Positions 1 to 42,052 of a stretch of DNA of 42,052 nucleotides are shown piece after piece. Origin of the DNA: a virus; UHGV virus genome UHGV-0149441; one strand, written 5' to 3'. The notes under the pieces were generated by a model. That model was not told the DNA's origin. It saw nothing but the letters and a program-made list of their open reading frames with translations, and did not search any database. Both the position numbers and the translations under genes were made by a program. Each line of letters begins with the position of its first letter. The stretch's first letter is position 1.

Positions 1-1283
1 AGTTGTTGATTGAGTTCTATGTTTTCTTGCTCTATTCTTTCCATTTCAGCTACAGGATCTTGTACCCACGAATGATTACCAAGAATAGTTTCTTTAGATA
101 ATAACCCTGTAGAATTCATAGCGATTTGAGAGTTTTCTAACTCATTAACCATTACATTGAAGTTGAATGTAATCTCGATGTCTTGCACTCTCACATCTAA
201 TCTGTAGAAGTCGATAATGTACTGCAATAGCTCTTGTAATGCAGTAAGTGTTTTATTCTTTAGCTTGTTAGCTTTTAAGTCTAAGTTACTGTACATAAAT
301 TTAAGTGCAATACCACTTGGGCTATTACCAAACTTATCTTGTTGGAAGTCTACACCTTGACCAAACTCTATAATGTAATCACGTAACATCTTCGTGTATT
401 CCTTAACAGAGTCAATAGGCACTTCTACTTTAATAGTGTCTACGCCGGAACCACTTTCTCCTGCAACACTAATTGCTTTGTAGTATTTTAGGTTATGCAT
501 GAAGTCTTTCATATCTTCACCTTCATAACCTTTTAAGATATAGATTAACTCTACTGATTCGTCAAAAGTGTTTTGTGTATCTGATAATCGCTTATCTAAC
601 GCATCTATGATTGTCTTATACATGAATAAGTCAGATACTTCTTGCGGGTTGTTCTTGAACGGAATAAAAGGAACACGTCCCCAACTCATCAATTTATTAC
701 CTTGATAATAATGAGGTTGTATATGATCATCACTACGATAGAAATCAGGGATAAGTTGTCCTTCTTTCAACTCATAGAATGTCACATCATCTTTCGTCCA
801 ATACTCAACGCGTTCTGCTCCGTCTAATTCATACACACGGATAAATGCTTGTAATTCATCTCTTTCTTTATTAGTCCAAATAGGAATAGCTTGTTCTGCA
901 GGAACACGAAACGTTTTAAATTCTCCCTCTTCATCTACATAAGGTTGAACCCATTCGATACCTTTATTACTTGCAGCAGTTAATATATCTACTAACTTGT
1001 CATCCCACTTGTGATTAAGTGTGTGTTGTATTTGCTTTAACGCTTTGTCATTATCTACACCAAATGTCACCGGATTAGCTACTGCATAAGCTACTTTCTG
1101 GTCTACTAAGTTTTGATGATAATTTGTGTACATACGCCAGTCTGGTTTAGTTTCATCATAGTCACCGTTCACATCTCTTTTGAAAGGAGCGTCTAGTATA
1201 TCCGGATGATGATTATAATATCTTTCGCCCATCGTGATATTATCTATGTTCTCTTTATGTTCTCTAACTAAGCGCAATATCAT
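1..1283 (-). CDS. Portal protein (SPP1 Gp6-like), 3' end truncated by the window edge. The frame is open from 1388 down to 1; the ATG at 1283..1281 is the nearest in-frame ATG, and a GTG at 1370..1368 is an alternative start.
   Basis: Manual translation of the minus strand found no stop across 1..1388. The gene lies immediately downstream of terL. The ORF track lists no complete minus-strand ORF here, consistent with a gene running off the edge. Confidence 0.6.
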   Translation of the reverse strand, partial: MILRLVREHKENIDNITMGERYYNHHPDILDAPFKRDVNGDYDETKPDWRMYTNYHQNLVDQKVAYAVANPVTFGVDNDKALKQIQHTLNHKWDDKLVDILTAASNKGIEWVQPYVDEEGEFKTFRVPAEQAIPIWTNKERDELQAFIRVYELDGAERVEYWTKDDVTFYELKEGQLIPDFYRSDDHIQPHYYQGNKLMSWGRVPFIPFKNNPQEVSDLFMYKTIIDALDKRLSDTQNTFDESVELIYILKGYEGEDMKDFMHNLKYYKAISVAGESGSGVDTIKVEVPIDSVKEYTKMLRDYIIEFGQGVDFQQDKFGNSPSGIALKFMYSNLDLKANKLKNKTLTALQELLQYIIDFYRLDVRVQDIEITFNFNVMVNELENSQIAMNSTGLLSKETILGNHSWVQDPVAEMERIEQENIELNQQ

Positions 1284-1375
1284 TTCTTCTTGTGTTTCAT
1301 ACTTCGGTTTAATCTGTTCTACCACTTGTTCGTGATATGGTTTATCCCACGGCCAGTTAATGCTAATCACCTCGT

Positions 1376-2638
1376 TTACGTAAGTATGCTAAGTTTATTC
1401 TGCCTCATGTCACGCTCTAGGGCGTATCTAGTGGCGTCAATTGTATGGTCGTTTTTATCTTCTAATTTAGGAATAATATCTCCATCTTTATCAGTTTGAT
1501 AATCTATGTTTTCAAATTCTCTTGCTATATTCGGTGTACGTTTTGGATCTATTATGATAGCTTCTAAATCAGATAACCATTGTTCACCATATTCTCTGCT
1601 ATCAGGTCCTTTTTTAACCGGTCTTACTTTTTTCATGCCATGTTCTTGCTTTAATTCAGCTATTGATTTAGGTTCGGCATGGTCAGCGTAAATGTCGTCT
1701 GACTGATATTTTCTTTTCCACATTTCGTTTGCATATTGCCTATTACTAATCTGAACACCGTAATATTCATCGATAGCGTAAATAACCCGTTTCTTTTTAT
1801 CATAATGCCAACGGACAAACGCTAACGGATCGTCAGCATATCCAAAGTCAAGGCCATTCCTTATGTTGTCAAAACCGTCAATCATTTCTTGGGGTATCGT
1901 TTCTATTTGTAAATTGTTAAACGGTACAACGCCACTCCCTATCGCTTCCCCCATATACTCCCAACGATAACGTTGTTCGTTACGTTCTTTCGCACTCTCT
2001 GCCTCTTGTATAAACTGTTTAGATATAAAAGGGTTATCTAAGTACGTTGAATGATGTACGAATGTATTATCCGGTTGGAATGAGGTTTCGTATTTTTTGT
2101 TAACCCACGATTGTTTTCTCTTAGGTGGATTGTAGCTAAAGAAAAACTTGTAGAACAATCCGTCATCTAATTCACCACGTAGCATAGAGTTAGTAATTGT
2201 TGTAACTTCGTCCTCTGTCTTAAATTCTGCCAACTCCTCTATCCACATGATAGAAAAAGGGAACCGACTATCTTTTAACGACTTTAATCGTTCAGGGTTC
2301 TGTGCCCCTCTAAAGATAATCCGATTCCCTCTGGGTACATATGTGATTTCCATTGGCGACACTTTAACTTTGAACAGGTGTGACACCTTTTGTTCTTCTA
2401 TCGCCCACTTGATTTGTTCAAACACTGATGTAGCTAATGTATTATCTGTCTTACGTACTACAACTGCATTCATAGGATAACGCATGATTAACTGTGTAAT
2501 GATAATAGATATGTCAGATGACTTACCACTACCACGTCCACCTTTAGCTACTATGTTGAGTTTCTCTCTATCCTTAGTTGCCTTCCATAAGCTATGAAAG
2601 TGTTTAGGTAACAGTTCGGACAGTTTAATTGATATCAT
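1376..2638 (-). CDS. terL: Terminase large subunit
   Basis: 420 aa with a Walker A motif GGRGSGKS near the N-terminus. Its start overlaps the stop of the upstream terS. Confidence 0.85.
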   Translation of the reverse strand: MISIKLSELLPKHFHSLWKATKDREKLNIVAKGGRGSGKSSDISIIITQLIMRYPMNAVVVRKTDNTLATSVFEQIKWAIEEQKVSHLFKVKVSPMEITYVPRGNRIIFRGAQNPERLKSLKDSRFPFSIMWIEELAEFKTEDEVTTITNSMLRGELDDGLFYKFFFSYNPPKRKQSWVNKKYETSFQPDNTFVHHSTYLDNPFISKQFIQEAESAKERNEQRYRWEYMGEAIGSGVVPFNNLQIETIPQEMIDGFDNIRNGLDFGYADDPLAFVRWHYDKKKRVIYAIDEYYGVQISNRQYANEMWKRKYQSDDIYADHAEPKSIAELKQEHGMKKVRPVKKGPDSREYGEQWLSDLEAIIIDPKRTPNIAREFENIDYQTDKDGDIIPKLEDKNDHTIDATRYALERDMRQNKLSILT

Positions 2639-3005
2639 CGTCGAAATGCACCGTCGCAGTCGTTTCGATTTGTTGTCTTTCTACAGGAGTATAACCTGTA
2701 CGATCCAATATATCTTTAGAGGCTTGATAGCGTACTAGCTCACTTTTAGCGTCTAATAAGTTAATCATCGTTTGTAAGGCTTTAGGTACCTGCTTAGACA
2801 AATGCTCTGCTTGGTAACCTTTAAAGCCTTCTCTGAATTTATCATTATGTTTCCAACGAGATATAGTAGAACGGTTAACGTCAATTTCAGCAGCTATTTC
2901 TCCCTCTGCTAAATCTGTTTCGTTCTTCAAGCGTATATATTCTTGTTGCTTCTTGGTTAATTCTAAGTACGCCCCGAATGTTGCGTTATTTTGCATGTTA
3001 GTCAT
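2625..3005 (-). CDS. terS: Terminase small subunit with an HTH motif
   Basis: 126 aa with an HTH-like segment (RSTISRWKHN), positioned directly upstream of and overlapping terL. Confidence 0.6.
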   Translation of the reverse strand: MTNMQNNATFGAYLELTKKQQEYIRLKNETDLAEGEIAAEIDVNRSTISRWKHNDKFREGFKGYQAEHLSKQVPKALQTMINLLDAKSELVRYQASKDILDRTGYTPVERQQIETTATVHFDDDIN

Positions 3006-3453
3006 CGTATATTACCACCTACTTTACGTTATGCACTCTTTATATTTTTAAAAAAGACACTGCGTAAACAGTGCCTAATGATTATGTTTTGTTATTTATT
3101 TGAGTTTATGTACTCATGTCACACCTCTATGTCACATCAATACATAAAATAAGTTACCCGTGTGTTCTCACGGATAACTTATTAAGGGAGGAGAAAAATT
3201 ACATGTTAAGTATTCATATCATCGTATCGGAAGCCGTGTTGTAAGATTCAATAAAACTACCCGCCACTCTGACGGATAGTTAAGCAATCGGATGTGCAAC
3301 GTCTAATCAAGGACGATAAACACTTATCCAATCACTTCGATATTGAATACCTCACCATAGTGCGAAAGGATAAACACTATGTCTTGTGAGGTAATTCTTA
3401 CAATATCATAATACACCGATTATAAACGGACTTACACACTTCAAAAGTCCACC
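3006..3453 (-). promoter_or_regulatory. Non-coding region between the late activator gene and terS. It probably contains the late-operon promoter or activator target.
   Basis: About 450 bp without an ORF of 60 aa or more. It has a direct repeat ATGTCACA at 3115-3122 and 3129-3136, and a hairpin at 3151-3180. Confidence 0.4.
3130..3180 (-). terminator. Putative rho-independent terminator on the minus strand (stem AAGTTATCCGTG/CACGGGTAACTT followed by ATTTTATG)
   Basis: Imperfect inverted repeat at 3151-3180 with a U-rich tract downstream on the minus strand. It separates early and late transcription. Confidence 0.35.
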
Positions 3454-3870
3454 CTACACATAACCTATGAATTCTGCCAATCTATTTATCATCGCGTCAC
3501 GTCGTCTTAATATGCTCGTCTTACTTGTACCGAAGTAGTCAGCTATATCCTCCCACTCACTGCAACCAATCGGACATTCCCAATATCTCAAACGCATTAA
3601 GTCTTGTGTATCTTCGTCCGATTCATAAATAAGTTTGTCTACACCTTTTACAATGTTACGTAAGTTGTTATAACGATTGTCACTTAACTTCTTAATTGAT
3701 TCTCTCTCAATAGGATTGCCTGGTATATTACTCTTACCTGCGCCTACATTCTCGGGTTCGTGGTTTTCTAGTAGTTCATACTCTCTTACTTTTAACTCTC
3801 GTCTGTAGCGTTCTATGTTCTTGATATAATCTTCTAACTTCTTTATATCATGTCGTTCAATCGTTATCAT
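3454..3870 (-). CDS. Late-gene transcriptional activator, ArpU/RinA family
   Basis: 138 aa. Its position immediately upstream of terS and its sigma-like C-terminus (ILRRRDAMINRLAEFIGY) match RinA-like activators of Staphylococcus phages. Confidence 0.55.
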   Translation of the reverse strand: MITIERHDIKKLEDYIKNIERYRRELKVREYELLENHEPENVGAGKSNIPGNPIERESIKKLSDNRYNNLRNIVKGVDKLIYESDEDTQDLMRLRYWECPIGCSEWEDIADYFGTSKTSILRRRDAMINRLAEFIGYV

Positions 3871-3887
3871 ACTTACCCTCCATTCCT

Positions 3888-4109
3888 TTAGTTTCCTTTT
3901 TTATTAATTCGCTTTTTGTATTCTTCGTACTTTAAATTTTGAAAATCATTACCGCCGTCATATTCATCCATTTTACTTAATATACTTTCTAAAGCTACAA
4001 TTTCACCGATTTTAACATGGGTACTACGGTCTTTATCGTTTTGCATCATCAAAATTAAACTAAGAACTAGAGTTTTTAATTTAATCCACTTGGATTTATA
4101 AAACATCAC
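3888..4109 (-). CDS. Hypothetical small protein. The ORF begins GTG then ATG, and the real start is probably the ATG at 4106.
   Basis: ORF in the early operon. Confidence 0.4.
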   Translation of the reverse strand: MMFYKSKWIKLKTLVLSLILMMQNDKDRSTHVKIGEIVALESILSKMDEYDGGNDFQNLKYEEYKKRINKKGN

Positions 4110-4250
4110 TTACCCTCCATTCTCCAACTTATCTTTAAGTCTTTTGACCTCATACTCTTTCACTTCTAACTGATGTTTTAGATCATTCTGTTCAAGTATC
4201 GAACCGAATAGAAGCAACACCAATATAATGATTGCTATTACACCCCACAT
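4110..4250 (-). CDS. Small membrane protein of 46 aa (MWGVIAIIILVLLLFGSILEQ...)
   Basis: Manual translation; RBS GAGGTGG lies 8 nt upstream. It has a hydrophobic N-terminus, and its stop abuts the next gene's start. Confidence 0.35.
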   Translation of the reverse strand: MWGVIAIIILVLLLFGSILEQNDLKHQLEVKEYEVKRLKDKLENGG

Positions 4251-4681
4251 TGTTTGACCACCTCTAAATTAGGTTTGTGTTGTAGTACTTGTCCTCCACT
4301 TTTTGTAGCATGTGCTTTTGCCTCTGATAAGCTACGGAAAATACTAGCTTGCTCTAATCCTACAAACGTAAAATAAATACCATCGAAATGATCAGCTATT
4401 TCTATATGATTTGGTATATACATTTTCTTTAAAAATATATCTTTATTAACCTCGACAACATAAGTGCCTTGTTCGTTATTATCCTTATTTTTCAACCAAG
4501 ATACCTCTCTTTCTAAATGTAACTTATCTAATTGCAATCCATGTTTATCTTCCTGTAACTCATTAACTTTTTTTCTCTGCTTTAATCCACTTATATATAT
4601 AGCAAAAATACACAGTACTAACACAATTGTTACCGATAAAAAACTTATCCAAATCACTTTAATAACCTCCGTATATGCCAT
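4238..4681 (-). CDS. Membrane-anchored coiled-coil protein (one N-terminal TM segment)
   Basis: 147 aa with a hydrophobic segment at residues 9-32. Confidence 0.5.
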   Translation of the reverse strand: MAYTEVIKVIWISFLSVTIVLVLCIFAIYISGLKQRKKVNELQEDKHGLQLDKLHLEREVSWLKNKDNNEQGTYVVEVNKDIFLKKMYIPNHIEIADHFDGIYFTFVGLEQASIFRSLSEAKAHATKSGGQVLQHKPNLEVVKQCGV

Positions 4682-4829
4682 TTAAATGAGCGTGGTCGTG
4701 TTCGTCGAAGTCCTTAGGCACTTCCACCTCATCATTTGCAGTTAACTTATAGTACAACTCTCTACCAATCCATTTACCTAACTCGTACATTGCGATAGTG
4801 AACCATATCTTTAATATGCGTTTAATCAT
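4659..4829 (-). CDS. Small hypothetical protein of 56 aa
   Basis: Manual translation. Its start overlaps the stop of the upstream small ORF as ATGATTAA, and its end overlaps the 4238-4681 start. Confidence 0.3.
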   Translation of the reverse strand: MIKRILKIWFTIAMYELGKWIGRELYYKLTANDEVEVPKDFDEHDHAHLNGIYGGY

Positions 4830-4974
4830 CTAAATCATCTCCATGTTCGATATATTCTATAACGTGTTCCAACGCTGATTTATAAGTAAGTGTTATTGAA
4901 TCTTCCTGCTTTGATTCTTCAATATCGCTAATTACACTTTTTAATTTTCCAATTACTTCTTCACTACTTTTCAT
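4822..4974 (-). CDS. Small acidic hypothetical protein of 50 aa
   Basis: Manual translation; RBS TAAGGAG lies upstream and the gene is translationally coupled to the next ORF. Confidence 0.3.
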   Translation of the reverse strand: MKSSEEVIGKLKSVISDIEESKQEDSITLTYKSALEHVIEYIEHGDDLDD

Positions 4975-4986
4975 TCCGTTCACTCC

Positions 4987-5190
4987 TTATCCCAATCTTT
5001 CTTGCAAACGATATAGTTTTCTAAGTTGTAATCTATCGTGCTGACTTAATATACGCTTTGCTTTCTCTTCTGCTTCTTCCTTATCCTCTGCTTCTACAAG
5101 TGTCATTTTCTCGTTAAATCTAGCTTGCTCGATGTGCTTGTGTATATGGCTTGTGCTATCTGTGAATTCTCTGATTAGGAATTGTTTCAC
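4987..5190 (-). CDS. Hypothetical basic coiled-coil protein
   Basis: ORF of 67 aa. Confidence 0.4.
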   Translation of the reverse strand: MKQFLIREFTDSTSHIHKHIEQARFNEKMTLVEAEDKEEAEEKAKRILSQHDRLQLRKLYRLQERLG

Positions 5191-5226
5191 TTCCCCAGCA
5201 CCTCTTTCACTTTTTCTAATATGTCT

Positions 5227-5649
5227 TTACTCCCCTGTGCTTCCGTATGCTCCACGTTCTGATTCTTCATCAAACTCTTGCACCTCCGTTGGCTCTGGTA
5301 ACATTACTGGCGCAATGACTAATTGTGCTAAACGTGTACCTGCTTTAACTACGATTGCCTCATCACCGATATTGTCTGTGATAATTCCAATTTCTTTGTT
5401 ATAAGTGTGATCGATTGTACCTAACGCTACACGTAACTTAGTTTTAAGTGAATTACCTGAACGTGGTCTCACTTGCGCCTCATATCCATATGCTAAATCA
5501 ATTGCAATGTGTGTTGGTACTACGACTGTACTATGTGCTGGAATTGTTGTATCTTCTGCGACATATAAATCTAATCCACTATCTGTTGGATTTGCTCTCG
5601 TTGGCAAGATTGCATTTTCTGATAATAATTTAATTGGTAAAATTCCCAT
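5227..5649 (-). CDS. dut: dUTP pyrophosphatase (trimeric dUTPase)
   Basis: 140 aa with dUTPase motifs (PTRANPTDSGLDLY, RSG, GTIDHTY, GSTG). Confidence 0.85.
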   Translation of the reverse strand: MGILPIKLLSENAILPTRANPTDSGLDLYVAEDTTIPAHSTVVVPTHIAIDLAYGYEAQVRPRSGNSLKTKLRVALGTIDHTYNKEIGIITDNIGDEAIVVKAGTRLAQLVIAPVMLPEPTEVQEFDEESERGAYGSTGE

Positions 5650-5868
5650 TTATTGTTCCTCCAAATCTTTTCTTTTATTCCAAATTTTTATAAGTTTTTC
5701 TGCATTATTGGTATGAACGTGCATCCATGTAGACGGTTGTATTTTGCAATTTTTATTAGTACATTCAATTAATAATGTATTAAAGCTATAACGTATATCC
5801 GGTAGACCACCACAAAATGGACATGGTTTAAATTTTGGACTACTCATCACTACCACGCTCCAAATCAC
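5650..5868 (-). CDS. Lar-family restriction-alleviation protein homologue (zinc ribbon)
   Basis: 72 aa; KPCPFCGG ... IECTNKNC ... WNKR matches the Lar_restr_allev signature (KPCPFCGG...IEC.NC...AI..WNRR). Confidence 0.55.
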   Translation of the reverse strand: MIWSVVVMSSPKFKPCPFCGGLPDIRYSFNTLLIECTNKNCKIQPSTWMHVHTNNAEKLIKIWNKRKDLEEQ

Positions 5869-6298
5869 TTATTTTATATTTTATAGCTTTAAATGCAGTC
5901 AGTAAGTTTCCAAAGTATTCAAACTCATTAGAATTTGATGCAAACTCTTGTCTTGTAGTTAACGTTTCTATTTTGTCTAATGTATATTCTTTTATCTCAT
6001 CAAACACCTCTGCCTTACGTTTAATATCTGCAATATCATTGATGAGTTCGTCGCGTTGTTTTTTAAACGACTTACACTGTTTAAATAATTCATGTATGAG
6101 CATTTCTTCTTTACTCATTACTTTTGATGTATGAGTTTGTAAAGGTGAATAAAAATCTAATATAAGCTGCCAACGTAAATCTACTGATCGTTTTGATGCG
6201 TCCACTAATTCACCAAATACACCGTCGTAGTCTAAATGGTTATTTTTAATATATTCCAATATCTTTTCTTTACTTTTCTCTGTCATCAACCATAGCAC
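5840..6298 (-). CDS. Hypothetical protein
   Basis: 152 aa ORF overlapping the Lar-like gene start. Confidence 0.45.
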   Translation of the reverse strand: MLWLMTEKSKEKILEYIKNNHLDYDGVFGELVDASKRSVDLRWQLILDFYSPLQTHTSKVMSKEEMLIHELFKQCKSFKKQRDELINDIADIKRKAEVFDEIKEYTLDKIETLTTRQEFASNSNEFEYFGNLLTAFKAIKYKISDLERGSDE

Positions 6299-6671
6299 CG
6301 TCCTTCCAAATTAAAGTCATTGTGCCGTCGTCGTTTAAGATATAATAGTTATAATCACTTCTATCTAAAAACTGTCCGATACTACAATTGAAATTTATAT
6401 TAACTTCATTTAAATTGTTTCTATTGATAGATACTAATTTAGGTATCTCCGTTTCTTTCGTAATTTCTTCTTCAATTTCTACTGTGAAAGTGCATGAATG
6501 CGGGTTATAACTTATAACTTCATTTGCAATTATTTCTGGATCGAATGAGTAGTGTTCTTCGTTGTAATTAAACGTATAACCGTCTAACTCTACTTCCGTT
6601 TCTTCCTGCTCTAATAAATGCTTTAAAAATTCTTTAGGTGTCATCTCTACCTTACGTTTAATCTTTGCCAT
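6270..6671 (-). CDS. Hypothetical protein, paralogue of 8688-9062
   Basis: 133 aa. It shares MxKIKRKVEMT, FTVEIxEEITxxTxIP and MTLIWKxG motifs with the 124-aa ORF. Confidence 0.5.
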   Translation of the reverse strand: MAKIKRKVEMTPKEFLKHLLEQEETEVELDGYTFNYNEEHYSFDPEIIANEVISYNPHSCTFTVEIEEEITKETEIPKLVSINRNNLNEVNINFNCSIGQFLDRSDYNYYILNDDGTMTLIWKDGAMVDDREK

Positions 6672-6855
6672 TCCTTACACACTCCCTGTTCCTTTTTATG
6701 TCACACTCACTAACTTTCATCGTCACTCTACTTCCTGCTACCTTAACCACAAAGCCTTTAACACCTAGCTGTCGTAATTCACGCTGTATCTCTGTAGGTG
6801 TCTTGCCTTGTGTGTTGTATTTGTATCGTTGAGATACCGTGTCACTTAGCAGCAT
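6658..6855 (-). CDS. Hypothetical small basic protein
   Basis: 65 aa ORF in an operon context. Confidence 0.35.
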   Translation of the reverse strand: MLLSDTVSQRYKYNTQGKTPTEIQRELRQLGVKGFVVKVAGSRVTMKVSECDIKRNRECVRNGKD

Positions 6856-7456
6856 TTATTTTGTCCTTAACTTCTTTTTGTTTGTGTAATAATTTAACAA
6901 AGTTGATTCCTGCTTTAGTCAGGTCGCGATCAGTCGACGTTAAATTAAGTTTGTTAATGCGCACTAATTCTTTACGACTTACCAATGCTATATTTTCTTC
7001 GCTACAGTCTGACCTGTTTTGATTCAAATGTATTAAACAATATCCTTTGGGCACAGGTCCGTGCTTTTGTTCCCATAAATAATGTGTGTATTGTTTCCAG
7101 CATTCGTTTTTTGAACCTCGTTTTTTGATTTTTATAAACTTATAACCGTCAGTAGTGATTTTTATCGTTCCTAAAGGAAATGTGTTATCGGGCTTTTGTC
7201 CTTTCTTAAATTGAGTTTCAGCGCTTCTACCTCTGGAAGGAAAGCTTTTACCTTTGTTCCAAGAAGGCACACCTTTTTTAAACTTACAATCAACCCCACT
7301 TCTTATCCTTTTTCTCGAACAAAACCCTTTCATTTTATCTGTAGTAACATCAGTGCCAAACTCCTTATTAAACATTTCTGTCATTTCTTTCTTAGTTTTA
7401 CCTTTGATGTTATTACGAATATATTTTTCATGCTCATCAGTCCATACATGTCTCAT
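6842..7456 (-). CDS. HNH endonuclease (HNH_3-like)
   Basis: 204 aa with a C-terminal IHLNQNRSDCSEENIALVSRKE HNH motif. Confidence 0.6.
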   Translation of the reverse strand: MRHVWTDEHEKYIRNNIKGKTKKEMTEMFNKEFGTDVTTDKMKGFCSRKRIRSGVDCKFKKGVPSWNKGKSFPSRGRSAETQFKKGQKPDNTFPLGTIKITTDGYKFIKIKKRGSKNECWKQYTHYLWEQKHGPVPKGYCLIHLNQNRSDCSEENIALVSRKELVRINKLNLTSTDRDLTKAGINFVKLLHKQKEVKDKINAAK

Positions 7457-7461
7457 GGCTA

Positions 7462-7716
7462 TTACTCTCCTAACAACTTAGGGATTTCTGATTCTGCATC
7501 TAATTTTTCATCTTTAAACTTTTGTGCTTGCAGCACTAAACTGCCATTATTAATGATATTTTGAGCTACTTTAGAAACTGCACTAGATCTTTGTAACTCC
7601 TCTTTTAATTCTTCGCCTTTTAAATCTTCATCGCTTACTCTTTCTAATTGTGCAAATAAATGATTGTTTAAATCTGTCAATGTGTTTCTCATTTCATTAA
7701 CCCTCCCACTTCTCAA
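7462..7716 (-). CDS. Hypothetical coiled-coil protein
   Basis: 84 aa ORF. Confidence 0.4.
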   Translation of the reverse strand: MRSGRVNEMRNTLTDLNNHLFAQLERVSDEDLKGEELKEELQRSSAVSKVAQNIINNGSLVLQAQKFKDEKLDAESEIPKLLGE

Positions 7717-8140
7717 ATGCTCTGTTTAGATACCAACGTGCTTTGTCTAAATCTTCTTTACCGTTCTTACGATTAGCTCGACTTATATACTTGATTGCAT
7801 TACCAATCGCAAATGCTAACTCTGGTTTGTAATCTTTAGTGACTTGCTCTATGAAGTCTATAATTTCCATATCTCCATACGTGTAATGCGACGGGTGGTT
7901 AACCTTGTCATCTAATGTCTTTTTAGTTCCTTCATTTCCATTAGGTAATGAGTAAAAATCATAACAATCATCAATAGTCCAAGTTCTCCCGTCAATTGCT
8001 TCTACATCAGCAACCCATCTATCTATATCAAGACTTGACTGAACTAAACGATAAACATTTTTTATTTGCACTGTAATTTCAACACCGTTAACTTCTTGGA
8101 TTCTGATTCTATCGCCTATAATCAAATCTTTAATGCTCAT
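7697..8140 (-). CDS. DUF3310-like phage protein
   Basis: 147 aa with the NHPSHY...MEIIDFIEQ motif typical of DUF3310. Confidence 0.5.
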   Translation of the reverse strand: MSIKDLIIGDRIRIQEVNGVEITVQIKNVYRLVQSSLDIDRWVADVEAIDGRTWTIDDCYDFYSLPNGNEGTKKTLDDKVNHPSHYTYGDMEIIDFIEQVTKDYKPELAFAIGNAIKYISRANRKNGKEDLDKARWYLNRAFEKWEG

Positions 8141-8496
8141 GATCTAACCACCTTTCTAGGGAAGATGTCATTTTCCATAAGGTGCGTGCACCATTTACCA
8201 CGAGGGTGTTTTTGAGGCACTGTGAATAAATGTGGTTTCTTACGTTTCAATTCTTGTAATCTGCGTTGCTCCATTCTCTCTTTATAACTAGCAATTTCGT
8301 CCTCTTTAGGTTTCAAACTATCCCACTCACTACGTCTTACTCCAATAGGTGCTTCTATTGCATCTTCAAACTTCCAACCAGAAGCTAATCTTTGTCTTAA
8401 GATATCTGAATTAATATCTGCTTTTTTCATTTTCTCTACTACATCTGGTGTAATAGAGAAGTATTTATTTTTAACTCTCATTTTTGTCGCTTCCAT
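8137..8496 (-). CDS. Hypothetical protein
   Basis: 119 aa ORF. Confidence 0.4.
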   Translation of the reverse strand: MEATKMRVKNKYFSITPDVVEKMKKADINSDILRQRLASGWKFEDAIEAPIGVRRSEWDSLKPKEDEIASYKERMEQRRLQELKRKKPHLFTVPQKHPRGKWCTHLMENDIFPRKVVRS

Positions 8497-8688
8497 TCAC
8501 TCCACCTCTACCAATTCAATTAGTTTAAAATCTTCGCTCATTAACTCTTTTTCAGGATTCTTACTGATTAAATCTAAAATGCGTTCCTTTTCATCACTTG
8601 CAGTAATTTGATTGTTTACCCAAACTGGATACTTACATCTAACTTTCATTGTTGCTTCGACTGTGACTGTTTCTTCTCTATTAGCCAT
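8497..8688 (-). CDS. Hypothetical small protein
   Basis: 63 aa ORF. Confidence 0.35.
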   Translation of the reverse strand: MANREETVTVEATMKVRCKYPVWVNNQITASDEKERILDLISKNPEKELMSEDFKLIELVEVE

Positions 8689-9062
8689 TACTCATCACCG
8701 ACCAATTCGCCATATTTCCAGATGAGTGTCATTGTATTTCCGTCTTTTAACCAGAATTCTCTACTAAAGTCGTCTTTTACTTGTTCAATAGAATTCCCGA
8801 ACCATTGCGTTGCATCATTATCTTGAAATATCTCAAGCATTTCTGGAATTTTTGTATTTTCAGTAATCTCTTCTCCAATTTCTACTGTGAAAGTTTCATC
8901 TTTATCAACTTCATGCTCTATAAAAACTCTTTCGGCCATATCAAAATGCACATAATGACCATCAATATTGCTATAAAACATTTCACTTTTAATTCCATTC
9001 TTCCATGCCCATGTAATCAACTCTGGTAATGTCATTTCAACTTTCTTTTTAATCTTTACCAT
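8688..9062 (-). CDS. Hypothetical protein, paralogue of 6270-6671
   Basis: 124 aa with shared motifs as described for 6270-6671. Confidence 0.5.
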   Translation of the reverse strand: MVKIKKKVEMTLPELITWAWKNGIKSEMFYSNIDGHYVHFDMAERVFIEHEVDKDETFTVEIGEEITENTKIPEMLEIFQDNDATQWFGNSIEQVKDDFSREFWLKDGNTMTLIWKYGELVGDE

Positions 9063-9465
9063 CCTTCATCTTCTCCTTCTTACGTTTTTTGCGTACCTTG
9101 ATTAGTTCTTCATACGTTATCCACTCTTGACCTGTGTATTTAGGCGCTTTACATATCCACGTGAGTGGTACTTCTCTGTTTTGATATCTAAATATCTTTG
9201 ATTTTATTTTGGCTTCTGGAGTAGGCATACCTTTTACATCTATCACTTCGATTAGCTTGCCATCTTTCCATAAAGCAAAATCTGCTACATAGTTAATAGA
9301 TCTGAAATTTTCAAATTTAGGTTGTAATTCGTACTTAGGTTGCAACTCTATATGGTCATATCCCTTACCTAAGTTACGTTCTAAATATTGGTAGTAGTCG
9401 CATTCAATTTTGCTATCGAACACAAAACCTTTATATTCAACTTTCTTAGCATTGTATTTACTCAC
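9049..9465 (-). CDS. DUF1064-like phage protein
   Basis: 138 aa; the MSKYNAKKVEYKGFVFDSKIECDYYQYL N-terminus is typical of DUF1064. Confidence 0.45.
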   Translation of the reverse strand: MSKYNAKKVEYKGFVFDSKIECDYYQYLERNLGKGYDHIELQPKYELQPKFENFRSINYVADFALWKDGKLIEVIDVKGMPTPEAKIKSKIFRYQNREVPLTWICKAPKYTGQEWITYEELIKVRKKRKKEKMKDGKD

Positions 9466-9475
9466 GTTGTCACTC

Positions 9476-9700
9476 CTACATATCGAATATCGTTGCTTGT
9501 AACCCTAGTTCTTCTTCGTATAGAAGTTCGTATACACCCTTGAAACGTTTCAACTCACTATCAGTCATCTTTTTACTTTCTTCGCTAAAATGAGCGCCTG
9601 TGAGTGATTTAACGATGTTCAAATTAGTCTCGCGTTTCTCTACTTTTATTTCTTCTGTTCCGTCAGGTCTATAAAGATAATACTTTTCCAAAATTGCCAT
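9476..9700 (-). CDS. Hypothetical small protein
   Basis: 74 aa ORF. Confidence 0.4.
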   Translation of the reverse strand: MAILEKYYLYRPDGTEEIKVEKRETNLNIVKSLTGAHFSEESKKMTDSELKRFKGVYELLYEEELGLQATIFDM

Positions 9701-9861
9701 TAGGACACCTCCGTTATTGCCTGTCTGTTGCCTTTTTCTTCTAACTTGGCATTAATTAACTTGATGAGTGCAGCTTGATTCCCACTGCACCAATCAATCA
9801 TTTTTTGAGCATACACATCGGAACACTCAAGTATTTGCATAACATTCTCTTTCGTTACCAT
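9700..9861 (-). CDS. Small hypothetical protein of 53 aa (MVTKENVMQILECSDVYAQKMIDW...)
   Basis: Manual translation. Its ATG overlaps the DnaC-like stop as ATGGTAA, and its stop overlaps the next ATG as TAATG. Confidence 0.35.
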   Translation of the reverse strand: MVTKENVMQILECSDVYAQKMIDWCSGNQAALIKLINAKLEEKGNRQAITEVS

Positions 9862-10625
9862 GCGTCACGCTCCCTGTAGTCATCGCCTAGTACCTTTACG
9901 GTTCTAGCGTTATGTTTCATTCTTGAATTGATCCGTTGCCAATTCATGTTTTGATTAAGTTCTTTATCACTAAAATTTGTAGTGAAGATGTTATTCTTTC
10001 CAACTCTGTTATCTACAATGCTGAATAGTTTATTTAATGTGTGTTCAGTGTTCTCTACACCTATATCATCAAGTACTAGTAAATCTATGTTACTTAGTAG
10101 TTGTACAAGTTCATCTGTTGTTTCTGCAGCATTCTTGTTATATGTCGCTTTGATGCGCTCCATCAACATTGGAATGTGCATAAAAGCGACTGAATATCCT
10201 TCGTTTTTAATTGCTTTAGCTATGGCATACGCTATATGGCTTTTTCCGGTACCATATGAGCCTTGTAAGATTAAAGACTTAGGTTTATCTACCGAGAATG
10301 TTTTAACGTACTCTATGGCTGTTTTTTTGGCGTATATTTGCTTTTCGTTCTGAGGTTTGTAATTATTTACTGTTGCATCTCTTAGCGAACCGTTTACAGT
10401 AGATTGATTGAAGATATTATTTATATATTTTTGCTTGCGTTTCTTCTCTGCTTCTTTACCAGCTTGTATCATTGAACAGTCACAACCATGTCTAAATTCA
10501 TGCCCGTTACTAAACTTATAATAGTCGTATGTGTTCCCACATTTACTACATTTAAGGTTATGTTGTTCTTCTACGATATTTTTACTAGGTTTGATATTTC
10601 TAGCTAAACTTTCCATTGATTGCAT
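9855..10625 (-). CDS. DnaC/IstB-like helicase loader ATPase with an N-terminal zinc finger
   Basis: 256 aa with Walker A GSYGTGKSH, Walker B LLVLDDIG and an N-terminal CSKCGN. Confidence 0.8.
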   Translation of the reverse strand: MQSMESLARNIKPSKNIVEEQHNLKCSKCGNTYDYYKFSNGHEFRHGCDCSMIQAGKEAEKKRKQKYINNIFNQSTVNGSLRDATVNNYKPQNEKQIYAKKTAIEYVKTFSVDKPKSLILQGSYGTGKSHIAYAIAKAIKNEGYSVAFMHIPMLMERIKATYNKNAAETTDELVQLLSNIDLLVLDDIGVENTEHTLNKLFSIVDNRVGKNNIFTTNFSDKELNQNMNWQRINSRMKHNARTVKVLGDDYRERDAW

Positions 10626-10637
10626 TTATAATCACTC

Positions 10638-11426
10638 CTAGTCCCAATAACTCTCGTCGTACTTCATACGTTCTAACTGATCCATGCCACTAGGTTGTAA
10701 TTCTTGGTTGAGGTAACCCTCAAATTTAGTACCAAATAATGTTTCAGGTCTTAGGTACTTCTCCATGTTTGTGCCTTTCCACTCGGCAACTTTGTTGTCT
10801 ATAACTCTTTTAAAGTCATCTAGTGAAAAGCCCTCATCGGTTCTTGCTCGTATGACTGTTTGATTCTTCTTAGTAGTAGACTTGTAATTCTTACCTGTTT
10901 GTTGGTTAAGGTAGTCAATTACATCTTTGTAAGGATACACAGTCGACGAAGGAGACAATATATTATTGTTAGTAATCTCTGTAGTAGTCTTTGTAGTAAT
11001 CTCTGTTAAAGATTCTTGAGTTTCTTCACTATCCATTCTTGAGTTTCTTAAGTTTCCATTCTGAAGTTTCTTAAGAATCCATTCTGAAACTTCTTTAGTA
11101 TCGACTTTATAATGCAAAGTAGGTGCACCATTAGCTTTTTTTAGAGCTGTATCGACGAAACCAAATGACTTAAGTTTTTTGGTTGCGCGTCTTACTTGAT
11201 ATTCGGTTAAATGCAACTCTTCGTACCATTCGTTGTAAGATTTATAAAAATAACCGTCTTTTCTACTTGTTCTATCTGACCAATAAATCATTTGATTTAA
11301 TAACGCTGCGCTTGGGTAATCCTCAGTGATTCTTATATAGATAGTAGGTATAGGAATAATGTTATTTTGACCACTGAATTGAGTAATAATTGATGAAATA
11401 TAATCTCTATTATTCATTATCAGCAC
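10638..11426 (-). CDS. Replication initiation or replisome organiser protein (DnaD-like C-terminus)
   Basis: 262 aa located upstream of the DnaC-like loader. It has an N-terminal replisome-organiser-like region and a C-terminal DnaD/phage replication domain. Confidence 0.6.
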   Translation of the reverse strand: MLIMNNRDYISSIITQFSGQNNIIPIPTIYIRITEDYPSAALLNQMIYWSDRTSRKDGYFYKSYNEWYEELHLTEYQVRRATKKLKSFGFVDTALKKANGAPTLHYKVDTKEVSEWILKKLQNGNLRNSRMDSEETQESLTEITTKTTTEITNNNILSPSSTVYPYKDVIDYLNQQTGKNYKSTTKKNQTVIRARTDEGFSLDDFKRVIDNKVAEWKGTNMEKYLRPETLFGTKFEGYLNQELQPSGMDQLERMKYDESYWD

Positions 11427-12210
11427 CTTCTTTCAGTGCTTTAATTTTGTCTGGTATCTCCCAGTTAGAAATGAATTCTTTGAGTTCATCTGTCATAGGT
11501 ACATCGTTTAGGATCGCGTCATCACCATATAGATATAAAGCACATTTGTTATATACTAATGCAGATTGTTCTTTACTTTTGCTATACATTATTTGATAAC
11601 GGTTGAGTTTATATGAAATTCTACTTAAATAGTTTAATTTTTTTGAACTGTAAGTAACTCCTTTGTATCCTGTTTTGCCCTTATGTTTTGTTTTTTGACC
11701 GTCAAAAGTGCGATACGTTCTACTAGGGACTCGATTGTCATAACCAATCTTATTTTTATATCCATCACTGTTAAAATATTCATCAACGCCGCGATTGTAA
11801 GCTAAAGCTGCATCATCTTCGTTCGAAAACCTACCTAAAAGCTTAGTCTTACCATCTACATATATTTGAGCCCACCATTTCCGGTCTTTTTTGTTGAAAT
11901 TCACGCCTTTATATTTCGAAACGCTTTGTCCTCTTGCTCTTTGGTATCTATTGGCATATCTTAAGTCCACCAAATTATCTTTAGTAAAATAATTATTTTT
12001 TTCTTTTTGAGTGCTACCTTCAACTAAAAAATTAGCTAATGATGTCGTTTTCTTATCACCTTTTTTTATATGTCTTGTATTACCGGTGTAAAACTTATAC
12101 CAAGTATGTTGATTCACTCTTTCGTAATCTTCATCATCTACGAAAATTTCTTCTCCATCTTGTAAAAATATCGATTTAACCATCTTTCTCACTCCCCGTA
12201 CAATAGCCAT
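11410..12210 (-). CDS. AP2-domain DNA-binding protein with two AP2-like repeats
   Basis: YKGVNFNKKDRKWWAQIYVDGKTKLLGRFSNEDDAALAYNRGV and YKGVTYSSKKLNYLSRISY...ALVYNKCAL resemble AP2/ERF (HNH-associated AP2) domains. Confidence 0.55.
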   Translation of the reverse strand: MAIVRGVRKMVKSIFLQDGEEIFVDDEDYERVNQHTWYKFYTGNTRHIKKGDKKTTSLANFLVEGSTQKEKNNYFTKDNLVDLRYANRYQRARGQSVSKYKGVNFNKKDRKWWAQIYVDGKTKLLGRFSNEDDAALAYNRGVDEYFNSDGYKNKIGYDNRVPSRTYRTFDGQKTKHKGKTGYKGVTYSSKKLNYLSRISYKLNRYQIMYSKSKEQSALVYNKCALYLYGDDAILNDVPMTDELKEFISNWEIPDKIKALKEGADNE

Positions 12211-12419
12211 TCAGGTGTTGTCTTGAAAACGAATGCTATCAATTTTATTTTCTCAAGATTGGGAATTCTTTTGCCTTCTTCCCATTGTTTTATACAGAAA
12301 GGAGAAACATATAAGATTGAAGCGAATTCGTTTATATCAAAATCTCTTTGTAATCTTATTTGCTTGATTCTATGAGCTATTTCTTTCTTGTTTTCTTTAG
12401 TTATTACTCTCGAATTCAT
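12189..12419 (-). CDS. HTH (XRE-family) protein
   Basis: 76 aa with an HTH signature. Confidence 0.5.
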   Translation of the reverse strand: MNSRVITKENKKEIAHRIKQIRLQRDFDINEFASILYVSPFCIKQWEEGKRIPNLEKIKLIAFVFKTTPEWLLYGE

Positions 12420-13083
12420 TTTTAACTCCTTTCAACATAGCGTTTAAACGATCATCAACTTTTATCCAGCTATCTTGTAAGATATATTTTTCGTCAAAAG
12501 ACTTAACGCCTATGTTGTGCTGTTCTTGGTGGTGGAATCTGCATAAAGCCAACACTTCATAATCGTAATGCTGCATCTTCTTACGGTTAGCACCACGACC
12601 TATTGCGTAGTGATGTGCAAGGTCGGCATTTGATTCCCTGCATAGTACACAGTTTCGATTGACCGTTGCCCAATACAACATTGATTTGTCCCCACTTAAT
12701 AACTTACTTGTTTCTACTCTCATTGGTATTTGATGATGGAACATAAAAGCGATAATCAGTTCTATCAATTCTCTTGCCACTCTCATTGAACAGTCACGTA
12801 AACTTATTTCATCGTAACCGTTCATAATTTCGAGTTCTGATTGAAACCTTTTCCTTAGCGATTCCACAGGTTCTCCCCAGTGCAACTCAATATCTCTACA
12901 TAATGCAAAAATCTTTTTACGTTGTTCTATTGATAATTTTTTGTTATCAGGTACTTCAACTTCTGCAATGAGTGAGTAACCATTTTCTAATAAGTCAATA
13001 TGACTTTGTTCTAATTCAACACCAGTCGCAACGACGGAATAAGTACCGTCGTTATCTCGCTGGTATCTTGTAATGTGTTGCAT
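12397..13083 (-). CDS. DUF968 (PVL ORF50-like) protein with an HNH-like Cys/His motif
   Basis: 228 aa; the CVLCRESNADLAHHYAIGRG...LALCRFHHQEQH metal-binding nuclease-like motif. Confidence 0.5.
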   Translation of the reverse strand: MQHITRYQRDNDGTYSVVATGVELEQSHIDLLENGYSLIAEVEVPDNKKLSIEQRKKIFALCRDIELHWGEPVESLRKRFQSELEIMNGYDEISLRDCSMRVARELIELIIAFMFHHQIPMRVETSKLLSGDKSMLYWATVNRNCVLCRESNADLAHHYAIGRGANRKKMQHYDYEVLALCRFHHQEQHNIGVKSFDEKYILQDSWIKVDDRLNAMLKGVKNEFESNN

Positions 13084-13094
13084 TTAATCACTTC

Positions 13095-13649
13095 CTAGAA
13101 AGGTAAGTCATCATTACTAATATCAATCGGTCCATTAGCATTTGCAAACGGGTTATCTTGTTTTGTCATTGGCGTTTGCTGTCCGTTGGCTTGTTGCTCA
13201 CGTTGTTTCATTTCATCAGTTTTAGGTTCGGGTTTATTTACGATTTCGTCACCTTTGTTCCAAACTTTTACAAAAGATAATCTGACGAAATACTTTCCTT
13301 GATCTTCGTTAAACTTATTTTTAAGTACGATTGTTCCCATTTTGTTAATTAATCTGTCTGTATCGAAAGTTAAATCAGGCAAATTAAGTTGAATTCCTAG
13401 TCTACTTAATAATTCGATATATTGTCTTTCTTGGAAGTCTTGTTGGAATGGTGGTACAAATTGATTGTGTTTGTATTGTTTACCTTCGTTATTTTCAAAT
13501 ACGATAGTGAAATATCTTCCTTCTTTGTCATTAAATTCAACATCTTTTACTTTAACTGTGAATTCTCCTGCTCCTAAGAAGTCTCCGCCTTTCATAAATG
13601 CCTCTTGATTAGTTTCTTTAGTGTGTTGCGCTTGTCCTGTAATCTTCAT
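13095..13649 (-). CDS. Putative non-canonical ssDNA-binding protein with a C-terminal DDLPF tail
   Basis: 184 aa. It ends in an acidic SSB-type tail (ISNDDLPF) and lies immediately downstream of Sak4. Confidence 0.45.
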   Translation of the reverse strand: MKITGQAQHTKETNQEAFMKGGDFLGAGEFTVKVKDVEFNDKEGRYFTIVFENNEGKQYKHNQFVPPFQQDFQERQYIELLSRLGIQLNLPDLTFDTDRLINKMGTIVLKNKFNEDQGKYFVRLSFVKVWNKGDEIVNKPEPKTDEMKQREQQANGQQTPMTKQDNPFANANGPIDISNDDLPF

Positions 13650-13677
13650 AATTTTATACCGTCCTTATTAGTTATTT

Positions 13678-14454
13678 TTAATTTCCATTTCTGATTGCTT
13701 GTACTACGTCCGTAATGCTAGGGTTTACAAATTTCTTATTGTTAATTGTTATATTGCTTGCATGTCTTATTTTGGTTTCAAATAAATTAGAGGGTTCAGC
13801 GTTAAGCACATACTCATATGACTTTTGTCCGTTCTCCTCATGCTCTTCAATTGTCATTCTTGCTAAAACATCTGATTGACTTACAACTGCTTTTCTTATT
13901 TGATCTTGTGCCTCAATCGTGATAGTGGGATTAATCGTGCTGCCTTCATCGTCTTTATCTTTGTTGATACCTTCATGACCACTTATCGCTAAATGGAATT
14001 GATATTGTTCTTGTAACTTAGAGACATATCTATACATATGAACAATACGTGTAGCACATTCTCCCCAATCATTAAATGTCGGTTTCTTAGTCTTACCATT
14101 CATGATGTCGTCAATAGTGATATCGCGCAGTTTCTGTATTGTTTCAATCACTACTACATCTATTTGCTTTCCGTTTTCTCTTAGCTTCTCAATTACTTGA
14201 GGCAACATTTTTATTACATAAGCAAAGTGTTTGTAGTTTTTTATTTGTACTACTGCGCCATCTTCTGTAACTGTTGTTCCGTCTTCATTAATGTCGAGCA
14301 CAAGTGCGTTATTGTCTTTAGTTAAAAAAGTTGTTTTACCTGTACCGAATTTTCCGTATATGGCAAATTTGTAAAATTTATTAGCATTTTGCTTGCTGAT
14401 GTCTTTTACTCCAAGTTGAGTTAGGATATCCTGTTCTTGTTTTTCTTCTGCCAT
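13678..14454 (-). CDS. sak4: Sak4-like RecA-family recombination ATPase (AAA_24)
   Basis: 258 aa with Walker A YGKFGTGKTT. Sak4 and SSB are typically adjacent. Confidence 0.75.
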   Translation of the reverse strand: MAEEKQEQDILTQLGVKDISKQNANKFYKFAIYGKFGTGKTTFLTKDNNALVLDINEDGTTVTEDGAVVQIKNYKHFAYVIKMLPQVIEKLRENGKQIDVVVIETIQKLRDITIDDIMNGKTKKPTFNDWGECATRIVHMYRYVSKLQEQYQFHLAISGHEGINKDKDDEGSTINPTITIEAQDQIRKAVVSQSDVLARMTIEEHEENGQKSYEYVLNAEPSNLFETKIRHASNITINNKKFVNPSITDVVQAIRNGN

Positions 14455-14967
14455 TTATCTCACCCTCAAACTTCTATTTTGTTTTAGTTCTACTCCTTTG
14501 AGTTCTAAACCACCTTTAACAGCTTTCAACAACTCTTTTTTATCTAGCTTAGGTTCTTGTTCGACGTAATATTGTTTAGGTATTAAACTTTCATCTGTGA
14601 CATCTAAGCTAGGTGGGTTGTTAGCAATGCTGTACGAATTAAGCGCAGTTTTGAACTTCTCTTTTCCAGTTTGTTCCATGACTTCCTGTAAACTTTCTTT
14701 TAAACGTTTGACACCGTTTTGGTTAGAAGTTTTACGTTGTCTTAATCGTTTTATTTCTTCGTCTATAGCATTGTTATCTGCTTCTAAAGACTTAATGACT
14801 GCTACATATCCATCTGCTTTATCTTCGATAGCGTCATTAATACTTGATAAAGTGTCTTTTAAAATTTGTTCGTCTTCTTGTTCTGCAATAAGGTCGTAAA
14901 CTTGTTGGTAACTATCTTTTAATTCGAATAAATTACTCATCAATAAAACACTCCCCTGCAATGACAT
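14455..14967 (-). CDS. Siphovirus Gp157-family protein
   Basis: 170 aa acidic coiled-coil protein preceding Sak4, the typical Gp157 position. Confidence 0.5.
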   Translation of the reverse strand: MSLQGSVLLMSNLFELKDSYQQVYDLIAEQEDEQILKDTLSSINDAIEDKADGYVAVIKSLEADNNAIDEEIKRLRQRKTSNQNGVKRLKESLQEVMEQTGKEKFKTALNSYSIANNPPSLDVTDESLIPKQYYVEQEPKLDKKELLKAVKGGLELKGVELKQNRSLRVR

Positions 14968-15184
14968 CTTTTGCTAATTCAAAATTTCTTTGTAGTTCTT
15001 CATCTGTATGAGTTTCATAGAAACTTAGAGAACTACATTTATATTCATATTTTTGAGAGTAGTGCCAAATGGAAATGTCAACTTTCCCGTCGATAAAATT
15101 TCTAAATTCTACTTTCACTTCTTCATCACTATGCAAAATTAATTTGTTTAAATCATTGGCTATTTTTAAAAGTTTATGTTTCAT
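14933..15184 (-). CDS. Hypothetical protein
   Basis: 83 aa ORF. Confidence 0.4.
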   Translation of the reverse strand: MKHKLLKIANDLNKLILHSDEEVKVEFRNFIDGKVDISIWHYSQKYEYKCSSLSFYETHTDEELQRNFELAKDVIAGECFIDE

Positions 15185-15245
15185 ATTGACTACCTCCGTA
15201 TATTTTGATTAAATTAAGTTGTATATTTTGATTAGTGTTTGACTG

Positions 15246-15422
15246 TTAGGCGTTGGCGCGTCTTTCAGTCTTTTTTGTTATCTCAAGCCACTTTTCCCAA
15301 AAGAATGTGCTAAAGATTAGCGTTAACATCGCAATTCCTAATACTGTTGTGAAACCACCTCCTAAAAGTAATGTGATGATCATTGCGATAAACATAGTCA
15401 TGTAACTTAGTAAGTACTTCAT
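15246..15422 (-). CDS. Small membrane protein of 58 aa (MKYLLSYMTMFIAMIITLLLGGGFTTVLGIAMLTLIFSTFFW...)
   Basis: Manual translation; RBS AAAGGAGGT lies upstream and the product is largely hydrophobic. Confidence 0.45.
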   Translation of the reverse strand: MKYLLSYMTMFIAMIITLLLGGGFTTVLGIAMLTLIFSTFFWEKWLEITKKTERRANA

Positions 15423-15467
15423 CTTGTAACCTCCTTTTTACGATTTAAATTTTGTTCCATGTTTTCG

Positions 15468-15476
15468 TGCTATAAT
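15468..15476 (+). promoter_or_regulatory. Extended -10 promoter element (TGcTATAAT) for the plus-strand moron
   Basis: A perfect TATAAT preceded by TGn lies about 40 nt upstream of the ATG at 15517. Confidence 0.45.
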
Positions 15477-15516
15477 TCTTTTATCGCTACTGCGATAGAT
15501 TGGGGGTGTAATAAAT

Positions 15517-15795
15517 ATGGGTAAATATTTAATAACTTATGACCTTAATAGTCCAGGTCAAAAATATACTGATGTACTTAAGGTAATTAGAAATGAAATA
15601 TCAAATGGTTATTGTAGTTATTGGAAATCTGCTTACTTAGTAAATTCATCTTTATCAGTTGATGGAATAACTCAAAAAATCCAACCTTATTTAGATGATT
15701 CGGATAGACTATTAGTAATAGAAGTCAAAAATATTTATCAAGGTTGGCACGAAAAAGATGAATGGGATTTAATAAAGCGTATTATGAACGCATAG
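15517..15795 (+). CDS. Hypothetical 92-aa protein on the opposite strand to the early operon (moron). Its predicted beta-alpha-beta-beta-alpha-beta layout resembles Cas2/VapD-type small ferredoxin-fold proteins, but this is weak.
   Basis: It has its own promoter and an RBS (GGGGGTG). N-terminal YLITYDL followed by a helix, then DRLLVIEV, is reminiscent of Cas2 beta1/beta4 strands. Confidence 0.5.
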   Translation: MGKYLITYDLNSPGQKYTDVLKVIRNEISNGYCSYWKSAYLVNSSLSVDGITQKIQPYLDDSDRLLVIEVKNIYQGWHEKDEWDLIKRIMNA

Positions 15796-15929
15796 TCGCT
15801 TTTCCTTTTCTTTTCCATTTGCCATTAATAGAATCGTAATTGTATTTAGTTTCACCCTTAGCATTCCTAACTTCCTCGACCAAAAGTGCAGTTAGGAGTG
15901 CTATTTTAATGAGTTGTAGTTTGTTCATC
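15783..15929 (-). CDS. Small protein of 48 aa with a hydrophobic N-terminus (MNKLQLIKIALLTALLV...). Its 3' end overlaps convergently with 15517-15795.
   Basis: Manual translation; a strong RBS AGAGGAGGT lies upstream. Confidence 0.4.
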
Positions 15930-15941
15930 GGTAAACCTCCT

Positions 15942-16160
15942 CTAAAGTGCCGTTTCTGACACCATTAAATTTTGTTCTATAAAGTCAATTGCCGGTCTAA
16001 TCTTGATGTAGCGTTTATGATTCTTGCCAAATCTGTACATACATTTCTCTTGGAACTCTTTATTGCTATAAACGTGCTTTTCTAAATCATTTTTAGAAAT
16101 GCCACTTACTTTTACGAATTCTTTGGCGTCTGCGAACCCAATGTATTCCATTGCTATCAC
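15942..16160 (-). CDS. Hypothetical small protein
   Basis: 72 aa ORF downstream of the antirepressor. Confidence 0.4.
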   Translation of the reverse strand: MIAMEYIGFADAKEFVKVSGISKNDLEKHVYSNKEFQEKCMYRFGKNHKRYIKIRPAIDFIEQNLMVSETAL

Positions 16161-16163
16161 TCC

Positions 16164-16877
16164 TTATACTTCGTTTTCAAAGTCCATTTCTAGTTGCTTT
16201 ATTTTGTATAATGTCGCTTGTGACGGGAACCAGTTAGCAACCATTGATAAAACATCATCAAAGTGTTTTTGTCTTACATTTGTTCTTGATGTTGCGCCTG
16301 TCATCTTTTTGACTTCTGAATTGATGTCTCGGAATAATTCACTGCGTTGTTTTTGATTTGTTATTGCATGTATCTTTTGAATGTGAGCAACTCGTTGATT
16401 AATCGTTCTAGACAATAAGTTGTAATCTCCTGTGTCTAACTTTTGGTTTTCTTTCAAATCGATAACATCTGCTTTCACTGTCGCAATTTCTTCTTTAGTT
16501 TGTTCCGTCGCTTTAAACATCAACTTGAGTGCTTGCATTGGATCGCTTGGCACTTGGTAAGTTCCAGTCTTTCTTAAAGTCGGTAAAACTTCTGATGTCA
16601 CCCAACGTTTGAAACGTTTAGCTGATTCTAATTTTGATGAGAAGATTAAACTATATAATCCTGATTCATTTATTAGCGTTACATTTTGCATTCCTCCAGG
16701 TGTCTGTATTTTACCGACCCCTTTATCTTCAGCATCAACATGTTCTCTGATTGCGTCTGCCGTTCTTTTGTAACCTAAAATGTCTGCAACATCTTTCCCT
16801 ACAAAACATGGTTCCTCGTTTACTGTTAATGTTCTTACTGGTAATTCTTCGAAATTAAATACTTGTAAATCTCGCAT
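16164..16877 (-). CDS. Phage antirepressor (Bro-N / KilA-C type)
   Basis: 237 aa with an N-terminal Bro-N-like domain (FNFEELPVRTLTVNEEPCFVGKDVADILGY). Confidence 0.7.
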   Translation of the reverse strand: MRDLQVFNFEELPVRTLTVNEEPCFVGKDVADILGYKRTADAIREHVDAEDKGVGKIQTPGGMQNVTLINESGLYSLIFSSKLESAKRFKRWVTSEVLPTLRKTGTYQVPSDPMQALKLMFKATEQTKEEIATVKADVIDLKENQKLDTGDYNLLSRTINQRVAHIQKIHAITNQKQRSELFRDINSEVKKMTGATSRTNVRQKHFDDVLSMVANWFPSQATLYKIKQLEMDFENEV

Positions 16878-16892
16878 TTGATTTCCTCCTTA

Positions 16893-17153
16893 TTAAATTG
16901 TTTGGTGTTGTTTTTCTTCGACTAAAACGTATTTAAAATACGATTCATCTTTTAAAAAAATAATCTCGTCGATAGAGACTTCTAAAACTTTTGCAATTTT
17001 AAATGCGTCTTTAGGTTTGATGATTTCTGGATTATTCTCCCAAATGTTATAAGTTGATGGAGAAATTCCTAATTTATAAGCGAAAGATGATTGAGTATAA
17101 CCTTTTCTTTTTCGCCATTCATCTAACTTCAAGTTTTGTTTTATGTGATTCAT
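16893..17153 (-). CDS. cro: Cro-like HTH regulator (XRE family)
   Basis: 86 aa with an HTH (YTQSSFAYKLGISPSTYNIWE), divergent from cI. RBS AAGGAGGT. Confidence 0.7.
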   Translation of the reverse strand: MNHIKQNLKLDEWRKRKGYTQSSFAYKLGISPSTYNIWENNPEIIKPKDAFKIAKVLEVSIDEIIFLKDESYFKYVLVEEKQHQTI

Positions 17154-17345
17154 TTTTTTACCTCCTTGTTAAGCTCTGATTAGAGTATATCGAATTATAA
17201 ATACGATTGCAAGTATTTTTCGTAATTTATTTTAAAAAATGCGTAACTTTAATTTAATAAATCGTATTTTAGATGTTGCAATTACGATTTTTCATAGTAT
17301 AATAATAAGTGTCAAAACATCATATATATAAGGAAGGTAATTAAA
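17154..17345. promoter_or_regulatory. cI-cro divergent promoter and operator region
   Basis: Repeated TACGA/TCGTA half-sites and TTGCAA motifs at about 17199-17224 and 17260-17290. A cI-side promoter reads TTGCAA (17276-17281), 16 nt, then TATAAT (17298-17303). Confidence 0.5.
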
Positions 17346-17984
17346 ATGGCTTTCAAACATTCCATCAAAGAAATTAGACTGAACAATAGATTATCAAAAG
17401 TTGAAATGGCAAAAAAATTAGATGTTTCCGAAGGTACTATTAGAATGTGGGAAAACGGCAAAAACGAACCTAGAATGGGTATGATTGAGAAAATTTCTAG
17501 TTTGTTTCATGTTTCAAAAGGATATCTATTAGGAGAAATCGAAGAAGCTACAATCCCAGAAATCGATAACGAAATTGATATTCCTTATTATGGTAAAGTT
17601 TCTGCTGGTAACTTTGAAGAAATGACGGTTGATAATAAGACTCTCAAAGCGCCATCTTTTGTTTTCAGTGGTCGCAAACCTAGCGAATGTATAGCTTTAC
17701 AAGTTAACGGCGATAGCATGAATAAAATACTTGCTAATGGTTCGTATATAATCGTACATGACTATAGAATTAATCAAGATTATAAATTAAACAGTAATGA
17801 TATTTTAGTTTTACGATTAGGTGGAGAATATACAGTAAAACGTGTAAGACTTACGGAAACCAAATTACATTTAGAACCAGTTAGCTATTTTGATGAATTC
17901 AAAACAAATACATATGACATTGAAAATACTAACGAAATAGAAGTTATCGGTAAAGTTATATATAACTATCAAAAGTTCGATTAA
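17346..17984 (+). CDS. cI: CI-like repressor: an N-terminal HTH and a C-terminal S24 (LexA-like) autopeptidase
   Basis: 212 aa with an HTH (VSEGTIRMWENGK) and an S24 Ser/Lys dyad context (GDSM ... K). Confidence 0.8.
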   Translation: MAFKHSIKEIRLNNRLSKVEMAKKLDVSEGTIRMWENGKNEPRMGMIEKISSLFHVSKGYLLGEIEEATIPEIDNEIDIPYYGKVSAGNFEEMTVDNKTLKAPSFVFSGRKPSECIALQVNGDSMNKILANGSYIIVHDYRINQDYKLNSNDILVLRLGGEYTVKRVRLTETKLHLEPVSYFDEFKTNTYDIENTNEIEVIGKVIYNYQKFD

Positions 17985-18035
17985 TAGCGTCCTAGTGGCG
18001 CTTTAATATAAATTAATTTAAAGGAGAAATGTAGA

Positions 18036-18959
18036 ATGAAAAAAGTTTTATTTATTTTATTATCTTGTTTTTTAGTTTTAGTGGCATGTAGTAACAACAA
18101 TAACAACTCAAAAAAATCAACTTCCGTTGATGAAAATAAAGTGCAGTTCACTAACGATACTTTAGTCCTTGATCAAGCCGTTTTAAAAATAAAAGATACT
18201 TTTTTGGTAAACGATAAAGATTTAGATAACGGAAAGAAATTATTAGCCTTTAAATACGAAGTTAAAAGTAAAGACGGGGACGAACAAATCACACCAATGA
18301 ATGTTTGGATATCGTCGATGGAGACTACACAAGATAGTGAAAATACTGAAAGTAAACTTGAAGTTGGTCCAACGCCTAATACTGGTAAATTCGAAGAATG
18401 GGACAAACACAACAATGATGTAATTAAGAAAGGTAAAACTGCTAAAGGTATTATTACTTATGAATTAGAAAATGATAAGCAAGTGACACTTAAAGCTACT
18501 AAAGGCACAGAGGGTAAAAAACTGGGTACCAAGAAAATAAATATTAGTAAACTAAAGACCGTAGATTATTCTGCAGCAGATGATATTACAAACGATTCTG
18601 CTAGTAGTTCAAAAGAAGGCAATAAAGATGTTGCGAATAACGAATCAGAAAGCACATCTAAAAATGATAATGGCAAATCACAAGACAATAATGGTAATAA
18701 TGAACGTACGCAAGGTAAGCAAGTGCAAACAGCACAAAGTAATAATCAGCAATCCGAACAACAAGACCCAAACTCTCCTAGTTACCAAGAATATTTAAAT
18801 GCTAAAAAACTTACAGAAAACATTCAAAATAATCCGGATAAATTTCAACATATAGGTGGTGGGCCTGGTATGGCATTATCTAGTCCTAACCAATCGTATG
18901 ATAGTTTCAAACAAGACGTAACTAAAGCAAGAAATGAGTCACAAGCATTACAACAATAA
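18036..18959 (+). CDS. Prophage-encoded lipoprotein (DUF4352/DUF5067-like N-domain, long S/N/Q-rich low-complexity C-terminus)
   Basis: Signal peptide with lipobox LVAC-S. It is co-oriented with cI between cI and int, the position of lysogeny-expressed morons. Confidence 0.7.
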   Translation: MKKVLFILLSCFLVLVACSNNNNNSKKSTSVDENKVQFTNDTLVLDQAVLKIKDTFLVNDKDLDNGKKLLAFKYEVKSKDGDEQITPMNVWISSMETTQDSENTESKLEVGPTPNTGKFEEWDKHNNDVIKKGKTAKGIITYELENDKQVTLKATKGTEGKKLGTKKINISKLKTVDYSAADDITNDSASSSKEGNKDVANNESESTSKNDNGKSQDNNGNNERTQGKQVQTAQSNNQQSEQQDPNSPSYQEYLNAKKLTENIQNNPDKFQHIGGGPGMALSSPNQSYDSFKQDVTKARNESQALQQ

Positions 18960-18964
18960 TTTAT

Positions 18965-18995
18965 GGGTACCTAGTACCCTTATTATTTTTTTACT
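18965..18995 (+). terminator. Rho-independent terminator (GGGTAC cta GTACCC followed by a T-run)
   Basis: A perfect 6-bp stem followed by TTATTATTTTTTT immediately after the lipoprotein stop. Confidence 0.7.
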
Positions 18996-19017
18996 TTTTT
19001 AAGGAGGAACACGGAAA

Positions 19018-20067
19018 ATGGCAACATTTACAGTAACAAAACGCAAAAATAAGACAAGCTCATCATGGCAATACGATGTTAAACACCCTAGTTTGAAATC
19101 TGGCAAAAAACGTAAATCTGGATTTAAAACAAAAGCTGAGGCTACAAACGCAGCACAACAATTAATTAGAGATTTAGAAGATGGCAACAACATTGAAGAT
19201 AATAAAAAGTTCGTTGACTACTACGATGACTGGATAAAAATTAAGAACAAGAAACAGTTGTCTAGCAAACAATTCTACTGGTATGAAAGATCGATTAAAT
19301 TATTCAGTGAGTATTTCGGAGAAAATATGTTAGTTAAAAATATCACACGTAGTGAGTATCAAAAGTTTTTAAATCAATACGCACAAGGTCACACTGATGA
19401 AACAGTAAGAAAAGTTCACGGTTGTCTTGCTAGATGTATTAGAGACGCGTTATACGATGGCTATTTGAAGAAAGACCCTACTTATAATGTAAATATCAAA
19501 GGGACTGAAAAAGCTAAAGATGAGAAATTTAAGTTTATTACGATAAAAGACTATTTAAACTTGCTAGATTATTTCAAGAAAAGAGATGAAGAAAGTTATG
19601 TTTTGCTATATCTATTAGGCATTACTGGCGCAAGATATAGCGATGTCATCAATATGACTTACAAAGATCTAAACAAAGCGAATGGCATAATTCATTTGCC
19701 TGGAACGAAAACAAAGAATTCAAAACGTGATGTAGAAGTTAATTCAAAAGATATCATGCACATAAATTCAAAATTAGCTAAAATGCCGCGTAGAATTGAT
19801 GGCAAGTTATTCTCGGTTAGTCATACATCAGTAAGTAAAGCATTTAGAAAAGCTAAAGAAGTGATAGGATTAAACGATAATAATATAACTCCCTATTCAC
19901 TCAGACATACGCACACATCTTACTTACTATCTAAAGGAATACCAATCGAGTATATAAGTAAACGTTTAGGTCACGCTACTATATCACAAACGTTAGACAC
20001 GTATTCACATTTATTAGAAGAACATAAAAAAGAGCAAGGCCAACGTGTCAGAGAAATATTCTCTTGA
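19018..20067 (+). CDS. int: Tyrosine integrase (site-specific recombinase)
   Basis: 349 aa with a C-terminal catalytic region (R...HTHTSYL...RLGH...Y). RBS AAGGAGG. Confidence 0.9.
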   Translation: MATFTVTKRKNKTSSSWQYDVKHPSLKSGKKRKSGFKTKAEATNAAQQLIRDLEDGNNIEDNKKFVDYYDDWIKIKNKKQLSSKQFYWYERSIKLFSEYFGENMLVKNITRSEYQKFLNQYAQGHTDETVRKVHGCLARCIRDALYDGYLKKDPTYNVNIKGTEKAKDEKFKFITIKDYLNLLDYFKKRDEESYVLLYLLGITGARYSDVINMTYKDLNKANGIIHLPGTKTKNSKRDVEVNSKDIMHINSKLAKMPRRIDGKLFSVSHTSVSKAFRKAKEVIGLNDNNITPYSLRHTHTSYLLSKGIPIEYISKRLGHATISQTLDTYSHLLEEHKKEQGQRVREIFS

Positions 20068-20251
20068 CACTTATTTGACACTTACTCTCTCGAAAGCCCG
20101 TCATATCAACGGTATAGTACGGAAACGGAGGGATAAAAATAAATGTCTAAATAAAACTAAATAGCCATAAGTACAGTGTTTTCAAAGATTTATTTTCTAA
20201 ATAGAACTAAAAGATTATAACTATTTTGACACGTATTTGACACGTGTACAC

Positions 20252-20285
20252 AAAAAACCACGCTCATAAGAACGTGGTTTAGAAT
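20252..20285. terminator. Hairpin AACCACG ... CGTGGTT flanked by an A-run and a T-run (bidirectional terminator candidate)
   Basis: Inverted repeat at 20256-20262 and 20273-20279. Confidence 0.4.
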
Positions 20286-20324
20286 ATAGTATTAGTTTGA
20301 AATTAGGGACAAAGATTATTATAC

Positions 20325-20357
20325 AATAAAAAATAGGGTAGCCATAGCGACTACCCT
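20325..20357 (-). terminator. Rho-independent terminator of the lysis operon (AGGGTAG ... CTACCCT followed by a T-run on the minus strand)
   Basis: Stem at 20335-20341 and 20351-20357; the minus-strand T-run corresponds to plus AATAAAAAAT at 20325-20334. Confidence 0.55.
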
Positions 20358-20385
20358 TGTATAATGACGTGGTAATTTAATTATA

Positions 20386-21858
20386 TCAAACTGCACTAAA
20401 TTTACCAAAACTATTTAAACGTTTGCCGTCTTTATCTACTTCGCCTGTTGCTATATAACGACGTTTACCGTTATTCGCAATATAAGTTATCCAACGATAA
20501 CCATTTATACAATAAGCACCGTCATAGATAATAGATGTGCCATTCGGTAATACACCTGTAATTGTTGCAGTCGTATTGTATGATGTTCTTACGTTGTTAC
20601 CTTTAACAGTCGTAACTGTATATTTGCCACTCTCTTTTTTGTAAGGTACACCATTCTTATCTAACACATAGCCATTTGGTACAACTGGTTTCTTTTCATC
20701 TTTCGGTTTAGGTTTCTTACTACTAGCGACCACACCACCGATAGGCTTACCGTGAATCGCTCCAGATATCAACTTAGCATACTTTTTACTATTCTTCTTA
20801 ATCCAATCCATATCAGCTTTGTTAGTGATAAAACCTAATTCAGTTAAACGATAATTCATGTTGATTTCTGCCGAAACATTAGCGTTTAGTAAGTCGTTTC
20901 TTGGTGTGATGTCTCTAATCTGACCTACATTATCTTTAATCACTTTTTGTATGTCTTTATCAATTCTATCTGCACTGAACGCACTAGAGATGATAACATG
21001 ACCGCCCGACGCAGACGCACCTGCTGCGTCCAAATGGAATTCTGCTATAATATCGTATTTCTGTTTTTTAACCCAATACATACCGTAATCTGACCTATTA
21101 CCTACATTCTGACCGTAAGCAGTATCTTGATACATATCTTGCGACTGTTTAGTACCACCATATAAAGCTACTTCGTGGCCTGCTTGTCGTAAATAACTCG
21201 CAACATGAGGTGTGATGTTTTTACGAATGAAATCGCGTTCGTTTGTACCATTTCCAACCGCTCCTGGATCACTATATCCGTGGCCTGCAACAATCATAAT
21301 TTTCTTAGGTTTAATTTTAGCTTTTGCTTTCTCATTTTTAGATACTGCGTTCTTGATGATTTTTTTTGCTTTCTTACCTGCATTGATATTACTTGGGAAG
21401 TCAAAGCGAATGAAGTACATAGGATCATCATAATAATGCCAACGTCTTGTCACTCTCTCTGGTCCCCAACCTGGAGACGCTACACCATTCGTCCAACCTT
21501 GTCCGTTCCAATTTTGCTCTAACACTTCAAATTGTGTGAGTGTTGCTCGCGTTACTGGTGCAACGTGACCAGCACCACCGCCATAGCCACCGTTAAACAC
21601 TGCTATATCAGTTTTTCGAGGTAAGAAAGAATCATAGTTTTTAATCACTTTTGCATATTTGCTTATTACCTTTTCATTATCAAATGGTATGTTTTTCGCA
21701 TATAAACCTGTTAATCTAGCACCTGTGACTGCATTAAAAAATGCATTTGCGTAATCGTAACACTGAAAACCTGCATAATTGTCAAAGTTATATTGTTTAC
21801 CTTCTGAATTATCAAGCCATTTTTCCGCTTGAGATTTAGTCATTAACATATGTGCCAC
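20386..21858 (-). CDS. Endolysin: CHAP peptidase, amidase_3 (MurNAc-L-Ala amidase) and an SH3b cell-wall binding domain
   Basis: 490 aa with the CHAP Cys context FQCYDYAN, an amidase_3 core (IVAGHGYSDPGA...E), and a C-terminal SH3_5-like region. Confidence 0.85.
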   Translation of the reverse strand: MAHMLMTKSQAEKWLDNSEGKQYNFDNYAGFQCYDYANAFFNAVTGARLTGLYAKNIPFDNEKVISKYAKVIKNYDSFLPRKTDIAVFNGGYGGGAGHVAPVTRATLTQFEVLEQNWNGQGWTNGVASPGWGPERVTRRWHYYDDPMYFIRFDFPSNINAGKKAKKIIKNAVSKNEKAKAKIKPKKIMIVAGHGYSDPGAVGNGTNERDFIRKNITPHVASYLRQAGHEVALYGGTKQSQDMYQDTAYGQNVGNRSDYGMYWVKKQKYDIIAEFHLDAAGASASGGHVIISSAFSADRIDKDIQKVIKDNVGQIRDITPRNDLLNANVSAEINMNYRLTELGFITNKADMDWIKKNSKKYAKLISGAIHGKPIGGVVASSKKPKPKDEKKPVVPNGYVLDKNGVPYKKESGKYTVTTVKGNNVRTSYNTTATITGVLPNGTSIIYDGAYCINGYRWITYIANNGKRRYIATGEVDKDGKRLNSFGKFSAV

Positions 21859-22155
21859 CTACCCTAATTCGTCTAAATTCGTAGGTTCTACGTTTTCGTT
21901 TGTAATTGGTGCTTGACCTGTTGCGTTACGATATTTCTTTTCTGCTTTGTACTTTTTAAGTTTTTGATTAGCCCAACGCCCTTCTTTCGTAGTTGGATTG
22001 TCTTTATACGTTGTATATAAAGCTATGACAGTTAAGATGATAGACGAAATCGTTTCTTCATCTACTGGAATCGGACTAATACCTTTGTTTGCTAAAAACT
22101 GATTGATTAATGCTAAAACTAATACCGCATATCTAGTTATTACTTTTGCTTTCAT
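21859..22155 (-). CDS. Holin (two TM segments)
   Basis: 98 aa with two hydrophobic helices and a charged C-terminus, immediately upstream of the endolysin. Confidence 0.7.
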   Translation of the reverse strand: MKAKVITRYAVLVLALINQFLANKGISPIPVDEETISSIILTVIALYTTYKDNPTTKEGRWANQKLKKYKAEKKYRNATGQAPITNENVEPTNLDELG

Positions 22156-22194
22156 TTATTTATGCTCCTTTTAGTTAAATTAAAAAGCCAACCG

Positions 22195-22734
22195 TTATTG
22201 GTTAGCTTTGACGTATTTGTATTCTTCGATTGGATTATCGTTATAGATATATCTAGTCTCTAATTTTGAACCTTCCTCAATTAATGCATTCGTTATATCG
22301 GAGTTGTTTGTAATAGTATTCACTTTTGGAACAACTATAAAATTACCTTCACTATCTTCAATTTGAACATTTAGATTGAAAGTGTCTGGCATAACATTGT
22401 AAATCTGTAATTTTTCTATAAAATCATTTAAATTGAAGTTTTTGAATGAAGATAACTTTTCTACAATATTCTTTAGATGTGTTTCTAAACTGATTTTATA
22501 ATTTTTTTGGTTATCAACGATGTCAGTACCTTTTTGAGCTGTATTATAAAATATGGCAACACGAACAACATCATCGTATTGTGTACTTGCCTCTATTAGC
22601 AAGCAATCAAGTTGTCCTTTTGTTTTCAACCAATCTTCTTTCATAATTTTAACCACTTCATCTGCTATAGGTTTAGCCATTAATTCAATCCATTGTCCTT
22701 TTTCTTTGTCGAAAATTTTAGGTATAGCTTTCAT
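22195..22734 (-). CDS. Hypothetical protein between the tail and lysis modules
   Basis: 179 aa ORF with an ATGA overlap to the upstream ORF. Confidence 0.45.
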   Translation of the reverse strand: MKAIPKIFDKEKGQWIELMAKPIADEVVKIMKEDWLKTKGQLDCLLIEASTQYDDVVRVAIFYNTAQKGTDIVDNQKNYKISLETHLKNIVEKLSSFKNFNLNDFIEKLQIYNVMPDTFNLNVQIEDSEGNFIVVPKVNTITNNSDITNALIEEGSKLETRYIYNDNPIEEYKYVKANQ

Positions 22735-23243
22735 TATTCATTACCTCCAGTAGTGTCAATCCAAATTTTAGTTGTATCAGTCGGTGCGTTTTCTCCAATG
22801 ACAAAATTTTCTTCGCTTTCAGTTTGATTCTTAATCAATCCATTTTTTACACCATATTCAATTATCTCTTGCCATAAGTCATGGTTTTGTGTGTTGATTA
22901 ATTGTCTACCAATCACACTCTCTGTCACTTGAATTTTTGCTTTATTGTCAGACGGGAATACATACTTGTTATCAACCCATATTTCTAATGAATACGTGTT
23001 TGCAGGGATAATCTGATTGATTACAACATCGCACACATAGGCATTGTCATATTGCCTAACTGTAGTGTCGTAGATATATTTGACACCTGTACTGTCAGTG
23101 AGAAAAACTTTTGCAGGTAATCCGTCTAGTTTTAAGTCGTCGTTGTTAGTGTCAGATAAGATGTATCGCATGTGTGATAAGTCACCTTGTTTAATGCGAT
23201 TGCCGTCTTGTGAGTCATTTAAATTAAGTACATTTATTAACAT
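22734..23243 (-). CDS. Hypothetical protein between the tail and lysis modules (possible tail fibre accessory)
   Basis: 169 aa ORF. Confidence 0.45.
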   Translation of the reverse strand: MLINVLNLNDSQDGNRIKQGDLSHMRYILSDTNNDDLKLDGLPAKVFLTDSTGVKYIYDTTVRQYDNAYVCDVVINQIIPANTYSLEIWVDNKYVFPSDNKAKIQVTESVIGRQLINTQNHDLWQEIIEYGVKNGLIKNQTESEENFVIGENAPTDTTKIWIDTTGGNE

Positions 23244-23295
23244 TAGAAACCACCCTTCAATTATTAAAGGCTACCCACCGTCAGTGAGTAGCCTT

Positions 23296-25197
23296 TTATC
23301 TATATTTATCTCTGATATAATACATACCTTTTAATCCTACTTTTTTGTATAAACTGTTTATTGTTGTTGCTTGGAAATTACACCACTCAATAGCAGTAGC
23401 GTACTGCATACGACCTGGATTTTTAGGGTTCCAACGCATTCGATATAAAGTATTCTTTCCTTTATTAAAGAATTGTTTTCTAACGAACTTAGCGCCACCT
23501 ATAATACCGTTACGTGGACTCGTCCAACCTTGTCGTTTGGCGTATGCTATAGAAGCATTAGGGTTATTGTCATATGCTGCAATACCAAAGTAATTGTAAA
23601 TACCATAACGTCCACTTGCGTAGTTACTACGCCCATATCCACTTTCTAAGAAAGCATGAGCAATTAAGTATATTTCATTTACGTTGTATTTCTTACAACC
23701 GTCTGAGAAAGCTTTACCTTGACCGGATAAAGTACCTTTACCTTTAAGTATCTTATTCAACTTACTTACTGGTATGCCTTGATACTTGCCTAAATCTAGC
23801 ATTTGATACCTTTGTACTGAACTATTCCATATAGTGTTAGGGTTCATATACTTACTTGTTTGTGACCTAGAAGCATTTCCCCAACCCCAACTATAAGATT
23901 TTTGAGGCATGCCATGAGCCATTTGTGCATTAAGTGCTTGTTGGAAAGTATATTTACTTTTCTCTACAACTACACGAGGTTTATTTGAAGTTCTGTTTGT
24001 CGTTTTACCTGTCGACTTATCGTTCTGTGAAGGATTGTCGACCGAAGTTTTAGGTTTAATTTTTATCTTTGTCTTTGTAGTTGTTGTAGTAATTGTTTCT
24101 GTAAGTAATTTATCTCTTTTCAAATATAAACCGATAATTTTCTTCTCGACTTCTTTATATTTACTTTCATCAGGAATACCATTTTTGATTAAGTCGTAAT
24201 TGATTAAATCTTTCATAGAACGCCATATGTTAGGATCTGCTTTGATTGACGATTCAGAAAGTTTCACCTTACTCCAACTTAACAACCAAACGCCGTAGAT
24301 TAACGCTCTGATTTGATTGAGCATGAATTGGCGTTTGCTATCCGTTTGTCCTCCGCAAACTTCCATAACAAGCCAACCTGGATGTTCTGGTGCTTCTTCT
24401 GAATCAGGTCTAGGTGTCCATACACGCTCACGGTCAATATATACATGAGGGTATTCATCTTCATTCACATATTTATTACGTTGTAAATACAATTCTTCAA
24501 CAGAACGCATATGTGTACTCTCTTTGATATATATACCTTTTACCTTCCCTATCAACTTTTGCCCTTCAACCATGTAATGATAAATATATTCCAAATCATC
24601 GTCTAAATCGTATGCGAATGATGTATAGGAAACTTTGGTAATCTCTTTAGTTATAGGTTTTGTTTGTTCTTTTGTGTTTTTAGGAGTGTTGTCATTAGAA
24701 GGTTTGGACGGTGTACTACTTGGTTTCGATGGTTTCTTAGTTTCTGCGTGGTAGGGAGGTCTGACGAACCCACTTATACCGTTATAACTATGTTTAATTT
24801 TCGCACCAGGTGAGCCTGTATAACTATTTGCACCAATCCAATTTTGATCCACACTAGTAAAGTAACTTTTGGTAGATGGACCTATGACAACAGCAGTATG
24901 CCCAACACCGTTATTAAAGGAGCCCTTTCCCCAAACTGCCATGTCACCAGGTTTCGGAACAAAGTTTCTAGTGTTCCTATAGAATTTGAAGCCTTTAGGA
25001 TATCTATACCATGCCATAGCAATCGCATTTCCTGTTGTTTTAAAATGCCAATATCTATTGAAAATGTAGTTTGGTAAATCCCAACACTGGGCGCCATAAT
25101 AACCGTCTACATCAACTCTTCTGCCAATCATCCTTTTTGCCCATGCTGCAACTTCCGAAGCAGTAGGTTTTCTTCTTTTAGGACTAGGTAATCCCAT
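23296..25197 (-). CDS. Virion-associated peptidoglycan hydrolase (N-terminal CHAP, C-terminal glucosaminidase/LYZ2)
   Basis: 633 aa with a CHAP (AQCWDL...GHTAVV) and a C-terminal glucosaminidase motif (IAHAFLESGYGRS). Confidence 0.8.
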   Translation of the reverse strand: MGLPSPKRRKPTASEVAAWAKRMIGRRVDVDGYYGAQCWDLPNYIFNRYWHFKTTGNAIAMAWYRYPKGFKFYRNTRNFVPKPGDMAVWGKGSFNNGVGHTAVVIGPSTKSYFTSVDQNWIGANSYTGSPGAKIKHSYNGISGFVRPPYHAETKKPSKPSSTPSKPSNDNTPKNTKEQTKPITKEITKVSYTSFAYDLDDDLEYIYHYMVEGQKLIGKVKGIYIKESTHMRSVEELYLQRNKYVNEDEYPHVYIDRERVWTPRPDSEEAPEHPGWLVMEVCGGQTDSKRQFMLNQIRALIYGVWLLSWSKVKLSESSIKADPNIWRSMKDLINYDLIKNGIPDESKYKEVEKKIIGLYLKRDKLLTETITTTTTKTKIKIKPKTSVDNPSQNDKSTGKTTNRTSNKPRVVVEKSKYTFQQALNAQMAHGMPQKSYSWGWGNASRSQTSKYMNPNTIWNSSVQRYQMLDLGKYQGIPVSKLNKILKGKGTLSGQGKAFSDGCKKYNVNEIYLIAHAFLESGYGRSNYASGRYGIYNYFGIAAYDNNPNASIAYAKRQGWTSPRNGIIGGAKFVRKQFFNKGKNTLYRMRWNPKNPGRMQYATAIEWCNFQATTINSLYKKVGLKGMYYIRDKYR

Positions 25198-25220
25198 ATA
25201 TCCACCTCATTTCCGGCATA

Positions 25221-25250
25221 ATAAAAAGCCGACTAAAAAGCCGGCTTTGT
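25221..25250. terminator. Bidirectional rho-independent terminator hairpin (AAAGCCG ... CGGCTTT with flanking T/A runs)
   Basis: Inverted repeat between the tiny ORF and the CHAP hydrolase gene. Confidence 0.5.
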
Positions 25251-25257
25251 TTCTCAA

Positions 25258-25320
25258 TTATTTACATTTACCAAACCAGAAACATTCCCAAAAACTTGCA
25301 CCTAAAAATAATCCGAACAT
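25258..25320 (-). CDS. Tiny hydrophobic peptide of 20 aa (MFGLFLGASFWECFWFGKCK)
   Basis: Perfect SD AAAGGAGGTG 8 nt upstream, followed by a terminator hairpin. Very short, so speculative. Confidence 0.25.
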   Translation of the reverse strand: MFGLFLGASFWECFWFGKCK

Positions 25321-25335
25321 GGTAACTCACCTCCT

Positions 25336-25668
25336 TTAAACACCGAAAAACATTCTTAATACTGCTACGATTAAAGAACCAGCTATAGTGCCAACCAATC
25401 CTAAAACCCACATTTTAATGTCTTTGATGTTTTTTTGATTTTCTTTTTTGTTTTGAGATTCTAATTCTCTCTCTCTGTTGATAGAGTCCAAAGTGAAATT
25501 CATTTTTTGATTAATCAAATTTTGATTGTGTTGTCCGTCTTTTATCTGTTCCAAAGAGTTGAAGATTTTTTCGTCGTTATCTTCCAATCTTTTTATACGT
25601 CTTTCGTAATCCCCTCTTTGGCTACTTTCTGTCATATAAACACCTACTTCACTTAAAATAAAAACCAC
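25336..25668 (-). CDS. XhlA-like membrane protein (coiled coil plus C-terminal TM)
   Basis: 110 aa with a C-terminal hydrophobic helix WVLGLVGTIAGSLIVAVLRMFFGV. Confidence 0.5.
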   Translation of the reverse strand: MVFILSEVGVYMTESSQRGDYERRIKRLEDNDEKIFNSLEQIKDGQHNQNLINQKMNFTLDSINRERELESQNKKENQKNIKDIKMWVLGLVGTIAGSLIVAVLRMFFGV

Positions 25669-25674
25669 AAGCTA

Positions 25675-25812
25675 TTTAACTTGTGGTTCGTAATCTTTAC
25701 CTGTAGTTTCTTTAAATTGTTCCGGAGTAATCCAACCAACTCTAACAAACTTTTTGAAAGTTTCGTCAGTGTATAATTTTTTCTTATATAAATCGATTAC
25801 TACTTTATCCAT
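25675..25812 (-). CDS. XkdX-like small protein of 45 aa (MDKVVIDLYKKKLYTDETFKKFVRVGWITPEQFKE...)
   Basis: Manual translation. It resembles the XkdX family, which is commonly adjacent to XhlA. TAATATG coupling with the upstream ORF. Confidence 0.45.
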
Positions 25813-25813
25813 A

Positions 25814-26173
25814 TTACGCTTCCCCCAATTTTTGATTTGCTTGTTCTTCAGTTATTAGTGCGATGTTCTGCTTCAAACTCATAACTTCTTCTTGTAAATC
25901 GACAACTAAGCTAGTTAATTTAGCTATAGCAATATCTTTGTCATCAACAGGAATTTCTACTTCAGGCAACATCTTTTCTAGCTCATCTTGGGTTTGTCCA
26001 ACCCATTGTTTACCGTCATAATAGCAAGGTAAGATAATACCTTGAGGAGGTTGGTTCTCTGTCCATTTTTCATCAGGATAAACATATTCATCTTCTTCGT
26101 TTTTGTGAACAATAATTGCTTGTCCATTTTTCCATAAATAAACTACTTTCATTTCATCACTCCGTCCATTCAT
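25814..26173 (-). CDS. Hypothetical tail-associated protein
   Basis: 119 aa ORF. Confidence 0.4.
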   Translation of the reverse strand: MNGRSDEMKVVYLWKNGQAIIVHKNEEDEYVYPDEKWTENQPPQGIILPCYYDGKQWVGQTQDELEKMLPEVEIPVDDKDIAIAKLTSLVVDLQEEVMSLKQNIALITEEQANQKLGEA

Positions 26174-27689
26174 ATTGACCGTAAATATAATCTGTATCAG
26201 TCCACGCTGATGGATCTACAGTAGCGTCAAAATTCACTGTTCCTGATGTGTTCAACGAAATACGTCCGCTGTTTTTGTTTCTAGGTGCACTTATTGAGAA
26301 AAACATTAAGTTTTTGACGAATTCTTTAGGTAAAAGTGCAATAGTCTGTCCATGTTTGATAGTTGTAGCATTAATGCGTAACATTTTCTTAGTAACTCCA
26401 TTCTGTGTGATTGTTCTGTACGCACTAGTAAATCCACCTTTGGAAACTAAGTCGTTATGAGGCGACGCACTGTTCACTAGTTGTAAATCAATCCAACCAG
26501 TATCTACAACATCTGAACCAACACGTTCCCATTTGCTCCAACTCTTATAAAATCTTTTTTGGTAGATTACAGTTGAATTGTAAGGTTGGTATTGTATTAG
26601 AACAGCATCTCCATTTCTTTTGTACTTTGTTAACCACCCATTATTATTTGTTCCAGCTGGATTGTTCAAAGTAAGAACAACATATCTAGTTCCTATCGGT
26701 AAAGACATTAATTGTTCGTTATTGTCGAAATCTATTTGTAGGTTGGCATCATAAAAATTAGTACCATCATCATTTGTTAATTTAAATTTTTGCCAATCCT
26801 TTTCTGTAAACTTACTTTCTACATATTCAGGAGTAGTAAAGCCATCTCTTTCAAGGGTTTCATTAAATATTTGTAGCTTTTCATCAATTGTTGTGTTAGC
26901 TTGATTAACATTTGAATTAAAAGCGTCCACATTGCTATCATAAGTTTTTTGGAATGTATCTGAAGCTAAATCATAATCCGTTTTGATAGCGTCACGTTTA
27001 GCATCAATTTGTCTTAAAGCTTCTTCTCTCTCTAGGTCAATGCTTTGGTTAGACGATATTAACGCGTCTGTAATTGAAACAATAGCGTCTGCTTGAGCCT
27101 TGTTTATTTTAATGAGGTATTCTTCAGCTGTTTGCTTAATAGATTCAATCAACGTTTGTGTATCGCCTATATCTTGCTTAAGTTGTTGCACTTTCTTTTC
27201 TAATTCCGAACGCAATTCATCAAACATTCGAATATAAGATACTTTGATATCACTTTCGATTTGATTGATAAGACTGTCGCGTACCGTGAATTTAAAAGTG
27301 CCTAACACAACAGTGTCGTCTTTTCCTACGTTGTTTACATCGTTGAGTGATAAGTAAATTTCACCCAACACTTCAGAATCGACAACGTTTTTCAGAAACC
27401 ATTGAGGTACCGTAACACCTATTAATCCTTTCATTGGATCAATGAATTCTACGTCTAATACACCTGATGTACTAGGTCGTTTTTCTTCTGTTCCGTTCGC
27501 AGCTTTAAAGAAAGCATAACCTTTAACATTCTTATCGCTGATTAACAAAGGTTTGTTGTCTTTTTGTACTACAAATTGAAATTTAGCAGTGTTTTTATCG
27601 AGATTATAAAAACCGATACCTCTATTAGATATCGGTTGTAAATATGGTTCTTCGTTTAAATCAAGTTTACCTACTTTTTCTAATTCCAT
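26157..27689 (-). CDS. Tail fibre or receptor-binding protein candidate (N-terminal baseplate-anchor region, central coiled coil, C-terminal globular head)
   Basis: 510 aa in the tail-tip operon with a heptad-rich middle region. Confidence 0.5.
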   Translation of the reverse strand: MELEKVGKLDLNEEPYLQPISNRGIGFYNLDKNTAKFQFVVQKDNKPLLISDKNVKGYAFFKAANGTEEKRPSTSGVLDVEFIDPMKGLIGVTVPQWFLKNVVDSEVLGEIYLSLNDVNNVGKDDTVVLGTFKFTVRDSLINQIESDIKVSYIRMFDELRSELEKKVQQLKQDIGDTQTLIESIKQTAEEYLIKINKAQADAIVSITDALISSNQSIDLEREEALRQIDAKRDAIKTDYDLASDTFQKTYDSNVDAFNSNVNQANTTIDEKLQIFNETLERDGFTTPEYVESKFTEKDWQKFKLTNDDGTNFYDANLQIDFDNNEQLMSLPIGTRYVVLTLNNPAGTNNNGWLTKYKRNGDAVLIQYQPYNSTVIYQKRFYKSWSKWERVGSDVVDTGWIDLQLVNSASPHNDLVSKGGFTSAYRTITQNGVTKKMLRINATTIKHGQTIALLPKEFVKNLMFFSISAPRNKNSGRISLNTSGTVNFDATVDPSAWTDTDYIYGQYEWTE

Positions 27690-30355
27690 TATTTAGCACC
27701 CCACAATACTAATGCTATTGCACATCCACGTTCTTCAGTGTATTCAGAAGTTATTTTCATGACACGACCTTTACCATTCACATTATCTTTATATCCTACA
27801 CCTGCTCTACCGTTGATATAGTCGCCTGGTATAACGTCTTTTTCAATGTTCGTGTAGATTTGACCTAATAATCCGACTACATTCCATTCAGGTCGTTCTG
27901 AACGTGATTGATAATCGATTTTGTCGTTATATTCAGGGTTTTCTACTGGTATGTCACGCCATTCGAAAGAAACATTTCCTTCATCGTCTACAAATTCAAC
28001 TTGTTTTCTGTTTGTAATCGTTACTCCATACTCATTTTTTAAAAATCTATCTTTATGGTGGAATGTTTTTTCATTTGCTACCAATGCAGCAGTTCCAGAT
28101 ATAACGCCAATTGGTGTGTCATTAGGTTGCGCTTTTCTTATCTTATCGCCGTCTAATGTAACGATAGTTCCTAAATCGATTGCTAATCCATTTTGTGACT
28201 CAAATAACTCTGCGATATCGGCACTATCTTGTTTAAGTTGACCGGCTAAAGTTAAGTTTCCTGAATAAGTGCTTAAATCAAATTTAATGTTAGATGTAGA
28301 AGCATTACCACTAGAACCATATCCAGCGACAACATGATAGTTACCAGGTGACTTAACACGATTACTATTAAGAATTAATTGTGTGTGTCCTGACTTGTCT
28401 GTTTCTGAATTTAACGAGTTGATAATACCACTACGTGATCCATAAGATTTGGAGTTAGCACCAGAACCTAATACAAAGCTACGATTACTGTATGCTTTCG
28501 AACCACCTGTTGACGCAATAACTGCACTAGCATTAGCTACGCCTGCACTTCCTGTAGACGCTATACTAGCACCACCTTTTCCAACTGTAGGAGGTGTGTC
28601 GTATTTTTCGCCGGCTATCCATGCAGGTGTTGAATAATTGTTTGCTGTGATACCACTAATCATAGCGTGGTTATTTGTCAAACGTAATCCTATGCCCGAA
28701 CCATTACCGTGTAAGTTACAATTAGTTATTTTAGTATCGTATATTTTACTTCCAACACCGATACCGATATTGTTAGATGAATTCCAAATATTGATATTGT
28801 TTAAAATAACTCTTGAAGGTCTATTATCTCCGCCAAATAATCTAATATCTACTTCTGCATTTTTAAAGTTACGCACATTAATATTATTAAGCGAGATGTT
28901 TTCGGACATGAATTGGATGGCTATTGCTGGTTGTTTTTTATCTAGTTTTCCACCTTCTAATTTTCCGAAATCATCATCACCAATTGCAGTGAAATTATTG
29001 ACTGATACATTTTTATAAGCACTGATTAATAATGCTCTAGGTGTTGAGCCTGGATACACACCATTGTATTTAGGGTTTAAAGCTAAGCAATTATTTAGCA
29101 CCACGTCATAAGCAGTCAAACTTTTATTGTCCGTTTTAGCTCTATGATGACCGATGTGTCGAATGTTGTAAGCTCTTGTATCTTCGATTGATACGTGACC
29201 GTTAACGAACACACCACTTGCAGCACTTGCATTACTGTGTGCTTTGATTTCTAAACCACCGAAGTTACCTTTGGTTCTGTTGTTTGATAAGAACACATAT
29301 TGTGAGCCATCGTCAATTTCTACACCGTTGTTATTACTTCCACCTGTTGGTGTATGTGCATAACAATTAGAAATTGTAATGTAACGAGAGTGATGGGTAG
29401 TGATACCATCATCTCCGCAACCATATACCTCACAATTATCAATATGAATATGCTTACTTTCTAATGCGTAAGGCACTCTGTTTCCATCGCCTTCGTAGTA
29501 ATAATTGTCATTTGCATATGTTACATCGATACAGTGTAGTAAAGCGTCATATGATTTAACGTTATAGATATATCCATTAGTTACACCCGCAAATCTAATG
29601 TTAGATGAACGAGAACCACCGGTAGCTTTAAGTGTTTTATTTTGTCTAAACTTATTCCCGTTGAACGAAAAACTTTCTAATGAAATGTTTTCAGCTCCAC
29701 CACTCATTTTTAAGTTAGTGATACCAATATTTTCTGCAGGTGTTTCGTCCATAAACTTAATTGTAGTAATGTCTTTACCTTGTCCTACCAAACGAGAGTT
29801 GTTAGGCATTTTAATACCTGTTGTAAGGTAAGTACCACCACTCATAGTTACCTGTACATTGCCGTTACCTAATGCGTCTTGGAAAGCTTTCGTACTGTCC
29901 TTTTGACCTGTAGGATCTCCGCCAAAGTCATCAACGTTAACAATACGTTGTATTTTCTTAGTTAAGTCGGCTCTTAGTTCTTCTCTAGCGTTACTTTCTC
30001 TTAAAAAGTCGTGATATAGACGTTGGTGTAAAGAATCGAAACTTTGAGCGTCCATTGATGTGTGACTAGCTTTTAATTCGTTATTGCCATCACCGTTATG
30101 ACCTAACACAAGATGTTCAATAAGTTCATCTTGATAATTTTCATGATTAGATAATACGACATCTTTACCTTTTGTAGTTTTGTGTTTGATTTGATCAGTT
30201 GTATGCGCATTTTTTTGAGTGGTTAAATGCTCGTTAAAGCTATCATCACTTTTATTAGTCCAGTATTTTATTTGTTCGAAGTTATTCTCAAGTTGACTTA
30301 CAAACTTTTGACTAAAGTACGAGTGAAGTTTCGTAATTAAGTTATCTAATTTCAA
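27689..30355 (-). CDS. Tail structural protein with a right-handed parallel beta-helix (pectate-lyase-like) domain; putative wall-polymer depolymerase or RBP
   Basis: 888 aa with repeated NxxG/beta-helix repeats (NCEVYGCGDDGITTHHSRYITISNCYAHT...). ATGA overlap with the downstream ORF. Confidence 0.6.
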   Translation of the reverse strand: MKLDNLITKLHSYFSQKFVSQLENNFEQIKYWTNKSDDSFNEHLTTQKNAHTTDQIKHKTTKGKDVVLSNHENYQDELIEHLVLGHNGDGNNELKASHTSMDAQSFDSLHQRLYHDFLRESNAREELRADLTKKIQRIVNVDDFGGDPTGQKDSTKAFQDALGNGNVQVTMSGGTYLTTGIKMPNNSRLVGQGKDITTIKFMDETPAENIGITNLKMSGGAENISLESFSFNGNKFRQNKTLKATGGSRSSNIRFAGVTNGYIYNVKSYDALLHCIDVTYANDNYYYEGDGNRVPYALESKHIHIDNCEVYGCGDDGITTHHSRYITISNCYAHTPTGGSNNNGVEIDDGSQYVFLSNNRTKGNFGGLEIKAHSNASAASGVFVNGHVSIEDTRAYNIRHIGHHRAKTDNKSLTAYDVVLNNCLALNPKYNGVYPGSTPRALLISAYKNVSVNNFTAIGDDDFGKLEGGKLDKKQPAIAIQFMSENISLNNINVRNFKNAEVDIRLFGGDNRPSRVILNNINIWNSSNNIGIGVGSKIYDTKITNCNLHGNGSGIGLRLTNNHAMISGITANNYSTPAWIAGEKYDTPPTVGKGGASIASTGSAGVANASAVIASTGGSKAYSNRSFVLGSGANSKSYGSRSGIINSLNSETDKSGHTQLILNSNRVKSPGNYHVVAGYGSSGNASTSNIKFDLSTYSGNLTLAGQLKQDSADIAELFESQNGLAIDLGTIVTLDGDKIRKAQPNDTPIGVISGTAALVANEKTFHHKDRFLKNEYGVTITNRKQVEFVDDEGNVSFEWRDIPVENPEYNDKIDYQSRSERPEWNVVGLLGQIYTNIEKDVIPGDYINGRAGVGYKDNVNGKGRVMKITSEYTEERGCAIALVLWGAK

Positions 30356-30369
30356 ATTTTTTGACCTCC

Positions 30370-32226
30370 TTAGCCATAAAAACCATAAAAGTTTTTAATC
30401 AATTCGTACATAATGACCTCGTGCCCTTTTTCATTAGGGTGTACCCCGTCAGGCATACTCGATTTTCTGTACGAAGGTATATTGGGTTTGAATTGTGTTG
30501 AATGATAAGCGTCATAAACAGGTATATCCAGTTCGTTACAAGCGTCTATTTGAACATCTACATAATCAGCTAAAGTGTGACCTAAATCGTTCTTAGTAGT
30601 GTCTTTTCTTACGGTTTTGCCGTCTTTTATATAACATTGTTTAGTAGGTGTCATAACAATTATTTTAGAGTTAGGGTTATTACTCTTGATTTTAGTGATA
30701 GCACTATAAAAGGCACCGTAAAACGTTTTAGTATCCGTTTTATCAGTGCCTATATTAATATCATTAGTCCAATCATCATCTGTACCTTGCACAATGATTA
30801 AATCAGATTTAATTTTGGTCGCTTGTTCATAAATGCTATTATCTTTGTTTGTGCTCATTGTCGCACCACTAACAGCTAAGTTTGTTGATTTAGCCTTTAT
30901 CTTCTTAGCTAACATTTGAGTAAAGTTAGTTTTAGCACCAGTACCTTTAGCGACAGAATCTCCAATAGTACCTATTGTTTTAACTTTCCTAATCTTAGAC
31001 TTAGGTGTAAAGTCGTGAACAATAGTACCGTTTGCAGTTGTAACACTCTTAGCATGCGCGCTTTCTAATCTTCTTTTTATTTCATCGGTTTTCTTCTGCA
31101 AATCTTGTGCAGTCTTAGTATTTGCGTTGTTTTGAGCTTGAATCATCCTTAAGTCTTTAGCTGGATCAGATTTGTTAGACTTAATAGCTTTAACATAATT
31201 TGCAGCAGTGTTTACTGCTTTCATGTATCTATCTTGTAATCTAAATTCCCCTAAGACTACGTCTTGCTTGATAATCTTATTGTTAATATCTCGATGTGTA
31301 GTGATTTCTATAATTCTTACATATTCATTTAATCCTATTAGGTCGTCAATGACATTAACTATATCTCCGACTTTAGGAATTGCTTCTTTAAAATGTTTTT
31401 GTAAAGAAATGAAATCTAGTGTTACAGACGTTTTTAAACTTTCTTGTATAACTAACTCCATAGCTTTTTTGAGTGTATCACCTTTAGTTATGCGTTCATC
31501 TACAACGGGTGGCGCATGCCGTTTGCCTATTAAGTCGGCTAAAGGGTGTGTGTACTCATATTGCAAACTAGCTTCGTTAAAAGTTTGTTGCTCATCAAAG
31601 CCACCATAACCTCTGATATAGGTGTAACACTTAGAAGCATCTTCTTGGACTTTTACATTATTCGCATTAACACCTGCTTTAATGTAGTAGTTAGCCTTTC
31701 TTTGAACAATATCATATAAATGGAACGTCTTTGTTTTAGCGTTGTATTCATATTCTAGGTTATATCTTTCCAAACCTTTTTTGAATAGTTCTAAGTTTGT
31801 ATCATGATTACCTAGATTCTCAAATTTAGATGATGAAACCTTAGCGTGTAATTCATACTTATAACCGGTATTTCTAAAAACGAGATCAAAATAATTTTTA
31901 CCAGTAAAACTACCGTTATATACTTCGTAGACTCGCAAGTTATTTAAATCATCTAATTCGACAGGACGCGCTTTGATTGTTAACTTTTCCTTTTGACCTA
32001 CAGTTGTTTTGTCTAACATAACGATACGGTATTCGTTTAGGTCATCAGCACCACCAACACCTGTAATCGTCCACATTTTAGTAATAGCCCCTATAGCGTC
32101 AAATGTAGCTTTGTTTTCTACCATTTCTATTTCTAAGGAGCCATCTTCATTTAATTTCTCGTTTAATTTTGTTTCTACAGGTAGGGATTGCCCAATGCCC
32201 TGTAACGTTTTTAATAATATTGGCAA
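30370..32226 (-). CDS. Tail tip protein (Tal) with a C-terminal SGNH/GDSL hydrolase domain
   Basis: 618 aa located after Dit. It has a GDS motif (IGTIGDSVAKG) and a DGVHPN block. Confidence 0.65.
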   Translation of the reverse strand: MPILLKTLQGIGQSLPVETKLNEKLNEDGSLEIEMVENKATFDAIGAITKMWTITGVGGADDLNEYRIVMLDKTTVGQKEKLTIKARPVELDDLNNLRVYEVYNGSFTGKNYFDLVFRNTGYKYELHAKVSSSKFENLGNHDTNLELFKKGLERYNLEYEYNAKTKTFHLYDIVQRKANYYIKAGVNANNVKVQEDASKCYTYIRGYGGFDEQQTFNEASLQYEYTHPLADLIGKRHAPPVVDERITKGDTLKKAMELVIQESLKTSVTLDFISLQKHFKEAIPKVGDIVNVIDDLIGLNEYVRIIEITTHRDINNKIIKQDVVLGEFRLQDRYMKAVNTAANYVKAIKSNKSDPAKDLRMIQAQNNANTKTAQDLQKKTDEIKRRLESAHAKSVTTANGTIVHDFTPKSKIRKVKTIGTIGDSVAKGTGAKTNFTQMLAKKIKAKSTNLAVSGATMSTNKDNSIYEQATKIKSDLIIVQGTDDDWTNDINIGTDKTDTKTFYGAFYSAITKIKSNNPNSKIIVMTPTKQCYIKDGKTVRKDTTKNDLGHTLADYVDVQIDACNELDIPVYDAYHSTQFKPNIPSYRKSSMPDGVHPNEKGHEVIMYELIKNFYGFYG

Positions 32227-32239
32227 TTAAGCAACCTCC

Positions 32240-33178
32240 TTACAAGTAATATCTTTTATGTTTAAACGTAATTTTTTGAAGTTTCTTAGTAGTATGGAAG
32301 GTATTCCAACCAGGCATTAATACAGGTTGTTGTTTTGTCTTGTTGTAATCATCAATGCGTAAGTTATTACGATATACATGAATGCCGTCAAATTTGATAA
32401 CATCACCGGCTCTCAATTCTAATCCACTTATTTTCATAATGTCACTATGTGTCATATAGAAGTTAAAACCATCGCTATCATTTTTACTGACATTTTCTCC
32501 AAGTGTCATTTCTACAACACTATCTTGGTTAAATTGGTTAATTTCAGCTGTACCACCGTAATATACATCGCCCACTTTAGTGTCATAGAATGTGTATCTA
32601 CGTTCTTTATGAGATGTGTTGAACGGGTTTTTGTCTGGAATACCCCATTTATTCAAATTACCACTCTCTTTTTCTAAATCTGTACTATACCCAATACTCT
32701 CAAAGTATGGTAATTCAATCGTTTCGAAATCTAGTGTGAATTCACCTGACGTTTTAGTAGTATCGAATGACACTTCATTAACTAAGCCAACAAGTATCTG
32801 CCTACCGTCTACATATTCAAGTTCAAACTTTTGTTCTTTAGGTTGAAAGATATTTTCGAACAATATCTCGTTTTCTGGAGAAGCTAATTCTCTTAAATAG
32901 AATTCCCCCCTAAGCATAGCTTGTATATCTGATTTTAGATGAGAAGCATAAGCTATCTTTTCTACATCGTACCTAACCGTCATAGATATACTTTTCTTTT
33001 CTTCTTTAGTAGCATTATGAAATCTACCGTTAACACGATCAATTTCATCAAACTTTCGGTCATAGCCTGCACCTTTAACATCGTAAGAAACAACTCTCAA
33101 CGCAGTACCAGTAAAGCGATTGTTACTAATACGCAAACGTTCTTTATTTTTGTATACCTCAACATCATGTAATATCAA
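32240..33178 (-). CDS. Distal tail protein (Dit)
   Basis: 312 aa immediately downstream of the tape measure gene. Confidence 0.55.
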   Translation of the reverse strand: MILHDVEVYKNKERLRISNNRFTGTALRVVSYDVKGAGYDRKFDEIDRVNGRFHNATKEEKKSISMTVRYDVEKIAYASHLKSDIQAMLRGEFYLRELASPENEILFENIFQPKEQKFELEYVDGRQILVGLVNEVSFDTTKTSGEFTLDFETIELPYFESIGYSTDLEKESGNLNKWGIPDKNPFNTSHKERRYTFYDTKVGDVYYGGTAEINQFNQDSVVEMTLGENVSKNDSDGFNFYMTHSDIMKISGLELRAGDVIKFDGIHVYRNNLRIDDYNKTKQQPVLMPGWNTFHTTKKLQKITFKHKRYYL

Positions 33179-33193
33179 TTAACAATCACTCCT

Positions 33194-36100
33194 TTAAAAT
33201 AATCCGAAACTTGCGTCTTTTGAGTTGGAATCTTCAATGTAAGATTTAATAGCCGGTATATCTGACTCATTGCGAACAGTCACGTTGACGATAGGTTTAT
33301 TGTTCTCTTGCATGCTATGGCGTACGTCTTTACTCATATGTGCGTTCACATCGCTATTTAATCCACCTGTTAAGTCTGATGTTAAATCAGTGTTTAAATC
33401 AGGGCTAAATGCGTTAGTTACATCTTTCGCTAAACGACGACTGGCATTAATAGCACTATTGCTTTGTTCCATAATACCAATACCTAAGCCTTGAGAAATA
33501 TATCCACCTATACCTCTGAATACACGAGAAGGTGAGTGAATACCTAGTACGTTTTTAGCTGCACTAACTGCTTTTTTAGCAATGTTTGCGGCAGCATTTA
33601 TAACTCTACTTGCGCCATTTGCAATACCTCGTGCAATACCTGAAGCAATATGCAATCCTGCAGATACCATTTGTCCGAAGAAACTTCTGACTTTGGAAAC
33701 AGCTCTACCCATACCAGAAGCAACTTGTGATACAACTCTAACAAAACCACTAACCACGCCTTGAACAAATCTACTCATCGCAGAAATGATACTTGAAACC
33801 CAACGAGCACCACCAGAAATGATACGACTTAGTGCTTGCATCATTTTTTGAGCAACGGTTGAAACTACACGTGAAAACCAACTTGATACTGTATTCCATA
33901 TTCTAGTAACTGCACCTGAAATCGCAGACCAAATTTGGTTCCAACTTGTAATATTAGTACCAAGTATTCTGTTCAAAACATTGAATATGAAGTTAGAAAT
34001 TTGGCCCCAAATTGACAATATGGTATTCCAAATCGTAGTCATTACATTAGAAATCGTAGTTTGTAAAGTTTGCCAAGCGCCAGAAAAATCTCCGGTAAGG
34101 AGCTGTATTAATGCAGTAAACAAACCGAAAATCAATTGCGTAGCAGCTTGTAGTATTCCACCTATCGCAGTGAATACTACTGAAATCACAGTCCAAAGAG
34201 ATTGGAAAGCAGTTACTAAACCATTGATAAGGCTAATGAATAAGAAGCCGAGAACTTGGTTTGCAACTTGTCCTAACATTTGTAAGATAGGCATAATTGG
34301 TTGGAGCGTTTGTTCGATAGACGCTCTGAACTGATTAAACCAGTTAATCACTGTTTTTACAGCGTTCATTATCGTATCTTTAATTGTGTTCCAAGCTTCA
34401 ACACAAGTTTTTCTGAAATTCTCGTTCGTTTTCCATAACCAAACAATAATACCTATTAAAGCGACGATAACGCCTATGATAGCCAATACAGGCCATGAAA
34501 TCGCACCTATAGCTACACCTAACGCTTGGAATGCACCACTTAACATAGGTAAGATACGCATAATTGTACTAATAGGGCTCATGAGAAGTCTAAATGCGAT
34601 TTTCACTAGGTTTAACGCACTTCTAAGTATTTGAGTGTTTCTAGCAAAAGCTAACATTTTAGTCATAGCTTTGAATAGACTACTACTAAAGAATGTTTCT
34701 AATAATGTACCTACTGCGATGATTGGTGCTAGTAAAGCCCACAACATACCACCGAGTATCATACCTATACCAATCATTCGAGCTATAGCTGGATGTGTTT
34801 CAAACAACTTAGCTATGAAACCAGCTAATGCTGTTACTACTTTTAATATCACACTTGCTATTGGAGCCATTGCAGTGCCGAATGCAACCAATACTCTTAC
34901 AATATTACCGATTAGATCCATAATGACTGGACCATTCTCTTGTACATACTGAACAAACTTTTTAAACCCTTCAGATTTACCAACTTGTTCAGACCATTCT
35001 CTAAACTTAGCAGTCATTTTAACTAGCCAATCAAAGATATTAGAACTGTTTTGAGCAAATGCTTTCATCAAGTTACCAATACCCATGAATACATTGCCAA
35101 ATATTTGACCTATTTTAGGTAAATTAGTTTTAGTGTATTCAATAAATGATTTAATAGCATTTTGACCTGCTACACTATTCGCCCAGTTTTGGAACTTTTT
35201 ACCTAAATTATCTAAGCCTTTAGCAGTCCATAAGAATAGTGGACCTAATTGAGTGAATACATTAATAAGTCCGTCACCAAAACGTCCTGCAGCACTTAAT
35301 AATGTGTTGAATGTCTTAACACCTGTTGTATTCATCATGTTAAAGAACTTGCTAGCAGTTTGGCTGTTTTGAGCCCATTTTAAGACACTCTGTGAAGCTT
35401 GTTCCATTCCTTTAGAGATACCTGCTAAGAATGGTTTCATGCGTCCTAAAGCTACGTTAACAGTGTCTAAAGCGTTAGATAACGTATTGAATATTTGAGA
35501 TTGATTTTGCTTGATAATGCCTTCCCAAGTTGACTTAACTTGTTCTAAAGACGCTTGATATCTTCTTGTTTGTGCAGTGGCTTGTAATGTTCCGTCATTC
35601 AACATTTTAATTGCACTTACTGCCATAGCACCAAATGCAAACGCACCACTTGCAGCAATACCAAATGCACCAGCTACACCTAATGCACCACCAGCAACTA
35701 CGCCTAATGCGTTAGCTACTGCCATGATGGCGGGTACTAATCCAGCTATGATAGGAATAAGTCCTTGAAAACTAGCGATTAGCACACCTTTGATTTGTTG
35801 TCCAAACACAGTACCAAATGTACGAATACGAGTAGCTAATCTATCCATTTTGTCGCCGTATTCATCTAAAGACTGACTTAAAGCTCTAGTTAATACTTGA
35901 GCTCTTGTCATTCCCCTTGTATCAAAGTTAACTTTTACCGTTTTATCATGTAAGGTTGCCAACATAGCCTTAGCACCTAATACTGAACGTTTTAAGGGGT
36001 TGTTGTTACCTTTTATGTCTACTTCTTTATCTCTTAATTGCTGTAATTTCTCTTTAACTACTGCAATTGCTCGTTTGATAGGGTTGTTGTTACCGTCTAT

Positions 36101-36298
36101 ATCAACGGTATGTTCTCGCCAACGTTGAGCCATTGCTTTTGCAGTGTTTAAGGCTCGTTTAAACTTACTGATATTCGCATCGACTTGTGTTTCAATCTCG
36201 TCAGGTATTTCAGTTTTAGCCATACGTTGAGCTTTTCTGATATTCCGTTGGAAATCTGTAATGATCGCCGATATACGAGCCATAAAGTTTTTATTCAT
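33194..36298 (-). CDS. Tape measure protein
   Basis: 1034 aa. It is helical or hydrophobic and rich in A/G/I, and lies downstream of the G/T chaperones. Confidence 0.85.
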   Translation of the reverse strand: MNKNFMARISAIITDFQRNIRKAQRMAKTEIPDEIETQVDANISKFKRALNTAKAMAQRWREHTVDIDGNNNPIKRAIAVVKEKLQQLRDKEVDIKGNNNPLKRSVLGAKAMLATLHDKTVKVNFDTRGMTRAQVLTRALSQSLDEYGDKMDRLATRIRTFGTVFGQQIKGVLIASFQGLIPIIAGLVPAIMAVANALGVVAGGALGVAGAFGIAASGAFAFGAMAVSAIKMLNDGTLQATAQTRRYQASLEQVKSTWEGIIKQNQSQIFNTLSNALDTVNVALGRMKPFLAGISKGMEQASQSVLKWAQNSQTASKFFNMMNTTGVKTFNTLLSAAGRFGDGLINVFTQLGPLFLWTAKGLDNLGKKFQNWANSVAGQNAIKSFIEYTKTNLPKIGQIFGNVFMGIGNLMKAFAQNSSNIFDWLVKMTAKFREWSEQVGKSEGFKKFVQYVQENGPVIMDLIGNIVRVLVAFGTAMAPIASVILKVVTALAGFIAKLFETHPAIARMIGIGMILGGMLWALLAPIIAVGTLLETFFSSSLFKAMTKMLAFARNTQILRSALNLVKIAFRLLMSPISTIMRILPMLSGAFQALGVAIGAISWPVLAIIGVIVALIGIIVWLWKTNENFRKTCVEAWNTIKDTIMNAVKTVINWFNQFRASIEQTLQPIMPILQMLGQVANQVLGFLFISLINGLVTAFQSLWTVISVVFTAIGGILQAATQLIFGLFTALIQLLTGDFSGAWQTLQTTISNVMTTIWNTILSIWGQISNFIFNVLNRILGTNITSWNQIWSAISGAVTRIWNTVSSWFSRVVSTVAQKMMQALSRIISGGARWVSSIISAMSRFVQGVVSGFVRVVSQVASGMGRAVSKVRSFFGQMVSAGLHIASGIARGIANGASRVINAAANIAKKAVSAAKNVLGIHSPSRVFRGIGGYISQGLGIGIMEQSNSAINASRRLAKDVTNAFSPDLNTDLTSDLTGGLNSDVNAHMSKDVRHSMQENNKPIVNVTVRNESDIPAIKSYIEDSNSKDASFGLF

Positions 36299-36300
36299 GG

Positions 36301-36813
36301 CTAACCTCCTTTTTGACTAGTATTGCGTAATGAATTCATAAAGCGTCGTGTACCTTGTTTCTGAACATTTCTAATGCGTTTGTTATGTGCTAACTTACGT
36401 TCTTTCATACGTTCGTATTCTTCTGACTGTCCACGTACCTCGTATCTTGCACGTTCTAATTGCTTCTGTAATCGTTTAAGTGATTTACCAGCTTGCACAA
36501 GACCGTTAGCTTGAGCACCAAATAATAAAGTTTCTTGTTCATCAAGTAACGCCAATCTACGACCTACAACCCAGTCTTTCCATTCATTAGGCGTCAAACT
36601 CATTAATTCATCATAAGGAAGATAGCCTATGTATTGACCGGTTATCTGCCGTATTTCTGAATAATCTAGTAAGGTAGCTCGCCCATGATTTCTTTGTAAT
36701 TGTTCTTCATGAACTCGATACCGTTCTTCGTAGACTCTTTCTCTTCTTCTTTGACCATAGATGGAGCCGAGTTCATTTGTGTCCAGAATAGACGTGATTT
36801 CTGCTTGAAAAAA
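36301..36813 (-). CDS. Tail assembly chaperone frameshift extension (T part of G-T), entered by a -1 slip at 36807-36813
   Basis: The -1 frame is open from the slippery site through the 100-aa ORF (36301-36603). Confidence 0.55.
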   Translation of the reverse strand, partial: FFQAEITSILDTNELGSIYGQRRRERVYEERYRVHEEQLQRNHGRATLLDYSEIRQITGQYIGYLPYDELMSLTPNEWKDWVVGRRLALLDEQETLLFGAQANGLVQAGKSLKRLQKQLERARYEVRGQSEEYERMKERKLAHNKRIRNVQKQGTRRFMNSLRNTSQKGG

Positions 36814-37160
36814 CCACTATGATTTAAAACTTGCAATGCACCTTGTAACAATTCGATAGAGTCTTGTTTTTCATCAATAATTTCCATTAGTGTTTGTTCG
36901 ATATCTTCACGTTTAGGTGCGTTCTTACCTAGATAAGCTGTTGCACATTCCCAAAAATCAGCAATTGCGATTGGATCACGTTCTAAAATGCCATTATAGA
37001 TAGCATTGAAACCAGACACTTTAGTTGTTTTACCATTTTCGTCTTGCTCGTCTTTAGCAAATTTCTTAGCCGCTTTATCGAATAAGAAAGTAGCTTTTGC
37101 TTCTACTTCTTCTCCGTTGAACTCTAATGTAGTAATAGGATTGATTGTATTTTCAGTCAT
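36666..37160 (-). CDS. Tail assembly chaperone (G-like)
   Basis: 164 aa between the major tail protein and the tape measure gene. Confidence 0.6.
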   Translation of the reverse strand: MTENTINPITTLEFNGEEVEAKATFLFDKAAKKFAKDEQDENGKTTKVSGFNAIYNGILERDPIAIADFWECATAYLGKNAPKREDIEQTLMEIIDEKQDSIELLQGALQVLNHSGFFKQKSRLFWTQMNSAPSMVKEEEKESTKNGIEFMKNNYKEIMGELPY

Positions 37161-37221
37161 TCTTTAACCTCTTTCTGTTATTTTGTACAAAAAAATAGAG
37201 GGCTTAATGCCCTCGTAAAAC

Positions 37222-37761
37222 TTATGCACCAGCACTAGGTGTACGGTTTTCGTATGAGTCTGTATAAGCTCCCATATCTTCCCATTCAACTGTAGGAGCA
37301 GCAGCACTAGGGTTGAGCCATTCTGGTGGTAATGAATCAACAGAACCGTCTGCACTGTTAAATTTAACTTTTGCAGTGATTTCGATTTTGTCATCCTCAT
37401 CATCAAATGACCATTCGTGCTCTTCTACAATTACATAAGCGAAAGTACCGTGATGTTTACCGTCACGTTTCTTAACTTCCCAAATCCATAAACGTAACTG
37501 CTTGAAGTTTTTAACTGACTCTTTTAAAGCTTCTTGACCTTTGTCGCCAGGAACACGGTCAACAGTTAACTTGATTTCTTCTTCTACAGAGTTACGACCG
37601 TAGTCTTTTTTGCCACCTGTAATCATTTCAGCTAAGTCATTACTGATTGTGTGTCCACCCTCAGCTAAACTAGCTAACAGAATAGCATCTTCTTCTTTTA
37701 GCTTGCTCGCTAAATCTTTGTCAGCGATTTGTAACGCTGCAATGTATTTATTCTGCGCCAT
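37222..37761 (-). CDS. Major tail protein
   Basis: 179 aa in the canonical position. RBS present. Confidence 0.55.
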   Translation of the reverse strand: MAQNKYIAALQIADKDLASKLKEEDAILLASLAEGGHTISNDLAEMITGGKKDYGRNSVEEEIKLTVDRVPGDKGQEALKESVKNFKQLRLWIWEVKKRDGKHHGTFAYVIVEEHEWSFDDEDDKIEITAKVKFNSADGSVDSLPPEWLNPSAAAPTVEWEDMGAYTDSYENRTPSAGA

Positions 37762-38185
37762 TCGTTACACTCCTTTGTAAAGTATTGTGTCTGTATTTAA
37801 AAACAAACCGGATGATACCGTGTTTCGTGTACTGATCTATGTCAGTTATCACTTCTTGTGTATCAATCCGACTTTTAATGAATGAGTAATGTTCGATTTC
37901 AAATTCAGTGTTAAGTGCATGACCTAAAAACTGAATGATTTGTGCTACTTCATCACGATTTCTCGCTTGACTATACACGTGTAAGGTTACGCCTACATCT
38001 TCAAACATACTCGTTGTCGTTTCTTTATTAGTGACGTTTGTTTCACCCACAACGATATATGGGTAAACAGCGTCTTTTTGAACGCAATCAAAAACCCTAC
38101 CACCAAGCTGTTTTTTGATGATAGGGTTGCTTTTTAATTTGTTATATATCTTGTTAAACAGATACCGTTCTACTGATACCCACAT
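37748..38185 (-). CDS. Tail completion or tail terminator protein
   Basis: 145 aa, by position. Confidence 0.45.
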   Translation of the reverse strand: MWVSVERYLFNKIYNKLKSNPIIKKQLGGRVFDCVQKDAVYPYIVVGETNVTNKETTTSMFEDVGVTLHVYSQARNRDEVAQIIQFLGHALNTEFEIEHYSFIKSRIDTQEVITDIDQYTKHGIIRFVFKYRHNTLQRSVTNGAE

Positions 38186-38197
38186 ATCTTAACCACC

Positions 38198-38611
38198 TTA
38201 TGAAAAATACTTATTAAAAAACGCTCTACCTTCATCGATTGCAGGTTCCCAAAAAGGCTGTGCATGTTGCCCTTTAGTTGTGTGCCAATGTCCGTCTGCG
38301 TCTTTGTAACGCCACGGGATATTCTTTGCACGACTACCACCCGGACCGGCTGCGTATATCCCTGTACCGTAGTTGACGTAAACTGCGTACTCACTGCCGA
38401 TATTAATAACGCCTGTTAATCCACCCTTCTTAAAGTCCATAGAAACACTTTCTCTAAGATAACCGGTATCAACAGGCATGTTACTAACTATTGAATTGTG
38501 AATAATTGTTGTTGTCTTGGCTATACCTTTTTTAGCCCATCTAATCGTTTCTTTTTCAAACTCTTCAAGTTCCTTAACTAAATCCCAATTTCCGTATTTA
38601 ACCTTAGCCAA
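38198..38611 (-). CDS. HK97 gp10-like head-tail joining protein
   Basis: 137 aa, by position and size. Confidence 0.45.
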   Translation of the reverse strand: MAKVKYGNWDLVKELEEFEKETIRWAKKGIAKTTTIIHNSIVSNMPVDTGYLRESVSMDFKKGGLTGVINIGSEYAVYVNYGTGIYAAGPGGSRAKNIPWRYKDADGHWHTTKGQHAQPFWEPAIDEGRAFFNKYFS

Positions 38612-38933
38612 TAGGACATTCTCTCAATCTTGTTAAGTTGATTTCTTGTTGTCCGCCTTGGTCGACAGGTTCTCCTACTACTTCGTAAGTTTTACCGTTG
38701 TATTTAAATAAGTTTGTGTTAGTTATTGGCAGGCTGTACGGCGTATATAGGTTTCTGTCGTATGATTGGTTCATTTGATGAAACTTGAGTTGTTCAGATG
38801 AAGTAGGCGTATCCATAAATCCTTGTATTGTTTTTTCGCTCTTAAAGCGCTCTTGTTCACGCGGATACTCTCCTACAACCTCTCTTGAGCCTAATTCGAT
38901 TGTATGAGGAAACTCATTTAATGGATTAAACAT
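38604..38933 (-). CDS. Head closure or head-tail adaptor protein
   Basis: 109 aa, by position. Confidence 0.45.
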   Translation of the reverse strand: MFNPLNEFPHTIELGSREVVGEYPREQERFKSEKTIQGFMDTPTSSEQLKFHQMNQSYDRNLYTPYSLPITNTNLFKYNGKTYEVVGEPVDQGGQQEINLTRLRECPIG

Positions 38934-39240
38934 GATAACCAGTCCAACGTAAGCGTCTAAATGGTTTAAGGTAACCGTATGTTTCCTTAGGTAGATCAGT
39001 AACGAAAGTGTAGCTCACAGTACCCATAGTACGTGAAGAAATATTGCTAGTCGTACCTTGTTTAATACAGTTAGCAATGAATTTCTCTACATTACTAGGT
39101 AATGACTTCCTATTGAATGTTTGATTACAATACTCTTCAGCTACATTCAGATACTTTTCAATAAGTAATTCGATTGTTTCGTCATTTGAAGTATCATCGA
39201 GTGAGAGATTGTTTAATAATTTAACGTCTTGTGCGTTCAT
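38926..39240 (-). CDS. Head-tail connector (gp6-like) protein
   Basis: 104 aa, by position. Confidence 0.45.
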   Translation of the reverse strand: MNAQDVKLLNNLSLDDTSNDETIELLIEKYLNVAEEYCNQTFNRKSLPSNVEKFIANCIKQGTTSNISSRTMGTVSYTFVTDLPKETYGYLKPFRRLRWTGYHV

Positions 39241-39530
39241 TACTCAACACTTCCTAATGCTTCAATGAGTTCATCTTTTTTCATACTAGAAAAGCCCTCT
39301 ATTTCACGTTCTTTAGCGAGTTCTCTTAATTCTGATACTTTCATACCTTTTAAGTCTTTGTCGCTCTCTACACGCTCAATAAGGGGCTTGTTTTGACGGT
39401 TCTCTTTTGTGGATAGTTCAGTTAATCGTTCATTACTTACATTTAAACCTTTACGAGGGAACGTATCTCCAACGTTATATTCGTAGTTGTTATCTTGTAA
39501 GTCTGTGAAGTATTCGATTACTTTATACAT
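39240..39530 (-). CDS. Rho N-terminal (SAP-like) domain protein
   Basis: 96 aa with a C-terminal MKVSELRELAKEREIEGFSSMKKDELIEAL Rho_N-like motif. It follows the capsid gene, as is common in Staphylococcus phages. Confidence 0.55.
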   Translation of the reverse strand: MYKVIEYFTDLQDNNYEYNVGDTFPRKGLNVSNERLTELSTKENRQNKPLIERVESDKDLKGMKVSELRELAKEREIEGFSSMKKDELIEALGSVE

Positions 39531-39546
39531 ACGTCACTACCTCCTT

Positions 39547-40377
39547 TTATGCGCCTGAGTCTGTAGTTCCTGCGCCTTTAGTAACCTTAACTGCTTTAGA
39601 TTCATCATATAAGTATGCTACATAATGTTTATCACTGTATAAAGCAGTTGTTTTAGTTGAAGGATCACGGTCAGTTTCTAAGAAGAAATCACGTTTAGTG
39701 ATTAATTTAACTGCACCACGTTTAGCTAAAATAGCTTCGCCCTCATCTAATTTCTTAGAACGTACAATTACTGCACCTAAAGCTTCACCAAATGCACCTT
39801 TAACGATAATGTTATCGCCTAATTCAGTCGCACGAGTGAAGTTTGAAGAAGCACTAGAACGTAACTTGCCAGCGTCTTTAGGGTTAATGAATAATACCAT
39901 TGGTTCTAAATCTTCATCGTCAAATGTATCAATAGCAGCTTCTAAACCTGCTAATGTACCAATATCTCCACTAACTGTTAATTTCGTGCCTCGTAAAGCT
40001 TCTAATACGTCGTTATCTACTTTGTTAGCAATGGCTAAGCCATGTTGACGTACTGCTTCGCCTTGAGGGTCACCATAACCAGATAATAAAGCTTCATCAG
40101 TAATATCAGTACCTTTACCGATTTTATGAATTTTAGCTTCACGTCTGTTAGTTTCAATTTTGTCTACAGGAATTTTTTGTCCTTCAGGTACTACTGTAGC
40201 ATCGCCACTGTAAACAAATGCAGGGAAAGTTAAAGTGTCACCTGGTTGTCCTACTAATGTACTGTCAATGTCTGCAAATTGTGCAAATCTCAATTTCTTA
40301 TCTAATTCTGCTTGCATCATAGGTTTTAATACTTCTGGAACGATTTGTGTACTTTTAGTTGTTGTTCCTTGTGCCAT
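39547..40377 (-). CDS. Major capsid protein
   Basis: 276 aa positioned after the scaffold. Strong RBS. Confidence 0.75.
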   Translation of the reverse strand: MAQGTTTKSTQIVPEVLKPMMQAELDKKLRFAQFADIDSTLVGQPGDTLTFPAFVYSGDATVVPEGQKIPVDKIETNRREAKIHKIGKGTDITDEALLSGYGDPQGEAVRQHGLAIANKVDNDVLEALRGTKLTVSGDIGTLAGLEAAIDTFDDEDLEPMVLFINPKDAGKLRSSASSNFTRATELGDNIIVKGAFGEALGAVIVRSKKLDEGEAILAKRGAVKLITKRDFFLETDRDPSTKTTALYSDKHYVAYLYDESKAVKVTKGAGTTDSGA

Positions 40378-40394
40378 ATGTTATTACCTCTTTT

Positions 40395-40988
40395 CTAATT
40401 GTTTATTAGAGTGTCGTAAGTTTTTCTATCATTAACAAATAGATTAGTTCTCTCTGCGACACTCATATTGTTAAATTCTTCTTGTGTAATCCCACCATTT
40501 ACGTTTTTACCGTCGTCTGGTGTGCGTCCACTTGGTTTACTTTCAGCAAATAAATAAGGCTTAGACTCTTTTAACGATTCAATCGCTTTATCTAAACCTT
40601 TAACTTTGCCGTCATCTTGTAGTTCTAGTTCATCTTTGTTGATGAAAGCTAGAATGTCGTCAGCGTCGTTTGCGTCTTTCGCAACAGCTAACTTAACAGC
40701 GTTATTCAATTGTGATTCTTGGTACTTAGTTTGCCACTCTGCGTTTTTATCTTTTAATTCATCGAGTTCTTTTTGTAACTCGCTATCATCTTTCACAGAG
40801 TCATGTAATTTGGCAATTTGTTCATCACGGTTAGTAATCTCTGCTTTTAATTCATCGATTTCAGCGTTCTTGTCATTCAGTCGAGAACGTGGTACCATAC
40901 CTGATTTCGATTCATCAATAGCGTCAATCACTTTCTGTTTATCGATTTCACCGTCTTTAAATTGCCCTAATAATGCGTATAAGTCCAT
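40395..40988 (-). CDS. Scaffolding protein
   Basis: 197 aa, acidic and coiled-coil, upstream of the capsid gene. Confidence 0.65.
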   Translation of the reverse strand: MDLYALLGQFKDGEIDKQKVIDAIDESKSGMVPRSRLNDKNAEIDELKAEITNRDEQIAKLHDSVKDDSELQKELDELKDKNAEWQTKYQESQLNNAVKLAVAKDANDADDILAFINKDELELQDDGKVKGLDKAIESLKESKPYLFAESKPSGRTPDDGKNVNGGITQEEFNNMSVAERTNLFVNDRKTYDTLINN

Positions 40989-41081
40989 ATTTAATTGCTC
41001 CTTTTACGTTTTTTACGTGTAACGACACGAAAGATTTGTATAAAAAAGAAGCCTTTTAACGACGGTGCTAAGGTCGAGTAT

Positions 41082-42029
41082 TTACTGCTTACGTTTATTC
41101 TTCTCCCACTCTCTATAGTTAGTGAAAGGTATCACGCCATCTTCTTTAGTTCTCATCGTTGTAGGTAATTCATCTTCGTCTATGTAATAAAGAAGCTTAC
41201 AACGACAATTGATGTTCTCTTTCGCACTAGCTACACCTATAAACAACTTAGGTGCAGGACCTACACAACCACTTGAGTGAAAGTTATCTTCAATATCAAC
41301 TGAAGTGCCGTCTAAGTGTCTGTGTGTATCACGTGTGCGTGTATCTTTAGTAGCATACCAACGTTTTTTCATATCAAGTCCGTTATCTTTAGCTACCATT
41401 GCACTATCTAATCCAGCTTGTGACAATGCACGTCCTGTTTCTGTACGTGCTACTCTTACTGATTGCGCTTTTGCCATTCCTAAGTCATCTCTTAATGCTT
41501 TAGCTATCTTAGAATATCCCTCGCCACTCATAATGCCTTGTGTTATGTGTGTACGAATACGTTTCAATGTATCATCACGATGTTTCTGTAATGTAGGTAC
41601 TAACTTAATAAACTCAATAGGTTGTTCTATTGCCGTCTGTATCGTTTGTGTGGTTGGTATATCAAAGTTCATAGACGTTTGACTTGCTACTTCATACAAA
41701 AATAGGCTCATCATGTACTTTTCGATATAGACGTTCTGTTGTGACTGTTTGATAGCCTTAGCGACTTCTCTGTAGTCTTGAGATAACATCTGTCCTATAC
41801 GATTAAGTTCTTTATTGAGCCTGTTGTATTTATTAAATTCAGTCCACGTTACTTTCGGTTCATCTCTATCGTACCTTTCGTACATATTCACTATAATCTG
41901 TTTAATTTCTTTCAAACGTTTAGCAAATAGTATTTCGATTTCTTTCTCTGCTTGATTAACCAGTTTGTCGATGTAGTTATCTATGTCATTCTGATTGGTT
42001 ATTTTCGGATTGTCTTTGTTGTTCGCCAT
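41082..42029 (-). CDS. Minor head / head morphogenesis protein (SPP1 gp7-like, Mu F-like)
   Basis: 315 aa at the first position of the head module. Confidence 0.65.
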   Translation of the reverse strand: MANNKDNPKITNQNDIDNYIDKLVNQAEKEIEILFAKRLKEIKQIIVNMYERYDRDEPKVTWTEFNKYNRLNKELNRIGQMLSQDYREVAKAIKQSQQNVYIEKYMMSLFLYEVASQTSMNFDIPTTQTIQTAIEQPIEFIKLVPTLQKHRDDTLKRIRTHITQGIMSGEGYSKIAKALRDDLGMAKAQSVRVARTETGRALSQAGLDSAMVAKDNGLDMKKRWYATKDTRTRDTHRHLDGTSVDIEDNFHSSGCVGPAPKLFIGVASAKENINCRCKLLYYIDEDELPTTMRTKEDGVIPFTNYREWEKNKRKQ

Positions 42030-42052
42030 TCAATCCCTCCTCAATGTCAGGG

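Follow-up and report, generated by a model that had tools for sequence, protein, structure and literature searches.

Two gene pairs of staphylococcal phages, Tha-Ith of Staphylococcus aureus prophages (PMC11087260) and Tai-Ati of phi80 (PMC11364771), have been described as defense/counter-defense pairs organized as noncontiguous operons. In both systems a prophage gene that is expressed during lysogeny is overlapped by a small antisense gene of the lytic program, with the antisense genes lying within phage lytic operons, and genes for the inhibitor are also found in phages that do not carry the defense gene.

A second set of relevant systems is built on small proteins of the Cas2/VapD superfamily. 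VapD is the nuclease of type II toxin-antitoxin systems whose genes are co-directional and co-transcribed, and it is neutralized through binding by a small protein, VapX, VapW or VapY (PMC11980593). BPSL1038 of Burkholderia pseudomallei (PDB 7vxr), from a Cas2/VapD nuclease sub-family, is a stand-alone protein outside a CRISPR context, encoded on the chromosome of a proteobacterium and described without a partner micro-ORF. The catalytic residues are an Asp and a Ser both in VapD (D11/S46; PMC11980593) and in BPSL1038 (PMC10491678). CRISPR Cas2 (PF09827) has a ferredoxin-like core followed by a beta5 strand and tail that serve in the dimer swap and in contact with Cas1, and it is encoded in the context of cas1 and an array.

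The locus described here lies in virus genome UHGV-0149441, of which we analyzed a stretch of 42,052 nt (the window), and it resembles the first set of systems in its layout and the second in its predicted protein. A gene for a 92-aa protein, with its own promoter, is embedded antisense in an operon of the opposite program, and a 48-aa micro-ORF of that operon converges on it and overlaps its 3' end. The pair is co-inherited, although not absolutely, since solo copies of the partner exist, much as Ith-type and Ati-type inhibitor genes occur in phages without the defense gene. The arrangement is a mirror image of Tha-Ith, in that the defense candidate is here the gene inserted antisense into the lytic operon, while the small gene is one of the main operon's own. 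Furthermore, Tha is a HEPN protein with no sequence or fold relation to the 92-aa protein, and inhibition and anti-phage activity, which have been demonstrated for Tha and Tai, are proposals for the present pair.

The cassette and its transcription unit

Table 1. Positions of the cassette, its signals and its flanking features in the window
Feature	Position	Strand	Remarks
58-aa two-span membrane peptide (PHROG 5815)	15246..15422	-	Backbone early gene flanking the cassette
Accessory cassette (moron)	15423..15928		From alignment with sister phages and annotations
Extended -10, TGcTATAAT	15468..15476	+	Read from sequence; -35 poor
Perfect palindrome, TATCGC-TACT-GCGATA	15482..15497	+	Unique in window
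Shine-Dalgarno, GGGGGTG	15502..15508	+	8 nt before ATG of the 92-aa ORF; conserved in B122/phi13
92-aa solo Cas2/VapD-superfamily protein, putative (PHROG 1090)	15517..15795	+	ATG start; Y8-D9-L10, S38, D60 and D63 conserved
48-aa micro-ORF, early (lytic) operon (PHROG 1902)	15782..15928	-	14-nt overlap with 3' end of the 92-aa gene
Intrinsic-terminator-like hairpin	15859..15907	+	Predicted fold: 14-bp stem UAGCAUUCCUAACU...AGUUAGGAGUGCUA, then UUUU
Shine-Dalgarno, AGGAGG	15936..15941	-	7 nt before ATG of the 48-aa ORF; in shared backbone sequence

The cassette is an insertion of about 500 bp that is also found in S-CoN_Ph18-24 phages. Alignment showed that the sister phages BE21 and BE28 lack both of its genes jointly and carry a spacer of about 50 bp in their place, and in StB20-like the insertion site is occupied by an Abi_alpha gene (PADLOC PDC-S47). 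A first-pass annotation of this DNA had proposed a moron with its own promoter, lying antisense within the early operon, and this proposal is borne out by an insertion/deletion difference between similar phages together with a promoter and a terminator of the cassette's own. It had also described the 92-aa ORF as the only plus-strand gene of the early region, and we likewise found no other convincing one in the minus-strand block 1-17153. The gene runs in the direction of the repressor and the integrase. The cassette follows the antirepressor gene in the window, while its counterpart in phi13 lies between an orf20-like gene and rep, in the replication module. An Rfam search of positions 14900-16300 gave zero matches over threshold.

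The geometry given earlier, a plus-strand gene between divergent and convergent small membrane ORFs, stands only in part. All three ORFs are present, as is the strong Shine-Dalgarno sequence reported for the 48-aa ORF, but this ORF does not span 15783-15929 and lies one position lower (Table 1), so that the overlap is 14 nt and not 13. The 58-aa ORF does encode a membrane peptide; it is, however, a backbone gene whose presence does not depend on the cassette (BE21, BE28 and the loci L046-L051 and L057 have the gene but not the cassette) and hence no partner. The description of the 48-aa ORF as hydrophobic proved wrong, since its maximal Kyte-Doolittle value over a 19-residue window is 1.12, too low for a membrane span, and its net charge is +7.

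The extended -10 element previously assigned to the 92-aa ORF is where it was said to be, and the ribosome-binding site is present as well. Occurrence counts say little about the former: the window has 5 copies of TGNTATAAT, where 4.1 would be expected, so that the -10 box alone is at chance level, and a generic promoter/terminator scan of the window called neither the promoter nor the terminator of the cassette, the promoter being missed because of its poor -35. The weight of the -10 box comes rather from its conservation, given that the same extended -10 stands at the same distance upstream of the homologues in phi13/B122, StB20-like, SpT99F3, phiFL1A and the loci L056/L058, L015 and L027. 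In phi13, where the homologous promoter reads TGGTATAAT, a transcription start site has been experimentally mapped 7 nt downstream of the equivalent element (PMC9694928 supplement), and by alignment to this mapped start the cassette would be transcribed from A15483. Promoter, 5' UTR and terminator are all conserved in S. aureus phage B122/phi13, although its protein shares only 55% identity with that of the window.

If transcription starts at A15483, then the mRNA would begin, at its extreme 5' end, with a hairpin made by the palindrome (AUCGC-UACU-GCGAU). We considered whether the palindrome (TATCGCTACTGCGATA) could be an operator and set this aside, as it has a single copy in the window, is unrelated to the cI-cro repeats, and is replaced in phiFL1A and at locus L040 by hairpins of other sequence at the same position. 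Sequence-different hairpins in the same place favor an mRNA 5' hairpin, which is our preferred though unproven reading, and such a hairpin might act as an mRNA stabilizer. The 48-nt stretch containing the palindrome is no more stably folded than its shuffled versions (z -0.71).

At the other end of the gene, the terminator-like hairpin would end a plus-strand transcript of about 425 nt. It falls within the sequence that codes for the N terminus of the 48-aa ORF product and has a U-tract on the plus strand only. In B122, in StB20-like and at loci that have the small ORF alone, the hairpin is kept through G-U wobble and compensatory changes. The plus-strand gene is a complete transcription unit, comprising the -10 element, the 5' hairpin, the ribosome-binding site, the 92-aa ORF and the terminator.

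A stand-alone Cas2-like protein family

The suggestion that the 92-aa protein resembles Cas2/VapD-type small nucleases had been made with the caveat that it could not be confirmed, and a search with a structure model now strengthens it. The best structural matches to the model were Cas2 proteins, which dominated the Foldseek list, and the Cas2/VapD-like nuclease BPSL1038, while a BFVD fold search returned uncharacterized proteins only. BPSL1038 appears closest in shape, and like the modeled 92-aa protein it stands alone and has a conserved Asp ending beta1 and a Ser downstream. The two nevertheless share an identity of just 8-10%, with no sequence-level match, and differ in the spacing of these residues (D9-x28-S38 in the 92-aa protein versus D11-x20-SST in BPSL1038) and in their setting, the 92-aa gene being a prophage moron.

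A link at the level of sequence was harder to obtain. The protein matches PHROG 1090 (E 6e-31) and has 28 close homologues, yet it has no PF09827 match at E<=1, and we found nothing useful for it in Pfam, NCBIfam, PADLOC or PDB sequences, nor for the profile of its close homologues in PDB sequences. The Cas2 link emerged only through an exhaustive search of cluster representatives, 3,183 of which match the family at E<=1e-3 (about 3,200 clusters at 50% identity), combined with Pfam scanning member by member. By this route, 42 of 92 family members match PF09827 at E<=1, and a StB20-like relative annotated 'cas2' reaches 35.9 bits against a Pfam cut-off of 23.8, its alignment to the window family having a probability of 97.7%. 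These comparisons support a transitive link between the window protein and Pfam Cas2, running through a chain of profiles. Against PDB sequences, the family profile found Cas2 alone, and weakly (E 0.042), with no sequence homology detected to VapD or BPSL1038.

The pattern of conserved residues points in the same direction. D9, the Asp that closes beta1 and is kept in 86/92 members, corresponds in the alignment to the Asp of YDV in B. halodurans Cas2, S38 (87/92) aligns with the Ser of the Cas2 'NSVF', and D63 is present in all 92. D9 and S38 are candidate counterparts of the Asp and Ser that serve in catalysis in VapD and BPSL1038. More broadly, the family and B. halodurans Cas2 share an 'hhhhYDh' beta1 with its Asp, a Ser in the beta2 region and a 'D..D.hhh' before beta4. 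The two part at the C terminus, where the model of the 92-aa protein has, in place of the Cas2 beta5 and tail, an alpha-helix (H80-91) with conserved G76, W77 and W83, and also in context, which here is a prophage with expected lysogenic expression. Purifying selection on the protein is strong, and residues of catalytic type are conserved. Taken together, the sequence comparisons and the model support the assignment of the 92-aa protein as a stand-alone, ferredoxin-fold member of the Cas2/VapD superfamily and a putative nuclease. Our literature search found no paper on the function or the Cas2 fold of this family.

Distribution, partner micro-ORF and lysogenic expression

The Cas2-like gene lies antisense in the early region at more than 30 loci from Staphylococcus, Clostridia, Veillonella, Paenibacillus, Lactococcus, Enterococcus and Bacillus, adjoining cI/Cro, integrase, ImmA and antirepressor genes, and S. 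aureus phages commonly carry a member of the family (phi13, phiSLT and phiETA2/3, for example). A distant relative in a Klebsiella P2-like phage adjoins the portal gene, a region that we take to be a defense hotspot in P2-like phages.

A convergent small ORF stands at or overlaps the 3' end of the Cas2-like gene at about 27 of the 32 loci that were found through that gene (L004-L035), and likewise in phages D4044, CP51, phi4B1 and phiFL1A. At 22 of the 32 the partner carries an F-x-P-E-D-S-x-G motif, which is absent at the other 10; because its codons vary synonymously, this motif is coding. Conversely, when non-staphylococcal partners were found independently (P0229, P0216 and P0219), a convergent Cas2-like ORF was present at 10 of 10 loci. 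The pairing is not obligatory, as either gene occurs alone, and S. epidermidis prophages contain solo partner copies that adjoin a Tad2-like anti-defense gene.

The 48-aa ORF in the window is a divergent member of this partner family, reading YNYDSINGKW at the motif, whereas its phi13 counterpart has the canonical FTPEDSKGF. In a non-circular test against a profile built without staphylococcal sequences the window's motif gave no score, so that the membership is drawn from the N-terminal 24 aa, the position and the relatives B122_18 and P0202. Conservation of the N-terminal part in the staphylococcal micro-ORFs could itself stem from the embedded terminator hairpin rather than from the peptide. 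By analogy with VapW, we also asked whether the partner peptides derive from alpha2-beta4 of the Cas2-like protein, and rejected this, since the scores of 2.7-2.9 bits were equaled by 17-19 of 300 shuffles and are not significant.

Expression in lysogens, which had been expected from the geometry, is seen for the phi13 homologue SAOUHSC_02218 (B122_19; PHROG 1090). This is a true homologue, 55% identical, that shares the promoter/5' UTR, the terminator and the partner ORF, and its start site in the lysogenic direction was mapped in all four conditions (PMC9694928 supplement). In uninduced lysogens it reaches an RPKM of about 3,100-4,400 versus 0-45 for its lytic neighbors, which places it among the most abundant prophage transcripts. 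Mitomycin C induces the lytic neighbors and lowers the SAOUHSC_02218 transcript only about 1.3-fold (in a rep-deletion mutant), and thus any transcriptional shut-off is modest. The protein product has been seen by mass spectrometry as the peptide EISNGHC*NYWK (PMC5989533).

Candidate roles of the module

The reading we favor, with a probability of roughly 45%, is that of a mobile two-gene module inserted into the early lytic operon of a temperate staphylococcal phage, in which a lysogeny-expressed Cas2-like defense or exclusion protein, or latent nuclease, is paired with an inhibitor encoded in the lytic operon. The first gene would be transcribed during lysogeny from its own strong extended -10 promoter, and its product would accumulate in lysogens and act against incoming phages or other mobile elements. 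Since the micro-ORF is on the lytic strand, converging on and overlapping the first gene, its basic product of about 50 aa would be made only once the early operon fires, upon induction or infection, and would inactivate the Cas2-like protein as the resident prophage turns lytic. Head-on transcription may contribute to the mutual exclusion of the lysogenic and lytic states, and solo micro-ORF copies in related phages may act as counter-defense. Tha-Ith and Tai-Ati are the precedents for this logic, and the Abi_alpha gene at the StB20-like insertion site and the place of the Klebsiella relative beside the portal gene fit it. Against it count the degenerate motif of the window's micro-ORF, the pairing that is not obligatory, the small fall of the phi13 transcript after mitomycin C, and the negative PADLOC, NCBIfam and Pfam searches with the 92-aa protein.

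A wider claim is possible but doubtful: the Cas2/VapD-fold family as a whole (about 3,200 clusters, in Firmicutes prophages and Klebsiella P2-like phages) might be an unrecognized class of lysogeny-expressed anti-phage effectors, each with a fast-evolving convergent micro-protein inhibitor, with orphan inhibitors serving in counter-defense. If the favored reading is true, the noncontiguous-operon principle of Tha-Ith and Tai-Ati would extend to a new effector class across many gut and skin Firmicutes, and Cas2-like proteins would have a CRISPR-independent role. The wider claim, if true, would place the Cas2 fold in defense without CRISPR and would bear on an old idea, the descent of Cas2 from toxin-like nucleases.

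Alternatively, the module could stabilize or regulate lysogeny, with head-on transcription blocking leaky early transcription or a Cas2-like RNase cutting leaky early mRNA, so that the downstream recombination or replication genes are kept off until the micro-protein or a surge of early transcription relieves the block at induction. The module is always head-on inside the early operon and upstream of recombination or replication genes, its transcript is extremely abundant in phi13 lysogens, and antisense transcription contributes to such switches (Rostol et al.). We nevertheless consider a stabilizer unlikely, because the cassette is dispensable, with close relatives that do without it, its position in the operon varies (that in phi13 differs), and an Abi_alpha gene takes the same slot in StB20-like. 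Moreover, the purifying selection on the 92-aa protein and its retained catalytic-type residues imply that transcription alone is not the point.

It is also improbable that the two genes form a classical VapD-type toxin-antitoxin or addiction module, with a Cas2-like toxin, a micro-protein antitoxin and a prophage stabilized by the pair. The putative superfamily membership with its conserved Asp and Ser, the tight linkage of the two genes and the neutralization of VapD toxins by small proteins all speak for such a module. The expression logic, however, runs opposite to that of systems such as VapD-VapX: the putative toxin is highly expressed in healthy lysogens while the putative antitoxin sits in a repressed lytic operon, and the genes converge instead of being co-transcribed. 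In addition, our searches gave no hit to the VapD, VapX, VapW or VapY families, and Cas2-like genes occur without the partner.

Still less probable is a role directed at CRISPR, wherein a Cas2 mimic would poison the host Cas1-Cas2 complex and block spacer acquisition, or otherwise hijack adaptation. Homology to Cas2 would fit, with some relatives passing the Pfam Cas2 threshold and annotated as cas2, and type III-A CRISPR-Cas can occur in S. epidermidis. On the other hand, CRISPR-Cas is rare in S. aureus, in whose phages the family is common, and the modeled C-terminal helix replaces the very part of Cas2 that contacts Cas1. The window contains neither cas1 nor CRISPR-like repeats or an array, cas1 does not rank in the top 25 Pfam families by frequency around 23 related loci, and it is not annotated beside the gene in eleven annotated phage regions that carry homologues. 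A CRISPR-directed role would also leave the conserved partner micro-ORF without a function.

A type V pair like GhoS/GhoT, in which a Cas2-fold RNase antitoxin would cleave the mRNA of an adjacent membrane toxin, is suggested by the divergent, two-span, GhoT-sized 58-aa neighbor. That the two genes do not co-occur largely refutes it already, as the 58-aa gene is found in many phages without the Cas2-like gene and the latter has other neighbors in phi13, B122, phiFL1A, CP51 and clostridial loci.

The phi13 homologue belongs to a clinically important converting phage of S. aureus and, although among its top lysogen transcripts, is annotated without a function; the Cas2/VapD-like fold and the conserved convergent micro-ORF turn such an anonymous ORF into a defense-plus-off-switch hypothesis. 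We examined two phi13 annotations, AF424783 and the gene table of PMC9694928 based on NCTC 8325, and the partner of about 50 aa is missing from both. Several reference phage records either leave the Cas2-like gene itself unannotated or overlay it with an ORF on the wrong strand.

Genomic setting and insertion site of the cassette

The window spans the whole genome of a temperate siphovirus of coagulase-negative staphylococci, in reverse orientation, and positions 15100-16200 share 95-96% identity with the S-CoN_Ph18-24 phages. Sister phages BE21 and BE28 are collinear with the window on both flanks of the 92-aa gene and lack one block made up of its promoter, the gene itself and the convergent 48-aa ORF. 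In a StB20-like phage, the corresponding position is occupied by an Abi_alpha gene of 282 aa on the plus strand (Pfam, 157 bits; PADLOC candidate PDC-S47), which converges on a 37-aa ORF with the shared N-terminus MNKLQLIKIALL. This makes the site a hotspot for lysogenic-direction genes. The early operon of this StB20-like phage (KT429161, 1641-4702) carries three separate plus-strand inserts. They encode Abi_alpha, an unknown protein of 118 aa and a "cas2" of 87 aa above the Pfam Cas2 cut-off, and each converges on a small ORF of the minus strand.

The three ORFs and the signals reported in the first-pass annotation are all in place, and the 92-aa gene is the sole credible plus-strand gene of the early block. 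The coordinates of the 48-aa ORF were corrected, giving a 14-nt overlap with the 92-aa gene. Both small ORFs had been described as membrane peptides. This holds for the 58-aa ORF, which belongs to the phage backbone and not to the cassette, but not for the 48-aa ORF, which is basic (charge +7) and has a hydropathy below the membrane-span threshold.

Features of the cassette and its surroundings
Feature	Position	Strand	Remarks
Early ORF, 262 aa	10638-11426		
23-nt repeats	11012-11102 (and 10961-11006)		three in tandem, ATTCTTGAGTTTCTTCACTATCC-like, within the 262-aa ORF
Promoter-like site	15186-15215	+	TTGACT-18-TAAATT, just upstream of hairpin 15241-15276
Terminator-like hairpin	15241-15276	+	then U6; inside 3' end of 58-aa ORF
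58-aa ORF	15246-15422	-	two-span membrane peptide
Cassette	~15423-15928		absent from BE21 and BE28
9-mer TTACGATTT	15438-15446; 17259-17267; 17282-17290		
Extended -10 box	15468-15476	+	TGcTATAAT
Palindrome	15482-15497		perfect
Predicted transcription start	A15483	+	second base of palindrome
Shine-Dalgarno, 92-aa gene	15502-15508	+	GGGGGTG
92-aa gene	15517-15795	+	Cas2-like
48-aa ORF	15782-15928	-	Shine-Dalgarno AGGAGG
Terminator-like hairpin	15859-15907	+	14 bp, then UUUU; conserved hairpin, varying by wobble and compensatory changes
Antirepressor	16164-16877	-	
cI-like repressor	17346-17984	+	
DUF5067 protein	18036-18959	+	307 aa, lipoprotein-like N-terminus, between cI and integrase
Integrase		+	
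Cro; recombination, replication and late genes		-	

Transcription of the 92-aa gene

Taken alone, the -10 box is not above chance (5 occurrences in the window versus 4.1 expected), and a generic promoter scan did not call it. Homologues in eight other lineages nevertheless have it at an equal upstream distance. A 55%-identical homologue, placed antisense between orf20-like and rep genes in S. aureus phages phi13, B122, phiSLT, phiETA2/3 and others, has a promoter and 5' UTR nearly identical to the window's. In phi13, this homologue (SAOUHSC_02218) has a transcription start in all four conditions, directly after ...TGGTATAATTTTGTTA, and reaches RPKM values of ~3,100-4,400 in uninduced 8325-4 lysogens, where its neighbours lie at 0-45 and sak at ~1,500-1,800; after mitomycin C, its level is down only ~1.3-fold (PMC9694928). 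Its peptide EISNGHC*NYWK was detected by CoAlation proteomics, so the phi13 mRNA is abundant and the protein detectable. The start mapped in phi13, the conserved -10 and the absence of the cassette from BE21 and BE28 bear out the earlier proposal of a gene with its own promoter, antisense in the early operon, and we conclude that the cassette is an autonomous unit in the lysogenic direction, located in an accessory-gene hotspot.

By alignment to phi13, the window transcript is predicted to begin within the palindrome, so that the mRNA would carry a hairpin at its 5' end; homologues have hairpins of other sequence at the equivalent position. Given this start and the downstream terminator hairpin, whose U-tract is present on the plus strand only, the predicted transcript is ~425 nt.

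The 9-mer TTACGATTT, ~40 nt upstream of the predicted start, recurs twice among operator-like repeats between cI and cro, and the window contains no exact copy besides these three; the 9-mer may represent a repressor half-site, or the recurrence may be chance. The second plus-strand hairpin, in the 58-aa ORF, folds at -15.5 kcal/mol (z -3.4; minus strand much weaker), and compensatory changes affect three of its base pairs in CoN_Ph21 and BE28. The promoter-like site directly before it raises the possibility of a ~55-nt antisense small RNA.

A Cas2/VapD superfamily protein and its convergent partner

The 92-aa protein matches PHROG 1090 (unknown function) and had no match in direct searches of Pfam, NCBIfam, PADLOC and PDB sequences. 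Its Foldseek matches are mainly Cas2 (best E-value 2e-3). An exhaustive profile search gathered 3,183 cluster representatives, nearly all ~90 aa, and Pfam CRISPR_Cas2 was matched by 42 of 92 sampled members (best E-value 1.8e-9). When PDB sequences were searched with the family profile, the top match was B. halodurans Cas2, with the YD, S and D..D motifs aligned. The StB20-like cas2 scores 35.9 bits against a Pfam cut-off of 23.8 and matches the window family with 97.7% probability (E 1.5e-12). Y8, D9, L10, Y17, S38, D60 and G76 are at least 90% conserved, and D63 is invariant; the catalytic pair of VapD and BPSL1038 is Asp plus Ser, and our family conserves D9 and S38. The Cas2/VapD resemblance suspected at first pass is thus supported: we assign the protein to this superfamily as a stand-alone member, with its fold and conserved catalytic-type residues. 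It does not qualify as a genuine CRISPR Cas2, because the window has neither cas1 nor a CRISPR array, the C-terminus is helical and the window protein itself has no Pfam Cas2 match.

A distant relative (28% identity), annotated "CRISPR-associated endoribonuclease," lies beside the portal gene of the Klebsiella P2-like phage ST512-KPC3phi13.6 (L060, 3001-3270). In P2-like phages, this region is a defence hotspot. Staphylococcal-type copies also appear in OP712464.1, "Pseudomonas phage PSV3" (1,988 nt), with the same identity, coverage and E-value as S. aureus phage copies (55.4% over residues 4-86, E 2e-21), and in "Streptomyces pharetrae" (P0004; 76% identity to the window protein); both records are probably mislabelled or contaminated. 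The ORF is unannotated in the records of phi13 (AF424783), phi4B1, phiSLT and tp310-3, among those examined; phi4B1 has minus-strand ORF XO26_0034 annotated over it, and the rep CDS of phi13 is annotated with a length that makes it overlap the start.

Through the Cas2-like gene, we retrieved loci of Clostridia, Veillonella, Paenibacillus and Tetragenococcus, as well as phage loci of Lactococcus, Clostridium, Bacillus and Enterococcus. Each of these has the gene antisense in the early region, near cI/Cro, integrase or recombinase, ImmA and antirepressor genes, and a convergent small ORF almost always abuts or overlaps its 3' end. The C-terminal motif F-[VI]-P-[EC]-D-S-x-G-K-[HY] occurs in 22 of 32 partners, and its codons vary at synonymous positions, so the motif is protein-coding rather than an RNA element. 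When non-staphylococcal partners were retrieved independently, 10 of 10 loci also contained a convergent Cas2-like ORF. The staphylococcal partner B122_18 (MNRLRIIKIALLIVILAEEIRSAKKIKKFTPEDSKGF...) combines the motif with the N-terminus of the window's 48-aa ORF, whose own motif, YNYDSINGKW, is degenerate and gave no score in a non-circular profile test. We conclude that the 92-aa gene is co-inherited with a lytic-strand micro-ORF.

As a caution, the conserved N-terminus of the staphylococcal micro-ORF lies where the terminator hairpin is encoded. Two low-level "lytic-direction" 5' ends lie inside the phi13 micro-ORF, in and just past this hairpin (PMC9694928, supplementary file 2, entries 18-19), and may have arisen by RNA processing of the sense/antisense pair, not by transcription initiation. 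One metagenomic prophage contig holds two Cas2-like/partner pairs ~1.7 kb apart (L043, 2001-2373 and 3716-4088). A further caution is that other lineages have convergent partners that are unrelated. A second partner type (phiFL1A gp04, L065 2776-2937; D4044_033, L062 2751-2945; ...IIDESVIYVEVKK, ...NIDDSVISVEIKK) bears a loose resemblance to the Cas2-like protein's own alpha2-beta4 segment (LDxxDxLLVIEVK), recalling the derivation of VapW antitoxins from VapD, although the similarity is not statistically significant.

A possible effector and off-switch

By analogy with Tha-Ith and Tai-Ati, staphylococcal prophage defence/inhibitor pairs in noncontiguous operons for which the defence/off-switch logic is demonstrated, the Cas2-like protein may act in lysogens as an effector of defence or exclusion, or as a latent nuclease, which the micro-protein would turn off at induction. 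The system would then vary a known pattern of prophage defence gene and antisense inhibitor, with a new effector fold and mirrored geometry. Existing records already cover this gene family and its transcription in lysogens, and automatic annotation labels some relatives Cas2; our literature search found no paper giving a function, the family's Cas2/VapD fold or the partner micro-ORF.

Stabilisation of lysogeny, via head-on transcription or RNase activity, is a serious alternative. A classical toxin-antitoxin pair, with the Cas2-like protein as toxin and the micro-protein as antitoxin, is disfavoured because healthy lysogens express the putative toxin at a high level, whereas the putative antitoxin lies in a repressed operon. 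Gene context and host range speak against a CRISPR-related role.

Under the defence/off-switch reading, partner ORFs found alone would serve as counter-defence. In staphylococci, the partner P0202 lacked a Cas2-like gene in 6 of 6 loci examined, and the partner P0225 was found both alone and with one. In S. epidermidis prophages with P0202 alone (L046-L051, ~1600-2150), a Tad2-like gene (PF11195, Thoeris anti-defence) lies immediately upstream, so this early-operon stretch may collect anti-defence genes.

Elsewhere in the window, the DUF5067 gene is another in the lysogenic direction and could encode a surface or exclusion factor. The 23-nt repeats resemble iterons and could mark a replication origin.
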